Source of the DNA: a virus
Length of the DNA: 64,000 nt
Reading direction: 5' to 3' (one strand)
IMG/VR virus record: IMGVR_UViG_3300047554_000255
Coordinates: 47,221 to 111,220 of that record
Below the pieces are notes generated by a model. It saw only the letters and a list, made by a program, of their open reading frames with translations, did not search any database and was not told where the DNA came from. Made by a program: the position numbers and the translations under genes. Numbering within the stretch: the stretch's first letter is position 1; each line of letters starts with the position of its first letter. Positions 1 through 64,000 of this stretch are shown piece by piece.

Positions 1-2
1 TT

Positions 3-3000
3 CGCATTTGGACTTAATAGATTAATAAAATGTCTCTTAACATCAGCAATGATCTCAGATGTATACTTCTTTTGTCCAATAGCAAAACTATCTTTTGATA
101 TCTCTTCTTGTTCGTTAAGATACTTAACAATAAACTGAGGGAAGAAACGTGTTACGTAACGTAAGTCAGCAATCTCACCACTGTTAGAACTTAATGACAT
201 AAGTAACTTAGCTGGCGCCATTGAGGCACTATTCAAGTTAAATACGTTAAGGTTCTTATTCTTTGCGTTGTCTAATGATTCGTTAAGAGTAGCAGAAGCA
301 TTCTGAGTCTTTGATCTTGTTAATGTCTTACCCGTAGCATCGCTCTTAAATGTAGTATTACCTTCTGCAGTTAGATAGCTAAGATTTACAATCTCACCGC
401 TATCTTTCTTAATGTTAATACCAGCAGAAAAACCAACAGTCTTTTTGTCTTGATGTTCAGCAAGGAATGATAATAGCTGAGCAAAGATACCTGTACCTAG
501 TTTACCACTTCTATTATCTAAGAACGTATTAATCTGAGTATTGTAATCAAACGGTAAGAAGTTAACTGGTAATGTTGCAATACCTTCTTTATAGAATAAC
601 TCTTTCTCATCGTTGTAATCAGACAAGTCAATAGATGACGTAATCTTATCAAACGTTGTTGGGTGAGTAAGTACTGACCAGTGTATATCTTTATACATCT
701 CAAACAACTGCTCTTCTGATAAAGACTTTGGATCAAAGTTTTTAAAATCGCTAATAGACGACTCGTAAGCAACTGGCTCAATAGATTCAATCTGTGACTT
801 CTGTGCTTTTATCTTATCGTTTATAGCAGTTAACTCAGCAGCTCTTTGACTCTTGATCTTATACTTTGTTTGATTAAGCTTCTTACGCTCCGTACCATTA
901 GCTACTTCATTATAAACAGCAGATCTCTTCTCATACAAACCATCAAGAATACGTTGCTTTTGCTCACGCTCTTTCTCACCTAGATTCTTATAACCTAAAC
1001 GAGCTCTATACTTTTCAATACTTTCATTAAGCTTTGCGATCTCGAACTGTTGCTCACTATTAAGAAGCTTTGCTAAATCACCATCTACTTTTTCTAACTC
1101 TTCTTTGTACTTGTTCTTTATAGCTTCTTTCTCTTTTGTAAGCTCATCTATTAACTTAGATGCAGAATCCTTGTAAGTATACTTAGGATTAGATAGATAT
1201 GCGTATAACTTATCAACGTCAAAGTCAGAACCCATTTGTGCTGTAATACCATCAGGAACAATAATAGTGTTCTCCATATATGATGGTAAGAAACCAGCAA
1301 CTTCAATAGGAAGCATTGATGAGTGTAGCTGATTTGGAATACGTGCACCAATAAGTTGTAATAACTTTCTTGGAATACGTGTACTATCAAGAATCAATCT
1401 ACCGTTCTCATCTTTTGTAGCAAAATCTTTTATGTTTATAAGCTTTCCGTTCTCATCCTTTAAGAACTGAGACATGAATACTTGTGCTGCTTGTACTTCA
1501 CCTTTCTTTACCTTCCCACCTTTAGCTACAGTATCAGCTTCTTTTCTGATATACTGTAATCCTTTTGATGCATCATACACTTCTGTATAAACAATCTCAC
1601 TCTTTAGCTTATCAGATAACTCACCCTCTTTAATCTTTGTACCAACTGCAGATACTTGTACTAATGATGTACCAGTAAGCTTTAGCTTCACTACTTTACT
1701 AAAGATAGATGTAAGTAATCCTTCGAACTTAGAGCTGTTTGATAATAGATATACAGGTATAACTAACTTACCGTCTTTGTTTGTTGCAATAGAACGGATA
1801 TCGTTTATACTTAAGTTACGAGAAACTGCTTCTTCTTTTAATAAGTTAGCAAGACTTCTCTCACTCTTGAAAGAAACATACTCATCAGTTATTGAAACAC
1901 CTATTCTATCAAGAAGCTCTTCAGCATTGCCTTCAAATAAAGCAACACGAATCTGTTCTTTCAATCCTTTTAACTGAGCTGCAGTAAGTTTCTTACCTGC
2001 AAACATAAAGTCAAGAACATTATCAAGACCTTCGAATAACTGACGGTCCATCTGACTAACAACGTTAATCATCTCTTTTTGATGAGGAATCTCTTGTTGT
2101 GTACGAAGACCTTCTCTTGAAAGAGTCTGCACGTTAGAAGAGAACTCAGCTTCAGATGGCTCAATAAAGTTACCATTATCATCAAACACTTCTAGTGTCG
2201 ATATTGGAGCACCTGTTTTTGTTGCCGTCTTAAATGCAGCAGAACCAACGTTGTTTTTCTCCATGAATACACGAAGCTTATCCATCTCTGAATCGCGTGT
2301 GTTATCTGGAATAAGAGGATATGCTGAAGACTTAACGTAGTTAATCTCATTAAAACCATCAGTCTCAGAGTTAGAAGAGTGTACAGGCTTTGTTGGCTGT
2401 AATACAAAACCTAACTCAATATCAGATAAAGAGTAATCAAAGGTTTTCTTCTTACGAGCTTCTGCTATCTTATCAGAAATACTCTCATAAATATCTAAAG
2501 GTATTCTACCCTCAGACATCATACGATTAATATGCTCTTGTAATGTAACAAACTCCTGAGCATCCGTTGTTTCAATCTTGCTAAACTGATCGTTAGACTT
2601 AATCACGTCTTTTAACGTAATCATCTTGTATAAAGATACATCAACAATCTTTCCCTTTGTGCTTTGCCAAGTTGTGGTACCCTGAGAACCAGGAGCAATA
2701 AACATAGCAGCACGTTTTGAGAACTCATCAACTGTACTTAGTACTGTACCGTTAAGAACATCGTTTATAATATTACGTTTGCTCTGCTCTTCTGGTGTCA
2801 TCTCAGTTGATACATTGTATGACAATAACTGATTAACAGTCATTGACTCACCAAATACCTCTTTGATTTGATCAGCACTAACAAGCTTTGATTCTTTATA
2901 GAACAAAGCCATATCAGCACCTAATACTTGAGTAGTATTGATTTGAGCTCTAAGAACATTATACTTTAAATCTGCAATAGCAAAGATCGCTTTACTTGAA

Positions 3001-5405
3001 TCTTGTAGCTGTGAAAGCTGATTCATGTAAACATTATTAAAGAAAGGAAAGTAATAAGATGTCTGCACTCTATTTGTCGCTGGATCAATACTAGTTGGTC
3101 CTTTTGATATAATGTTTTTACGCAACAAGTTAGACAACTCTTTTATAACGTCATCTTTTATTGACTCACCAATAAGATCTTTTAAGTATTGAGCATCTTC
3201 TATAGATGGTTCAACTCCTTGATAGATCTTTGTTCTGATCATGTTAAGCTTTGCATCAGAACGATTGTTTAATACTGGGAATAAAAAGAACATCTTACTA
3301 GCTGTTTCAAAGTTAGCAATGTTCAGCTTTTCTTTCTTAGTATAGTTAGCATACGCAATCATACGATCTATCTCAGCTTTTGCTAGATCATATAACTTAT
3401 TCTTGAATGCGTCTTTAAACTGGAATGAATCTCTAACGGTTGGCTTAGTCTTGAAGAAAGCAAAATCAGTTGATGGATCAAGACTATCTTTTGTTATCTG
3501 TATTACCGGAGCAGTTGTCTTATCCGATAAAGTAAACATATTATAGTAACCAGTCTTAGCAAAGTTATTCTGATGCTTTAAATATGTATCAAGAATCAAC
3601 TCTCTTGGCGATTGGTTCTTCTTAACCTTACCAATCTCTCCTTTCTTATCTTCTTTTATACTATCTGAATACGATATTGCATAAACAAATGATTCGTTAT
3701 CAGTCTTCTCGTCTTCAAGCAAACGTCTAACTACTTCTGAACTTTTACTATAAGCTCTTTTACTTAATACCTCTAAGAAACTCTTTGTCTTTAGCTTCTT
3801 CTTTACTGTTTCTAAGTAAGAAGGTTGTACATAAGCATAGATGTTTTTGTTCTCACCATTCTGATAGCTACCAGTTTGATAGATATCTGAGTGTAGATCA
3901 TAGTAAAGACTTGCAAGTATATTAAATACACGCTCGTGAACAATAGGGTTGTTCTTGTCTTCGTAGTTTGCTGACTCAGTTGTTGTATCAATATCAGCTG
4001 TTAACGTATTAAGAATATTATCAACAACATTACCTGTTGCAAGTAAATCAGAGAAGCTCTTTGCTTTAAAGGTTTTGAACTTGTTTGCTTTTAATGCTGC
4101 TCCAACATGTTTCATGTAAGCATCATCAACAGGAATATTCATTGAAGTAAGTAACTCTTTAAAGAACTCTTGTTTCTTTGTTAAGTTATTACCAGATCTA
4201 ATCTCTAAGTACTTCTCTTTCAATGACTTAGCTAACTCAGTGTTTATAACTAAGTTGCCAAACTTATTCTTGTTAACAAGCTTTGATACTTTTTGTAACT
4301 CTAACCAATCGTTTTTTATTTGTCTAACAACACTATTACGATTAGAGCTAATAACCTTAACACTTACACCACCTTCTTTAACTTTCTCCCAAAGCAACAT
4401 AGTATGATCTGTGTATGCTTTGTTTATTACAGTAAGTACTTCGTTTAGTAACTGAACATTCTTTGATGCTTGTAACTCACCTAACTTCTTGTGAACGTTT
4501 AATAGGTATGGCTTAACTTGAGCTTTCTCTAAAATAGCTTCTTGTAAAGACTCATAAGTAACATGTTGTAATCCTGCACCTAATACAAGTAAGTCTTCAA
4601 ATACTTGATCGTAAGGCACGAAATCAGCAAGACCTAATAGATTAGCCTTGTCACTCTTAATACTTGAAAATAACAGCTTTACACGAGTCGTAGCTGTATC
4701 CTTTGGGTTCATCTGGAATGAACGTGAATCAGAAAAGCTTTCATTTACAGAAGGGTCTTCAACATCAACATCGTCTTCACCAAATAACTCACCTGCATCA
4801 GCAAGTAAGCTCTCATAATATTCGTTTGTTAAACCAAAGTCTTGGATCTCGTTTTCAGATGTAACCTTTAGTCCTAAACGATTAAGCTTAATGATAACTT
4901 GCTCTGTGAACTTATCGAAGTTCTCATCATCAGTAACGTTATCTAGCAACTCTCCAAGATAAGAGAATTCCTTGTAGTTAAGAATACCAAGCTCAGGTAT
5001 CTTAGAAAGCATATCTTCTGTTGCTGATTCTTTTAAAGCATTATATGCTTCTTCTGAAGTAGCAATATTCTCAGTAAAGTACTTAACCTTTAAAGCTGTG
5101 TTCTTTAACTTACTCTTTATATCAGCAAATAAAACACGAGATGATTTCTCATACGTACCACCTGGCTTTAACAAACCAAGCTCATCAACGAACTGTGAAA
5201 AGATCGCGTTCGTTATTGACTGCTCTTGTACAAGATTAAATAAGTTGATGTTAACAAAGCGATCTTCAACAGCTTGTTTTACAAGATCTAATAATTGTTC
5301 ATCAGACAAACCTTCATTACCTGGTAGAGTAGCAGCACTCTTTAGAATCTGCTTAACCTCTACTTCTGAAAACTCTGATCCGCTAATGTTATATAAACAT
5401 GCCAT
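3..5405 (-). CDS. Giant virion-packaged DNA-dependent RNA polymerase (crAss-type), 5' part; ORF runs off the left end of the window
   Basis: Not in the ORF track, consistent with no stop inside the window; I spot-checked the frame only. ATG at 5405 lies just after the TAA of the 1889-aa gene and reads MACLYNISGSEFSEVEVK. In the same frame, QMGSDFDVDK (DFDVD at 1212-1226) is preceded by IGARIPNQLHSSM. These match the DxDxD catalytic loop and RIPxQ motif of crAss-like virion RNAPs such as phi14:2 gp66. Confidence 0.9.
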   Translation of the reverse strand, partial: MACLYNISGSEFSEVEVKQILKSAATLPGNEGLSDEQLLDLVKQAVEDRFVNINLFNLVQEQSITNAIFSQFVDELGLLKPGGTYEKSSRVLFADIKSKLKNTALKVKYFTENIATSEEAYNALKESATEDMLSKIPELGILNYKEFSYLGELLDNVTDDENFDKFTEQVIIKLNRLGLKVTSENEIQDFGLTNEYYESLLADAGELFGEDDVDVEDPSVNESFSDSRSFQMNPKDTATTRVKLLFSSIKSDKANLLGLADFVPYDQVFEDLLVLGAGLQHVTYESLQEAILEKAQVKPYLLNVHKKLGELQASKNVQLLNEVLTVINKAYTDHTMLLWEKVKEGGVSVKVISSNRNSVVRQIKNDWLELQKVSKLVNKNKFGNLVINTELAKSLKEKYLEIRSGNNLTKKQEFFKELLTSMNIPVDDAYMKHVGAALKANKFKTFKAKSFSDLLATGNVVDNILNTLTADIDTTTESANYEDKNNPIVHERVFNILASLYYDLHSDIYQTGSYQNGENKNIYAYVQPSYLETVKKKLKTKSFLEVLSKRAYSKSSEVVRRLLEDEKTDNESFVYAISYSDSIKEDKKGEIGKVKKNQSPRELILDTYLKHQNNFAKTGYYNMFTLSDKTTAPVIQITKDSLDPSTDFAFFKTKPTVRDSFQFKDAFKNKLYDLAKAEIDRMIAYANYTKKEKLNIANFETASKMFFLFPVLNNRSDAKLNMIRTKIYQGVEPSIEDAQYLKDLIGESIKDDVIKELSNLLRKNIISKGPTSIDPATNRVQTSYYFPFFNNVYMNQLSQLQDSSKAIFAIADLKYNVLRAQINTTQVLGADMALFYKESKLVSADQIKEVFGESMTVNQLLSYNVSTEMTPEEQSKRNIINDVLNGTVLSTVDEFSKRAAMFIAPGSQGTTTWQSTKGKIVDVSLYKMITLKDVIKSNDQFSKIETTDAQEFVTLQEHINRMMSEGRIPLDIYESISDKIAEARKKKTFDYSLSDIELGFVLQPTKPVHSSNSETDGFNEINYVKSSAYPLIPDNTRDSEMDKLRVFMEKNNVGSAAFKTATKTGAPISTLEVFDDNGNFIEPSEAEFSSNVQTLSREGLRTQQEIPHQKEMINVVSQMDRQLFEGLDNVLDFMFAGKKLTAAQLKGLKEQIRVALFEGNAEELLDRIGVSITDEYVSFKSERSLANLLKEEAVSRNLSINDIRSIATNKDGKLVIPVYLLSNSSKFEGLLTSIFSKVVKLKLTGTSLVQVSAVGTKIKEGELSDKLKSEIVYTEVYDASKGLQYIRKEADTVAKGGKVKKGEVQAAQVFMSQFLKDENGKLINIKDFATKDENGRLILDSTRIPRKLLQLIGARIPNQLHSSMLPIEVAGFLPSYMENTIIVPDGITAQMGSDFDVDKLYAYLSNPKYTYKDSASKLIDELTKEKEAIKNKYKEELEKVDGDLAKLLNSEQQFEIAKLNESIEKYRARLGYKNLGEKEREQKQRILDGLYEKRSAVYNEVANGTERKKLNQTKYKIKSQRAAELTAINDKIKAQKSQIESIEPVAYESSISDFKNFDPKSLSEEQLFEMYKDIHWSVLTHPTTFDKITSSIDLSDYNDEKELFYKEGIATLPVNFLPFDYNTQINTFLDNRSGKLGTGIFAQLLSFLAEHQDKKTVGFSAGINIKKDSGEIVNLSYLTAEGNTTFKSDATGKTLTRSKTQNASATLNESLDNAKNKNLNVFNLNSASMAPAKLLMSLSSNSGEIADLRYVTRFFPQFIVKYLNEQEEISKDSFAIGQKKYTSEIIADVKRHFINLLSPNA

Positions 5406-5406
5406 A

Positions 5407-8400
5407 TTAGTTACACTTCTTGTTAAGTTTATTCTCGTTCTCTAGTTTCTTAGTAGTAGTTGCTATTGACTTCAACTCATCATCGTTACCTTTGATTAGA
5501 TCTTTGTTAACTGTTTGGTTAGTACCAAACTGTTGTCCAAAGTCCATATCCATGAACTTAGCCAATGCTTCTTCTTGAGATAAAGGTGCTTGTGATTTAG
5601 ATGTATCCGTTACATTAATATACGCAGAATCATTGACTTTAGCCTCCTCTTCAGCAATTAACATAGTGTATCTTGCATCAATCTCTTTTGCTTTTTCTTC
5701 GTAGTATTTTACTTGCTCAGGTAATGCATTAATTGCTTCTTCTGCAGTATCATACTCATCAATAGTAGAACCATCTGTATCATCAATAATCTCATTACCA
5801 TTAAGAACTGGTTTACGAACCAACTCTAGTTCTTTTGCTTGCTTTTCTTTTAACTTACTAATAGCATCAGATGTAGATAAAGTAGGAGCTATAGGAGCAG
5901 GAGCTTTTGGTGCAACTTCAGGTTTAGTACCTGATGATGGAGTCTCTGAATCTATATTACCAAATACAACAACAGGGTTAGAGAAGTGTACTAACTCATC
6001 AGCATCTGTATTAGCTTCATCGTAAGGACGTCCTTCTTCTAATGTAGTCTCAAGTGTTTGTAACATATATTCGTTATACGTCATAGGCTGTGATTGCTCT
6101 AAAGCACCAGTATCAGGATTGATAGTAAGATCAGTCATTAACTTATCATTACCAATACCTGCTGATTGCTCAGTACCAAAGCGTATACTGTATCTTAAGT
6201 TTGCTGCAATATCGTAAAACTTATTGATTTTTTCTTCTGATATCTCATCTAAGTTTCCGATAATAAGACTATCTTTCTTCTTATCACCTGTGTTTACTTG
6301 CCATATTGATAAGTATCCTTTTGGTGTAATGTTAAAGTGAACCTTACCTTGACTTATTGGATTGTATGCTTTTGAGCTAGTATGAGTAATATAATCATTA
6401 ACATACTTGCTTAAACGTGCAAAGTCAGCAGTCTCTCCGTCAATAAACTCAATACCATAAGCTTTGTACACAGCTTGGATAATAGCAAGATCACTATCTT
6501 TACCATTCTTTCCTGCTGCTACATCAACGTTATAGTTATGAAACGCTCTCCATGAACCAAGAATAAAATCAATATGTCCGTCTTTTAATACAGGAACTGT
6601 AACAAGAGAAGCAAGACGCTTACCTGTTGGAGTTGGTATTATAGCAACTGGCCATCCATTAGCTTTACCGTCAGTAATAATGTTTGGTACATAAAGATTA
6701 CTCTCAGAGTACTTATCAGTAACATGTACTTTACCTTGCTTGATAATAGCAACTTGAGTATTCTTACTTAAAGCTTGCTTCAATGGTTTCTTTGAACCGT
6801 CAGTTCTTAGTACACCAACTGACTTTGCTATTACAGTACTTGTAAATACAGTTGCTTTATCTTTATTAAAGCCGTTGAACAATGCTTTTCTATGATCAAG
6901 AATAGCTTGACGTTGAATAGCAAGGTTATCAATAACGGTACCGTCAGGTGTAACAATACGTTCTTTTGTGTGAGCTAATACTCCTGAGTCAGAATATCTA
7001 GCTGTAACAAACTTAACTGTTGGTAAGTATCCAAGCTTTATCTTTTTACCATTATGCATAGTATAGATAGCAACTGGGAAGTCATCAATAGCTTCTTGTT
7101 TTATTTTACCGTCAGCATCAAAGAAGTCTTCTTTCTTACGCTTTGTGATACCAGTTTGTTGAACGTAATCATAATCATCAAAGTCAGCAATGTTAGAATC
7201 AATCTCAAACATTAAAGGAGTACCTTCTTGTATACGAGATGTTCCTAAGATTAATGGATAAGACTCATTACCGTCAGTACGCTTTAATCTACGTACACCT
7301 TTTTTATCTGTATATACTACAAAGTTATCAGATGCATTGTTAATCTTTGATCCAGAGTTGATTGGAGTTCTTGAATCTTCCTCAACAGATGTATCAGGAT
7401 TTGTACCATCAACATAATCAATATCAACATTATCCGTAGTATACTCAAGAGCATCAAGATCAACATCTTCTTCTTGAGCTTCTTTTGCTTTCTGTACTTC
7501 TTTCTTCTGAGCTTCAGTAACCGTAGCTACTGGAGTGACCATTGTTTTTGCTTTTGGATTAGAAGATACAGTAATAGCATTGTTTGTAAGGAAATCAGCT
7601 AACTGCTTATCTGTAAGCTCATACTCTGATTCATTACCATGTTGTACCCAAACTCTATCTTTACCAACAGAAACAATTTTGACTACTATCTCTGAACCAT
7701 CAGTTGGTACTATATAATTACCAAGAACAAACTTAACTCCGTTTACTTCAAGACTATTGTTAGGATTAGCTTCATATTCTTCTTGCTCAGGATCAAGTTG
7801 TTCTTCATCAACAACTACTGGAGTCTCAGTTGGAGCTTCAGCAACTACTGGAGGTTGTTCAACTTGAACAGCTTCTTCTGGAGTTACTGGTACTGGTTGA
7901 TCTTCAGTTGATACTTCTAGTGTTGGTTCAACCTCTGTAGGCTCTGCTACTTCAGTTGGAATATTATTAGATGACTTAGCACCTGTATAAGTAAACTCAA
8001 CATCAGTGTAGTTCTCTTTTGAAGGATGAGCAATATTAAACGCTATATCTTTATTATTAACACCGTAGTTTAAAAGAATCTCTCTACCTTTTGTGCTAAA
8101 TCCAACAAAAGCAGCAGGGTTCATAACCCCCATACCCTCTTCAGATATCTCTAGTTGTGACTTAATTACTTGGATATAACCTTCTTTTAAATCTGCAAGA
8201 AGAGCTTCAACATTTATAGTTCCTCCTTCTGGTGCATTTGCTGCATCTTCAACATCTTCTGTTAAGTCAGATGTATCAGCATCAGTAACGTTCTCTCCAT
8301 CTTCTGGTGCTACAGCTCCTGTAAGAGCATCTGTAAATGATTTAGTAGCCTCATCCTTTGCTTCTTTTGCTAACTGCTCTTGTACTACTTTCTTTGCAGC

Positions 8401-11076
8401 CTTCATACGATTAGCTAAAGCAACAATACTTGTTGGATCTGCTAGGAAGTTATAAGCATTAAGATGTTCTTCAGAGTCATTGTTTAACTGGATGTACTCT
8501 AATAGATCTTCGTAAGTCTCATCAATATCTGTATTAGATAAAAGAGCAGTGTTTAAACCAGCTTCTTCAGTCTTATAGTTAATGAATCTCTTGTAAGCAT
8601 CTTTTGCATAACGTTGCTCACGCTTAGACATGTTAGTCTCATCGCGATTAGATAACTTCTCCCATGAGTCTAACCACTTTGCAATAGCTTGTAGTTGACG
8701 CTCTTTATACTTAAGAGTTTGTGCCTCTTCAGGAGTACGCTTCTTTACTTGTTTAAGGTTGTCTATCTCCTTTATAAGAAGATCCATCTCACCAAGCATC
8801 TTAGCTTGAGAACCTAATACTTTATATGCAGCAGAAGCGGCTCCTCCAAGGTTAGGATTAGCAGCAGCTCTTGTGTATAAGTTATTTGCTCTTTCAATAG
8901 CAGACTTTGCTTTGAATGAGTTTGTTGCAAGCATCTCAATATAATCATCAAGAACACTCTTTAACATCTGAGCATCTTTCTGACCTTGACTACCTTCAGC
9001 GTATAAATCTGGTTGGATTAAATCGCCATACTTTTCGTTTAACGTTTCCCATGTTTTGTTAAACGTTTCAACATCATCAGCAATCTTGTTAAAGTATTCC
9101 TTAACAGACTTAGCACTATCAACTGTTGGATCTAAGCCGTATGCTTCTTTTGCATCCTCAACACTAAATGATTCTCCTTGACCTCTAATAGTATCAATCA
9201 AAGCAGAAACCATACCTGCTTTCTTTGCAGCTGAAACAGCTTTTGCAAATGCAGTATCTCTTGAGTTGTAGTAAGTATACTTATCTTTATTACCAACAGC
9301 TTCCTGCATTGTAGCAGCAGCCTTATTTTGAACCTTAAAGTTTGCTATCTCATCTTTTAATACAGCATAAGGATTCTTGTAGAACTCGTTTATCGCAGCA
9401 ACAGTAGCAGCCTTATCTTTCTTTATCTCTTCTCTCTGCTTATCAGTGGTCATCATACGTTCTTGTACTTTGCCCATTGTAAAGTTGATTGGAGATAATA
9501 ATCGACCAGTAACAGCACCCATCAAGAATGTCTTCATTCCTTGAGTATCTGCTAATGGATTCTGAACACTACTCATGATAGCATCAGTCTTACCAGAGTA
9601 TCCTTTCTTACCATGATATAAGTCATAGTAATAATCCTGAAGACCCTTGTTAGAACCTTCTTGGAATAACTCTTGTAAACCTTCTGATGTCTCCCACTTG
9701 AATAAGTTCTTTCCAAGAAACTTACTTACTTGCCATGCTGCTTCCTTTTTACCAAAGTCAGTAGCAATCTCTTTTGCTGCACCAAGAGCTCCTAATGAAC
9801 CAACTTGATATACTTTAGTCAGTTCTTTATCAGCAACCTTACCTGATACCTTTAATACGTCATCAGCATATTGTCCAACATTCTTGAATAATCTACGCTC
9901 AGCATTAAAGTGACCAAGCATGTTATCAAACTGGAATCTATTAAGAGCAAATAGCATACCAAAGTTAACGTTGAAGTTATCTGAGGATGCATCTTTTGAT
10001 ACTCTATCAATACGCTCTAAATCTTCACCAACTGGTAACTCACCTGTTCTTTCAAGATGCTGTTCTGTTAAACGATCTTTAAGTTCTTTGTATGTACCAG
10101 CTGCTTCAAAAATGGCTTCTGAGCGAGCCATGTTAGCTTCACTTAACGTTCTTCTAAACCCACCAAAGGTTAACGCTGCAATCTGAGCAGCACCTGCACC
10201 ATTCTTACCAGCAACAACTGCTTTCTCAATAGCGTTTGTAGTAGATCCAATAGGATTAAACTTCTGGAAACCTTTCCATATAGTCTTTGCTAATCCTTCT
10301 TGTTTATAAATATCTCCAAGTGATTTGTTTAATCTTGCAAACTCTTCAACGTCTTGAAGCTTATCAACCCCTTTCATGAATCGCATTCCAAGCTTTGTAG
10401 CTGAGAATAAACTAGATGCACCAAAGGTTAATAACTCTTCTGATAAAGCTTGAGCAATCGCACCAACTGCAAAACCTGAGTTCTGAACAAGATCACCAAA
10501 GAATTGCTTGTTAAACACAGACTTCTCTGAATCAGCACTTCTAAAGATAGCGTACTTATTCATTACATCTTCTTGCATCTTTGCCATCTGATACATCTCT
10601 GTTTCATCTGGTTGTAGCTTTGATGCATCAAAAGAAGTCATTGCATCAGCAAGTCTTCCCCAACCTTTCCATCCTTCAAGGAATGTATTAGAAGCTAGAC
10701 GACCTGCACCTGCAAAAGCATTACCCATTGTATCACCCCAAGTTTGTCTTGACGCATACAACTCTTCATTATTTCTTCTAGGATCAAAACCGAGCTCAGC
10801 AGAGTATGATGAGTTAGTATATCTATCTAACTGTGTCTGCTCAGGATTAAAGTTTATTGGCTGCATTTGAGTGGACAAAGAAGGTCCACCTGCCAATGCT
10901 CCTGATAAAAAAGAAGCCGTAGGATCAGCAGTAGATGAGCTAACTAGTTGTTGTGCTTGTTCTTGACCACGTTGCTCAAAAGGATCGATAAAATCTAACA
11001 GCTTTGGCTCTAAGTCTGGTGTTTTAATATCAGGACCTCCAAGGCTATTATTGAGCGAGTTTAATATAGACTCCAT
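5407..11076 (-). CDS. Large virion cargo/ejection protein (1889 aa)
   Basis: Long ORF directly upstream of the RNAP. The N-terminal half is Ala/Gly-rich and helical with hydrophobic segments, followed by an acidic Pro/Glu linker. Position matches crAss-like giant cargo genes. Confidence 0.65.
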   Translation of the reverse strand: MESILNSLNNSLGGPDIKTPDLEPKLLDFIDPFEQRGQEQAQQLVSSSTADPTASFLSGALAGGPSLSTQMQPINFNPEQTQLDRYTNSSYSAELGFDPRRNNEELYASRQTWGDTMGNAFAGAGRLASNTFLEGWKGWGRLADAMTSFDASKLQPDETEMYQMAKMQEDVMNKYAIFRSADSEKSVFNKQFFGDLVQNSGFAVGAIAQALSEELLTFGASSLFSATKLGMRFMKGVDKLQDVEEFARLNKSLGDIYKQEGLAKTIWKGFQKFNPIGSTTNAIEKAVVAGKNGAGAAQIAALTFGGFRRTLSEANMARSEAIFEAAGTYKELKDRLTEQHLERTGELPVGEDLERIDRVSKDASSDNFNVNFGMLFALNRFQFDNMLGHFNAERRLFKNVGQYADDVLKVSGKVADKELTKVYQVGSLGALGAAKEIATDFGKKEAAWQVSKFLGKNLFKWETSEGLQELFQEGSNKGLQDYYYDLYHGKKGYSGKTDAIMSSVQNPLADTQGMKTFLMGAVTGRLLSPINFTMGKVQERMMTTDKQREEIKKDKAATVAAINEFYKNPYAVLKDEIANFKVQNKAAATMQEAVGNKDKYTYYNSRDTAFAKAVSAAKKAGMVSALIDTIRGQGESFSVEDAKEAYGLDPTVDSAKSVKEYFNKIADDVETFNKTWETLNEKYGDLIQPDLYAEGSQGQKDAQMLKSVLDDYIEMLATNSFKAKSAIERANNLYTRAAANPNLGGAASAAYKVLGSQAKMLGEMDLLIKEIDNLKQVKKRTPEEAQTLKYKERQLQAIAKWLDSWEKLSNRDETNMSKREQRYAKDAYKRFINYKTEEAGLNTALLSNTDIDETYEDLLEYIQLNNDSEEHLNAYNFLADPTSIVALANRMKAAKKVVQEQLAKEAKDEATKSFTDALTGAVAPEDGENVTDADTSDLTEDVEDAANAPEGGTINVEALLADLKEGYIQVIKSQLEISEEGMGVMNPAAFVGFSTKGREILLNYGVNNKDIAFNIAHPSKENYTDVEFTYTGAKSSNNIPTEVAEPTEVEPTLEVSTEDQPVPVTPEEAVQVEQPPVVAEAPTETPVVVDEEQLDPEQEEYEANPNNSLEVNGVKFVLGNYIVPTDGSEIVVKIVSVGKDRVWVQHGNESEYELTDKQLADFLTNNAITVSSNPKAKTMVTPVATVTEAQKKEVQKAKEAQEEDVDLDALEYTTDNVDIDYVDGTNPDTSVEEDSRTPINSGSKINNASDNFVVYTDKKGVRRLKRTDGNESYPLILGTSRIQEGTPLMFEIDSNIADFDDYDYVQQTGITKRKKEDFFDADGKIKQEAIDDFPVAIYTMHNGKKIKLGYLPTVKFVTARYSDSGVLAHTKERIVTPDGTVIDNLAIQRQAILDHRKALFNGFNKDKATVFTSTVIAKSVGVLRTDGSKKPLKQALSKNTQVAIIKQGKVHVTDKYSESNLYVPNIITDGKANGWPVAIIPTPTGKRLASLVTVPVLKDGHIDFILGSWRAFHNYNVDVAAGKNGKDSDLAIIQAVYKAYGIEFIDGETADFARLSKYVNDYITHTSSKAYNPISQGKVHFNITPKGYLSIWQVNTGDKKKDSLIIGNLDEISEEKINKFYDIAANLRYSIRFGTEQSAGIGNDKLMTDLTINPDTGALEQSQPMTYNEYMLQTLETTLEEGRPYDEANTDADELVHFSNPVVVFGNIDSETPSSGTKPEVAPKAPAPIAPTLSTSDAISKLKEKQAKELELVRKPVLNGNEIIDDTDGSTIDEYDTAEEAINALPEQVKYYEEKAKEIDARYTMLIAEEEAKVNDSAYINVTDTSKSQAPLSQEEALAKFMDMDFGQQFGTNQTVNKDLIKGNDDELKSIATTTKKLENENKLNKKCN

Positions 11077-11079
11077 CTA

Positions 11080-14000
11080 TTACTGGTTATTTAATAAATC
11101 TCCTAATGTAACATTACTTTGTTGCTTTGGTGCAGCAGCAATTCTAAAATCTCTTAACCGCTTGTAGTTTTCTATTTTTTGCTTTTGAATATACTGATAC
11201 AACTCTTCAGGAGCCATTTGAGCATATGATATGTTTTGCCAACTACCCTCAACAAACTCATTCTCCCCAGCAATAATTGTTTTACCATCTGGACCAACTT
11301 CCTGTCTTAAGTTTTTTTGATCTATCTTAATCATTACACCATCTCCAGTTGAGTTTTGTTTAAGGATGTATTTAAAACCACCTACTTCATCCATTTGATT
11401 GCTCTTTAGAATCTCACCTTGAGTAAGAACCTTTGAGATATAACCAGCTTCTTGAACAGATGGTGCATTCTTTAACTTAATACCATTAGCAAGGTTTACT
11501 TCAATACCTAAGCGACCAATAGCAGCAATCGACTTTTCATCTAATATACCACTACCTGACTTACTCTCTTCTTTTAAAAGCTCTTGCTTATACCCAATGA
11601 TTACAGAAGGATTACCGTTTTTACCTATTGTTGTATAATCAACACGACCTAATGCATTACCACCATCTCTTGCTGTTGTATTAAAGAAGGTGATAACTTT
11701 TTCTCTATCAGCACCAAGTTGTACTAAAGCATCAATGTTAGCAACACCGCCATTACCATCAGCTTGTTCAAAGTTACTACCAGCTAAAGCTTCAGTAACT
11801 AATAACTGACCCTTATCTAAAGTATCACGCTTACCATCTGATGTATAAGTAGTAACCATACCTACTTTACCTAATCTATCAATATAGTATTTAGCGTTCG
11901 GTACAATCTCAGACTGAACAGATTTATACAAGGGAGCTAGTTTTGCAAAGTCATAATCATCTTTAAACTTTGAAATATAACCGCTAACATTATACTCCTC
12001 ACCAGTACTTTTTGATACTACATACTGTCTTCCAGAATGATAGTTTCCTGCTTTATCAGACCATGGTATATCATATTTAACAACACCATCACCTGAATAT
12101 AGCATAGATACTAGATCTTTAGTTGATATCTCCTTAGAACTAATACTATATTTTTTACTTGCAATAGATGTAAGTGTGGAAGGATCTAATACTTTATAAT
12201 TACCAGGAGTTCCTGTTCTAATAGGAGCATACTTATCATTAGCAAGAGCCTTATTAACTAAATCTTTTTGCTCTTTACTCTGTAAGCCCCATTCATTTAT
12301 AGCATCTCTTGATTGCTCTAACTCATTATATATATCTAACTCGTTATCAGTAGCTTTACCACTCTTGTACTTCTCACTATACTTATTATACATCCAAGAT
12401 GTAATTGCATTAACTACACGAGTTGGTCCAGAAGCATAGTCATACTTAGCATCAGCAGGTATAATACCTTTTTCTTTTAGCTTTGTAAAAACCTCATCTT
12501 TGTATTTAGTTTTTGCAGAAGCAGGAGTAACACCATCAGCTGCACGTAATGACTTAACAAAATCAGTAGGTAATATACCTTGTAAATCTGCGTCTTTCTC
12601 TATAGCACTAAAGATACTGTTATATGCTGAGTAACGCTGCTTTGTAACATTATCAACATATACTTCATAAGCATTAGCTTTTGTGATCTGAGCTTGAGTA
12701 TTGATACCAGTAACCATTGGTGTATCAAACTGAGTCTTTCCTTTTCCTTCTGGAGTAGTATCTTGACCGTTTAATGTAGCATTATTACTACCACCTCCAA
12801 AACTAATCTGTGGACTACCATCAGGACCAACACCAAGAATAGCTTTACCTGTCCCACTAAAAGGATATTCTCCTCTTGCAACAGCTTTTGTAAACTCAAA
12901 CTGTGCTTTCTTAAGATCAAGATCTTCAAGCTTTACTCTTAAATCATCAGTTGCAAAAAAAGCATCGTTCTTCTTAACATCTTGTTTAATATTAGAAGCT
13001 AATGCATTTGCTATATCGTTAATCTTCTTCATCTTACCATACTGGGTAAAATAAACAGGACCGTTTGCTGTAACACCTCTAAGATTAGAATCGTAGTTTT
13101 TATCAATATCTGTTAAACGTTCATCATAATCTGAGATCTGTTTGCCATATTGTTTTTTAGCTTCTTCTAGTTCCCTATACTTCTGCATTAAAGCTGCAGA
13201 GTTATTCGGAGTTACTTTAGTTTTCTTAAGCTCTTCTAACTGTGAATCAATACCAGCAATGTTTGCGGTAAGTTCTACTTTACCACTCTCATAAGTCTTT
13301 CTTGTATCTGCAAGATAATCTTTACCGATCATCTGTTTTGCTTCTATCTCAGATACTCCAAACTGATTCATCTTCTCTTTTACAGAACGCTCATGAGCAA
13401 CTGTCATCTCCATTCGTAGATAGTCATCATACTCTGGCTTCCAGTTAGCTTGCATAAAGTTCTTGTAAGATTGTAATGACTTAACACCATTTGTTGTGGT
13501 TACAATCTGTGGACCAGATGCATCAACTGTTTGTATTTCAAATCCATACTCCTTACGTAGTTTTTCCATATCCCCAGCAATATTCTGAGCTCTAATAAAA
13601 CGACGCTGTTGTACTTTTGCAAAGTCTTCTTCAGTTCTATTTGCTGTACGTAAAGGATCTAAACCGTTCTGAATATACTGAATAGCAGTATCACTATACG
13701 TAGCTCTAATCTTTTCGTCTGTTGAATCTCTTGCAGCAAATGCTTTACTTATTTCAGACTGAGCTTGTTTAGTATAAGCCATGTCTTTTAACATAAACTT
13801 ATCTTGCCAGAATGGAGCAAATACAGACTGAGCCTCATCAACGTTTCTACCTTCAGATAAATCCATACTAGATATATCTTTAAGACGTTGCTGTGCTTGC
13901 TGTAAGTATTGAGTTCTTAAGACTTCGTTATTCTGATTAGTTAATGGAGCATTGACAATAGAATCGTTTGCAGCTTTTATTTGATTAAAGCCTTGCTCAT

Positions 14001-14112
14001 ACATAGCTGACCTCCGTTGTAACAACGTGCCTATTGCTCCAAAGTCTGGAGTAAATAAAGGAAGAGGAGCTATTGCGTTATTCCCTGAAGGATATGGATT
14101 TACTGATGCCAT
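11080..14112 (-). CDS. Virion cargo/ejection protein (1010 aa)
   Basis: N-terminus (FTPDF...YEQGF...DLS...NVDEAQSVFAPF) and coiled-coil content resemble crAss-like cargo proteins. Lies between muzzle and RNAP genes. Confidence 0.6.
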   Translation of the reverse strand: MASVNPYPSGNNAIAPLPLFTPDFGAIGTLLQRRSAMYEQGFNQIKAANDSIVNAPLTNQNNEVLRTQYLQQAQQRLKDISSMDLSEGRNVDEAQSVFAPFWQDKFMLKDMAYTKQAQSEISKAFAARDSTDEKIRATYSDTAIQYIQNGLDPLRTANRTEEDFAKVQQRRFIRAQNIAGDMEKLRKEYGFEIQTVDASGPQIVTTTNGVKSLQSYKNFMQANWKPEYDDYLRMEMTVAHERSVKEKMNQFGVSEIEAKQMIGKDYLADTRKTYESGKVELTANIAGIDSQLEELKKTKVTPNNSAALMQKYRELEEAKKQYGKQISDYDERLTDIDKNYDSNLRGVTANGPVYFTQYGKMKKINDIANALASNIKQDVKKNDAFFATDDLRVKLEDLDLKKAQFEFTKAVARGEYPFSGTGKAILGVGPDGSPQISFGGGSNNATLNGQDTTPEGKGKTQFDTPMVTGINTQAQITKANAYEVYVDNVTKQRYSAYNSIFSAIEKDADLQGILPTDFVKSLRAADGVTPASAKTKYKDEVFTKLKEKGIIPADAKYDYASGPTRVVNAITSWMYNKYSEKYKSGKATDNELDIYNELEQSRDAINEWGLQSKEQKDLVNKALANDKYAPIRTGTPGNYKVLDPSTLTSIASKKYSISSKEISTKDLVSMLYSGDGVVKYDIPWSDKAGNYHSGRQYVVSKSTGEEYNVSGYISKFKDDYDFAKLAPLYKSVQSEIVPNAKYYIDRLGKVGMVTTYTSDGKRDTLDKGQLLVTEALAGSNFEQADGNGGVANIDALVQLGADREKVITFFNTTARDGGNALGRVDYTTIGKNGNPSVIIGYKQELLKEESKSGSGILDEKSIAAIGRLGIEVNLANGIKLKNAPSVQEAGYISKVLTQGEILKSNQMDEVGGFKYILKQNSTGDGVMIKIDQKNLRQEVGPDGKTIIAGENEFVEGSWQNISYAQMAPEELYQYIQKQKIENYKRLRDFRIAAAPKQQSNVTLGDLLNNQ

Positions 14113-14114
14113 AG

Positions 14115-14130
14115 TACATTAATAATATAC
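14115..14130 (-). promoter_or_regulatory. Conserved late-promoter-like motif copy
   Basis: GTATATTATTAATGTA, 2 nt before the ATG of the 1010-aa gene. Confidence 0.55.
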
Positions 14131-14168
14131 ACAAAAATATGTTAAGTTTAAACTTAAACTTATTGGGT

Positions 14169-17100
14169 TTAACGTTGCCCGAACATTGCTAAGAATGGAT
14201 TAACAGCACCCATCATACTTGCTACTTGCTTGTCTGGATACCCATCGTAGTTACTATCTGTTGTAGTTCTAGTTGATTTACCAGATAACTGTGATTCTGC
14301 CCACTTCTCAGCCATTGCTTGAGGCATACCTAATGTTTTAGTTGCATAAGCTAACAAATCAGGATATGTATTCATACCTGCAGCAGAACTACCAGTTGTT
14401 GAGTTAAAAGGATTCTTACCACCTTTAAATGTAGATCTACCAGTAATAGGATCCATTGCAAAGTATGGATTAGATCTATTAACCATATCAAGCATAGCTC
14501 TATTCATAAATGCATTCTGATATGCAGCTAATGTTTGCTTATCAGCAGCATCTCTCATTGAGAAGTTCTCTAAGTTATACTTATTAACCATCTCACCTAA
14601 CATATTAGCAGCTTGTGCTCTTTGTGCTAAGTTTTGATTCTCAAGGGCAGTGTTTGTAGCATTAACTTGATTAGCAATACCAACGTTCTGCATGTTTGTT
14701 GCAGCACCAATATTTGATATAGCTTCTAGTTGCTTACCTGCTATTTGACTAGCTCCTGCAAGATTAGCTTGTGGTCTACCAAATGTACGTAAGCCTTGGT
14801 TCTGCATGTTTGCTTGTTCAGCAACTGCAGCATACTGTCTTGTAGGATCAGCAAATGCAGCTTCTTGTTTTACATAATCAGGAGCTTGAACAAACGGAGT
14901 CATTGTTGGAACACCAGCTCTTGTAAATAAAGATTGTAGCATTGCTAACTTATCTGGTGTCATATAAGAAAATCTATCAGCAGATTGCTTTTTAGCTACT
15001 TGTTTTACTGAAGCTTGCTTAGCTGCTACTGGTGCTGTTTCTTCAGGTCCCATTTGAGCTTCGTCATCACCTGTCCAATAAGATACAGGTTTTGTTTGTC
15101 CAATAACTGGTTGTTGAATATTAACTGGAAGACCTGGCTTCTTTAAAGGAAGCTTATTATAAGGAGTTAATGAAGGAGTACTATACGTTAACTCACCAAA
15201 CTTATCATCTGTAGCAAGAGGAGAAAGACCCGCTGCTATCAACTGTGGATTAACATACTCTTGGAAAGCTCTTGTAGCACCAGGTATTCTTGGATCCCAT
15301 GTTGGAGCGTTTTGGAAGAACTCTGGGAATCTTTGCTTAAAGTCTGCTTGATGTGCAGCATCCCACCAGTTCTCTTCTCCGTATACACCAGCTTTAGTTT
15401 TTGATTGCATTACAGGAACTGATCCTGGAGTACGTGCGTTCAACGGCATGCCAACATTATAGTTTGGCATCAATGAACTAAGAGTAGCTTGATCTTGTGG
15501 AGAATAAACTGGAACTCTCTGTACTTGACCTGCTGTTTGATATTCAACAAGACCACCATCTTCTTTTGCAAAGTTTCTAGCAAAGTTAGCTTTCTTAACC
15601 ATCTCTGGTGAATACTCATCTTTATTTGCTAAGATGTGTGCAGCAGCTTCTTGAGTGCTCATACCCATGCGTGTAGCTTGAGCTTTGAATGTACCTTTCT
15701 TTGATGGATCTAAATGAATACCACCATAAGCCATATTAGATGTAATCTTTTCTTGAACGTAATCTGGTAAAGCTTTGAAGCCTGGATTATTAATACCACC
15801 TTCTTGATACCATGCATTACCTGAGAATGTTGAACCACCACGCTTTTGATACTCCATAGCTTCAGGTGATTGTTCCATACCTTGCGGTTCTTGCATTCCT
15901 TGTAACTGTTCTGCAATCTCTGGAGGTAAAGCCATCATAGCAGCTTGAGGGATACCTTGAGGGAACCCTTTCTTTGCTTCTTGAGCTAACGCTAACTGGG
16001 CAAGCTTTAACTTGTTGTTGTTCATCATCATCTCAGCAGTACGTTTCTGATACTGATCTGCATTTGGATCTGCTAAGATAGCTTTATATTTGTTTATTTC
16101 ATACTGTTTAGCTAAATCAGCAGGAGTATATCCTTTGCTTGAACCAACAGATTTACCAAACTGAGCTAAAGCTTGACCTTTTAACTTCATGCTTTTTGTA
16201 TCAGAATAGATAAATGTACCTGGTTGTAAGTTTAATGGAGTACCACCTTGCGAGTGACGCTTACCGCCAATCTTTGAGTGTTCCATCTCACCATCGTTAT
16301 CTAAGTCACCATACGCAGTTTCACCACGTTCAGCTTCTAAGTTTGCCATATCTCTTGGTACAGCTTGTAAGGTATCTTTAACAACATATGGATCTGGTTG
16401 ACCCATCTCATTATCAATAACACGAGAACCAAGATCTAAACCAAGACCAGATTGTCCACCGTAAGCCATCATCTCACCGCCTTCTTCTCTACCAAAGATA
16501 TTCTGTGGCATATAGAAAGGACGCTTTGAATCCCAACCATCACCCATCTGATCACCAGGTATTCTGTTACGAGTCCAGTTTGGCATATTAGTAACTACAG
16601 GTGTTTGCTTCTTACCTTTTTTTGCAGGTAAGTTTGGATAAAATACAGGACCTTGGATTATTGATTCCCAAACAGATGGAGCATCATCCCAACCATCTCC
16701 ATAGTTTGCAGCACCAACAAAAGGTTGTGGGATATATCTAATACCGCTTGCAGGAAGTGGTCCTTGATCTTCCCAAGAATTATCAGGTGCTGCTGGTAAC
16801 GTAGAACGTTTGCTTTTTTTGACTGGTGCTTTACCCCAGCTATCATCATTATTAGTAGCAGGTGCAATATTACCAGGAGCTCCAAAAGGTTGAGGTATAT
16901 ATCTCATACCACTAGCAGGAGAAGGCATTGGTGTATTCCAAGAAGGATCTGTTGCTGTTGGCAAGCCAGATCTTTTATTTTTGGATTGAGGAGCTGCTTG
17001 TTCTTTTAATAAAGAAGATAAGTCTTTTTGATTTTTAAGCATCTCAAGCATCTGAAGATTTTGCTCTGCCGTACCCTTATAGTTTTTAATCCCAAGGTTC

Positions 17101-17315
17101 TGAGCTATCTTCTTGCGAGATTGGTAGTCAGCATTAGCTGCTTGACCATGAGCCGCTAAATAGTCATACACCGAAGGATTAGCTATTGCTTTTGGATATG
17201 CAGATTCAATACCTGCTGCTTGAGCCAATAGCTCTTCTTGAGTAAACATCGGCTGACCACCAGCTTGATACTGACGTGGCTGATTAAGCGTAACTCTTAC
17301 TTTATACTTCTTCAT
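14169..17315 (-). CDS. Modular cargo protein (1048 aa) with xxxGG linkers, a DUF3597-like module and an EAERGE...HSQGG domain
   Basis: ORF track. Contains the module SVYDYL...SRKKIAQNLGIKNYKGTAEQNLQML and linkers YQAGG, REEGG, MAYGG (x2), QKRGG, YQEGG, KEDGG. C-terminus is Gln/Asn/Ala-rich. Confidence 0.6.
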   Translation of the reverse strand: MKKYKVRVTLNQPRQYQAGGQPMFTQEELLAQAAGIESAYPKAIANPSVYDYLAAHGQAANADYQSRKKIAQNLGIKNYKGTAEQNLQMLEMLKNQKDLSSLLKEQAAPQSKNKRSGLPTATDPSWNTPMPSPASGMRYIPQPFGAPGNIAPATNNDDSWGKAPVKKSKRSTLPAAPDNSWEDQGPLPASGIRYIPQPFVGAANYGDGWDDAPSVWESIIQGPVFYPNLPAKKGKKQTPVVTNMPNWTRNRIPGDQMGDGWDSKRPFYMPQNIFGREEGGEMMAYGGQSGLGLDLGSRVIDNEMGQPDPYVVKDTLQAVPRDMANLEAERGETAYGDLDNDGEMEHSKIGGKRHSQGGTPLNLQPGTFIYSDTKSMKLKGQALAQFGKSVGSSKGYTPADLAKQYEINKYKAILADPNADQYQKRTAEMMMNNNKLKLAQLALAQEAKKGFPQGIPQAAMMALPPEIAEQLQGMQEPQGMEQSPEAMEYQKRGGSTFSGNAWYQEGGINNPGFKALPDYVQEKITSNMAYGGIHLDPSKKGTFKAQATRMGMSTQEAAAHILANKDEYSPEMVKKANFARNFAKEDGGLVEYQTAGQVQRVPVYSPQDQATLSSLMPNYNVGMPLNARTPGSVPVMQSKTKAGVYGEENWWDAAHQADFKQRFPEFFQNAPTWDPRIPGATRAFQEYVNPQLIAAGLSPLATDDKFGELTYSTPSLTPYNKLPLKKPGLPVNIQQPVIGQTKPVSYWTGDDEAQMGPEETAPVAAKQASVKQVAKKQSADRFSYMTPDKLAMLQSLFTRAGVPTMTPFVQAPDYVKQEAAFADPTRQYAAVAEQANMQNQGLRTFGRPQANLAGASQIAGKQLEAISNIGAATNMQNVGIANQVNATNTALENQNLAQRAQAANMLGEMVNKYNLENFSMRDAADKQTLAAYQNAFMNRAMLDMVNRSNPYFAMDPITGRSTFKGGKNPFNSTTGSSAAGMNTYPDLLAYATKTLGMPQAMAEKWAESQLSGKSTRTTTDSNYDGYPDKQVASMMGAVNPFLAMFGQR

Positions 17316-17327
17316 AATAATATAGTA

Positions 17328-17344
17328 TCTACTCTATAATTTAC
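17328..17344 (-). promoter_or_regulatory. Conserved late-promoter-like motif copy
   Basis: GTAAATTATAGAGTAGA upstream of the 1048-aa gene. Confidence 0.55.
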
Positions 17345-17382
17345 TAAAATATTGCTAGTTTAACAAGCTAAACTTCAAGGGT

Positions 17383-20300
17383 TTAACAGAACTCTACTTT
17401 ACCACCCATAGCTTTAATCTGCTGTATCTCTTCCATAGTAAGTTCCATCTCACCGCCAAACTGTGATTTACTAAGTGCTTTCTTATAACTGTTTAGGTTC
17501 TTATTAAAGTTTTGACCCCATGTCATTCTATTACCATAGTCTGCTCTTGGGATTTGATTCATTACAGTCATATCTCCTTTTGCTGCTCTTGAAGCAAACT
17601 CAGGATAGTACCATGCACCTAAAGCGTAGACACCATAGTTCTTAATATGATCAACAGCAAGTGATCTAGCAGCTTGATACTCAACTTGTGGATCTTTATC
17701 AAAGGCTGCTTTAAACGCATTAAACGTTGGGAAGGCATCATTAAACTGATCTTTCTTGTAAATCTGCTTAAGAGTACCATCAGTGATTTGGAATGTACCT
17801 GAAGCACTAGCTCTCTTACCACCATCTCCAATAAGTTTAGTACGCATACCAACTTTTGATTGTCCTTTCTTTGAACCAGATTCTGTACCAGCAATAGCTT
17901 CAAGCATCTTATCTGGATCTAATTCTAAACCAGCAACATCAGCAGCAGGTGTTACGTTATATGATTCAGGACTTGCAGGTGTTGCCACTTCAGGGGATTT
18001 TGTTGCTGGCATATCAAAAGCAGCATAGTTTAAATCTGGTGTAAGATTAGGAACCATTGTTGGTGCCATACCTAAAGCAACATCAAGACTTGTTAAACCA
18101 CCATCAGCAAAGAAACCAGGAACACTCATTTGATCTGGTTTGTATAAACCATATGAGCTTGGTCCTTGAGAGTAATCTCCACGATTCATTATTGAATCAT
18201 ACTGTTGATTCCATGTAGCATTCTGAGAACGTAACATCTGACGGTTTGCTTCTTCTCTTTTTGCTTGTGCATTAAGATTAGCTCCACCAATAAATGTGTT
18301 AAGTGCAAAGAAAGGATTAAGCATAGGATTAGACTTCTGCTGTTTTTTTTGATCAGTTGTTGTAGCAGTAGCTGCTGTATTCTCTTTTAATATCTTACTC
18401 TTCATCTGACCTGCAATACCTGCCCCTTCTTGAGATACTGCATCATATACACCAAATGGATTTGTATCAGATGGCATTTGTGCTTGAGCATCAGCTGCTT
18501 CTTGTGCTGGATTAAGATTAGGGAAGAATGGGTTTTGTTTACCAACTTGTGCTTTTAATAAACCACCTTTCTTTTTATAAGCTAAGCGTTGTACCATCTC
18601 GTTATAAGCAGTACCACCTTGTTGCTTTATAAACTTAGCTTTGAAGTCATTAAACGCATCTGCTACAGAACCAGTAACACTATTAAAAGTACTAGCTGCT
18701 CTATCCATAAGACCAGGCTCACCCATTGCATTAACAACGTTATACTTTGATATACCAGGTAAAGCAATACCATCTTTTGGATCATCAATAACATAGAATG
18801 CAGGATGATCTTTACTTGATGCTGTACCATGATACATCATACCGTCGCCAAAATAACCAATATGTTCATGACCAGCATTATTGCCAGCATACAGCATGCG
18901 GTTAGCATAGTCTCTACTATCATTAGCTTCAGCCGTAGTTTTAGCCATCTTACCATCAAAGTTATCTTTACGATTAAGACCAACTAATACACCAGATAGT
19001 TGTTTAACTTCTTCTGGAAACCCATAACTTCTTGGATTATGTAACGGTTTACCTGCCTCTAGTTCTTCTTTATACCCTGGGTTAACGTATAGTTCAGGAA
19101 TGTTACCTCTATATCCCCAAGCATTATTTCTACCAAAGTCATATCCTTTTGCATCGCCAATCTGTCTTGCAATATCAGCACATCCTTTCGCGGTACAAAC
19201 AAACTTAGAACCAGGATACATCTTGTTTAGCTCTTCAGCTTTTGCAATACCTTCAGCATCTAATGCGTTATAACCATACTCTGATAGATCAATGTATCCT
19301 TTCTTTGGTTTAATAACTTGACCAGCTGTTTGATACTTCTGCATGCCACCATACTTTAACTCTGACATCTCTAAGAACTTCTGTTGATTGTAAGCTACGT
19401 CATCACGTCTAAAATCAGACATCATCTGCTTAGCAATCTCAGCACGGTTTTGTGGATCTCTTACTTGTGATAAGATATCAGCAATACCTTCTACCATCTC
19501 GCGTTCATTACGTGTCTGACCACCTTCAGCAAATGGTAAAAACTTATTACCTGGTAGTTGCTGTATTGCTTGATAAGCATCTGAGCCTCTACCAGCTGTT
19601 CCAATAGCATCAATAGTTTTTGAAAGAGTTGCATTCTTTGGTAAAGCATTATATAATACTTTATCTAAGCCTTTATATTTTTTAAGATGAATACCCGCTT
19701 TAGTTAACTTTCCTAGTTTTCCTAATAAAGGTAAAGCTCCAGCTATTTCAATACCTGTTTCATACCACTTAGAGTTTGGATCTACTGCGGAACGATATAC
19801 ATCATCCCAAGAAGTAATTCCTGTTGGGTCAAATACCTCTGCAATATTTTCAAGAGTAGAATCAGTCTGACCTCCATCTTGCCAAGTAGCTCTAGCAAAA
19901 GCTCTGAAGTAAGGATTAGCATCTAAGTTCTTTTTATGACGTGCATAGAAAGCTGCTTTACGTTCTGGATCTTTTGGATGTTGTCCTAACTTAGAATCAC
20001 CAAAGTATTTAACTGTACCATCTGGACCAGTTACTTTGTGTGTCTTACCTTTTCTATCAGAGCTTCTTGTAACAGTATAACCACCGCTACCAAACTCAGG
20101 CATATATCCACCAAAGCTCATCTCTGATAATATCTTATGTTGAACATAGTCAGGCAGTGCTTGAAAACCAGGATTGTTTGTACCACCCTGACCCATAACT
20201 TCCATACCATATTGACCTTTTCTCCAGCCTCCACCATGTGACTTATACCACTTAGCAGCAAATCCATTAGCATAAGCAGATGGATATACATCATACTTAG

Positions 20301-20934
20301 CTTTAGCTGCTGCCTTAGCTCTTGACCATAATGCTGGGTTAGTAGGAACGTTTCCGCCTTTTGCCATTAGTTCTGTTGGGTAATCGTAGTTATAATCCAT
20401 TATATCTCCACCGTATTGTTTTCTTCTATGTTGATAGTTAATACGCTCACTAGAAGTTTTTGATCTCTTAAACTTTTCACGTTCAGCACTTGATAACTCA
20501 CTTGCTGTTTTTGGTGTATCTTCACTTACTCTTTTTGAAGGACGACATGCTGGATAACCTGCTCTGCTTTCACCTTCTTGTCTACCGCAAGGTTTACCAG
20601 TCTTAACATCAACCCACTTCTCTGCAAACCATCTATCTAATCCACCGTGCTGACCACCCTTAGCCATCTCAGCATATTCATCCATAAAAGGATACTCCAT
20701 AACACTACTAGCACCAGGATAAGAATATTGCTGATTAGGATACATCATCTGAGGTTGTCCAACATTAGGAACACCTAACACAGGATAGCTAACACCATCC
20801 ATCGTAATGTTATTAGAAGGGATGTTTGTTACCTCACCAGGATGTTGCCATTGATTCTTTGGAACCTTTGGCTTACTTGGTTTTTTGTTTAGATCCTTTG
20901 TAATCTGTGTTAATAATGATCTGTTAAAACTCAT
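17383..20934 (-). CDS. Modular cargo polyprotein-like protein (1183 aa) with small basic modules, a Cys/His peptidase-like module and a C-terminal lysozyme/transglycosylase-like module
   Basis: ORF track. About 12 xxxGG linkers. The C-terminal AIAGTESG...SASGTFQITDGT resembles the SLT/lysozyme ES and GxxQ motifs. Start overlaps the muzzle stop (ATGA). Confidence 0.6.
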   Translation of the reverse strand: MSFNRSLLTQITKDLNKKPSKPKVPKNQWQHPGEVTNIPSNNITMDGVSYPVLGVPNVGQPQMMYPNQQYSYPGASSVMEYPFMDEYAEMAKGGQHGGLDRWFAEKWVDVKTGKPCGRQEGESRAGYPACRPSKRVSEDTPKTASELSSAEREKFKRSKTSSERINYQHRRKQYGGDIMDYNYDYPTELMAKGGNVPTNPALWSRAKAAAKAKYDVYPSAYANGFAAKWYKSHGGGWRKGQYGMEVMGQGGTNNPGFQALPDYVQHKILSEMSFGGYMPEFGSGGYTVTRSSDRKGKTHKVTGPDGTVKYFGDSKLGQHPKDPERKAAFYARHKKNLDANPYFRAFARATWQDGGQTDSTLENIAEVFDPTGITSWDDVYRSAVDPNSKWYETGIEIAGALPLLGKLGKLTKAGIHLKKYKGLDKVLYNALPKNATLSKTIDAIGTAGRGSDAYQAIQQLPGNKFLPFAEGGQTRNEREMVEGIADILSQVRDPQNRAEIAKQMMSDFRRDDVAYNQQKFLEMSELKYGGMQKYQTAGQVIKPKKGYIDLSEYGYNALDAEGIAKAEELNKMYPGSKFVCTAKGCADIARQIGDAKGYDFGRNNAWGYRGNIPELYVNPGYKEELEAGKPLHNPRSYGFPEEVKQLSGVLVGLNRKDNFDGKMAKTTAEANDSRDYANRMLYAGNNAGHEHIGYFGDGMMYHGTASSKDHPAFYVIDDPKDGIALPGISKYNVVNAMGEPGLMDRAASTFNSVTGSVADAFNDFKAKFIKQQGGTAYNEMVQRLAYKKKGGLLKAQVGKQNPFFPNLNPAQEAADAQAQMPSDTNPFGVYDAVSQEGAGIAGQMKSKILKENTAATATTTDQKKQQKSNPMLNPFFALNTFIGGANLNAQAKREEANRQMLRSQNATWNQQYDSIMNRGDYSQGPSSYGLYKPDQMSVPGFFADGGLTSLDVALGMAPTMVPNLTPDLNYAAFDMPATKSPEVATPASPESYNVTPAADVAGLELDPDKMLEAIAGTESGSKKGQSKVGMRTKLIGDGGKRASASGTFQITDGTLKQIYKKDQFNDAFPTFNAFKAAFDKDPQVEYQAARSLAVDHIKNYGVYALGAWYYPEFASRAAKGDMTVMNQIPRADYGNRMTWGQNFNKNLNSYKKALSKSQFGGEMELTMEEIQQIKAMGGKVEFC

Positions 20935-23900
20935 CGTTGACTGATTTGTAGCTTAGTGCTTATTATCTTGAATAACATTTTGGTTGAACCACTCTTTATC
21001 TTACGTAAGAATACACGGTTTGCATAGTGTCTAAACTTCTTACGCTCAATCTCTGACTTCTTATAGTCAACATACTTTGGATTAAGAGCTCTTGTATATC
21101 CGTTTGACGATACATTAAACATAGGAACCTCGTTACCAACAAACTCACCTCTGTTCTTTGTAATATCCCAGAACTGGTTAAAGCGGTACTTGTTCTCTTC
21201 TTTTGAATAGTTGATCTTTATGCTATCAGATTGAACCATTGGATATAGTAACAAGCTTATAGGATCATCCTTTCTCTTTAAGTTAAGGTCTAAGTAACCT
21301 GATACTTGTTCTGAATTATATACTAAAGCTCTATCAAAGTTATCATCAAGAAGATGGAACTTATCATTACCATCATTTAGATACTTAAAGCACTCAAGAA
21401 TGTACTCAACGTTCTTAACAGTAGCTACATTAACACCTGTTGATGCTACATACTCTACTTCAAATGGATAATCAACACCATAGAAGTTACAGTATAAGTC
21501 AGTTCTGCTGTTATGTCTCCATACACCTTTATCTTGTACAGTCAAGAATGAACTTCTTGCTGGAATAATAAAGTTAGGATGCCAGTCATGGATTGATATA
21601 AACTGTTCGTTCTTAACATCATAACTCATTGTCCAAGATGCATTCTCAAAATGTAATGGATCTCCAAGAGTTACAGCAGTCTTTGTTTGTTTAACAACGC
21701 CATTATCAATAAACTCTTCTCCTAGTGTGTAGAATCCATTTATTGTGTCGTACTTAAGATCTTTGTTTATTGGCTTGTAATCCTTTTTAGTAATGTATAA
21801 GATCTCATTAGTATTATCATAGGACATGTTACAACCAACACCAATAAGAGGATTATCGTAGTGAGCAAAGTTTGGAAAAGCTTTGAGCAACTGTGAAGGA
21901 AGATACTTAGCAAACCACCACTTGTTGCCGTTTCTTGAGATTTCTTTATACTGTCCCGCATACTGGAATATTTTACCTTGTTCCTGAGATACCCAGAATA
22001 CACCAGCTGGTATACCAACAATAGCATACTTACTCTGACATGAGCCATATTGGTACTCATCATCAGTATTCATAATGTTTCTCATTGGTTGGTTAAATAA
22101 ACCTCCATCTCCAACGGTAATCTTGATACCTGCATCTGTTTGTAGTGAGTCAACACCTTGAATCATTATTGGTGATTCATTCTCTAACATAATAAGGGCT
22201 CCTGTGTGACCAACAGACTTTAAAGCTGTTACTCTACCACTCATATCAATGTAGTTGTTAGGTAAGAAACGCACCCAGTTATCTTGCATTTGCTCTTGCT
22301 CTTGTGGAAGAGAATACATAATTCTGTTTGGTGAGTAACTATAACATTGCTCAGCTACTTTTGGATCGTAGCTACGAGGCTGCATTGATCCCCAACTAAC
22401 ATAGTTGTTGTATAACTTAGATACACTAAGAGAGTAATCATACTTGTAGTAGTTACCCTTCTTCATAATGTCTGATCTAAACATTGATGTAAGATCAGTA
22501 TACTTATCCGGATCGTAGTGACGCTTATCAGGAGTCTCATCCCAATCGCGATATGCTAAGTTTACTTCTGACTCTACAAAGAAGTCTCTAACCCCATTAC
22601 AGAATAAGTAGAAGTGCCCTCTGTTAACATAAGAATCAACCTCATGTCTATCGTCAAGGTGTGAGAACGCTGTTGTACCATCTGTTACTAAACGTTTTGC
22701 ATCTGTATTCTCTAACCAATATCTTGGGTAAGCAACAGACATTCTTGCACGATAGTCATATAACAACTCATCTTGTTGATCATACAACCAATCATGGAAG
22801 AATAAGAACGGATTCTTTTCTGTGTAACGACCAATGTAAATATCTCCACCAAATAATACATCAGTTGAATAAACCTTTGTTTTATCTGGTTGAGTTTGAT
22901 ATACACATGTATATACAGGAACTTGCTTGATAGATTCTAGCTGACCATACTGAGATGGAAACGCTGATTTAATGGCACCGTAGTATCCTGAGATCGCAGA
23001 TTTAACCGTTGTATTAAGATCAGTCTGTAACTGTGTCTTTGTGTTTCTACTAGTGTCAACTATTTTTGGAGCATCAAACTCACGAGTTGTATTAACTAAT
23101 ACATACTTACCTCTATGCAAGTTATTGATTCTATACTCATTGTAAGACTGTAAGTTGTCTCCGATATAGAAAGCATCAGCTACTTTTCTACGAGCATTAT
23201 CAACACCTGTGTTAATACTGTAGTTGCTATAGAATCCATGTGAGTCATACTGTGTTGCAAACTGACGCTTTGGTATCATGCTTGCAACAACGTTTATTAC
23301 CTTTTCACTGTATTGATCTTTTAATAACTTAGCAGCATAGATTAAAGCAACAACGTTTGCTGTATAGATAGCAAGGTTTGCAACATAAGCAGCAATTGAT
23401 ATAGCAGTTGTTACAGCACCTGTAGCACCAAAAGCATCTGAAGCAGCAGCAGGAGGAGCTGGAGTTGGAACACCGCCACCTAAAGAGAACTCGAACGGCT
23501 CACCTTCTGTACCGCCAAACTTAATAGTTTTCGCCGCATTCGTAAGGAGATTAGTTGCAATAAGAGTACTAAGTAGATTATCAATAGTTCCTTTTGCAGC
23601 TTCACTTAAAAGCTTAAACTGTGGGTGTTTGTATACATACTTGAAAGATCCTTCAGATGTACCATATACTTCACTATAAACCTTAAGTTCAGATGCTGAA
23701 AGATATGGTTTAGAGAATGATGTATCAGGACTATGGAAAGAGAACATGTCTTTTCTATATTCCTTAAGACCATCTTCTAAACGATTGTTTCTTGCACCAC
23801 GATCAATAAAGCTCTTGTTTGACGTTAAGAAAAGATCTTCTCTTAAGTCATTGTATGGATAGTTCTGATACAAACCTTTTACTCCTGGTTGATCAGGCAT

Positions 23901-25529
23901 ATCATGTTGACGCATGTTGTTTAATAAACCCTTTGCAACAACAGTCTTATTACCTTCTCTTGAACCTCTAAGGATCTCATATCCAATAATATCATTTAAT
24001 GGATTACCAGCATTATCTACTGGTACAGAGATATTCTCAAACTTAACTCCAAGAATACGTATCTTATCACCACCTTGTGACTGATGATATACTTGTTCAG
24101 CTAATGAGTTATCAGGAAACTTATGATGTCTAATCTTTTCTCCACATAAGTTACCCCAAATCTCTGGTTTATTATCTGGATAAATCTCTGTAGATTCCCA
24201 GAAACCCATCTCTCCTTCAGCAATAACAACACCACCGTCTGCACGTGGTGTATTAGGAACAGATAAAACCTCAGCTGTGTTCTTTACTTTCCATACTTCG
24301 GGTGAATCATCTCCTTCAATAGCACTTGCATCTGCAGAGAATAAGTAATTACGCTCATCTGTACGAGGAGCTCTACCAGGAATATGGTATGATGCTGACT
24401 TATCACCTGTATTGTATATCCATCTGATAAAGAAAGCATACTGCTCATCTCTCATGTATCCTGTATTGTTACCACCTTTTAAGTAATAGTTTGCAGGATA
24501 CTCAACACTTGCCCACTTAGTTTGGATCTTATTAGCTAATGGTTGATAATTAAAGTCAAACTTACTTTGTATACCAACTCTAACAAGATAGTTGTTTAAT
24601 CTAAATGTTGCATCAGATGATTCAATCGCTGGAGTTACTAATGGAATAAGTTCAAGTGGTACTGTAATAAGATCTGGTTCAACAGAATCAATATACACAC
24701 GGTTCTGATTAACTGAGTATATACCTAATCTTTTGGCCGTAGTTTGATTATTTACTACTGAGATGAGTACTAACTCAAACTCATCAAAATCTTGGTCTGT
24801 ATTCGAGATATCAACGGTTAAACTACCCCCTTCTCCATCATGATCAAACAAACCTTGTACTTCAGATACAACAAGATAGTCAGTAACACGAATACTATTG
24901 ATTGAATAAGCAATCGCTACTTGATAAGAACCATTACGTAATGTACCAGCAGCTTTACCTTTCTCAATATTAACACATGGTATAGTTAAGATTTGAGCAA
25001 GACGCATCTGCTCAACGTCAAGAACTCCTGTTGATTGTTCAATGTAGCACTCGCCTTGCTTTACTTTCTTTGTAACATAAGGAACATTATCAAGATCTAA
25101 TACACGAGATGGATTACGACGACCATCATCAAAGTATACTTTATATCCGCAATCAAATCCTTTACGAGATGCTCCTGTGATAAGATTGTTCTTATGAAAG
25201 TTTAACCCACGGTCATTAACAACAGTCTTGTATGTTCCAAGGTTAGCATCAAAGATACCAATCTCAGAATCAACGTTGTCAGTTGTAAATAAAGCCCATG
25301 TACCATCTGTAATAGGTATAGAACCAATAAGTGTATATGGTAAGTCAACTGTATGTAGGTTAGCTGGCTCATTACCAAGAACACCAACTTGCCCATCATG
25401 TGAGTTGTTGACAGCGTTTCGTGCATGCAACCATACGCCTTCACCAACGAAGGTTTCGTTAAGGTCTTTCATCATACCTTTTGAGAAGGTATTGATTACA
25501 CTAGCGTTATCTTTTGGTGATGTTGCCAT
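20931..25529 (-). CDS. Tail stabilization / muzzle protein (crAss-type)
   Basis: 1532 aa with N-terminal NTFSKGMMKDL, a GYMRDEQYAF motif and C-terminal ISIHDW/YNSEQVSG. Located after ring genes and before cargo genes, as in crAss-like phages. Confidence 0.75.
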   Translation of the reverse strand: MATSPKDNASVINTFSKGMMKDLNETFVGEGVWLHARNAVNNSHDGQVGVLGNEPANLHTVDLPYTLIGSIPITDGTWALFTTDNVDSEIGIFDANLGTYKTVVNDRGLNFHKNNLITGASRKGFDCGYKVYFDDGRRNPSRVLDLDNVPYVTKKVKQGECYIEQSTGVLDVEQMRLAQILTIPCVNIEKGKAAGTLRNGSYQVAIAYSINSIRVTDYLVVSEVQGLFDHDGEGGSLTVDISNTDQDFDEFELVLISVVNNQTTAKRLGIYSVNQNRVYIDSVEPDLITVPLELIPLVTPAIESSDATFRLNNYLVRVGIQSKFDFNYQPLANKIQTKWASVEYPANYYLKGGNNTGYMRDEQYAFFIRWIYNTGDKSASYHIPGRAPRTDERNYLFSADASAIEGDDSPEVWKVKNTAEVLSVPNTPRADGGVVIAEGEMGFWESTEIYPDNKPEIWGNLCGEKIRHHKFPDNSLAEQVYHQSQGGDKIRILGVKFENISVPVDNAGNPLNDIIGYEILRGSREGNKTVVAKGLLNNMRQHDMPDQPGVKGLYQNYPYNDLREDLFLTSNKSFIDRGARNNRLEDGLKEYRKDMFSFHSPDTSFSKPYLSASELKVYSEVYGTSEGSFKYVYKHPQFKLLSEAAKGTIDNLLSTLIATNLLTNAAKTIKFGGTEGEPFEFSLGGGVPTPAPPAAASDAFGATGAVTTAISIAAYVANLAIYTANVVALIYAAKLLKDQYSEKVINVVASMIPKRQFATQYDSHGFYSNYSINTGVDNARRKVADAFYIGDNLQSYNEYRINNLHRGKYVLVNTTREFDAPKIVDTSRNTKTQLQTDLNTTVKSAISGYYGAIKSAFPSQYGQLESIKQVPVYTCVYQTQPDKTKVYSTDVLFGGDIYIGRYTEKNPFLFFHDWLYDQQDELLYDYRARMSVAYPRYWLENTDAKRLVTDGTTAFSHLDDRHEVDSYVNRGHFYLFCNGVRDFFVESEVNLAYRDWDETPDKRHYDPDKYTDLTSMFRSDIMKKGNYYKYDYSLSVSKLYNNYVSWGSMQPRSYDPKVAEQCYSYSPNRIMYSLPQEQEQMQDNWVRFLPNNYIDMSGRVTALKSVGHTGALIMLENESPIMIQGVDSLQTDAGIKITVGDGGLFNQPMRNIMNTDDEYQYGSCQSKYAIVGIPAGVFWVSQEQGKIFQYAGQYKEISRNGNKWWFAKYLPSQLLKAFPNFAHYDNPLIGVGCNMSYDNTNEILYITKKDYKPINKDLKYDTINGFYTLGEEFIDNGVVKQTKTAVTLGDPLHFENASWTMSYDVKNEQFISIHDWHPNFIIPARSSFLTVQDKGVWRHNSRTDLYCNFYGVDYPFEVEYVASTGVNVATVKNVEYILECFKYLNDGNDKFHLLDDNFDRALVYNSEQVSGYLDLNLKRKDDPISLLLYPMVQSDSIKINYSKEENKYRFNQFWDITKNRGEFVGNEVPMFNVSSNGYTRALNPKYVDYKKSEIERKKFRHYANRVFLRKIKSGSTKMLFKIISTKLQISQR

Positions 25530-26440
25530 TACTTAAAGGTAGTATTTGAAGCTGAACTAAACATTGCATAGTATCTATTGTATTGAGCTTTTCTGTTCTT
25601 AGCCCATAGATCATGCATCTCCTGGAAGTTAGGAGTATTAACTATCGATAAAGCGTTATTTCTTGCAGCTCTATACAACGGTTCAATAAGTTGAATCTGA
25701 TTAGTAACGGTATTCTCACCGTTCATAAACAAGTTTTCAAGAATACGTTTCTTTAAAGCATACTCATAGTATTCGTTAATCATTGGATGATCAAGAACTA
25801 ATAAGTTACCATCTTCGTCTTCTAATGATCCTTCGTAGTTTATGTAGATCTTACCCTCTGTTAGATTAGTATGAATAAAACCATTCTTGATCTCTGCTCT
25901 CCAAGCTGTGCTATCTCCTGCAAGCCCCATACTTTGAGCGTAACGAGATAAAAACTTACTTGGGTTCATATGTACTCTTTCGAAGTGATCGTAGATTCTA
26001 ACCTCGTTTCTGATCTTCTCAACAAGTATTACCTCTCCACAGTTGTCACCATTTTGTTGAGTTGATGTAGTATATGTATTACTACATCCACAAACAGTAG
26101 CTTCAGAACCACATGATGCACAAACACTAGGGTCAACAACAAGACTCAACTCTTCTGTTTGACGACCTGCCATTACAGGAGTCTTTACTTTATACTGACC
26201 TAACAACATTGCATTGTTAAGCACATAGAAGTCAAGAGGTAAGCGAGCTTTTCCTTTTGTAATCTCAAGCACTGTCTCTTTTGTCTTATTGATACGAAGA
26301 CCAAGATCATAAGAAACACGTTGAGCAACTTTGATAAGATCAGCTGGCTCGATCATCCCCTCAAGATTATACATACGAAAGTCAGATGACACGGATGCCA
26401 TCAACTCGTCAAAGGTGCGATATTGTAAGTCAGTATTCAT
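25529..26440 (-). CDS. Tail ring / tail tubular protein
   Basis: 303 aa. KARLPLDF and DEDGNLLVLD motifs resemble crAss ring proteins. Directly upstream of the muzzle gene and translationally coupled. Confidence 0.6.
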   Translation of the reverse strand: MNTDLQYRTFDELMASVSSDFRMYNLEGMIEPADLIKVAQRVSYDLGLRINKTKETVLEITKGKARLPLDFYVLNNAMLLGQYKVKTPVMAGRQTEELSLVVDPSVCASCGSEATVCGCSNTYTTSTQQNGDNCGEVILVEKIRNEVRIYDHFERVHMNPSKFLSRYAQSMGLAGDSTAWRAEIKNGFIHTNLTEGKIYINYEGSLEDEDGNLLVLDHPMINEYYEYALKKRILENLFMNGENTVTNQIQLIEPLYRAARNNALSIVNTPNFQEMHDLWAKNRKAQYNRYYAMFSSASNTTFK

Positions 26441-27117
26441 TATCTAAAGTTGCTTTGTTTATCAGCAGATACATCAGATGGTATCTGTAAAGTTATACCG
26501 AAGTCTTTCATTACGTTTGACTCAATCTCACCATGTAAGAAGTCAGGAACGTTAAACGGTTCTAGTTGTCTGAAGTTGCAGTCATCAGAAGGATCACAGT
26601 TCCAACATCCAACACTATCTTCAAAAGCGGCTTCAATCTTTACAGCATCCCAATCAAGATCTGGAAAGTATAAGTAGTCATTCAAGAACCAGAAGTACTT
26701 TGTTTTATTATACTTATAGTTCTTCTGCTTTGCAATATTCAAGAACGTTCCTGGAGTTGTTGCTTGTAATGATTCACTGCCGTCAATAGATGTTATTGAA
26801 CGAATCAATGGTCCCCAGTATCCTTGCATGAATGCAGGTATCTTTGCTTTTGTGCGTCTAAAGGTAAGACCAGATTTAATACCTGTACACTGTGCCTCAA
26901 CACGATCAATCTCAACAAGCTCAACATAGTCGAGTGTTTGAAAGATAGAAGAGAAAGACATAATCTTATTCTTTCCGTCTTCACGCTTCATTAACCACTT
27001 AGCATGTTTACTAATAAGACTATAAATAAAACGATCAGTTAAAAAGGCGTCTGATTTGACAGCCTTTAACTGATTACGTACTCGTGAGATAACTTCTCCA
27101 ATAGTGGTTCTTGCCAT
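26440..27117 (-). CDS. Tail ring/neck protein
   Basis: 225 aa in the conserved crAss tail block, with overlapping stop/start to the next gene. Confidence 0.5.
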   Translation of the reverse strand: MARTTIGEVISRVRNQLKAVKSDAFLTDRFIYSLISKHAKWLMKREDGKNKIMSFSSIFQTLDYVELVEIDRVEAQCTGIKSGLTFRRTKAKIPAFMQGYWGPLIRSITSIDGSESLQATTPGTFLNIAKQKNYKYNKTKYFWFLNDYLYFPDLDWDAVKIEAAFEDSVGCWNCDPSDDCNFRQLEPFNVPDFLHGEIESNVMKDFGITLQIPSDVSADKQSNFR

Positions 27118-27124
27118 GATTGTA

Positions 27125-27709
27125 TTAATCTAAGTCGAACTCATCATAGTTAATGAGGTCTTCAGCTGTTTTCTTATCTTGTAGATCCTTTCGATTTGAT
27201 ATACGAAACATTCTAGAGACCTGTTGAAAGTTATCGACCACGGGATACTTCTTCCACTCAATCGGATAAGTCTTTGCAACAGTACGTTTAAAGTCTCGGA
27301 CACCAGTAAAGCCCCACATGTGATGAAACTTAAACCTATACTTGACTTCAAAGTTGGTATAGAAGATCTTTGCTACGAACTGATCTGACTCCCAGTTTTG
27401 TCTTTGTACTTTGACACCATAGATAGCAGACTTCTGATAGTCAGTATTATCTGTAACCTTTCGTTTACATGTACCAATGAATAAATAACCAAGATGTTCT
27501 GGTAGTTCTACCCCATCTCTATTATCTATAACTGTTTCCCAGAGCTTGCCGTTTATTGCAATAACGATCTCTTTATACTCTTGGTATGTTAAAGAACGAT
27601 ACTTTGGATTCTTCTGTAAGAAGTTTCTGTAAGTATCCTGACTAAGTATGTTTAGTTTCTTTGGACGATACCGAGGAGCGTTTAAATCTGGTTGTTTATA
27701 TACCTTCAT
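27125..27709 (-). CDS. IHF/HU-like protein of the crAss tail block
   Basis: Basic 194-aa protein. EYKEIVIAIN...DGVELPEHLGYLFI resembles the HU/IHF helix plus V-x-L-x-x-x-G-x-hydrophobic strand. crAss genomes carry IHF-like genes at this position. Confidence 0.5.
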   Translation of the reverse strand: MKVYKQPDLNAPRYRPKKLNILSQDTYRNFLQKNPKYRSLTYQEYKEIVIAINGKLWETVIDNRDGVELPEHLGYLFIGTCKRKVTDNTDYQKSAIYGVKVQRQNWESDQFVAKIFYTNFEVKYRFKFHHMWGFTGVRDFKRTVAKTYPIEWKKYPVVDNFQQVSRMFRISNRKDLQDKKTAEDLINYDEFDLD

Positions 27710-27720
27710 ATAGAGGCTCT

Positions 27721-27736
27721 TCTACTAATAATTTAC
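27721..27736 (-). promoter_or_regulatory. Conserved late-promoter-like motif copy
   Basis: GTAAATTATTAGTAGA upstream of the IHF-like gene. Confidence 0.55.
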
Positions 27737-27755
27737 AAAAAATCTGCCAAGTTTC

Positions 27756-29030
27756 CTATGAAAACATGATGTTCCCTTCAAGTATACGTTCTGTATACTT
27801 CTCAACAATCTCATAACTACAACCTGGTCTGTTAGGTCCAAAGTTTGTTCCTATCCACTTACTGCCTCCAAATAAAGACAATACGTTACGGTATCTGAAT
27901 CCATAAGCTCCTTGACTAGCTGACATATGAAGATCTCCTTTAACTAAAGATACGTAGGATGTATCTGGATCAATCTTATTATACATCAAATACTTACGTA
28001 AGTAATTCTCAACCTTATCGTTTAGATGTAATGGTAAACCATGCTTCATATCAGCATCATCTTTACCATGAGTAAACATAAAACAATGATCTCCATACTG
28101 TACATGTTCAATAAATCTCTGAAAGATCTTTGTACTTACTTGTGGATACTTTGTATTTACATATATCTCTAAAGCTCTATTAACCATATAGTCGAAGTCA
28201 CCACCATGGTTTGAGTTAGCATTCTGATAAACGTGATAGTTGTTTGCTACATCTGATGCAATCACTGAGTCTATAAACTCTTTTTCTGCTTCAACTGCTA
28301 CTTCAAATGCTTCGCGGTTATTCATATTCTGAGGAAGTTTGTGACCACCTCTAGTTGTATAACCATCAAGACCATCCATCTTATCTCCCAAATCGATAAT
28401 GAATACGTCCTCGAACTTGCCGAATATACTTTTCTGATAATGTATTTCATGTAATACTTCTGCTAAACGTTTTTTGTATACCGTTTTATCATATGAGTTT
28501 GCATACATAGCAACCCCACCAACATATGCAGCGATATGTCTGTCAGATAAATAAACAAATAATGCTTTTTGATTTGATATCGTTGGATAGAGAGTGACAG
28601 GTTTAAAGTTTTTGTCTTGGAATACTCTCGCGATTATGTGCTCTGCGTCTTCTATTGATAAGTCGCCGTCTTTTTTCTTTACTACTAATGCTGATACTAA
28701 CCAGCCGTTTTTCTTTTGTTTGTTCCAGAATCGATTAAGCTCCCACTTTGATAAATCGATCTTTAATACTCTAATGATCTCTTCTGCTGATTGAGGTTGT
28801 TCTGTTGTAGTACCTGTTATCTTTGCAGTACCATCCTTTACGTTCTCTTCAATCTCAATATCGTAAGCTAAGTCAGGGGCATCTGGATTGAACTTCTGGT
28901 CTAAAAGGACTTGTCGTTTTAACTTCTTGTATTGTAGAAGTGATAGTCCTAGTTTGTCAGCACAATAGGCATTACTCTTCTTCCAGGTAATGCTCTGTGC
29001 TACTAATTCATTGATTGATTTAGTACTCAT
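27756..29030 (-). CDS. Calcineurin-like metallophosphoesterase with N-terminal HTH-like extension
   Basis: Motifs SDRH, LGDKMDG, SNHG, FTHG and GDLH occur in the canonical metallophosphoesterase order. Confidence 0.75.
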   Translation of the reverse strand: MSTKSINELVAQSITWKKSNAYCADKLGLSLLQYKKLKRQVLLDQKFNPDAPDLAYDIEIEENVKDGTAKITGTTTEQPQSAEEIIRVLKIDLSKWELNRFWNKQKKNGWLVSALVVKKKDGDLSIEDAEHIIARVFQDKNFKPVTLYPTISNQKALFVYLSDRHIAAYVGGVAMYANSYDKTVYKKRLAEVLHEIHYQKSIFGKFEDVFIIDLGDKMDGLDGYTTRGGHKLPQNMNNREAFEVAVEAEKEFIDSVIASDVANNYHVYQNANSNHGGDFDYMVNRALEIYVNTKYPQVSTKIFQRFIEHVQYGDHCFMFTHGKDDADMKHGLPLHLNDKVENYLRKYLMYNKIDPDTSYVSLVKGDLHMSASQGAYGFRYRNVLSLFGGSKWIGTNFGPNRPGCSYEIVEKYTERILEGNIMFS

Positions 29031-29116
29031 AAGTTACTGTTTTGTTGTTAGTTACACTTATGGAAGATAAAACTGCTAAAAATATTCCATACTTCCAAGC
29101 TTTTGTTAGTTTAATA

Positions 29117-29152
29117 CAAAATAAAGACCCCCGCCATTTCTAGCAAGGGGTC
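29117..29152 (-). terminator. Probable intrinsic terminator after the fibre/Cys-rich block
   Basis: Minus strand GACCCC-(loop)-GGGGTC followed by TTTATTTT. Confidence 0.5.
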
Positions 29153-29193
29153 CCGTTTGTCAGAAGAAAACCAACAAAACTTCAGACAATGTC

Positions 29194-30165
29194 TTATGAA
29201 CCAGGTGATGTATCCGATATAGGAAGAGTAATGCTCTTTGTTATACCTGGTGATGTTAATGTCAATAAAAAGTTTTCGACTCCTTCTGTTGTTACATCGT
29301 TTACGAATGTAAAGACCTTTGAAGCTGTACCATTATTAACTGTGAATGTTCCTGTTAATCCTGCAGAACCAACTGATAAGTCAGCAGACTGAATACCAGT
29401 CACCTCATAGTTAATGTTTGTTCCGTTAGATACGTTTGTTGTTGTTAATACAACAGTAATCGTTTGACCTTCAGCTCCTACGTTTGTTTGTGTACCGTAG
29501 ATATAAGCTTTAAGATCGTATGTTGGAGTTAGTGTACCGCCACCAACTGCACATCCTAATGTTACTTGCCAGCTATCTGTGATTGTTGCATGTCCAGCAT
29601 GCTCAACAACAAGATAAAAGAAGCGACCATCGCCTGATGCTTTCGGAAACGTTAATGTTCCTGAAATGTCTGTATTCAAAGAAGATCCCCAAGGACCAGC
29701 GTAATCTGCAACACCAACCCAGTTTGAGTTAGCAACTATATTATTATCTGAGTTATATACAGTAAATCTATTTGGTGTATCGTTTGCTATATAGTTTAAA
29801 GATATACTTGTTGATGATGAGTTGTCAACATCAATAAGTTCTTTTGGATAGATATAAAAGCTAGGAGATAACTTACTTCTAACAAGTATGTTTGAACACT
29901 TAGTTGATGATAGTGCAGGTACTGACCATAGTGTTGAAGAACTATAATCATTGTTACCACAACTGTTCTCTATAGTACCTTCAACTGCAACACACATTGG
30001 GATGTTTGGTAATACTACTGGTGAACTTGTATAGGTGCCAGCAATAATATAGTTTGCACTACCAACGTTTCTCCAACGTACTCTGTATCCGTTTGCAGGA
30101 GCAGGAGTAGATGGGTTAAAGTTAATCGTTATAGTTCTAGTAACAGGGCAAGCCATAATTAACAA
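29194..30165 (-). CDS. Virion surface protein with N-terminal Fn3-like and C-terminal Calx-beta/Ig-like domains
   Basis: Thr/Ser-rich. GYRVRWR...EGTIENSC N-terminal module and EGQTITVVLTT...DVTTEGVENFLLTL module. The real start is probably the downstream ATG (MACPV). Confidence 0.5.
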   Translation of the reverse strand: MLIMACPVTRTITINFNPSTPAPANGYRVRWRNVGSANYIIAGTYTSSPVVLPNIPMCVAVEGTIENSCGNNDYSSSTLWSVPALSSTKCSNILVRSKLSPSFYIYPKELIDVDNSSSTSISLNYIANDTPNRFTVYNSDNNIVANSNWVGVADYAGPWGSSLNTDISGTLTFPKASGDGRFFYLVVEHAGHATITDSWQVTLGCAVGGGTLTPTYDLKAYIYGTQTNVGAEGQTITVVLTTTNVSNGTNINYEVTGIQSADLSVGSAGLTGTFTVNNGTASKVFTFVNDVTTEGVENFLLTLTSPGITKSITLPISDTSPGS

Positions 30166-31151
30166 GTAGGAGTTGTAGGGCAGAATACTAAACCTGCAGT
30201 ATTACTAACTGCACAGTTAAAGGTAATATCTTCAGGAACACAGTTTGCTTGACCACAATCAACAACATCGTACTTAGTATAATCTAAGTATGCCGTTGCT
30301 TGTCCAGCTGGAATAGTAATCGTTTGAGTATATACAGGATCAACACCGCCCCAACACTGATTATACGTAAATCGTAGTACTACATCTGTTGATGATGTTC
30401 TGGTAGTGTTTATACCGTTTTGATCTTTTATAGTTGCACGTACTCTGTTTGTGATTCTATTATAACTTGTTGATGGATTAGTACCAGTACACTCCTGTTG
30501 ACTATCGTTTAACCATCCATCTTCTACAAGAATACATGTAGGTACAGGAGTTGGTTGACTACCGCCTGAGATAGATGTATCAACAATAGTACAAGAAACA
30601 CTTGCACTTAAACCATCAAGTGATAACGTAAAGGTTTCGTTACCTTCTGTTGTTAAGTCAGCAGCAATAGCAAAAGACTTAGTATCACTATGCCCTGTAT
30701 TCTCAATAACAAAGTTTCCAGCAAGTGGTGCAGATCCTGGACCTAAATCAGCAAGCTGTAAACCAGTTACTGTATAAGGTACTTGAGTATTGTATGCAAC
30801 ATTCTCTGTTACAAGTTTTACTAATATAACAGATCCTTCGTTTGCAGTAGTAATAGGATAACCATTACCATCTGTAATACTTAATGTATAACCTGGAGAA
30901 CCTGGCGTTGGAGGTGTTACTTGACTACCTGTTGTAAAATTAGTTTTTGCACCTGTTGTACCTGCACAATCAACTTGAATATAACCTTCGTATTGAGCTG
31001 TTGGATCAACACCAGTAATAACAGCTGGACTAGAAAAGATATTTGCAGGTAAGAAACTATAAGAAGAATCTGTAGTTTTCTTATAAGCTACCTTATATCC
31101 TAGCACTGGTACAGTACCGTTAATAATAAAGTTGACTGTTAATGTTGCCAT
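30159..31151 (-). CDS. Virion surface protein, paralog of 29194-30165 (Fn3-like, Calx-beta-like, Cys-rich tail)
   Basis: GYKVAYKK...YEGYIQVDC and EGSVILVKLVT...DLTTEGNETFTLSL modules. Confidence 0.5.
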   Translation of the reverse strand: MATLTVNFIINGTVPVLGYKVAYKKTTDSSYSFLPANIFSSPAVITGVDPTAQYEGYIQVDCAGTTGAKTNFTTGSQVTPPTPGSPGYTLSITDGNGYPITTANEGSVILVKLVTENVAYNTQVPYTVTGLQLADLGPGSAPLAGNFVIENTGHSDTKSFAIAADLTTEGNETFTLSLDGLSASVSCTIVDTSISGGSQPTPVPTCILVEDGWLNDSQQECTGTNPSTSYNRITNRVRATIKDQNGINTTRTSSTDVVLRFTYNQCWGGVDPVYTQTITIPAGQATAYLDYTKYDVVDCGQANCVPEDITFNCAVSNTAGLVFCPTTPTC

Positions 31152-31414
31152 TAGTAAGTATTACCAGCTGAGATTGAACTAAAAGGAGTTGGGTTTGTGT
31201 AAGTTGTTACACCATTCGTAACACAGATACCCTCAATTGTACCCTCGTATAAAACTGTATTATCGTTTATAGGGATTGTAATAACGTTTCCTGCACCAGT
31301 ATGGATGTATTCTGTGTAACCAGTTGTCCCTACTTTTCTATACCGTATACGTAAACCTCCTGAAAAGTTAGAAGGTGACGTAGTTAATGATATAGTTAAG
31401 AATCCGTTAGCCAT
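31151..31414 (-). CDS. Small single Fn3-like domain protein (87 aa)
   Basis: LRIRYRKVG...YEGTIEGIC, matching the N-termini of the two downstream genes. Confidence 0.5.
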   Translation of the reverse strand: MANGFLTISLTTSPSNFSGGLRIRYRKVGTTGYTEYIHTGAGNVITIPINDNTVLYEGTIEGICVTNGVTTYTNPTPFSSISAGNTY

Positions 31415-31416
31415 TA

Positions 31417-31935
31417 TTAAGCAGCTTTTGTTGTTACGCTAATAGTTACTGAAGAACAGTTAGTACCACCTGCACTAACACTAGCTACTTTAAAGTAATA
31501 AGTTGTAGCTGCGGTTAATCCAGTAATCTCTTTTGTTGATAATCCAGTAACGACTACATCAGTCCATGTAGAAGCTGATGATGTTTTGTATTGTAATGTT
31601 AAGCTAGTTGTATCAGCAGCTGTATTCCATGCAACAGTAATTGCACTAGCTGTAATAACAGTTGAGCGTAACTTAGTTACACACTTTAATGTTGGGCTAA
31701 TACACTCTGGAGCAGTAATACCAACAATAAGCTTTTGCAAGATCTCATCTAAACGTTCTCCGTTTGTAATCTTTGCTTCTAAGATATTATCTCCTGAGTA
31801 TTTAACACAACCAAGTAATGCTAACTCTTCGCATGGTTCTCCATCAACACAAGCAGTTGTTATTGCTGGTACTGGAGGACAACCTGCACATGGGTTGCAA
31901 TTAGATAAAGGCAAAGATGAATCGCTGCAGCTCAT
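31417..31935 (-). CDS. Cys-rich protein with C-terminal fibronectin type III domain
   Basis: ITVAWN...LQYK...ITGLTAATTYYFKVAS is an Fn3 signature. N-terminus is Cys-rich. Confidence 0.65.
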   Translation of the reverse strand: MSCSDSSLPLSNCNPCAGCPPVPAITTACVDGEPCEELALLGCVKYSGDNILEAKITNGERLDEILQKLIVGITAPECISPTLKCVTKLRSTVITASAITVAWNTAADTTSLTLQYKTSSASTWTDVVVTGLSTKEITGLTAATTYYFKVASVSAGGTNCSSVTISVTTKAA

Positions 31936-31947
31936 AGTTTAGTGGTA

Positions 31948-33453
31948 TTAAGATACTGTTGGTGTTCCTGCAATCGTTGGAGGTAATCCGCAAGTTGTAG
32001 AACCAGTGTCAGTGTTTAAAGTAGTATATGGAGCAGATGGACAAACTACAGGAGCTAGGCTACCAATAGTTGTTGTTGCTCTAACTTTGTATGCAGTTCC
32101 TTGTAACAAGTTAGTGAATACGTCAGATACAATTGCTTGTGGGTTAGTAAAGGTCTTTGTTGAAAGAACAACATCACCACTTGATAATAATTCGATCTTG
32201 TATACTGCGTTGTCGTTAATAGGAGGAGCAAACGAGAATGCCATTGTTGTTGCTCCTGGAACTACAGTTAATGTAGGGCAAGAGTTTGTAGCACTATCAG
32301 ATCCTTTTGTAATAGTCTTGTTACACTGAACACCAGAGTTTGTCAATGATGAAGCAAGTGTAAACGTTAACTTAGTAGCTAAGTTCAACGGTGTTCCAGA
32401 TAACTGAATCACAAGTGGGTTAGCAGAGTTAACAACACCAATAACGTCAACGTAGATTGGGTGTGAGTTACCAAGAGCATCTGTAATAGTTAACTTAGAT
32501 CCTTTTGAATCTGTGTTAGTCCATCCAGTAGGTACAGAGCTGTAACCACTAAAGAACAAGTTAACCGCAGTACCATTGTTAATCATTGCAGGAGCAAAGT
32601 CAACAATAACGTTTGCACAATCTGGCTTGATCAAGTCTTTTATGTTATTGAATGCTGTACGTAAATCAATAAGAGTAACCCATAAGTTAGAGATAGTATC
32701 TGCAACTGTACTAACTGTTGGTTTCCAACCAGTTAAAGCAGACATAGTACCTGTAACAGATAATGCAGGAGAAGTACTTAATGAACTTGGTTGTAATCCA
32801 GCAGCAGCTGTTATCGCTGAGTTAGTACCTAATGCTGTACGAATACCACAAACCTGAGCTTGTAGATTTAATAAAGCATCGCTAATAGATTGTGTAGTAG
32901 TTGTACCACCACAAGTTAAAGTAACTTGACCCTCTGTAGCTGAGTTTCCTAATACTGCTTGTTCTAATACAGTAATACGATTACCGTAAGAACTAAGAGT
33001 TGAAGTATGTGCACTAACAGTACCATCAATAGTACAAACCTTAAGCCCAATAAGACGTGTATATTCAGTATGCTGTTTTGTTGTTATTGGATCTCCATTA
33101 CTATCTGTTGTTCTGAAACATTGTGCAATAGTAATAAGAGGATCTTCAACAGTTGGTCCAGCACCAATATCATTAATAAGATCTTCTAAGGTACACGTTT
33201 TTGTAATCAAAAGAGTTAAGATGTTCTCGATTGATTTATCTGTAACGTTAACGCTTGTTAAACAAGACAAGTCAACGTCTAAGTTTTGATTACCTGAGTT
33301 ACAGATAAAATCTGCAAGCTTGTATATAACAGATGATACAGTGTCTCCTGTGCATAAACTTAAACATGGTAAGGCAGGACCTTGCCAAATAACGCAGTTT
33401 GATGATACTGGAGAGCACCCTTGATCTGCTGTATTAGAACGTGTGGGTAGCAT
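31948..33453 (-). CDS. Cys-rich structural protein with coiled-coil segments and C-terminal Fn3-like domain
   Basis: 501 aa. N-terminal SSNCVIWQGPALPCL motif; FTNLLQGTAYKVRA is Fn3-like. Confidence 0.55.
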   Translation of the reverse strand: MLPTRSNTADQGCSPVSSNCVIWQGPALPCLSLCTGDTVSSVIYKLADFICNSGNQNLDVDLSCLTSVNVTDKSIENILTLLITKTCTLEDLINDIGAGPTVEDPLITIAQCFRTTDSNGDPITTKQHTEYTRLIGLKVCTIDGTVSAHTSTLSSYGNRITVLEQAVLGNSATEGQVTLTCGGTTTTQSISDALLNLQAQVCGIRTALGTNSAITAAAGLQPSSLSTSPALSVTGTMSALTGWKPTVSTVADTISNLWVTLIDLRTAFNNIKDLIKPDCANVIVDFAPAMINNGTAVNLFFSGYSSVPTGWTNTDSKGSKLTITDALGNSHPIYVDVIGVVNSANPLVIQLSGTPLNLATKLTFTLASSLTNSGVQCNKTITKGSDSATNSCPTLTVVPGATTMAFSFAPPINDNAVYKIELLSSGDVVLSTKTFTNPQAIVSDVFTNLLQGTAYKVRATTTIGSLAPVVCPSAPYTTLNTDTGSTTCGLPPTIAGTPTVS

Positions 33454-33485
33454 AGGGCTTAATATTAGTGTCTGGATTACTTCAG

Positions 33486-33502
33486 TCTACATTATAATAT
33501 AC
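33486..33502 (-). promoter_or_regulatory. Conserved late-promoter-like motif copy
   Basis: GTATATTATAATGTAGA, just downstream of a terminator and upstream of the 501-aa gene. Confidence 0.6.
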
Positions 33503-33525
33503 TTAAATCTGAGGTACTTTACAAA

Positions 33526-33563
33526 TAAAAACAAAGAAGCCATGAATAATATACTCATGGCTT
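33526..33563 (-). terminator. Intrinsic terminator downstream of the 171-aa gene
   Basis: Perfect 9-bp inverted repeat AAGCCATGA/TCATGGCTT (33537-33563), followed on the minus strand by CTTTGTTTTT. Confidence 0.6.
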
Positions 33564-33597
33564 ACTTATACTATATGAGGAATAATAAGGGTTAGAA

Positions 33598-34113
33598 TTA
33601 CTCAACTGATGCAGTTGGCTTTTCCTCTTTTTTTGTCTTCAAGAGTTTGAAGAGCACGGGGTAGGACTCGTCTGTTTTAAAATCAAACGCGGCAATCGTA
33701 AATGGATAGTGAGAAACATCTTTTGTTTCACTGAATAACTTATTCATCTCTTCGTTGAACTCAACAAACTTAGGGTTGAACTGCTTTAACTCTTTACCGT
33801 CTTCTCCTAACTTTGGTTGACCTTCCTCGTCAAGAACTGGAATAGTCATTGGTAAGTTGTATCCACCTTTATCATCAGCTTCACCAAGCTTCGTGATTAA
33901 CTCCTCACGTAACTTATCAACTGTCTTTTTGTGAGCAGCGATGGTGTCTGATAAATCAGTTAACCAGTAACGGTGAACCATTGATAAAGGATGACCAAGA
34001 ACTCCTTTTGTAACTTTCTCACCAGTCTGTTGATCGACTTGTCCGTTGATCTCTGACTCAAGTAAGTAAATCTCCCCAATGCTTAGGGTAGTAACTAGAT
34101 TGTTTTTTGACAT
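33598..34113 (-). CDS. Hypothetical helical protein (171 aa), possibly a fibre-assembly chaperone
   Basis: ORF track. Has its own upstream promoter-like motif and downstream terminator. Function is inferred only from position. Confidence 0.5.
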   Translation of the reverse strand: MSKNNLVTTLSIGEIYLLESEINGQVDQQTGEKVTKGVLGHPLSMVHRYWLTDLSDTIAAHKKTVDKLREELITKLGEADDKGGYNLPMTIPVLDEEGQPKLGEDGKELKQFNPKFVEFNEEMNKLFSETKDVSHYPFTIAAFDFKTDESYPVLFKLLKTKKEEKPTASVE

Positions 34114-34142
34114 GATGGTTGTATTTGGTTTGTAAATATATA

Positions 34143-34158
34143 CTACATTATAATATAC
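34143..34158 (-). promoter_or_regulatory. Conserved late-promoter-like motif copy
   Basis: GTATATTATAATGTAG, identical over 16 nt to the copy at 33487-33502. Confidence 0.6.
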
Positions 34159-34173
34159 CTATAATCTGGCAGA

Positions 34174-36471
34174 CTAGCAAGGCCCCAGCTCATTAGGTGT
34201 TGAGTAACTGTATGATACGCTTGTTCCTTCTTTGAAACAGATTGTCAAGAATGAACCATCTGATATAGCATCTGATTGTAAATGGTTGCTGCAATCAGTC
34301 CACTCAATGTAATCAGTTAAGCCAAATCCGTTATAGTTATCCATTCTCCATGAGATACAAGCAGGTGGAGGAGTGTAGCAGCCATTGCTTACTGAGTTGT
34401 ATTCAATAACTCTAACACCACAACTTGTTGAAGAACAAGGATTTTGTTGAGCTTGGTTAATAACCCAGTTAGGACCTTGACAGTATGCATTACCAGTATC
34501 CTGACAGTTAGATGTATAGTTACAAGAAACACCTGTTGGTTGACCACCCACATAAACTTTATTCCCTGCTTGATTCTCAACATAGTATTGACCATTTGTT
34601 GATGAGCAACTGTTTGTGTCTTTATAAACAGGAGCGTTATAGCATTCGTAACAGCTTGTATAATTCTGATAAGTAAATATTGGTGCAGTGTTTCCAGCAC
34701 ATGGATCATAACATCCGTTTGCAACAGAGTTATACTCAATAACACGAACACCACAACCAGCAGAAGAACAAGGGTTAGCTTGATACTGATTGATAACCCA
34801 GTTTGATCCTTGGCAATAAGCTGATCCTGTATCTTGACAGTTAGATGTTGTTGATGGATATGGATTAGATGGATTATTCATTAACCATGTACCATTCAAT
34901 AAATAGATATATGGTCCACCATAACAAGTGTTACTATTCTGGTATACTGGTGTTTGATTAACAGTACCATTACTACAAGTATGATATGTACCTATTTGAT
35001 CTCCTTGTGTCTGTAAAGTTGATTGTCCACAACATCCACCACAATCTGCTGAGTTATATTGATAAACAGCTCCCTGTCTTGTTTGTCCGTTTGTTGATGA
35101 ACAAGGACCAGCTATATCTGTCTGAACATAATACTTGTCACATGTACCATAGCAATCATACGTGCCATTATTCTGCCAATTAGGAACATCGTCACAACAG
35201 TTATAAGAGGTTGTGCGTTGGATTGATCCATTATAAGCTGGAGGAACTGTACACTGAGTTGTTGTACCACCAACATATGTATAGACAGCACCATTTGATG
35301 GTAACACATATCTATTATTTATACCAAGAGGTACAATAGTTGTAAACGCATAATCAGAAGGACTACAACCGATTAACTCATAATACGTTACTGATGGTAT
35401 TGTAGTATAAGAACTTGTGTTTGTTGTACTTGCTGTAAACGTACCGCTAGTAATTGCTGCAGATACAGTATGATCAGCTGTACCAGAAGTAGCGTAGAAG
35501 AATAACGTATAGTTAAAACCAGAACTAATAGGCTTCTTTAATGTGACACTAATATTACCACCACTTTGATTTTGTTGATATGTATCTAAAGTATAATAGT
35601 CACTGGTAGGTGCTGGGCATAGTTGATCGTCATAAAGTATTTTTTCAAACGCATCTAGGTATAAACCAGCTGGTAAATCAACAGTTAAGGTGCCACCAAT
35701 AACTTTGCAACCAGTATTTGTAACATTAACTATATAACGTTTTACTGTAGTACAACCAGCAATCGCTTCTTGATCTGTTGTAATACTAATACCAAGAGTT
35801 GTTGGACTTATAGTAAATGTTTTTGCTGCTTCAACAGTAACTAAACCATCACAGCCTAAACCAGAAAAACTAGCTGTATTTGTATAAGTTGCTCCACCAC
35901 CTGTTACTCTTGCATTAAACGCTACAGTATATGTATGACCATTACCAATAGGTTTTGCAAATGCAATATCAATATGAGCAGAGTCTAATGCTACAACTAC
36001 ATAGTAATCAGATGTTGGTAAGGGCCAATCATTAGCACCAGGACCAATAGCTTTACCATCATAGTAGACATATCTAAATGATGTAATCTCAATACCAGCA
36101 GGAACGTAGTTAAGAAATCTTGGTGAACCACCAGACTTTTGTGTTGCAGCTCCAGCACCAATCTGAAACTTATAAACAAACTCATCAGTACAATCTGGTG
36201 TTATTACTTCACCGTTTATAGGAGACACAATAGTCTGTGTCATTGTAGGAACAAACTCATCACAAGCAATAGCAACTAGATCTTGAAATCTAGGGCATCT
36301 ATTATCTGTATAAGTAGAAAAGGGACTAACTGTTGTATCAACTGTATAGTAAGTATTAACCTCTCCCTTTGTAACACACTTGTTATTTATAGGAGGATTA
36401 GTACCTGCTTTTACAGGAAAACCCATTGTGCTGAGTTCTTCGAATGTTACAAGAGCATCATTAACCTTCAT
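34174..36471 (-). CDS. Very Cys-rich virion-associated protein (765 aa) with Ig/DUF11-like domains and a duplicated 45-aa Cys repeat
   Basis: ORF track. Two beta-rich domains followed by a Cys/Asn/Tyr-rich C-terminal half. Confidence 0.55.
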   Translation of the reverse strand: MKVNDALVTFEELSTMGFPVKAGTNPPINNKCVTKGEVNTYYTVDTTVSPFSTYTDNRCPRFQDLVAIACDEFVPTMTQTIVSPINGEVITPDCTDEFVYKFQIGAGAATQKSGGSPRFLNYVPAGIEITSFRYVYYDGKAIGPGANDWPLPTSDYYVVVALDSAHIDIAFAKPIGNGHTYTVAFNARVTGGGATYTNTASFSGLGCDGLVTVEAAKTFTISPTTLGISITTDQEAIAGCTTVKRYIVNVTNTGCKVIGGTLTVDLPAGLYLDAFEKILYDDQLCPAPTSDYYTLDTYQQNQSGGNISVTLKKPISSGFNYTLFFYATSGTADHTVSAAITSGTFTASTTNTSSYTTIPSVTYYELIGCSPSDYAFTTIVPLGINNRYVLPSNGAVYTYVGGTTTQCTVPPAYNGSIQRTTSYNCCDDVPNWQNNGTYDCYGTCDKYYVQTDIAGPCSSTNGQTRQGAVYQYNSADCGGCCGQSTLQTQGDQIGTYHTCSNGTVNQTPVYQNSNTCYGGPYIYLLNGTWLMNNPSNPYPSTTSNCQDTGSAYCQGSNWVINQYQANPCSSAGCGVRVIEYNSVANGCYDPCAGNTAPIFTYQNYTSCYECYNAPVYKDTNSCSSTNGQYYVENQAGNKVYVGGQPTGVSCNYTSNCQDTGNAYCQGPNWVINQAQQNPCSSTSCGVRVIEYNSVSNGCYTPPPACISWRMDNYNGFGLTDYIEWTDCSNHLQSDAISDGSFLTICFKEGTSVSYSYSTPNELGPC
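34375..34842 (-). repeat. Two 135-nt (45-aa) internal repeats, at 34708-34842 and 34375-34509
   Basis: NCQDTGSAYCQGSNWVINQYQANPCSSAGCGVRVIEYNSVANGCY versus NCQDTGNAYCQGPNWVINQAQQNPCSSTSCGVRVIEYNSVSNGCY. Confidence 0.9.
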
Positions 36472-36474
36472 GTA

Positions 36475-38232
36475 TTACTTAAGCTTTTCTTGTAGTTCCT
36501 GAACTGCTTTTAAAAGTATTGCAATAGTTGATGGGATATCCATCGTGTCGTGATTAACTGTTGCCAGTTCTGCTGGAGTATCATCTGCTATAAATCCTAT
36601 ATGTTTTACTGTAGGATCAGCTTTATACGCAAAGTTTACAATCTTAGTCTTGTTGATAATATCTAAGGCAGATGATGTAAAGTCAGTGATATCAGTCTTC
36701 TTTGCTCTTGATGATGTTTGGTAGAATGCTCCTGCATATAAGTTGTTACCACTAACATAGATATTAGGGTTTGTAAATGCAGCTGTTTCTGTACCGTTTG
36801 ATATAACAAGAGCATTATTGGTTGCTGGAAAAATAGCATCAAAACCAGTACCAGCAGGTCCTGTATCACCAGTATCCCCTTTGTCACCCTTATCACCTTT
36901 AATACCTTGTGGTATTGTAAAGTCAAATATTGCAGCTGCATTTGTACCACTGTTTGTTATTGCAGCAGCACTTCCAGCGGCACCTGTGGTAACAGTTCCT
37001 AAACTAATAGTAGCAGCTGTTCCTGTATCACCTTTAGCTCCTTTTGGAATAGTAAAGTTGAATATAGCTGCAGCTGTTGTACCAGAGTTTGTAATAGCAA
37101 CATCTGTACCAGCATCCCCAGTTGTTACAGTACCAAGAGCAATAGTTGCAGCAGCACCATTATTACCCGTGTCACCTTTATCACCTTTTGCTCCAGTATC
37201 ACCTTTAACGCCTGCAATACCTTGATCTCCTTTATCTCCCTTAACACCTTGAATACCCTGTGGTCCTTGCGGTCCAACAATGTTACCAACGTTTTCCCAT
37301 GCACCAGCAGATGCACTCCATACATATAAGTCACCATTAGGACTTGTAACAATATATGCATCACCTTGTGTGTTACCAGATGCAGGTAAAGAAGCAACGT
37401 CTGCAACAGTACCAAGTAAAGTTAATCCTGTACCTGATGCACCGACGGGACCAGGTATACCTTGAACACCTTGTGCACCATCATTACCTTTATCCCCTTG
37501 AGGACCTCTTGGACCCGCAGGTCCTTGTATACCTGTTTCTCCCTTATCACCCTTGTCTCCTTTTGGTCCTTGTAAACCAGTAGCTCCTTGTGGTCCAACA
37601 GGCCCAACAGGACCTTGTGGCCCCATAGCACCTTCTGCACCAGAACATCCTGGAATACCTTGTAATCCTTGAGGACCAGTAGCACCAGTTGCACCTGTAT
37701 TACCACGGTCTCCTTTGTCTCCTTTAAGTCCTTGTGGACCTTGAGGACCAACAGGACCTGGAACTGTACTAGCTGCACCAGTATCACCTTTTGGACCAGT
37801 AGGACCTGTTAATCCAATAGGACCTTGTGGACCAGTTAAACCTGTATCTCCCTTTAATCCTTGCGGACCAGCTGGACCAGTATTACCTGCGGGACCTTGA
37901 CCACCGACAATTGTACCCTTTACTACCCATGAGTCACTTTCTTTTCTATAGAAAGTACCTGACGTAGTAATAAGGTACATGTCGTTGTTCAAACCAAATG
38001 AGTCTAGTGGAGCCGTTGTGCCTGTATACCACTTACTTCCTGTACCAACATTGTATGTTGACAATATATCTCTAACCCAAGCTGTTGTAGGAACAGTATT
38101 TGAGTCATCAAGTACAGATGGAGTATGGGCTTTTATAAACTTTGTAACAGTAAGGTTACCTGGTAATACTATATCACCATTGCAATCTTTCTTTATAAAG
38201 TCTTTTAGGTTTAACGGCTTATTCATTATCAA
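36475..38232 (-). CDS. Collagen-like fibre protein with C-terminal peptidase S74-type intramolecular chaperone
   Basis: Long G-X-Y runs (GPQ/GDKGD). C-terminal [11 protein letters not shown]...HIGFIAD...LLKAVQEL. The true start is probably the ATG at 38226. Confidence 0.8.
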
Positions 38233-38260
38233 CTAGGGTATACTATAAGATACTTATTTA

Positions 38261-38692
38261 TTAGCAGTCAACTACGTTCTCTGCTCCAAATAAACCAACT
38301 AACTTAGCTTTTAAGTGTGAGTATCCAAATGCAAAGATATCAACACCTTCCGCAGAAGATAAGTCTGGTACTGAAACTGTAATGGTTTCAACACGGTCAG
38401 GTAGTTGATTACCATCAGCATCTAAACCTACTGTTGGATAACTCATTGTACGCTCTTCTTGCTTAGTAAGTTGAACGTAGATTGTATCACCAATCTGCTG
38501 GTTACGAGCTTGTGATCCAGCCAATGTAGGCATGTTTGGTGTTGATGGAGTTGCATCTGCTTCTGATTGAAAGATCTCAATGTGGAATGATGCCGAACCA
38601 TACTTGTTTAACTGATAGTTAGCAATACGTACATACGCTTCTGCTGTAATACCTTTGTCTGTCCCAATCTGGGTAGTAATCTTTAATGCCAT
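38261..38692 (-). CDS. Fibre-associated small protein (paralog A), possible fibre assembly protein
   Basis: N-terminus MALKITTQIGTDKGITAEAYVRI; paralog of the adjacent gene. Confidence 0.5.
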   Translation of the reverse strand: MALKITTQIGTDKGITAEAYVRIANYQLNKYGSASFHIEIFQSEADATPSTPNMPTLAGSQARNQQIGDTIYVQLTKQEERTMSYPTVGLDADGNQLPDRVETITVSVPDLSSAEGVDIFAFGYSHLKAKLVGLFGAENVVDC

Positions 38693-38704
38693 AATATATT
38701 TTGT

Positions 38705-39124
38705 TTAAACTGTTTCAATGTTTTCTTCTCCGTATAATGATGCTAGTTTTTCACCTAGCTTTTCGTATCCTACTTCAAAGATAGTCTTTGTTTCAAATAC
38801 TGACAAGTCAGATACTTTCTTATAGAAGGTTTCTTCCATCTCTGTATCAACTCCATCAACTTGTTTAGTGATAGTCTTTGTATAAGCAATACGATTGGTC
38901 ATCTTTAGATCTAATGATATACCAATCTCTTTTGACTGTAGTTTGTTAGGATGAATAGTAGGAATATACGCTGTATCGTAGGTAGTTGCATCTTTATCTT
39001 TAAAGATATCAATAATGAATACTATATCTCCGTTTTTGTTAATATTGTATCCGCCAATACGAACGTAAGCTCCTGTAATAATCCCAGCATCAGTGCCTAT
39101 GGGAGTGTTAATCTTAAATGCCAT
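38705..39124 (-). CDS. Fibre-associated small protein (paralog B)
   Basis: N-terminus MAFKINTPIGTDAGIITGAYVRI; directly follows the 1223-aa fibre gene. Confidence 0.5.
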   Translation of the reverse strand: MAFKINTPIGTDAGIITGAYVRIGGYNINKNGDIVFIIDIFKDKDATTYDTAYIPTIHPNKLQSKEIGISLDLKMTNRIAYTKTITKQVDGVDTEMEETFYKKVSDLSVFETKTIFEVGYEKLGEKLASLYGEENIETV

Positions 39125-39128
39125 ATGT

Positions 39129-42100
39129 TTAGTTGTTAGTTAATTGTTCTACTAATGCTTCTAGTCTTGTAATCTTTATGTTTTGTTCTTTTATAGCTTC
39201 TGCTAATACTGATACAATTTGAGCATATTCTACGTTGTACTCATCAATCTCTTCTGCATATCTAACTGCTTCAGGTAATACTTGTTCTAGTTCTTGAGCA
39301 ATAAACCCAACTCTCTTACTTTTAGCTTCATCACTAATATAGTTAAAGTATACACCTCTCATGTTAAGTACTTTATCTAAAGCTCCAGTAATACTTGATA
39401 TGTTTTCTTTTGCTCTTCTATCAGACCAAGTAGTCCATCCATATTGAGACGAACCATATTTAACACAACGGAAACCATCACCTGAATATGTATTATCCGT
39501 TCCTATACCCCAACAGTTATTACCTCTATTAAAGAAAAGTTGCCAAGCCCAGTCATCGTTATTATAAAACCCAAAATTACCTGAGCTATCTTGCATAAGA
39601 ATAACTCTATAGTTATTCATTATTGCATATCCTGCGTGACCTCCTGTATTTGTTCCATAAGTAGCTATTGTTCCATACGATGTATTATATCCAGCTGCCC
39701 TAATCCCTTGACCTTGATTATCCTGATACCATCCTGTATTTCCTCCTGATGAATAAACCCAACCGTCGGAATAAAGATACTCACCTTGAACCTTTCTTGC
39801 TGACTGAAAAGAACCATCATTATTACACCAAGCTCCCCATCCATCTGAACTATTTAAAAATCCAATACGATTGGAATTACAGTGAATGCGCCTTTGTGTT
39901 TCATCTGTATCCCCCATCCATATATTACTAGATGTCTGCCCATATCCTACAATAAGATTACCGTGAATATGAGTAGTTTTTGAGCCATCTATTCTAAGTG
40001 CCCAGTTTCTATCAGAAGTTAATATACCAACTTGATTACCAGTATCAGCATATATATATCCTCTAGCAACAGCATCAGATGTAGTTAATCTCAATCCGAT
40101 ATTACTTGTTCCTGACCTTAAAAAAATATCATTCGCATTTTCAGGATATATATGCCAACCAGTGTTAGACCAGTATATACCATTGTTGTTAGTATGGTTT
40201 CTAAACCAGCCACCTGTTGTATATATATCATTTGACCTAAAAGAACCTGTTGCAGTCGCTATACCTTCATAATCTACTCTAAATCTAACTTCTGGTAAAT
40301 CAGAACCTGCACCAGATGTACCTGTTCCAGATTTAATAGCCACAACAAAATCCGAGCGTTCTGAACCTGGGGTATCTCTATAGTATCCGCCTAACCATAT
40401 ATGAGGAGCAACATCATATGCTGTACTCCCACTATAGTTCATAAGACCGTTAATTGCAATACCTGCATAAAATAATCCAGCTCCTGTTCTTGTACTATAT
40501 GGTCCTAAAACAATATTATGACAGTTACCATTTATTACTGATTCACCATTAGTCCAAGAAGAAATTCTTAATCTACCCCCAGCATTGTTAGCTGCTTGTA
40601 CTTGACCATTACTTAAATTTACTCGATAAGCTCTAGTCTGACCATCTCCATCAAAAAAATAAGTCCTATCATTATTATCGTAAAAGATAGTTCCATACAT
40701 AGCTCCACCAGACTCAATGTAGTTTGGAGCATACATATAGGTACCTGCAATAATACCATCTCTAGCTTTTATATTTCCTGATATTGCTGCCAAGAATGAG
40801 CCATTTTCCATTACTAGCAAACCGTGCGTATTTAGGTTGCCAGCGACACCTCCTGCATTAGGATGTGACCAAGCTAAACCATATAAACTTCCAGTAGAAG
40901 AACCATTTAATGGGAGCTTATAAGCATCCCCCATAGCAAAAATACCTTGATAAACAGTTGATGAATAAGCTCCTACTATTGTAGAACCATAGTTATTATT
41001 AAGATATAGATGCTGATTAATAAAAACATTATCACCCGCATCCCATCGTAGATTCCATCCTCCATTCTGTGATTGATGCGAGCCTCTACCTAGTCTCCAA
41101 TCGTTTGTACCAAAGTTATTCATTAACCCCCAGTATTGTCCGCCATTATTCATAGCAAAACCACCGTTGTTGTTGTACCCATTTGCAACAAATGAATACC
41201 CGGCATTTACAGATGTGGTTCCAGTTAATGTGCCTCCCGATAAAGGAAGAGCGTACGATGAATAATTAGCAGAAGACAACATAGTTAACCAGTTGCCCCA
41301 ACTGCCTGAATAACCTTGTCTGAAATACAATGTACCATTACCAGATGTGCCGTAAGTACCCTGTAATTGCCACATAGTATCCGACGCTGCCATATGAAGC
41401 AATGGAGCGTATGTTACAGCAGCACCAGAACCGTTTTCATTCCTAAGTACGCAAGAATACCCTCTGCTAAGACTAACGGTGCCTGTTCCGAGGAAATCTG
41501 CATTCAAGCCAGCTACTGTTTGCCCTCCAATATTTCCTGCATCAATTACATCATAAAACGTACTACCGCTTCTTCTTTGCTTAAATACTCCTTCAGCCCA
41601 TCCGTTACCATTTGAATTAAGATAAATAGAACCGTTAGTAATTAATCTATAACTAGTATTAATATCTTGACCTATACCTATATAATCTGCATAGATTCCA
41701 TTTACACGAGATGTGCTTGCAAAGTTTCCGTAATAACCAGTGTCATTTATATCATAAAATATTGGAGCCCGCATATCGCCTGCGGCATAAACTGTAGAGG
41801 CAGAATATATATACCCATTATAGTTAGATATCATTGCAGCAATATTGCTGCCAGCAATATATCCTGTCCAACCAGATGGCATAGCTATACCAGAGCTGCC
41901 ACCCATAAACATTAATTCTGCACCAACAGTAGTATAACTTCCAATAGTTTGACCAGATTGACTTCCTCTATTAAACCAAAATAACCCCCATTGTTTTGCG
42001 TTTTCTTTCCATAGCCAGTTATTATTTTCCGATGCATTAGATTCAAGTATAACTGCTCCATCTGTGTTGTTTACAATAGAGCCAGTCATTGTTCCTCCTG

Positions 42101-42800
42101 ACAAAGGAAGCGCGTAAGAAGTTAAAGCAGATGATGTAATATAACCAGAAGGATTACTAGAGTTATAAGGAGTATAACCTAAAGCACCAGTAACCATACC
42201 AGATGTAATACCTGTTATATAGCCACTTGGATTTGATGAATTATATGGAGTGTAACCAAGTGCGCCAGTAACCATTGCACTTGTAATTCCGCTAATATAT
42301 CCACTTGGATTTGTTGCATTGTAAGGAGTAAAACCTAATGCACCTGTTACATCACCTGAAGTTAATGTAATAGCTCCAGTTCTAGTATTAAACGATGTAA
42401 CACCTGATGCAATAGTCCAAGCTCTATCAGCACTTAAATCATAAGCAGTGCCGTTGATAGTTATTGTTCTTGACTGAGGTACTTTAGTCCCTATTGATGT
42501 AGTAATAGTAGTAGCAAAGTTTGGATCATTACCCAAAGCTGTTGCTAACTCGTTTAATGTATTAAGAGTAGTAGGTGCTGATGCAACAAGGTCTGCTATT
42601 GCAGTTTCAACAGATGAAGCTGTAGCGTAAGATAAAGACCCTACATACGCACGTATCCAAGCAGTAGTGGCAACTTTTGTTGAGTTGTCAGTACTATCTG
42701 GTGTAGGCAATGATAAACCAGCTGGAAGCGTTACTGCTCCAGTAGTATGATCATATTGAAATATGTTAAGTATATGGGAGGTCTTCCTTTGTTTGTTCAT
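39129..42800 (-). CDS. Long tail fibre / receptor-binding protein with C-terminal S74 chaperone
   Basis: APTTLNTLNELATALGNDPNFATT fibre motif, LPLSGGT repeats, and C-terminal WSDRRAKENI...GFIAQELEQVLPEAV. Confidence 0.85.
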   Translation of the reverse strand: MNKQRKTSHILNIFQYDHTTGAVTLPAGLSLPTPDSTDNSTKVATTAWIRAYVGSLSYATASSVETAIADLVASAPTTLNTLNELATALGNDPNFATTITTSIGTKVPQSRTITINGTAYDLSADRAWTIASGVTSFNTRTGAITLTSGDVTGALGFTPYNATNPSGYISGITSAMVTGALGYTPYNSSNPSGYITGITSGMVTGALGYTPYNSSNPSGYITSSALTSYALPLSGGTMTGSIVNNTDGAVILESNASENNNWLWKENAKQWGLFWFNRGSQSGQTIGSYTTVGAELMFMGGSSGIAMPSGWTGYIAGSNIAAMISNYNGYIYSASTVYAAGDMRAPIFYDINDTGYYGNFASTSRVNGIYADYIGIGQDINTSYRLITNGSIYLNSNGNGWAEGVFKQRRSGSTFYDVIDAGNIGGQTVAGLNADFLGTGTVSLSRGYSCVLRNENGSGAAVTYAPLLHMAASDTMWQLQGTYGTSGNGTLYFRQGYSGSWGNWLTMLSSANYSSYALPLSGGTLTGTTSVNAGYSFVANGYNNNGGFAMNNGGQYWGLMNNFGTNDWRLGRGSHQSQNGGWNLRWDAGDNVFINQHLYLNNNYGSTIVGAYSSTVYQGIFAMGDAYKLPLNGSSTGSLYGLAWSHPNAGGVAGNLNTHGLLVMENGSFLAAISGNIKARDGIIAGTYMYAPNYIESGGAMYGTIFYDNNDRTYFFDGDGQTRAYRVNLSNGQVQAANNAGGRLRISSWTNGESVINGNCHNIVLGPYSTRTGAGLFYAGIAINGLMNYSGSTAYDVAPHIWLGGYYRDTPGSERSDFVVAIKSGTGTSGAGSDLPEVRFRVDYEGIATATGSFRSNDIYTTGGWFRNHTNNNGIYWSNTGWHIYPENANDIFLRSGTSNIGLRLTTSDAVARGYIYADTGNQVGILTSDRNWALRIDGSKTTHIHGNLIVGYGQTSSNIWMGDTDETQRRIHCNSNRIGFLNSSDGWGAWCNNDGSFQSARKVQGEYLYSDGWVYSSGGNTGWYQDNQGQGIRAAGYNTSYGTIATYGTNTGGHAGYAIMNNYRVILMQDSSGNFGFYNNDDWAWQLFFNRGNNCWGIGTDNTYSGDGFRCVKYGSSQYGWTTWSDRRAKENISSITGALDKVLNMRGVYFNYISDEAKSKRVGFIAQELEQVLPEAVRYAEEIDEYNVEYAQIVSVLAEAIKEQNIKITRLEALVEQLTNN

Positions 42801-42856
42801 AACCTACTCTTATCTATTTATGTAATCTTATTTTTATACTATGCGTATAGTACAAG

Positions 42857-43204
42857 TTAACTAAAAACTTCCCAGTCATCAAGAACATAGTTGTAAATAT
42901 ATTCTTGTCCATCATCTGGTTTTGGAGGATATGACCATAAACAAGTCTCCTCATCAAATGTAAATCTAGGACTAGGTTGTGGAAAATAAAAGGCATCTCT
43001 TACTCTATCATAAAACATACCAACACCAGCAAAGTTCTTTCTTAGTGGTGTTCCTCCTAATCTATGTTGTCCTCCGTAAGTATTGTAAGATGTTTGTATC
43101 CATCTTGAGGGATCTCCTACAGCACCTGAGTCAATAAAATCTTGTTCAGCAACTATTACGTTAACAACTATATCATCTTTATCTACTAATGCAAAATGTG
43201 ACAT
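42857..43204 (-). CDS. Conserved small phage protein accompanying the glycine-rich adhesin
   Basis: MSHFALVD...WIQTSYN...RKNFAGVG, a type I recall next to glycine-rich tail genes. Confidence 0.55.
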   Translation of the reverse strand: MSHFALVDKDDIVVNVIVAEQDFIDSGAVGDPSRWIQTSYNTYGGQHRLGGTPLRKNFAGVGMFYDRVRDAFYFPQPSPRFTFDEETCLWSYPPKPDDGQEYIYNYVLDDWEVFS

Positions 43205-43205
43205 A

Positions 43206-44171
43206 TTATAATAAGTATCTTATTAAAACTATTCCTGATCCACCTGAGCCACCTGTGTTATTTCCCTGAGTTCCTCCTCCTCCACCACCAGTATTTGCTC
43301 CACCATTACCAGGTGTTAAGCCAGGTACACCACCATTACCTCCACCACCAACACCACCTAATACTGTACCGTAGCAAGTTCCGTAGTAGTTATTTGTTCC
43401 AGGTTCACCACCACCTCCTCCTCCACCTGCATAATAGGTAGAGCTACCGTTTAACCAAGTATGTGATTTTCCTGGACCACCATTACCTCCTCTACGTCCA
43501 TATGGACTACAAGTATAACCAACAGAACCAGCACCATTGGCTCCACCGCCACCACCACCTCCGTGTTGTACACCATCAGTTGCTTCACCACCAGCACCGC
43601 CACCGTTTCCTCCTTGACTACCATAACCTCCCCAGCTCCAGTTTGAGTGACCACCACCGCAACCACCATTTGCTTGAGCCTGAGCCTGGTTTTGATATGG
43701 ACCATAGATAGCTGATCTACCACCACCTTCGGCAGTTACACTTGCACCACCACCACTAACAGTTGTATCACTACCTTTTGTATCAACTCCTCCACCACTA
43801 CCAATAACAATTGTAACGTTACCACTAATGGTTGGATTAGAAGCAACCCAGCCGCCGCCTCCTCCGCCACCACCTGATTGAGTGCTACCATTACCACCCC
43901 CACCTCCGCCAGCAACAGCAATAATCTCCATTGCCTTTGTTCCATTAACAGTTAATGTACCGGAAGATGTAAATACGTGTACCCGATATCCTGCGTAATC
44001 TGTTACTGATCCACCACTTGCACTAAATGAAGAGTATCCATAGAACTCACTCATAGCATCAGGTGTACCTTTACCTGCTGCAGCACTAAGTGTTCTTAGC
44101 GAGTATGAACCAGATCCTAACTCAGCTCTGATTTGATTAATACTAATAGCTCCTGATGATTGTAACGGCAT
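43206..44171 (-). CDS. Glycine-rich fibre-tip adhesin-like protein
   Basis: N-terminal MPLQSSGAISINQIRAELG...MSEFYG, then many poly-Gly blocks ending GGSGIVLIRY. Immediately downstream of an S74 fibre gene. Confidence 0.65.
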   Translation of the reverse strand: MPLQSSGAISINQIRAELGSGSYSLRTLSAAAGKGTPDAMSEFYGYSSFSASGGSVTDYAGYRVHVFTSSGTLTVNGTKAMEIIAVAGGGGGGNGSTQSGGGGGGGGWVASNPTISGNVTIVIGSGGGVDTKGSDTTVSGGGASVTAEGGGRSAIYGPYQNQAQAQANGGCGGGHSNWSWGGYGSQGGNGGGAGGEATDGVQHGGGGGGGANGAGSVGYTCSPYGRRGGNGGPGKSHTWLNGSSTYYAGGGGGGGEPGTNNYYGTCYGTVLGGVGGGGNGGVPGLTPGNGGANTGGGGGGTQGNNTGGSGGSGIVLIRYLL

Positions 44172-44172
44172 C

Positions 44173-47100
44173 TTAGAATCCTTTCATTGTTTTTACAATA
44201 GCAACTAACTCATCTATCTGAGCTTTTTGTTCTGTGATTTGAGCTTGTTGTTCTTTTATACCTTCTATAAGTAAAGGTACTATTCGTTCATATTTAATAG
44301 TAAGATAGTTTTCACCACTACGACTAATACCGTTACCATCTTGATCATGACCATCTAAATCAAAAGGGGCAATCGTAACTACTTCTGGTAAAACATTCTT
44401 TACTTCTTGTGCAATAAGACCTACATGAATCTTATTAGGATTTTCTTTTAATAGTTCTTGTCCTAGACCGTTATGTTTATAAGTATAACCAGTTAGTGTT
44501 AATATTTTAGCTACTGCATTCTCTATAGGATTTAGCTCATGCTTTAATCTTCCATCTGAGTAATATGCTGTAATATCACCTGTAGCATAAATCCTTCCGC
44601 TACCATAATTGCCACCTGAAGCTTGAAAACCAATTAATGAGGAGCCGTTAATAATCTGATGATGCCAAGTTGCACTGTCTGCACAGTTCCATAAAGGTCC
44701 ATATGACTCAGTTAATCTAACACCTGTAGTATTATCAAAAGAAGCTCCTGATCCACCTAAAACTAAAGCAGAACCACCAATTAGGTTATAACCCCCTCCT
44801 GCAGTACTATATATTCTATATGCTGTTACACCTCCACTTTCTACAGTTAATCTTTCAGAACCACCACCGTAAATAGAAGTTTTAGTTATGTTACTACTAC
44901 CACCTAAAATAAATCTGGTACCGCTTTGGTATCTCATTACCTCTGCTTTATTTGGACCAGAATACATAAACATGGCATGGTCGCGATTATTAGCTGCACT
45001 ACCTAATATTAATTGATCATCTTGACCTGATTGAGCAACGTGTAATGCAGCTTCTGGAGATGCAATCCCAAATCCGATTCTACCATTTGCTAAAAATGTA
45101 GCTTTTACTGAATACGTTGTTCCATCATATGAACCTATGGTTTGTCTTCCTGCTCCTGCATATCCACCTACACCATAAGGGAAGTAAACAGAATGTTCAT
45201 AAGCATTACCTCCCATATCTGTTCCTAATCCCATCCATGCATCAGGATTAGCATCTAGACCATATGTTTGGATTCTAACTCCACCTGTTCCACCTCTAAC
45301 TTCTAGTCCTGGTGTATTACTTGCAGTCCCCTTATAAGCTCGTACAAATCCACCACTAGTAATACTAGTACTAAATCTACCTGTACCGTTTACATCAAAT
45401 CTATAACCTGAATCTGTTGTTGTTCCAACCAGTACATTACCTCCTGGAGCAAAACACATTGCCTCAATATTTCCACTTTCATCTTTAATGGTTAATCTAC
45501 CACCTGTTGATGTTGCACCTCCATATATGCCCCAAAACCTAGCGGCCCCTTCAAAATAAATAACTCCATTAGCCCCTGTACTTTTTAGTCTAATTGTCTG
45601 GTCTGAGGAACCGAGTATATCTATCTTATATATTGGGGCATTATTACCTAAACCGAGGTTACCTGCATTTGTAATACGTGCTCCTTCAGTAAAGCTAGAC
45701 GTTGTGCTTTTACCAAATGTAATACCACCTGTAGATGTACCTGATGCCCCAGAATGTATTCTTAACTCGGAATCTTGAACTTGTATACCATATCTATCAC
45801 CACTACCTGTAGTTGTATGATAAAAGTCAATCTTATTACCTGTAACATTTGAAAAAGCTAATAATCCAGTTAATGTTCCTCCGCCTATTGGTAATGCATA
45901 AGAACTAACATTGGCAGCATGAAGTACAGTATTACCATTCCATGTTATACCTGTTCTAGTAATTCGCGCTACTTCTGCATAGTTTCCTGTTTGTGCTGTT
46001 TTAAAAAACCATCCTGTAGTATCGTTAGCTTCTGCATATTCTACTAAACAAGTTTGGTGACCAGCTGTAAATGTAGGAGATGCATCAGTACCACCAATCA
46101 TTGCTCTAAAAACAATTAAGTGGTTGCTATTATCATAACCTGAAAATATACCATAAGTATTTACACCACCTGTCCTAGCAATAATTCTAGCATTAGTTAC
46201 GGTTAATGTATTATTAATTGATACAGCATCACTTGTAACAGCTCCTCTAGATGTTACACTAGCTAATGTATCAGTCTCTGTATAAGAACTTATATAACCG
46301 TTTGGATTCGTACTATTATAAGGAGTATATCCTAACGCTCCTGTAACATCTCCTGACGTTAAGGTGATTGCACCAGTTCGTGTATTAAAGCTCGTTACAC
46401 CCGCAGCAATGGACCAAGATCTATCTGCTGAAAGATCATAGGCTGTACCATTGATTGTAATAGTTCTAGTCTGTGGTACTTTTGTACCAATACTAGTTGC
46501 TATTGTTGTTGCAAAGTTAGGATCATTACCTAATGCAGTTGCAAGTTCATTAAGAGTATCAAGTGTTGTTGGAGCAGAAGCTACTAAGTTTGATATTGCA
46601 GTGTTTACATATCCTTGTGTAGCATAAGAGTTCGCTATTAGATATGCGCTAACGCGAGCATCTGTATAATAAAGATTTGTACCTTCAACAATATTTGTTG
46701 TTGATGCAGCAATCTTAGTCCATAAACCAGTTGATGCGACATACTTAATCATGTCACCATCTGATGCATTTTTTACAGAAAGATCGTGTAGCTCATCTAA
46801 CTCAAAACCGTTTTGTACTTTGACAAAGATCTCACCATTGTTGGATTGTACACGTGTAACAACACCAATAAATACTAAGTGAGCAGGAGCTGTTGGTTTA
46901 TTAGCTAAACCAAAGATAAGATTGCCGTTTATACCTAACCATACTGGATCCCCAGCATTAGCAGTTGATGTATCTAAACCAGCAAGTAAACCTTCTGTTA
47001 CAACGAATACTTCGTCATTTGCTGCACCACCAGTCTTTAGAAGACCTAGTGTCTTTGATGATGTACCTTCTGAAGCATTAGATGCTTTTGATACAATCAT

Positions 47101-47919
47101 GTTTGTACCAGAGCCACCTGTAGAGCCAGATACATAAACAGCTGTACCAGCAGTCATTGCAACACTAAGTTTTACATAATGCTGTACCTGACTAGTATAG
47201 TTATCTATCCAAGTTGTATCATAACTAGTTGCACTTGCTTTTGCAAGAATCTGACCAGCTAAACCATTTGCAGGAACAAGACCTTGATAGTTGGGAATAT
47301 TAAATACGCCTGTAAGATTATCATACGTTGCTGCACCAGATACTCCAGTTGTTGTTAAAGAGATTGCAGTGCGAACTCTTGCTGGAGTATAATAAAGATT
47401 AACTGTACCTTCTGGAAGACTATCAGTAGTAGCAACAGAACCTTCGCCAATAGGAGATGTAATAATAACATCAATAATATCACCAGCTATTGCAGGATCA
47501 GCTAAGGTAACAGTACTTCCGTTTGTTGCAGTTGTTTGTCCTGGTGATAGATATACACCATTAAGAAAGACATCGATAAGCCCAGGAGTATATCCGTTTG
47601 CAATAGTGAATATACTTTGACCTTCTGTTGCAGTAAATGTCTGAGTTGACTTTAAAGATACTGATCCGCCTGATACTGATAGAACACCAGTAAGTGCATC
47701 GATAGCTAAACCTGTACCTACTTTTATACCACCAAGAACGGTAGAAGAAGCAATAGGTAATGTGTATGGTTGCACAAATGATCTTACCCATGCAGTTGTT
47801 GCAAAGTTAGTAGAGTTATCATTTGATGCTGGAGTCTGACCTGTTGCACTACTGTTGAATACAGCAGCACCATCAACAATCAGACCAGCTTTAGCTAGTA
47901 TGTCAGACAAAAATCTCAT
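44173..47919 (-). CDS. Long tail fibre with C-terminal S74 chaperone (1248 aa)
   Basis: YTLPIASSTVLGGIKVG, EGTNLYYT repeats, APTTLDTLNELATALGNDPNF, and C-terminal YYSDGRLK...GLIAQEV...YERIVPLLIEGIKE. Confidence 0.85.
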   Translation of the reverse strand: MRFLSDILAKAGLIVDGAAVFNSSATGQTPASNDNSTNFATTAWVRSFVQPYTLPIASSTVLGGIKVGTGLAIDALTGVLSVSGGSVSLKSTQTFTATEGQSIFTIANGYTPGLIDVFLNGVYLSPGQTTATNGSTVTLADPAIAGDIIDVIITSPIGEGSVATTDSLPEGTVNLYYTPARVRTAISLTTTGVSGAATYDNLTGVFNIPNYQGLVPANGLAGQILAKASATSYDTTWIDNYTSQVQHYVKLSVAMTAGTAVYVSGSTGGSGTNMIVSKASNASEGTSSKTLGLLKTGGAANDEVFVVTEGLLAGLDTSTANAGDPVWLGINGNLIFGLANKPTAPAHLVFIGVVTRVQSNNGEIFVKVQNGFELDELHDLSVKNASDGDMIKYVASTGLWTKIAASTTNIVEGTNLYYTDARVSAYLIANSYATQGYVNTAISNLVASAPTTLDTLNELATALGNDPNFATTIATSIGTKVPQTRTITINGTAYDLSADRSWSIAAGVTSFNTRTGAITLTSGDVTGALGYTPYNSTNPNGYISSYTETDTLASVTSRGAVTSDAVSINNTLTVTNARIIARTGGVNTYGIFSGYDNSNHLIVFRAMIGGTDASPTFTAGHQTCLVEYAEANDTTGWFFKTAQTGNYAEVARITRTGITWNGNTVLHAANVSSYALPIGGGTLTGLLAFSNVTGNKIDFYHTTTGSGDRYGIQVQDSELRIHSGASGTSTGGITFGKSTTSSFTEGARITNAGNLGLGNNAPIYKIDILGSSDQTIRLKSTGANGVIYFEGAARFWGIYGGATSTGGRLTIKDESGNIEAMCFAPGGNVLVGTTTDSGYRFDVNGTGRFSTSITSGGFVRAYKGTASNTPGLEVRGGTGGVRIQTYGLDANPDAWMGLGTDMGGNAYEHSVYFPYGVGGYAGAGRQTIGSYDGTTYSVKATFLANGRIGFGIASPEAALHVAQSGQDDQLILGSAANNRDHAMFMYSGPNKAEVMRYQSGTRFILGGSSNITKTSIYGGGSERLTVESGGVTAYRIYSTAGGGYNLIGGSALVLGGSGASFDNTTGVRLTESYGPLWNCADSATWHHQIINGSSLIGFQASGGNYGSGRIYATGDITAYYSDGRLKHELNPIENAVAKILTLTGYTYKHNGLGQELLKENPNKIHVGLIAQEVKNVLPEVVTIAPFDLDGHDQDGNGISRSGENYLTIKYERIVPLLIEGIKEQQAQITEQKAQIDELVAIVKTMKGF

Positions 47920-47927
47920 TAAGTATA

Positions 47928-49034
47928 TTATTTCTTGATAACTACACGATACGCATTAGAAGCTGGAGCAACTGCAAAGTTTACAGTAACAACACTTGTT
48001 GATGTTAATACAACATCAGTAATAACTTCTTCGTATGTAGCATTATCATATATTGCAACAATAACGTCTCTTGTACCCAATCCATGAGTCAAAGCAAATG
48101 AAGTGCTTGTTGTATCTCCAACGTTTGCTGCATATCCTCCTGTACGGTTATCTAATAAAGTCTTTAGCTTTAAAGGAGTAACAATACGTTGATCATCTGT
48201 ACCAGCATCTGTTTCAGCTTGTGTCGCAATCTCAGCTAAACCTAAAGCTGATTCAGTCGCTTGATCACGGTTAACCTCTAACTGGATCCAATCTGCTGCA
48301 GATGATGTTGAAGCAGAATTAGTTTTAGCAATAATAACATCACCAATATTAAAAGCAACTCCTCCTGTTGTACCAGCAGTAGTTACATACCAGTAGTCAC
48401 CAGCTTTTGTACCAGCAACTGGAGCGGAACCAACAGGAAAAGATCCTGATGAAGCATCCCAACCACCTTCTAAGTTTCCTAGTCCTCCAATGGTGCTATC
48501 AATATAGCTTTTAATTGCAGCAGAAGTTGCAAGCGATGTGCTAGTTGCATTATCTAAATCATCAACAACTGTTACTTCTTCTACATTACCCGTAGCACCT
48601 GACATGTTACCTAGAACACGTAGATTTGCTATCTGAGCAATCTTATCGAGTGTAACAGCATTACCGTTAATCTTAACTGTTGTTACTGCACTATTAGCTA
48701 ATTTACCTGTTGTGATACCAAGGTCTTTAACACGAAGAGCATCGTTATCGATCTCGATAGTTGCATTGTCAACGTTGATATCAAGCGTAATGACATCTCC
48801 ATTAGCTGAAGTCGTTGCAGTTAAACCAGCACCTCCTAAAACGTCTTGAATGTCACCTGACATATCAACCCAAGTAGTACCATCCCAGAAGAACATTCTA
48901 AGAACACTTGGAGTAGTATCAAAATAGATCTGACCAACAACAGGATTTGCTATTGGACCAGCGTTATTGTGTACTGCAACGTTTAGTATCTGATTTTTTA
49001 CAAGATCCAGATTGGTTAAAAACTTCTTTGCCAT
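47928..49034 (-). CDS. Proximal tail fibre / fibre-adaptor protein
   Basis: ITTGKLANSAVTTVKI repeats and EIATQAETDAGTDDQRIVTPLKL fibre repeat, with a C-terminal THGLGT beta domain. Confidence 0.65.
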   Translation of the reverse strand: MAKKFLTNLDLVKNQILNVAVHNNAGPIANPVVGQIYFDTTPSVLRMFFWDGTTWVDMSGDIQDVLGGAGLTATTSANGDVITLDINVDNATIEIDNDALRVKDLGITTGKLANSAVTTVKINGNAVTLDKIAQIANLRVLGNMSGATGNVEEVTVVDDLDNATSTSLATSAAIKSYIDSTIGGLGNLEGGWDASSGSFPVGSAPVAGTKAGDYWYVTTAGTTGGVAFNIGDVIIAKTNSASTSSAADWIQLEVNRDQATESALGLAEIATQAETDAGTDDQRIVTPLKLKTLLDNRTGGYAANVGDTTSTSFALTHGLGTRDVIVAIYDNATYEEVITDVVLTSTSVVTVNFAVAPASNAYRVVIKK

Positions 49035-49042
49035 GATTAATA

Positions 49043-49570
49043 TTAGTTAAGGTAAGCTTCACCACTAAAGGCAGCTGTAAATCTTATTGTTAATGAGTTT
49101 AAGTCAGTATATGAAACATCTCCAATGACTTCTGTCTTTGTTGCGTCAACAACTGTAACAGAAGGATAACAGTTTAAGTCATGGATAATATTCCATTCTG
49201 TTGCTGCAACAGCTTGAACATGTATGTGCTTAAACTTTATAGAACTAGATACCGCAGTATTATCTCTCTTTGTTATAGTTAGAAGTAAGTTCTCATTATT
49301 AGAACTAAGACTAACACTTGCAATAGTTGAGTTATAAGCTTGTGCAAGCATTGATAACTCTGCATCTGTAAGACCTATTCGTTGCCAAGCATTGCCATCC
49401 CAACCATAAAAACTAGCTACTGTTGTATCGTAAACTACAATACCTTTATCATTAGAGTTATAACCATTACCAAGAGTAGTTCTTTCTGCTGTTGTTACAG
49501 GATGTAACCTAGCATTAAGTAACTGATTCTTGTTAAGATCAATGTCGTAATAATATACTGAAGCACCCAT
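49043..49570 (-). CDS. Tail fibre adaptor-like protein
   Basis: N-terminal DLNKNQL motif shared with the 368-aa gene; C-terminal W-x-I-x-H-x-L domain shared with the 199-aa gene. Confidence 0.5.
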   Translation of the reverse strand: MGASVYYYDIDLNKNQLLNARLHPVTTAERTTLGNGYNSNDKGIVVYDTTVASFYGWDGNAWQRIGLTDAELSMLAQAYNSTIASVSLSSNNENLLLTITKRDNTAVSSSIKFKHIHVQAVAATEWNIIHDLNCYPSVTVVDATKTEVIGDVSYTDLNSLTIRFTAAFSGEAYLN

Positions 49571-50169
49571 TATGATAAGTAAGCTTTACCAGCTACTGGA
49601 GTATTAAAGTTAATACGTAAGTTGTTACTGTCAACGATTTCAATAATACCTTGGATATCATTACCGTTAAGATCTTCTGCAAATACGTTTGGTGTAATAC
49701 CCATATTATGCTGAATAACCCACTGAGTTGACGGAGTCTCTTGTGTAAACAAGAAAGATGTATTGTTATTGATTGTAATGCATGGATTCAAGTTTATTCT
49801 TGTTACTGCACCGTTTGCATTAACCTGAATAATGTTTTGTTGTCCATTACTATACTCATAGAATACACCAAGATTATCTGGGCTACGAGGGTTACTATAT
49901 TGATATCCTAAAGCTTCGTTATCGAATAATAACTCAGAGTCATACATACCAGTTGGTAACCAAGTCTTATACTGGATATTCTCCTCACTTAATGCACCAG
50001 CATCATCATTTGCTTGCCAATCAACAATAGCTTTTTTGATCTCTGCCATCAAGATATAATCATCAGGAATAGCTTTACCTAATCCATAACGAGATCTACG
50101 AAACTTGCTAAATACGCTAGTTGCATAGTTCTTGTATATCTCAACTTTTTTTGGCAGTAAGTTCTTCAT
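49570..50169 (-). CDS. Tail hub-like structural protein
   Basis: Position after the auxiliary capsid block; C-terminal WVIQHNMG...AGKAYLS domain. Confidence 0.45.
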   Translation of the reverse strand: MKNLLPKKVEIYKNYATSVFSKFRRSRYGLGKAIPDDYILMAEIKKAIVDWQANDDAGALSEENIQYKTWLPTGMYDSELLFDNEALGYQYSNPRSPDNLGVFYEYSNGQQNIIQVNANGAVTRINLNPCITINNNTSFLFTQETPSTQWVIQHNMGITPNVFAEDLNGNDIQGIIEIVDSNNLRINFNTPVAGKAYLS

Positions 50170-50170
50170 C

Positions 50171-50332
50171 TTAGTTTTTGTTTGCCTGAGTATTTCTGAT
50201 CAAGTGTAACTGTTGTTCGTAAGTACCAATACAGTTTGTGCAAGCTTGTGCTCCATTTGAAGCTGTTCTTTGCTGACAACCACATGTAATTACGGTACCA
50301 CAGTTAGGGCAGGTAGTTTGGTTTTGTGACAT
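50171..50332 (-). CDS. Small 53-aa Cys-rich (CxxC-CxC-CxxC) protein, not in ORF track
   Basis: My translation: MSQNQTTCPNCGTVITCGCQQRTASNGAQACTNCIGTYEQQLHLIRNTQANKN*. It fills the gap between two genes and has an A/C-rich leader (AAACCAACAATATT). Confidence 0.7.
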   Translation of the reverse strand: MSQNQTTCPNCGTVITCGCQQRTASNGAQACTNCIGTYEQQLHLIRNTQANKN

Positions 50333-50354
50333 AATATTGTTGGTTTAGTTAATA

Positions 50355-50909
50355 TTAGCAGTACTGACCGTATGTTTCTGAGTATGCATTAAGCTTTTTC
50401 TGTGCATAGATTAATAACTCCATGCCTTCATCTGCTTGATGGCAATACTCAACCTTTACTTTTGCAGCATCAATATAGTTCTTTATTGTCTGTAACTGAC
50501 CAAACTTTTCTTTTACGTCAGCATCAGGTTCAGAACCATTGATCTCAAGCTTGCAAAGCTCGTTATAATACTTGTTTAATGTTTGAGTAACACGAAGATG
50601 ATTATATTCAGAATATACTTTATCGTTTGGAGCAACTGAGTAACGAATCACATAGATACCGTCAGGAATGCACTGCAAGCTATCCCCACATCCAGTCTTT
50701 TGTAAACCTAATGAACATGCATTAAGAACGATGTTATAGTAAGGTAACACCTCAATGTTAACTGGTAAGTTAAATCCTGGAGATGTAATCTGTAGTGTGC
50801 CACACTCTTTGTCTAAACCTTCACCATACGTACTGGTGTCAAAGATCCTTAATACTTTGCAGTTATTTGTATCAGGAGTCTCAAGGCTTAACTGATGTTT
50901 GATAGCCAT
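50355..50909 (-). CDS. Tail hub-like structural protein (184 aa)
   Basis: IPDGIYVIRYSV motif and helical C-terminus; position after the auxiliary capsid gene as in crAss-like phages. Confidence 0.5.
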   Translation of the reverse strand: MAIKHQLSLETPDTNNCKVLRIFDTSTYGEGLDKECGTLQITSPGFNLPVNIEVLPYYNIVLNACSLGLQKTGCGDSLQCIPDGIYVIRYSVAPNDKVYSEYNHLRVTQTLNKYYNELCKLEINGSEPDADVKEKFGQLQTIKNYIDAAKVKVEYCHQADEGMELLIYAQKKLNAYSETYGQYC

Positions 50910-50949
50910 AAACTTCTATTGTTTTGAATAAGATGATCGTAGTTGTACT

Positions 50950-50963
50950 CAATAATAATATAC
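50950..50963 (-). promoter_or_regulatory. Conserved late-promoter-like motif copy
   Basis: GTATATTATTATTG, just downstream of the 50984-51019 terminator. Confidence 0.55.
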
Positions 50964-50983
50964 TAAAAATCAAGCACAAACAC

Positions 50984-51019
50984 AAAAAAGAAAGGGCAGG
51001 CACCGCAAAGTACCTACCC
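50984..51019 (-). terminator. Intrinsic terminator after the auxiliary capsid gene
   Basis: Minus strand GGGTAGGTAC-TTTGCG-GTGCCTGCCC (10 bp including 2 G-U pairs) followed by TTTCTTTTTT. Confidence 0.8.
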
Positions 51020-51042
51020 TCGTCTTCTTTATTTCTATCTGA

Positions 51043-52191
51043 TTAGATAGTCTCTAACGCGATCGCTTGACCAGCTGCAACAGCAGAGTTAACAATGAAA
51101 TCAGTTAAAGCAGTTGTAGTAGTTCCAGCAGGAACGTTGATAACAACTAAATACTGATCGTTGTCAAATGTGCTAGATGGGTTGTTGAAACGAGGTACGT
51201 TGTGTAATACCATTACTTGATCGTACAATCCGTTACGGTTGATAGTAGCTAAACCTGGGTTAGCTTCGATCTCACGCATACGTAATGAATCAACATGTCC
51301 ACCATCTGGATAAGCTTCTTGACGGTAACGACCGTCTAAGATCATCTCACGCAATACAGTCTCACCAACACCTGATGCTTGACGAGCAGCTTGTGTTTCA
51401 GCAGAAGTAATTCCGTTTACTGCACATGGCTCACCTGAATCATCAACAAATGAAGTGTAGATTTGCAATGGAGCAAGATCGTAATTATCAGTTGGAGTGA
51501 AAGTAGCATCACCAAACTTAGTATCAACATAAGCAACAGTGATAACTAACTTAGCAACATCAGAAGATGTAGCAGCAACACCAGCAAATGAATCATAAGC
51601 TGAAGGAGCAACAGTAGCACCAGTAGTATCTTTAACAGCAACAGAGATAAACTTACCTAAGTAAGGAGACTCGTTTACTTGTTTAGCCCAAGCGATAGCA
51701 ACTTTAGTTGGATCGATTACAGCTGGAGTAGAACCAGCAGCACATCCTGTAAAAGCATCTAAAGTCTTGTAGATGTTGTGAGATAAGAAACGTAATGCAG
51801 GAGAACCTTTCAAATCAACACGTAAGCGGTAAGTAGCATCTTCTAATACATTAGAGATAGATACTTCAACTACTTGATTTTGAGCAGTCTTAGAAGCAAC
51901 TTTAAATACACGAGAGATGTACTTTGGGTTGATAGTCTTTGACTTAACAGACTCTTGGTATCCACCGTGAACTGGACCAATCTTATCAGCTGTAAAATAA
52001 GATCCTTGAGCGATGATAAATGGAGCTGTACCAGCAGCAGATAACGCAGCATAAGAAGATGCGTTAAATACGCCTAACTGACCTGCAGTTAAAGCTGCAG
52101 TAGTTCCTGTTGACGCTAAAGAAACCGCACCGTTTGCGACACCATTAGCACCTACCAAGAACGCTTTTTTGAATGCATTAGGAAAATACAT
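51043..52191 (-). CDS. Auxiliary capsid/decoration protein (crAss-type)
   Basis: Ala/Thr-rich 382 aa with strongly biased codon usage like the MCP. Followed by a strong terminator; synteny with the crAss head block. Confidence 0.6.
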   Translation of the reverse strand: MYFPNAFKKAFLVGANGVANGAVSLASTGTTAALTAGQLGVFNASSYAALSAAGTAPFIIAQGSYFTADKIGPVHGGYQESVKSKTINPKYISRVFKVASKTAQNQVVEVSISNVLEDATYRLRVDLKGSPALRFLSHNIYKTLDAFTGCAAGSTPAVIDPTKVAIAWAKQVNESPYLGKFISVAVKDTTGATVAPSAYDSFAGVAATSSDVAKLVITVAYVDTKFGDATFTPTDNYDLAPLQIYTSFVDDSGEPCAVNGITSAETQAARQASGVGETVLREMILDGRYRQEAYPDGGHVDSLRMREIEANPGLATINRNGLYDQVMVLHNVPRFNNPSSTFDNDQYLVVINVPAGTTTTALTDFIVNSAVAAGQAIALETI

Positions 52192-52227
52192 AGTTAATTG
52201 TGTTTATGGGTTATAGATAAATAAAAA

Positions 52228-52647
52228 CTATTTTAAGAACAGTAACTTATACTTGATACTGTTAAGGGTTGACTTAATCATATCTAAGTCGTTTACTATT
52301 TCACTGTAAGGCATCATGCCTTGTAAAGATGTAACCATCTGGTATACATCTCTAATATAAGATAACGCTTCTTGCACACTATTCAAAGGACGTGGTGCAT
52401 TATCTTCATACGTTAACAACTTCTCTGCAGCTCCTTGGAATCCTTCAGCTAGTGCATCAGCATGTCCTGGTAAAGCATCATATAACTCGTTAAGAGCTTT
52501 ATGAGATGAGAATGAACCTAAGTCTTTTACCTTTAGGTGTAGTTTATGGAAGCTAGTTGCTGCATTCATTAACTCGCTAACACAAGCAGCTGTCTTTGCT
52601 TCTAAAGATCCTCCACTATAACTAGCAGGGCGTTGTAATTTCTGCAT
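52228..52647 (-). CDS. Ferritin/Dps-like four-helix protein (DUF5856-like)
   Basis: HKLHL...HKALNELYD...DALAEGFQG...KYKLLFL matches the Dps-like metal-ligand pattern. Confidence 0.7.
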   Translation of the reverse strand: MQKLQRPASYSGGSLEAKTAACVSELMNAATSFHKLHLKVKDLGSFSSHKALNELYDALPGHADALAEGFQGAAEKLLTYEDNAPRPLNSVQEALSYIRDVYQMVTSLQGMMPYSEIVNDLDMIKSTLNSIKYKLLFLK

Positions 52648-52656
52648 AATATTTTA

Positions 52657-53358
52657 TTAACTGTTTCTACCTGCGTTTTGAACCTCTCTTTGGTATTGAT
52701 TCATTGACTCTATATCACCAGCTAAGATTGCAGCAGCCTCATCACACAAGATCTCAGCAACATCATCTTTAAACTCACATGTCACATCATACTGAATAAC
52801 AGTATTAGTCTCAATATCTATAGATCCTTTAAACTTAATAGCTCTTGGTTTTCTATAGTAAGTAAGCTTTGGGGCTTCAATATTAAACTCACCGTTTGTA
52901 TAGATCTTAATCTTGTTACTCATGATGGTACAAAAAGTCTCTCCCCAATCAAATGATGGAGACTTAAAGTTATCTGATAACAACTCATCAGCATTAGCTT
53001 CTTCAGCTAAATACACTGACATGATTCTACTTGGGCAACATGATGTAATAGCTCTTGTGCTAATACGAGTAAAGTGCATGTAATCAACTGGAATATCAGA
53101 TGTCTCAAAGTATAGATCTCTCTCAATACCACTAAGATTAACCTCCTCTAACAATATCTGCAAATCATCAACAATATTAGATGACTGCTCAGGCATTAAT
53201 GCTCTTGGTGTTAGACCATGAATAACTCGTCTTGTCCACTCAAGTTGCGCTTTATTAAAAGCCTCTTGAATCTGCCAACTTTCGATGTTGTCATAATCAA
53301 AACTAGCTAACTTGTTCAGACGTTGCTTAATCTTAAGCTGTATAAGTTTGTTATCCAT
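52657..53358 (-). CDS. Neck/ring protein (crAss head-tail block)
   Basis: FNKAQ and LTYYRKP motifs resemble crAss ring proteins encoded after the MCP. Confidence 0.55.
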   Translation of the reverse strand: MDNKLIQLKIKQRLNKLASFDYDNIESWQIQEAFNKAQLEWTRRVIHGLTPRALMPEQSSNIVDDLQILLEEVNLSGIERDLYFETSDIPVDYMHFTRISTRAITSCCPSRIMSVYLAEEANADELLSDNFKSPSFDWGETFCTIMSNKIKIYTNGEFNIEAPKLTYYRKPRAIKFKGSIDIETNTVIQYDVTCEFKDDVAEILCDEAAAILAGDIESMNQYQREVQNAGRNS

Positions 53359-53365
53359 AATCTTT

Positions 53366-53406
53366 AAAAAGACCTAGGAGCAGATCTTACGGGATGCAAC
53401 CTAGGT
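53366..53406 (-). terminator. Hairpin/terminator between the 338-aa and 233-aa genes
   Basis: ACCTAGG...CCTAGGT outer stem with an imperfect inner stem, followed by CTTTTT on the minus strand. Confidence 0.55.
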
Positions 53407-53417
53407 ACTGTTATTTT

Positions 53418-54434
53418 TTACTGTTGCCAGTATTTCTCAACACGTTCTGTTAAGTCTCTTAAGATCTCTTCATTCAAAGGATTCTTTAAGAACTCAACAC
53501 AATCAGATGGAGTACGTCCTAACATTGTCGATGTTGACATATGATAGATAAAACCATCAGCTTTTGTTGCAATCATCTTGTAGTATGTTGAATCTTTAAC
53601 GATTGCACGTAACTTCAATGACTCCATGTCAAGAGCAGATACTTCAATGAAGCGTTCTGCTGTTTTACGCTTATTCTTATCAACATACTCTCCGTTGATA
53701 TATTTATCCATGTTGTCATAGATAATGTCTGTAGGAGTAGATTTGCGGTACTGAGCAGAGTTTACGTCAAGCACTTTTGCAACGTAGAACAACTTGTTGG
53801 TATTCTTATTAAATAACTTATCAAGTTCAGATAACGCTTTGTTACGTAACTTCTTAACCTCTGTGTTTGTCGAAGCAGTCTCTTCTAACTTATCTAAGTA
53901 GAACTTTGGAGGAACTGGTGTTGTTTTTGCATCATCAAGCGACTTTGCAACAATACTAAATCCACCTGCTTCAATAGCATACATACGAATCAAATCGTAA
54001 GGATCTTTATCAGGCTCTAAGAAGAGTGGTTCGTTTCCACATCTAATCTTAATCTTATCCCAAAACTCATCATTGTTAGGTTTTAACAAGATAACTTTAT
54101 TCCAGAAGTCAGGATCTGTAGGATCAATGATGTTTGCAGCTAACTCTTTCTCTAACTGTGAAACAACTTGACGAATCTGCTTGATCTTTGCTTCTGCTTC
54201 TTCAGGATTTAAGTCCTTTATCTCTGGAGCGTATTCGTTCAAACCAGTCTTATACCGTTTGATTCCGTTAATCTCAAGGCATGCAATCGACTCTTCGTGG
54301 AAAGCTCCTTCAAACAAAGTTAAACCGTATTTTTGAAGACCCATGTTATCAACACTAGGATCAAAGTATGGTCTAATAGCAATCGTTGATCGCTTATTTT
54401 GTGGATAACGTTCCACAATAGTTACTGAACTCAT
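53418..54434 (-). CDS. Conserved crAss-like protein downstream of MCP (338 aa)
   Basis: ORF track; synteny with the crAss head block; A/C-rich leader AAACCAAACCAAACCAAAC. Confidence 0.55.
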   Translation of the reverse strand: MSSVTIVERYPQNKRSTIAIRPYFDPSVDNMGLQKYGLTLFEGAFHEESIACLEINGIKRYKTGLNEYAPEIKDLNPEEAEAKIKQIRQVVSQLEKELAANIIDPTDPDFWNKVILLKPNNDEFWDKIKIRCGNEPLFLEPDKDPYDLIRMYAIEAGGFSIVAKSLDDAKTTPVPPKFYLDKLEETASTNTEVKKLRNKALSELDKLFNKNTNKLFYVAKVLDVNSAQYRKSTPTDIIYDNMDKYINGEYVDKNKRKTAERFIEVSALDMESLKLRAIVKDSTYYKMIATKADGFIYHMSTSTMLGRTPSDCVEFLKNPLNEEILRDLTERVEKYWQQ

Positions 54435-54493
54435 GTTTGGTTTGGTTTGGTTTATAATAAGACTTACTAGACTTCTAGTAAATATCGTATTTC

Positions 54494-54718
54494 TTAATCG
54501 AATATCAAAGAGTTTAAGCTTCGTTCTGTAAGATCCTCTGGATTCTTACTAGCTCTCAACTCCGCTTTTGCTAAATCTGTTTCAGTAAAGAGCAAACACT
54601 TATGACCGTGGCCATCTTCGTCTTTTACCCATACAGCATAATAAGCATCATTAACGTTAGGGAAGTGTTGCTTCTTGCTATTCTTCACCTTTACTAACTG
54701 TCCTAGTCTAGCTTTCAT
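54494..54718 (-). CDS. Small hypothetical protein (74 aa, MKARLGQLVKV...)
   Basis: The track gives 54494-54808. The ATG at 54718 has the same AAACCAAACCAAC leader as neighbouring genes, and the upstream part is a structured non-coding element. Confidence 0.55.
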   Translation of the reverse strand: MKARLGQLVKVKNSKKQHFPNVNDAYYAVWVKDEDGHGHKCLLFTETDLAKAELRASKNPEDLTERSLNSLIFD

Positions 54719-54738
54719 TGTGTTGGTTTGGTTTGTAG

Positions 54739-54796
54739 AACCTGTTGAGAGTTGCAAGCTCTCCGCATGATCAGTACGGTTTGCGTACAACAGGTT
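54739..54796 (-). ncRNA. Candidate structured RNA element (three-way junction)
   Basis: P1 AACCTGTT/AACAGGTT (8 bp), P2 GTACG/CGTAC and P3 GAGAG/CTCTC, with a 10-nt linker TGATCATGCG. Family not recognised. Confidence 0.4.
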
Positions 54797-54820
54797 GAGG
54801 GGTGACACTTTTGATGTCTA

Positions 54821-54859
54821 TAGTAAAACCTGGAGAGTATTTCATCTCCAGGTCTACTA
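54821..54859 (-). terminator. Long hairpin immediately after the MCP stop (terminator or mRNA-stabilizing stem)
   Basis: ACCTGGAGA/TCTCCAGGT perfect 9 bp, extendable to about 15 bp; short TTTT tract. Confidence 0.6.
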
Positions 54860-54865
54860 GTACTA

Positions 54866-56485
54866 TTAGAATGATCCGCCAGTAACAGGGTTACGCATCA
54901 CAATCTTCAATACCTTAGTTGGGTCTTTAACCCAGATTGCTGGCATTGTTTGTGACATGAACACACGGTATCCGTTGAACTGTCCAGAAGACTGGAAGCC
55001 TTGAGAACGACCCATGTAATCCATTGTACCGTTTTGGTAGAACCACTTCAATTGATTATCCCAAGATAACTTCAATAAGTAGATGTTATCGTTAGTATTA
55101 TCAGTGATATCAAAGATAACGAAGTTGTAAGAAGATAATGGGAAACCATCGATGATAGGGTTCTCAATATCGTTTGTGTGTACGTTATCAAACGCAGGGT
55201 TCAATACAAACTTAACGTTAGCTAAGAATGGAATAACGTATTGTGTATACGCAAAACCGAAGTTTAAGTCCATTCCTTTACCAGTGATAGCACCAACCTC
55301 AGAAGCATTGATTACTAAGCCAGAGTTGATCGCCTCTTTCTTAATAGCTTCGTTGATTAACTTCATACCACCCATACCTGTTTGAACTACTAATTCACGA
55401 CGAGGATCTGGTCCCTGGAACTCAACCTTACCATTGAAGAAGTTGAAGATCTCAGATTTGAACAAGTCTAAGTTGAATGAACCTTTGTTGTAGATACGCT
55501 TGTAAGAGTTATCTAACTGCTTCCAAAGACCAACTGATAAACGAATATCATCTGGACCATCTTGCTTAACGCGACCACCTTGTCCCCACATTAAGTAAGA
55601 CTCAATGTCAGTAGAGATTTTAGATAAGTGAGCAGCTTCTAAAGTTGTTAAGAATGTACGAGTCAATTGACCTGATTCGTATGCTTTCTTAACATAGTCC
55701 TTACCCATTTTGTTAGCTAAACCTTGTAAGTCAGTAACAGAAGGATCGATAGACTTATCGAATGAACGCCATAACTCAACAACTGGTACAGTACCATCTG
55801 CTTTCATTCCACCTTTCATCATCAAGTCAGCACGAGATGATACAGAGTAGTGAACGTGTGCTTCAGCACCACCAACGTAGTTATAGAACTCACGGAAGCC
55901 AGCAGATACTTGACCTAAGTCAGAGAAACGCTCGCCGTACTCTCCACGTGCAGAACCTTTACGGAAGATCTTTGTTCCTTGCTTAACATACTTGTTGTCT
56001 AAGAACTTCAAGTTGTCGTTGTTTACCAACTGAACTGTATAGATGAAACCGTCACCTGCAGGGATAATATCGTCTGCTGTTACGTACATCTCAGCTCCAT
56101 TGTACTTGTCATAAGTGATGATATCACCGTGACCGAAGATACGCTTGTTCAATTTGATCTTGAACGATTGTCCATCGATACCTTTAGTAGCGTTTCCTGA
56201 TTCAATATCTTCAGTAATGTAAGGAAGATCTTGAGCTACAGGGATTTGCCACTTGTACTCACCGCGAGAGTTATCTACGTTGATAACGTTTTTACCTCCG
56301 AAAGAAGACATCTGATACAAAGGCATTTCTACCTTTTGTGCCATTGCCCACAAATCCACTGGACCTAAGTCCATTGGCTCTGAGCTCTTAAGAAGGTTTG
56401 ATAAGTGGTATGAATCAACGTGAGATGAAGCTGCGTAGCTCGTATCACGCAAAAATATACCATTATTCAAAACTGGAGTTGCCAT
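54866..56485 (-). CDS. Major capsid protein (crAss-type, HK97 fold)
   Basis: 539 aa with highly biased codon usage. Located after portal and acidic scaffold-like genes; followed by a hairpin. Confidence 0.8.
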   Translation of the reverse strand: MATPVLNNGIFLRDTSYAASSHVDSYHLSNLLKSSEPMDLGPVDLWAMAQKVEMPLYQMSSFGGKNVINVDNSRGEYKWQIPVAQDLPYITEDIESGNATKGIDGQSFKIKLNKRIFGHGDIITYDKYNGAEMYVTADDIIPAGDGFIYTVQLVNNDNLKFLDNKYVKQGTKIFRKGSARGEYGERFSDLGQVSAGFREFYNYVGGAEAHVHYSVSSRADLMMKGGMKADGTVPVVELWRSFDKSIDPSVTDLQGLANKMGKDYVKKAYESGQLTRTFLTTLEAAHLSKISTDIESYLMWGQGGRVKQDGPDDIRLSVGLWKQLDNSYKRIYNKGSFNLDLFKSEIFNFFNGKVEFQGPDPRRELVVQTGMGGMKLINEAIKKEAINSGLVINASEVGAITGKGMDLNFGFAYTQYVIPFLANVKFVLNPAFDNVHTNDIENPIIDGFPLSSYNFVIFDITDNTNDNIYLLKLSWDNQLKWFYQNGTMDYMGRSQGFQSSGQFNGYRVFMSQTMPAIWVKDPTKVLKIVMRNPVTGGSF

Positions 56486-56528
56486 AATGTTTTATTTTTG
56501 TTAAAGGGTTATAATATAATCGTTTTGT

Positions 56529-57782
56529 TTAACGCTGGAATATGTTTGTTGGACGAGGAGCTTTTCTTACAGAAGGACGTTTGTCTTCTTCTTCAGCATA
56601 GCTTGATCCAACTTTTCTTGACTGTTCAGTCTTTAACTGACGTACAGTCTGTTCAACGGCTTGGTTCTTTGCATTCTTCGCAATGTTTTGACGGTATGCT
56701 TCAGGATCTGAAAGTAACCACAATGCTTCTGCAACTAACGGGTAGTTTGGCTCAACAAACTGATACTTCTCTAAAAGGTGTCCTAACTGATTCGTTGGAC
56801 GTCCTGATATTGACGGATAGTTTGGTTGTACTAAACCTGCATACAAAGATGCTTGTGTTTTCTTGTCTAACTTAAGACCATTGATCTCAGCTGGACGTAA
56901 AGCTTCAAACACATTCTCCATGTAAGCTTCTGCCGCTTGTTTTTGTTGACGATTACGAGCTTCTTGTTCAGCTAATTGTGACTGAACGATTTCAGCTTGC
57001 ATGCTATCCAACTTAGGTTTAAACTGTTTTGCTTTCTTTTCAAGCACACCTAAGTCTTTCCATGTCGTCAACTCCTCTTCTATTTCTTCTGCATCACCGA
57101 AGTTTGTTGCTTGTAAGTATGAACGAACAATAGACTCTTGATCATTCTCATCTGTAGGATTAAGTTCACGAACTTGTTCTACTTGAGCTAAGGCTTGGAA
57201 TAAACCTTTAAGATCTTGTCCTCCGTCAGCAACATACTTTGCTGCAACTTGTAACTCTTCTGGTAAAGACTCAAAAAACTCTTGAGGAGTATTTGAAGCA
57301 ACTTCGTTCTTTAAGTTATCGATGTTTGCTTGCCATAACTCTTCATAGTCTTTTTCACCTAACGTACCTAAGTAATCATCAAGAGTTTGTTTTGACTCAT
57401 CAAAGTCATCAAACGCAAACATCTCTTTTGACTCAATACGCTTCTTGAAGAAATCAACTAAGCCAGACTTTTCTGTCTTAGGTCGACCACCTTTGTTTGG
57501 TTTCTGATCTTCATTATCTGCTGGCTCTTCACCAAGTTCGTTGAATAAATCATCAACCTTTATAGGTTCGTCTTTTTTACCATCACCGTCAGTCGGTTCA
57601 TCTGATGGTTCATCATCTTTCTTATCAATAAAAGAAAGATCTGTTTTGTCTTGACTAAACATTGATGGCTTTGCAGGCTCGTTAGAAGCAGGTGTAATAA
57701 TACTATCTGCTCCTGGGGCTGATAACCAGCTATCAATATCCAAGTCTACTGTACCAGTAGTTGGTTCGTTATTTGTTGACAT
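56529..57782 (-). CDS. Acidic scaffold-like protein upstream of MCP
   Basis: Asp/Glu-rich disordered N-terminus plus coiled coil; position between portal and MCP as in crAss-like phages. Confidence 0.6.
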   Translation of the reverse strand: MSTNNEPTTGTVDLDIDSWLSAPGADSIITPASNEPAKPSMFSQDKTDLSFIDKKDDEPSDEPTDGDGKKDEPIKVDDLFNELGEEPADNEDQKPNKGGRPKTEKSGLVDFFKKRIESKEMFAFDDFDESKQTLDDYLGTLGEKDYEELWQANIDNLKNEVASNTPQEFFESLPEELQVAAKYVADGGQDLKGLFQALAQVEQVRELNPTDENDQESIVRSYLQATNFGDAEEIEEELTTWKDLGVLEKKAKQFKPKLDSMQAEIVQSQLAEQEARNRQQKQAAEAYMENVFEALRPAEINGLKLDKKTQASLYAGLVQPNYPSISGRPTNQLGHLLEKYQFVEPNYPLVAEALWLLSDPEAYRQNIAKNAKNQAVEQTVRQLKTEQSRKVGSSYAEEEDKRPSVRKAPRPTNIFQR

Positions 57783-57808
57783 ATGTTGGTTGGTTTATTT
57801 TCTGTATC

Positions 57809-57826
57809 TCTACAATAATAATATAC
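57809..57826 (-). promoter_or_regulatory. Conserved late-promoter-like motif copy
   Basis: GTATATTATTATTGTAGA upstream of the scaffold/MCP genes. Confidence 0.6.
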
Positions 57827-57895
57827 ATAATATTCTCAGATAAACTTCTGATGTGTACTATGTATTTATCTTACCCTAGGATTATATCGCTATGG

Positions 57896-60634
57896 TTAAT
57901 CTTTCTTTTTTGGCTGATCATACTTATTCTTGTTTTCACGTGCTATTTGTAATGCTGTATCCATCTTTTCACGCTCTACGCCTATTTTTTCACGCTCTAA
58001 AGATAACTGATCTTGATTCTTGCGAGTCTTGTTTATTTCTTGCTCACGTTTAAAGCTCATCTGCTCGTTGTATTGATCTTGAGCTCTTATATCTTTTAAA
58101 GCATCTTGATAGTCAGACTGCATGTTTTGATTGATATCAAACCCAGATCCTCTACCAGCAGCATTTATCTCAGCTACTGTGATATCTTTTTGAACCATCT
58201 TATCATCACGTTCAGCTTGAGCTTGAATCTCCATCTGTTTAGCCTTCTCAGCAGCAGCTAGTTGCTCTTGTTGCATTTGCTGTTGAGCTTGTTGCTCTTG
58301 CTGCTTCATTTGAGTAACCTTGTTCTCAGCCTCTTTTAATACTCCAGTTAACTCTGCAATCGATTCAGACTTAATAATGTTTCCTAGGTCATATATCGAA
58401 GCCCCAGTAGTATTATTATTTAAAGCTAACTGCTTTAACTGATCCATTATCTGACGCTGATTAGTCTTTGTTGTGCAGAAGATATTCAACTCACGTAATA
58501 ATAAATCTGTACCGTTCATCTGGAAGTTAACACGCTCATCCGTTGATGTAATGTATTGTAATCTAACAGATGGTTTCTTTGAGTGATAGTACTGAGCTAA
58601 GTCAGTTCTCATCTCATGAACACGTGGCATTAAGTAATCACTATGCTGTGTAAAGTAAACCTCAGTCTGTGCATAAGATGCATTAACAGCTTGTTCAACA
58701 CCTGTTGCAGTTTGTTGGCTAAGTTGTTGACCCATACGCTGAGGATTGATACCAATCGTTTCAAACGCTTGTGTCTTAAAGTAATTAGCCAACTGAATAC
58801 GAGACATCAAACGATTTGTCTGCTCAAGGTTAAGAACTTGATAGTGCTGGAATGATAAAGGATTCTCAGTATTTGTAATCGTTGTATCCAACGGTAACAT
58901 CTGGAAGTTCTTCATTGCAACATATGCTTTCTCAAGGTTGTTCTTACCCCAATCTTCACCCATTGAGTGACGAGGTAGAGCATTCTGATCAAACATAATA
59001 ACTGTTCCTAGTTCATCAACTAAGATGTCTGCTATCTGATTGTTAACAATGTTGTATCCAATCTGATAAGGCTTCATCATATCAACAAGAGATGTTGATC
59101 TTGTGTTTCTATCACCAAATACAGAACCTTCAACTGGTAGCTTACATCCATAAAGAGTTGAGTCACCCTTGAATTGGAATGGAAGACGTGATGGTTTACC
59201 ACCATTCAAGCCCATGTAGATAGGGTTAAGACCACCTGGGTTATTCATTCCCCAGAATGCAGGACGATTAGGTCCAATCTTTATACCTCCCCATGTTTCG
59301 TTAATCCAGATCCAATCAATATGCTCACCAAAGATCAAGTTTTCTTTTGTCTTGTTCTTTACAGTTGATGTATTGTATAGAGGCTTCTCTGTAATCTTGT
59401 AAGACTCATCAACAATATCTTGAATCATCTCGCCTTCTTCAGTAATCTTTACTAAGTGACCAAGCTTACGTTGTGATTTCCAATAGATTGTTGATACACG
59501 TAATAAATGTGTCTTACCAAAGTCAACAGTATCTTCTGAATCTGCTAAGATCCATTCAACGATATCTCCTGTACCAAACTGAGAATCATATACTGATGTA
59601 AACTGACGATATGCTAATGATGGCATTTGTGTATTCCACTCATGAGAGCGAGTACCATCATAGTAAGATCCATCGTTTTGTTGTCCTTGGATAGCGTAAC
59701 CAGCTGCACGAACAGGATATAAAGTCTCAAGAGACTCCATCTGTTCTGCTGTCATCATCCAACCAAACTTATCAATAACATCTGATACAGACATTAAATC
59801 GATCTTACCTACCCAGTTACCTTGTGATACGTAACGAACATCTGGAGATTTATGATAGAAAGTAAGTAATGGGTTCCATAACTCTACTTCATAATCATCT
59901 TCTCTCATCTGGAAGTGCCAGAACTCACGGTCAGTAATTAAGCTATCTCTAAATGCACGTTCTTCAAGCTCTTGCATCTTAAAGCGTTCAACATCAACCA
60001 TCATCTGGTGAGATGCCCATTGCTCAATCATTGAGCGGTAATCCTTTCTGAAGAAGTCTTCAATACCAGGAAGAGTCATTAAGTTCTCTTTACTCAACTG
60101 TTGCTGAGCTTCTTCAGACTCCATATCAACACCCATCTTCGCCATCTCCATACGAATCTTTTCTTCAGCTTGTTGAAGTAAGACACGCTCAACCATCGCA
60201 CGTTTTTCTTCTAACATCTCGTTATGAGAGATATCGTCAACAGCACGGAAAGTTATTTTGTTAACACGCTTTGCAAACTCTGCACATAATACGTTTATAA
60301 CATTTGGGATGATAGGATAAAACTTTAACTCTAAAGCTGTTTGATCCTCTTGAGTTAACATATCAACGATATCAGACATCTCATTACCATCTTCAACGAT
60401 GTAATCAGTCTTGTCAATAATACCTTTTGCAAGCTTATAGTTCTTCATCAATCTACGCGAGTTTCTGCGTAGTTGTTTCATTCCCTGGAACTCAAGCCAG
60501 TCTAAGTTATGAGCTCTCCACTCATCGTCTTTGTCTTTTGCAGGTATAAACTGAATAGGCTGGGTTAACGTACCCATCTTGTTATTTTCAGTCTTCTTAC
60601 CCGCCTTGGCGTCAAGGGCATTTATAATCTGCAT
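57896..60634 (-). CDS. Portal protein
   Basis: 912 aa with LKFYPIIPNVINVL and SLVDMMKPYQIGYNIVNNQI motifs and a long Gln-rich C-terminal helix; lies between TerL and MCP. Confidence 0.85.
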   Translation of the reverse strand: MQIINALDAKAGKKTENNKMGTLTQPIQFIPAKDKDDEWRAHNLDWLEFQGMKQLRRNSRRLMKNYKLAKGIIDKTDYIVEDGNEMSDIVDMLTQEDQTALELKFYPIIPNVINVLCAEFAKRVNKITFRAVDDISHNEMLEEKRAMVERVLLQQAEEKIRMEMAKMGVDMESEEAQQQLSKENLMTLPGIEDFFRKDYRSMIEQWASHQMMVDVERFKMQELEERAFRDSLITDREFWHFQMREDDYEVELWNPLLTFYHKSPDVRYVSQGNWVGKIDLMSVSDVIDKFGWMMTAEQMESLETLYPVRAAGYAIQGQQNDGSYYDGTRSHEWNTQMPSLAYRQFTSVYDSQFGTGDIVEWILADSEDTVDFGKTHLLRVSTIYWKSQRKLGHLVKITEEGEMIQDIVDESYKITEKPLYNTSTVKNKTKENLIFGEHIDWIWINETWGGIKIGPNRPAFWGMNNPGGLNPIYMGLNGGKPSRLPFQFKGDSTLYGCKLPVEGSVFGDRNTRSTSLVDMMKPYQIGYNIVNNQIADILVDELGTVIMFDQNALPRHSMGEDWGKNNLEKAYVAMKNFQMLPLDTTITNTENPLSFQHYQVLNLEQTNRLMSRIQLANYFKTQAFETIGINPQRMGQQLSQQTATGVEQAVNASYAQTEVYFTQHSDYLMPRVHEMRTDLAQYYHSKKPSVRLQYITSTDERVNFQMNGTDLLLRELNIFCTTKTNQRQIMDQLKQLALNNNTTGASIYDLGNIIKSESIAELTGVLKEAENKVTQMKQQEQQAQQQMQQEQLAAAEKAKQMEIQAQAERDDKMVQKDITVAEINAAGRGSGFDINQNMQSDYQDALKDIRAQDQYNEQMSFKREQEINKTRKNQDQLSLEREKIGVEREKMDTALQIARENKNKYDQPKKKD

Positions 60635-60645
60635 CTTTGAACTGT

Positions 60646-61044
60646 TTATTCTTGTGAATCTACTTTCTGTAGATAATCTTGTAATATCTCGTCTGTTGTC
60701 ATTTTACCACTTAGATCTCCACCATTAATACGTTGAGATAAAGTAGAAACTACACCTGTAGTATCAGTATATGTTACTGATCCAATGCCATTACCATTAC
60801 CAGAAACATATGGACTAGTATTTGGTGCAGTTGTATAATAAAAAGGACTTGTACTTGGTGGAGTAAAAGGACTTCTAACACCTGGTGGGTATTGTATTGA
60901 AGGCTTACTTTGTTCCACTATTTCCTCAGTATTTGATAATAAAAGCAACGCTTCTGTTAGATTGATTGCTTTTTCGTCAATAAGCCTTGATAACAACTCA
61001 ATCTTATCTTTATGCTTTTGCTGCTGACTTGTTAGGTTTTCCAT
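60646..61044 (-). CDS. Hypothetical protein (132 aa)
   Basis: Fills the gap between phoH and portal; overlaps the phoH 3' end by 35 nt; Pro/Ser/Thr-rich centre. Confidence 0.5.
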   Translation of the reverse strand: MENLTSQQQKHKDKIELLSRLIDEKAINLTEALLLLSNTEEIVEQSKPSIQYPPGVRSPFTPPSTSPFYYTTAPNTSPYVSGNGNGIGSVTYTDTTGVVSTLSQRINGGDLSGKMTTDEILQDYLQKVDSQE

Positions 61045-61753
61045 TATTTATAGTTTCCTCTAGTTCTTCGTACTTTAATAACATAGCTTCAACCACAGGA
61101 TGTCTATGGTTTGTCTTTAGGCAAAACGAATCAACATCTTTTACCTTGTTTGCAACAGATAATAAGAACTTAAAGCCACTTTCGTTTCTATACTTTAAGT
61201 CAACCTGTGCTGTATCACCACATATAACCATCTTTGATCTAAGACCTAGTCTGGATATGATCATACTCATGTTTTCGTTTGTACAGTTTTGAGCTTCGTC
61301 AACAATAACAAACGTATCTAAGAATGTACGACCTCTCATAAAAGCAAGTGGTACAATCTCTAACTGATCTTTAAGGACAGAATCTATCTTGTCTTTGTTG
61401 TATAACTGATACAAGTTAGCATAGATAGGTTGCATCCAAGGCTCCATCTTTTCTTTTAAGTCGCCAGGTAAAAAGCCTATCTCTTCTTTTGAGACAGTTG
61501 GTCGTGTTATCACGATCTTCTTTACCTGCTTCTTAAACAACATATCAAGAGCTGCCTGACATGCTAATAAAGTCTTACCACTTCCTGCTGCTCCTGATAA
61601 TACAGTAACTGCATTTGCTAGTATTACTTCTTTTGCTTGCTTCTGCTCCTCATTCAACTGTAGCTGAAAGTTAACTGGACGTTTCTTTTCAGCCTTTTGC
61701 TCTTGGATTGTCTTCGTTATTTCAGCGTGACGCTCCGATCGGTTTTGAGCCAT
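61010..61753 (-). CDS. phoH: PhoH-family ATPase
   Basis: GAAGSGKT Walker A, plus ITRP, IGFLPGDLKEKMEPW, FMRGRTF, DEAQN, GDTAQVDL and HRHP motifs. Confidence 0.95.
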   Translation of the reverse strand: MAQNRSERHAEITKTIQEQKAEKKRPVNFQLQLNEEQKQAKEVILANAVTVLSGAAGSGKTLLACQAALDMLFKKQVKKIVITRPTVSKEEIGFLPGDLKEKMEPWMQPIYANLYQLYNKDKIDSVLKDQLEIVPLAFMRGRTFLDTFVIVDEAQNCTNENMSMIISRLGLRSKMVICGDTAQVDLKYRNESGFKFLLSVANKVKDVDSFCLKTNHRHPVVEAMLLKYEELEETINNGKPNKSAAKA

Positions 61754-61758
61754 AAAAC

Positions 61759-63969
61759 TTATTTCATGTTTCTGAATGGGTTTCTCGGCTTACGCATAGT
61801 TGTTGAACTAGCGTTGCCACCTCCAATATGTCTAAAAGGAGATCTCATAGTTAATTTACTCATTTTTTGCGAGTTCTGCAACTTATCGTCCTCGACTTCA
61901 ACACGTTTTGACATACCTCTGTTTGACTCTTGCACCTTAACAAAAGATACTAGAGCACAGAAAGTTACCAGTCTATCGACGTTAAGTCCTGGTTGGTAAG
62001 CTAACATCTCTTTTAGAATCATTGGATCTGGTATTCTTTCAACACCAAATGTTACACTAGTAATATCTCCGTTGTCATTTACCTCTGAATCAATCTCTTC
62101 TTTTACAAACTCAACGCCGTAAGATAGCATATGACTCTTAAAGATGGTACCAGTGTTCTTCCATCCATACTCTTGGAATACAGATTTATTTGCCCCAATA
62201 TCTTTCAAGAATAGTATCATGTCTTTTGGTACAAGATACTTTTGTTTTCTCTTGCTGATCATGTGCTGAATAAAGTGTGAGATGTTATTCTCAACAATAG
62301 TCCATGCATTATAATATTCAATAAGCAGTTCTAATCTTTCGTGTGTTTTATTTATATCATCAAAACGTCCACACCAACTAGCAACAATAGTTCCTGGCTC
62401 TACATAGTTTGTCATTGAACCAGATTGATCGATCTTTGATACCTCAACGGAGTTCTTGTAGATTATTATAGAGCACAATGAATCAGATGTTGTTGTCTTT
62501 CCTTCACCAACGGGGTCAATAGAACCATAGTAAGTGCCCCAAGCTGCATTCTTCATTGGTCTTTCCCAGATACAAACAACTGCTTCTTTATCTTCCGTCT
62601 TCTTTGATATTGGAAACTCCATGATTGGAAGCTTTCTTGATTCTTTTGCTTCTACCTTACCATCAGCATTCCTGAATAAATCAACATACTCAACAGGATA
62701 TTCTTTATCTGCAATGCGTTGTAACTGCTTGGTAATCAAGTGAGTAGGGAACTTTGCTTCTTTTCTTGTTGCAAAAGCCTCTTCAATATTTCTTGGAGAC
62801 TGTGATACTTCAAGCTGATAAGCCTCTGGTTCTAGTTCTCTCTTTGCTTTTTCAAAACGTTTCTCAAGAGCATCAAGAGCTTCTTTAACTAGCGAGTTAC
62901 CATAAGCGTCAATGTATGGTGGCATTGACCACTGCTCTGGAATAAACAAACCTGTCTTACCAATAGTCCCATCCTTATCTATAAGATTAGATTGTACTGC
63001 ATAGAACTCATTTGCTTCTGGATTTAGTACATAGTTCTTTAGAGGTTCGCACTGATCCAAGTCACCGACTGATCCTGCTGCAATAAACTGACCTGTTGTT
63101 ATATCACCAGATCGTAAGGCAGGTCGCATGAAACCGTATGTATCATCCATCTTTGGAGCAATACCAGCCTCTTCATGAAAGAAGTAAACTACAGGACCAC
63201 CGACACCATTTGTTGGGTCTTTTTCGAAAGAGTATGACGTAATCGTTGATTTCAAACCTTTATAAGTATCACGACCGTTTTGACGTACCTTAATACGTTG
63301 TTGCCACGCTCCCACCTTATCAGGTTCATTTGGTCTGTACCAGGCGGTATGCTCGTTAAGAAAGTTTTTGTATTCGTCTAAGAACTTCCATGAACCTTTC
63401 TCGTTTATGTAGTCTTTTAAAGATGCCCCAAGTTTTAATACGGCACCAGATTCAAACCAGTACGTATTTATAAACTTAGCCATGTGATAGTAAGACGATG
63501 CTATCTGACGTTTCTTTAGAATAATAGCATGTCTGTAATGTAACTCAGCAAGATGTTCATACAAGGCCATATGATACTGTGCATCCCTGACCTTTGCAAA
63601 GCCAAACTTCTTTTCTTCTTTATCGTAGATAGGAAGAAAGTTTAACCACATATAGTATTCTCTACATAGATACCATGTAAGGTCTCCTGACTTATAGATA
63701 ACACCATTTCTGCACTTATCTTTTTCTGAATCCCAATAGTAAACAAAGTCTGCTGACTTGAATGGAGCATCACAGTAATATCCGTTCTTGTTGAAGTTCG
63801 TTGCCTGTTCATTAAAGATCTCGCTAGTCTCATTAAACTGATACTCGCCAGGCTCCTTAAAGACAGAAAGGATAAACTCTATATACTCTTCTTTCGTTGA
63901 GAATACAGTAGTTGTCCATTCACCGTCTATCCAAGTAGGGACTTCTTTATATAATGCTTGATTACTCAT
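61759..63969 (-). CDS. terL: Terminase large subunit
   Basis: LKKRQIASSY (Walker A region), FFHEEAG (Walker B), GSIDPVGEG and NVDRL nuclease motifs; upstream of the portal. Confidence 0.88.
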   Translation of the reverse strand: MSNQALYKEVPTWIDGEWTTTVFSTKEEYIEFILSVFKEPGEYQFNETSEIFNEQATNFNKNGYYCDAPFKSADFVYYWDSEKDKCRNGVIYKSGDLTWYLCREYYMWLNFLPIYDKEEKKFGFAKVRDAQYHMALYEHLAELHYRHAIILKKRQIASSYYHMAKFINTYWFESGAVLKLGASLKDYINEKGSWKFLDEYKNFLNEHTAWYRPNEPDKVGAWQQRIKVRQNGRDTYKGLKSTITSYSFEKDPTNGVGGPVVYFFHEEAGIAPKMDDTYGFMRPALRSGDITTGQFIAAGSVGDLDQCEPLKNYVLNPEANEFYAVQSNLIDKDGTIGKTGLFIPEQWSMPPYIDAYGNSLVKEALDALEKRFEKAKRELEPEAYQLEVSQSPRNIEEAFATRKEAKFPTHLITKQLQRIADKEYPVEYVDLFRNADGKVEAKESRKLPIMEFPISKKTEDKEAVVCIWERPMKNAAWGTYYGSIDPVGEGKTTTSDSLCSIIIYKNSVEVSKIDQSGSMTNYVEPGTIVASWCGRFDDINKTHERLELLIEYYNAWTIVENNISHFIQHMISKRKQKYLVPKDMILFLKDIGANKSVFQEYGWKNTGTIFKSHMLSYGVEFVKEEIDSEVNDNGDITSVTFGVERIPDPMILKEMLAYQPGLNVDRLVTFCALVSFVKVQESNRGMSKRVEVEDDKLQNSQKMSKLTMRSPFRHIGGGNASSTTMRKPRNPFRNMK

Positions 63970-63971
63970 AA

Positions 63972-64000
63972 TTATTGTTCATCAATACCTAACGCATCAA
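63972..64000 (-). CDS. 3' end of an upstream gene (...DALGIDEQ*)
   Basis: Open frame ending in TAA at 63972-63974, just before the terL ATG. Confidence 0.35.

Follow-up and report, generated by a model that had tools for sequence, protein, structure and literature searches.

Two neighboring genes of a phage genome, here called A and B, encode large proteins made of modules joined by a recurring Gly-Gly peptide, which we call a seam, and these seams are real exchange points between swappable modules. Both genes lie in a window of 64,000 nucleotides (positions 47,221 to 111,220 of IMG/VR record IMGVR_UViG_3300047554_000255). A preliminary description of this DNA, made from the sequence alone, had read the proteins as capsid-targeted polyproteins that are cut at the GG sites into many small effectors. 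The observation itself was confirmed; of the interpretation, the cargo role and the cassettes found support and the cutting did not. The explanation that we favor, and to which we give about an even chance of being correct, is that A and B are ejected particle cargo of a distant crAss-like phage and that the seams serve as uncut hinges, handles, and exchange joints.

Gene context and relation to crAss001 gp45

20931..25529, minus strand: upstream neighbor, a 1532-aa virion structural protein (phrog_37948, E 2.5e-67)
17383..20934, minus strand: putative cargo gene A (1183 aa, P0001)
14169..17315, minus strand: putative cargo gene B (1048 aa, P0002)
3..5405, minus strand: putative giant cargo protein, N-terminal 1801 of 2829 aa, with the remainder outside the window

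The 1532-aa protein sits where crAss001 has its muzzle protein, gp44. A muzzle-like gene, A and B, and a giant RNA polymerase block follow one another as gp44-gp45-gp46-gp47 do in crAss001, which marks A and B as the cargo-type genes they had been taken for. Gene order and remote homology suggest that the two proteins are probably carried in the particle and injected.

In Bacteroides phage crAss001, gp45 is cargo protein C1 (PDB 7QOG chain M; Bayfield et al. 2023, PMC10172136), with Pfam model PF25725 (crAss_CARG1), and its gene follows the muzzle protein, like the cargo genes of this phage. A search of this genome with PF25725 gave no match, and BLASTP against gp45 found no significant similarity. 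Comparison by hhalign of the B family profile with seven gut gp45 proteins placed B residues 315 to 449 on gp45 residues 405 to 543 (E 2e-4), a remote match between the core of B and the portal-bound domain of gp45, and on this profile evidence protein B is a remote relative of C1. The same seam peptides are present in gp45 (FSAYGG, AFAEGGG, LKAFGG, NAFGG, and MFAYGG), as is a GGIHI...GG cassette family common to both phages, and its N-terminal basic leader closes with GG-Q. In crAss001, gp46 (C2) lacks seams; here, two cargo genes are rich in them, and one of the two has predicted wall-degrading enzyme modules. Bayfield et al. 2023 (PMC10172136) mention neither seams nor processing (the strings "cleav" and "proteoly" are both absent from the text), and we found no published description of these seams.

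The seam motif and its conservation

The preliminary description had both open reading frames right (17383-20934, minus strand, 1183 aa; 14169-17315, minus strand, 1048 aa), and its 20 xxxGG motifs (13 in A and 7 in B) all lie where it placed them, each coordinate marking the final base of the codon for the second Gly. Protein A has 18 GG sites and protein B has 10. YQTAGQV is indeed common to both proteins (A residues 534 to 540, B residues 592 to 598), shortly downstream of a GG, and they also share a 28-aa cassette, GG-xNNPGFxALPDYVQxKIxSxMxxGG, at 71% identity. GG dipeptides are in modest excess in A (19 versus 12.0 expected, z 2.1) and B (10 versus 7.4, z 1.1), and [MFYW]xxGG is clearly enriched in both (8 versus 1.64, z 5.1, and 4 versus 0.97, z 3.0, respectively), which places the motif above compositional expectation. 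The claim that flanking proteins lack the pattern holds for the 1532-aa protein, which shows no enrichment (z 1.0); the 1010-aa, 1889-aa, and giant-protein reading frames fell below the two-site listing threshold of the motif script. Among the 111 called open reading frames of the genome, the sole further z above 3 belongs to a 221-aa phosphoesterase with two [MFYW]xxGG sites.

Across 232 homologues, GG occurs 2427 times versus 1312 expected in family A (113 sequences; 1.85x) and 1196 times versus 742 expected in family B (119 sequences; 1.61x). The seam consensus reads [M/Y/W/F]-[Q/A/E/K]-x-G-G-[E/Q], with Met at 28% three residues ahead of the GG. An alignment of 52 family-B sequences has invariant G286, Q288, G357/358, and G493/494; the peptide AYGGQ and the 493/494 GG never vary in it. 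Where mean column identity is 23% or 37%, gut phages included, few columns are invariant, and seam glycines belong to them; in the family-A alignment (11%), they are nearly invariant. Stretches of 12 residues or fewer make up 30 to 32% of the intervals between GGs, versus 10% in shuffled sequences; the seams are therefore tandem, often spaced 5 to 12 residues apart, and resemble spacer repeats. Short all-cassette proteins of 400 to 430 aa carry about 10 to 16 seams and the C-terminal tag, and a 78-aa single-module reading frame has seams at either end, although, on a contig of just 1.8 kb, it could be a fragment.

Module architecture and exchange at the seams

HSP boundaries from BLAST fall no more than 5 residues from a GG in 56% (A) and 41% (B) of cases, versus null values of 16% and 10%. 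Random site sets reached this coincidence in 0 of 2000 trials for A and 1 of 2000 for B, and GG ranks first or second among the frequent dipeptides. The breakpoints of module gain and loss thus coincide with the linkers, which fall between modules of differing kind, and the modules behave as the cassettes that had been proposed, being inserted, deleted, and reordered at seams and exchanged between A and B. Some are free-standing genes in unrelated phages. The ends of both families are constant and the middle is variable, and the whole chain therefore looks like an addressed unit.

Protein A runs from a constant N-terminal beta domain through variable cassettes and an NlpC/P60-like domain to a poorly modeled C-terminal third and a constant C-terminal tag:

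20680..20934, minus strand: A residues 1-85, constant N-terminal beta-rich domain of family A (AF2 model)
19861..20679, minus strand: A residues 86-358, zone of small basic cassettes between seams (Pfam, orthologue and short-relative comparison)
19348..19521, minus strand: A residues 472-529, small helical module with edges FAEGG471 and LKYGG529 (AF2, HSP ends)
18685..19314, minus strand: A residues 541-750, predicted NlpC/P60-like cysteine peptidase fold (AF2, VIA-align)
17383..17457, minus strand: A residues 1160-1183, constant C-terminal tag following seam SQFGG (family alignment)

The beta domain (pLDDT 86 to 92 over residues 31 to 85) stops just ahead of the first seam, MAKGG at 93; homologue coverage climbs from 34 to about 100 sequences along it, and HSP ends accumulate at residue 84. 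The cassette zone holds a DUF5872 half (residues 94 to 160; Pfam E 3.7e-19), an NPALWSRAK...GGGW module, a GGYTVTRS...WQDGG module, and the NNPGF...MSFGG cassette common to gene B. Cyanophages have free-standing or reshuffled copies of its modules, and orthologue P0005 lacks A residues 95 to 278, with both breaks at seams. The helical module is modeled at pLDDT 72 to 77 with low confidence at both flanking seams, and HSPs around it start at 468 to 470 and end at 530. Residues 541 to 750 (pLDDT 80 to 93) gave no match in a Pfam search; VIA-align superposed 102 to 112 residues on NlpC/P60 structures, of which more than 10 were matched (Z 4.7 to 5.3). The modeled fold is probably a cell-wall endopeptidase, with the Cys in CTAKGCADIA and the His in GHEHIGYF as candidate catalytic residues. 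The 24-residue tag reads GGEMELTMEEIQQIKAMGGKVEFC; a tag class ..E[LV]T..[EQ][LI]..[LI][KR]..G[GY].[FI]E[FI][IL] terminates 68 of the 113 family-A members and a second class, NWLExxxN, another 20, and G1160 and G1177 are nearly invariant in the family.

Protein B is divided as follows:

17256..17315, minus strand: B residues 1-20, constant N-terminal leader MKKYKVR..., closing with seam YQAGG (family comparison)
16455..17255, minus strand: B residues 21-287, lineage-specific insert from seam YQAGG19 to MAYGG286 (coverage, phrog, AF2)
15876..16454, minus strand: B core segment (invariant residues, hhalign, AF2)
15516..15875, minus strand: B residues 481-600, cassette zone with seams QKRGG/YQEGG/MAYGG/KEDGG, then YQTAGQV (cassette comparison)
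14418..14978, minus strand: B residues 780-966, conserved long helical hairpin domain closing at FKGG965 (coverage, AF2)

A GG falls inside the first 45 residues in 101 of the 119 family-B members (median leader length, 19 aa), and MAYGGQ is read in 52. In most relatives, the leader runs directly into MAYGG, followed by Q, without the insert, and at residue 281 the number of covering homologues leaps from about 14 to 119. The insert, modeled as a peptidoglycan-binding-like helical domain (residues 45 to 105) and then a low-confidence GDGWD-repeat stretch, matches phrog_2307 (E 2e-12) and wall-binding domains of Bacillus phage endolysins. The core segment is modeled at pLDDT 76 to 91. In the zone that follows, the cassette GGIHLDPSKKGTF...KEDGG recurs in gut crAss phages, at different seams and in 0 to 2 copies, and near the C terminus of many family-A proteins. 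The hairpin (pLDDT 76 to 88) is covered by 116 to 118 homologues; its structural matches, among them T7 tail-complex chains and IpaB, are confined to non-specific coiled coils (Z about 7).

The expectation that linkers are disordered between folded modules was borne out in part. Confident domains of A and B lie between GGs, and 8 of the 10 GG sites of B are in, or border, low-confidence stretches; however, the remaining two, KIGG350 and SQGG357, which the preliminary description had not listed, are structural and sit inside the folded core.

Function of the seams

Under the explanation that we favor, the constant parts (the beta domain and tag of A; the leader, portal-binding-like core, and helical C-terminal domain of B) would enclose small autonomous modules, which may include basic DNA-binding-like mini-domains, a wall-binding domain, the NlpC/P60-like peptidase, and others, all joined by the one conserved seam peptide. 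The Gly-Gly would act as a hinge, so that the chain could be stored and then threaded through portal and tail one module at a time, and the hydrophobic residue ahead of it would offer a short handle for docking on a putative partner. Because all seams look alike, recombination between them would swap cassettes in frame. We infer that the seam stays uncut and serves as hinge and handle, since no GG-specific protease was found and gp45 is modeled as one chain across a seam.

Cryo-electron microscopy resolves gp45 pieces 214-245 (tail barrel) and 425-552 (portal) (PMC10172136), each of which falls within one seam-bounded module. By the residue range quoted there, the portal piece starts at A425 with AFGG (425-428) and W429 in one chain, and this seam is therefore ordered and continuous with W429. 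The authors of the structure read gp45 as a single chain from tail to capsid (PMC10172136), and crAss001 virions show intact bands at 150, 270, and >300 kDa.

No adenain (Peptidase_C5), Ulp1 (C48), C39, or HK97-type (S78) protease was found in the 91%-complete genome. As the preliminary description had reported, none was identified in the window; a search across the rest of the genome found no adenain or Ulp1 but did locate a candidate beyond the window:

44136-45200 of the genome, some 2.0-3.1 kb left of window base 1: zincin-like domain (HExxH, residue 2635) toward the C terminus of the 2829-aa protein

By analogy with polyvalent proteins, this domain is a candidate protease, new here. All 64 relatives of the C-terminal domain that were compared retain the HExxH, a recurring acidic E/D-Q/E-R motif follows it in most aligned sequences, and 6 of 10 short family members gave sub-threshold SprT-like and Zincin_1 matches. 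The MPTase-PolyVal, LPD23, and LPD1 models did not match the domain or this genome.

It is possible, if rather doubtful, that the chains are loaded whole via their constant ends and are then cut at the seams, in the capsid or after ejection, freeing many small effectors. The zincin-like domain, co-packaged as part of the giant protein, could be the cutter, as could another protease or an enzyme of the host. The conserved consensus is site-like, with E/Q preferred after the cut position; a leader and seam stand at the start of 101 of the 119 family-B proteins and also of a free-standing DUF5872 protein of 97 aa (MSTVNKKSRLQIAYMAKGG followed by QHGG...); modules occur as autonomous genes elsewhere; and the HExxH is conserved throughout. 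Zincin-like peptidases are predicted to process polyvalent proteins, and the virion RNA polymerases of the N4 type include such a domain (PMC5512222). However, the N4 polymerase is packaged uncut although its zincin domain is present, the giant cargo proteins of crAss001 are intact on gels, and the zincin-like domain, unmatched by the polyvalent-protein models, has no apparent link to Gly-Gly specificity. Cutting seams 5 to 12 residues apart would also yield useless peptides. With gp45 modeled across AFGG-W429, the seams in tandem, and the protease families named above not found, cutting at the GG sites is not supported.

Some observations also weigh against a joint that stays uncut. A five-residue consensus with Met at 28% exceeds the needs of a passive linker, the constant leader and seam resemble a removable propeptide, the conserved zincin-like domain travels in a neighboring cargo protein, and release would be simpler for modules with different presumed action sites (wall hydrolases and DNA-binding-like modules).

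The preliminary description had offered a repeated loading or binding signal as its alternative, and this fits at least as well as cutting. Here the hydrophobic-x-x-Gly-Gly repeats would be short binding motifs, with the hinge property secondary, and avidity would keep the cargo attached inside the capsid, at the portal or tail barrel, or to itself, perhaps condensed into a cargo body. Tandem clustering, the many seams of the short all-cassette proteins, the seams at either end of the 78-aa reading frame (if it is not a fragment), and an enrichment confined to cargo genes would agree with such a role. The seams are unstructured in AF2 models, however, and the idea overlaps our favored explanation, from which sequence alone cannot separate it; as a distinct reading, we think it unlikely. 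That the motif has no function, as a by-product of composition or a scar of cassette-moving recombination, is very improbable and largely refuted by the conservation data, for although GG alone is weakly enriched and a single ancestral joint could be the source of all seams, the family-wide excess, the motif z scores, the near-invariant glycines, and the boundary coincidence all stand against it.

Comparison with known systems

The polyvalent proteins that phages and conjugative elements encode (Iyer, Burroughs, Anand, de Souza, and Aravind 2017, PMC5512222) are large mosaics of 2 to 15 unrelated domains, delivered with DNA as the proteins here probably are, and they likewise combine lysozyme/peptidase, DNA-binding, and unknown domains with extensive shuffling. 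They include a zincin-like HExxH domain, fused to or travelling with the virion RNA polymerase, as the predicted processor of the chain. No junction peptide appears in PMC5512222 ("linker" and "glycine," 0 times each), which does not treat crAss-like phages ("crAss," 0 times). At 25 to 80 aa, most modules here are far smaller than those of polyvalent proteins.

The clan CE proteases adenain of adenovirus and pS273R of ASFV process at GG-X, and poxvirus I7 does so at AG-X. Like their sites, the seams end in Gly-Gly after a Met or other hydrophobic residue and occur in probably packaged core-type proteins with short N-terminal leaders closing in GG. The hydrophobic residue is at P5 here and at P4 in the adenain consensus, and Peptidase_C5/C48 homologues were not found in this genome. 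Internal proteins of T4 lose a capsid-targeting leader to prohead protease gp21, which recognizes L/I-x-E. The proteins here similarly have a short constant N-terminal leader and then a site-like peptide and would be head-packed and injected, but their motif recurs 10 to 20 times per chain with the site x-x-G-G, unlike that of T4, and a search for prohead proteases of family S78 found none.

Podovirus ejection proteins with wall-degrading domains include the lytic transglycosylase gp16 of T7, gp4/gp7/gp16/gp20 of P22, and the pre-ejectosome of Anabaena phage A-4L. To our knowledge, neither a seam motif nor cassette exchange has been described in them, and the matches of the B hairpin to T7 tail-complex chains are weak and reflect long helices. 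Their course is nevertheless the one proposed for the cargo here: they are internal, leave the capsid before the DNA does, and breach the cell wall.

Seam peptides in the two cargo proteins

A preliminary description had reported two cargo genes built as strings of modules separated by xxxGG linkers. The genes are tightly spaced.

Positions 17383-20934, minus strand: ORF of protein A (P0001), 1183 aa
Positions 14169-17315, minus strand: ORF of protein B (P0002), 1048 aa

All of the motifs listed in that description were found in the two proteins, each at a position that counts to the last base of the second Gly codon, and the heptapeptide YQTAGQV was present after a GG in both A and B. The two proteins also have a 28-residue cassette in common (71% identity). 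Plain GG was in mild excess, with 19 occurrences in A against 12.0 expected (z 2.1) and 10 in B against 7.4 expected (z 1.1). The longer peptide [M/F/Y/W]-x-x-G-G, which joins the modules (cassettes) and is called a seam here, occurred 8 times in A against 1.6 expected (z 5.1) and 4 times in B against 1.0 expected (z 3.0). The suggested enrichment of a GG motif thus holds for the seam, whereas for plain GG it is mild only. The description had not seen the pattern in the flanking proteins: the 1532-aa protein showed no enrichment, and the 1010-aa, 1889-aa, and giant ORFs fell below the threshold for motif listing, which was two sites per ORF.

Each of the two proteins has more than 1000 relatives in the database, mostly on contigs of 90 to 135 kb, and the seam observation is confirmed and is stronger at the level of these families than in the window. 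GG was counted 2427 times in 113 relatives of A (1312 expected) and 1196 times in 119 relatives of B (742 expected). Over 2063 sites, the seam consensus was [M 28%, Y, W, F]-[Q/A/E/K]-x-G-G-[E/Q], with the enriched M/Y/W/F three positions before the first Gly and Q/A/E/K two positions before it. Seam codons were mostly GGT GGT or GGT GGA, and no longer DNA word common to the seams was seen by eye.

The YQTAGQV that lies behind a seam (window positions 15516-15700; residues 529-540 of A) looks like a seam variant that is one residue longer, YQxxG versus YQxGG; relatives have YQTKGQV, AQTGIE, or AQDGVE at this position. Glycine richness in two other proteins has a cause that differs from that of the cargo seams. 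A 321-aa protein (43206-44171, minus strand) is 33% Gly with 54 GG dipeptides, and a 585-aa tail-fibre protein (36475-38232, minus strand) is 18% Gly, yet where 19 GG would be expected it has just one (z -4.9), a pattern like that of collagen-like G-X-Y repeats.

Exchange of modules at seams

The idea that modules are added or swapped between linkers like cassettes was supported by breakpoints at seams, by insertion and deletion of blocks, and by reordering. Ends of BLAST alignments lay at most 5 residues from a GG in 56% of cases for A (null expectation, 16%) and in 41% for B (null expectation, 10%), a coincidence that random site sets matched in 0 of 2000 trials for A and 1 of 2000 for B. 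GG held one of the top two ranks when all frequent dipeptides were compared in this way. Orthologues of A differ by entire blocks that run from seam to seam: residues 95-278 are absent from one, an insertion lies between residues 358 and 463 in a second, and in a third the basic modules stand close to the C terminus rather than behind the N-terminal domain. In most relatives of B, the leader MKKYKVRIK...MAYGG runs directly into the core; in the present phage, 267 residues comprising a wall-binding-like domain and repeats stand between YQAGG and MAYGG. Many A relatives contain cassettes of B, and four of these proteins enclose the B core. Several modules occur free-standing or strung differently in unrelated cyanophages; Prochlorococcus phage P-SCSP2, for instance, has a DUF5872 gene of 86 aa (68% identity). 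The seams offer an explanation for the in-frame exchange of effector cassettes in these phages, and with them giant proteins that otherwise resist annotation can be divided into modules by a simple rule.

Two further sets of proteins show such architectures. The T4-like cyanophage Synechococcus phage S-BM3 (OQ319121.1, positions 713-1726) encodes, between its small terminase and gp15 genes, a 337-aa protein of small basic modules (half of DUF5872, NPALWSK...GGGW, and others) with GG at the joints. As this protein is built from the same modules, the module set is common to phages far beyond the crAss-like group. Two proteins from contigs of 124 to 126 kb, P0337 (400 aa) and P0386 (430 aa), consist only of small cassettes with about 10 to 16 seams and the constant C-terminal tag, and they lack the N-terminal beta domain; some of their seams are 5 to 9 residues apart (..AYGG/YIPEMMYGG/NQFMEEGG/EPNGG/.., with slashes at the joints).

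AF2 models of A and B were of low overall confidence (mean pLDDT, 50 and 62, respectively). Confident domains were predicted at residues 31-85, 475-527, and 541-750 of A and at residues 45-105, 308-474, 541-583, 601-723, and 780-966 of B, and every one of these is bounded by seams. In the model, residues 541-750 of A resemble NlpC/P60 wall peptidases (VIA-align Z of 4.7 to 5.3 and rmsd of 3.7 to 4.1 over 102 to 112 aligned residues, with more than 10 different structures). The sequence of this domain offers candidates for a catalytic Cys and a catalytic His, and the domain had no Pfam match. Residues 45-105 of B resemble endolysin wall-binding domains. Protein A has a match to DUF5872 (PF19197; E value of 3.7e-19; 69.9 bits against a cutoff of 27.5); residues 94-160 correspond to profile positions 51-110, and two stretches matched. 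A Pfam scan of B returned no family at E <= 0.1, and excised modules, including the C-terminal third of A, had no Pfam match; a lytic transglycosylase considered for this third of A, on the basis of an ES-containing stretch (AGTESG), was not confirmed by Pfam. PDB sequence searches with A, B, and the profile of the B family gave no match. With the whole AF2 models, whose length is excessive and whose confidence is mostly low, Foldseek found no match at E <= 0.001, and VIA-wide matched B to generic helical hairpins only. The domains seen or precomputed in relatives were YkuD, glucosaminidase, amidase_2, LysM, SET, DUF5754, and DUF3597.

The ends of the chains are constant. In the A family, a beta domain forms the N terminus and the C terminus carries either of two tags (68 and 20 of 113 proteins, respectively), and 101 of 119 members of the B family begin with a 19-residue leader that ends in a seam. 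The last residue of A is a Cys (KVEFC; window positions 17386-17388), which is not conserved, since in relatives other than the six closest ones this tag has I, L, M, or D as its final residue.

Gene order and the cargo protein C1 of crAss001

Among viruses of the human gut, the crAss-like phages rank as the most abundant, and they are common in the sea as well; several megadaltons of protein are loaded and ejected by these phages. The present phage has PHROG matches to crAss-type portal, terminase, and major capsid proteins, and its portal is 23 to 24% identical to those of gut Crassvirales and 33% identical to that of Leptolyngbya phage Lbo-JY46. Two other genes were recognized: a PhoH-like ATPase gene between the terminase and portal genes (61010-61753, minus strand; Pfam E value of 1.5e-62) and a gene in the head-gene block for a 139-aa protein (52228-52647, minus strand) that matches DUF5856 (E value of 5e-14) and, at a score below the Pfam cutoff, the ferritin-like domain.

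The genes for A and B follow that of a muzzle-like structural protein and precede those of three very large proteins. This order agrees with that in crAss001, in which gp44 (muzzle), gp45 (cargo protein C1), and gp46 (C2) are followed by the RNA polymerase cargo gp47-50. The position agrees with that of a C1-family gene, which has the muzzle protein gene on one side and the virion RNA polymerase block on the other. From gene order and the crAss001 data, we infer that A and B would be delivered into the host with the DNA. In a six-frame search of the 111-kb genome, the C1 model (PF25725, crAss_CARG1) had no match at E <= 10, and we therefore call B a probable remote relative of C1 rather than a member. 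An hhalign comparison of the B family profile with seven gut gp45 proteins (E value of 2e-4; probability, 46%; 120 columns) aligned residues 315-449 of B with residues 405-543 of gp45, over the portal-bound domain (425-552); against a single gp45 sequence, the E value was 0.07 and the register was different. The gp45 structure 7QOG was not among the fold-search matches of the whole B model.

Seams are also present in gp45 of crAss001 (FSAYGG209, AFAEGGG263, LKAFGG332, AKDGG373, NAFGG427, and MFAYGG562). Those at 209/210 and 562/563 are invariant in seven gp45 proteins of the Steigviridae, in which a cassette, GGIHI..RG.F...GG, sits at different seams in 0 to 2 copies. [quoted passage not shown] One conserved peptide, the seam, stands at every module boundary of these cargo proteins; it occurs in over 2000 database proteins as well as in crAss001, a model phage of solved structure.

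Whole or cut chains and comparison with known systems

The linkers had been proposed to be cleavage sites, and nothing was found that shows cutting. On present evidence, the seams are probably left whole, if the two uncut readings, a joint that acts as hinge and handle and a repeated loading or binding signal, are taken together; a polyprotein whose chains are cut at the seams is the less likely case and a doubtful one. The seam consensus is more specific than a linker requires, and the seam-terminated leaders resemble propeptides, even in a free-standing 97-aa protein, as would suit cutting. However, 30 to 32% of the stretches between GG sites are 12 residues or shorter, the quoted gp45 model range (425-552) spans a seam, and the constant ends suggest that the entire chain is the addressed unit. 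Gel bands of crAss001 at 150, 270, and >300 kDa likewise indicate that its giant cargo proteins are whole.

The form of the site and the protease searches also speak against cutting. In the adenain site, (M/I/L)-x-G-G↓x, a single residue separates the hydrophobic one from the first Gly; in the seam, M/Y/W/F is one place further out, three positions before this Gly, so the seam differs from the sites of the adenain/Ulp1 (clan CE) systems. No virus-encoded clan CE cysteine protease was found: at E <= 1, neither PF00770 (adenain) nor PF02902 (Ulp1) matched the genome, which is 91% complete. Six-frame genome searches for the protease that had been postulated for the GG sites found none within the other families covered; there was no match for the HK97-type prohead protease (PF04586), C39 (PF03412), MPTase-PolyVal (PF18818), LPD23 (PF18838), or LPD1 (PF18796). 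A Pfam scan of ten unannotated ORFs of the structural block revealed no protease.

One candidate protease is present in a neighbouring cargo protein of 2829 aa.

Genome bases 44136-45200 (about 2.0 to 3.1 kb left of window base 1), minus strand: zincin-like domain near the C terminus of the giant cargo protein, in the gene of the ORF at window positions 3-5405

The domain, a candidate by its sequence, contains the only HExxH of the genome (residue 2635, HELLHG). A full-library search with the last 620 residues returned 76 relatives, mostly in proteins of 2000 to 4700 aa, in many of which the domain lies close to the end. HExxH is kept in 64 of the 64 relatives whose BLAST alignment covers it (23 to 65% identity), and in most of these an acidic E/D-Q/E-R motif follows some 20 to 30 residues later. 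Six of ten short members had sub-threshold matches to SprT-like or Zincin_1, and the 2829-aa protein itself had a weak, sub-threshold match to Peptidase_M1. Its Atlas neighbours were LPD23/LPD1 clusters, which is a lead only, and tblastn of the domain against cultured phages gave one weak match. In crAss001 (NC_049977.1), the one HExxH across gp47, gp49, and gp50 (YHEAFHVVF) is that of gp47, at residue 2157 of 2341, and its relative position equals that in the giant protein; a custom HMM of the zincin domain did not detect gp47, and so homology is not claimed. Were the seams processed, chains would be loaded whole by their constant ends and then cut while still in the capsid or soon after injection. 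That this zincin-like domain makes such cuts at the [M/Y/W/F]-x-x-G-G peptide seems to us unlikely, somewhat more so than cutting in general.

Cutting at the seams would mean that Crassvirales and related marine phages deliver a customisable mixture of small effectors, derived from a polyprotein assembled out of cassettes. This would be a new phage polyprotein system and a phage counterpart, with an unrelated protease, of the processing of core proteins in adenovirus and ASFV. If they are uncut, as we favor, the seams would represent a rule of design by which proteins of several domains can be threaded through a tail.

Literature searches turned up no description of the seams, and the peptide is absent from both the crAss001 structure paper (Bayfield et al. 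2023, PMC10172136) and the work of Iyer et al. (2017, PMC5512222) on polyvalent proteins. Added here are the tie between the resolved gp45 pieces and the seams, a cassette that moves among seams in gut phages, C-terminal tags that stay constant, and the conserved zincin-like domain. This domain mirrors the zincin-like domain fused to N4-type virion RNA polymerases, which Iyer et al. proposed to be a processing enzyme of polyvalent proteins; the same authors describe the N4 polymerase as packaged uncut (PMC5512222). Relatives of A and B, like polyvalent proteins, combine at least two unrelated globular domains in mosaic architectures, with DUF5872, NlpC/P60-like, and wall-binding domains on the side of A and B and a module order that varies between relatives. 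Of the known kinds, cargo protein C1 of crAss001 and the polyvalent proteins that Iyer et al. described come closest.
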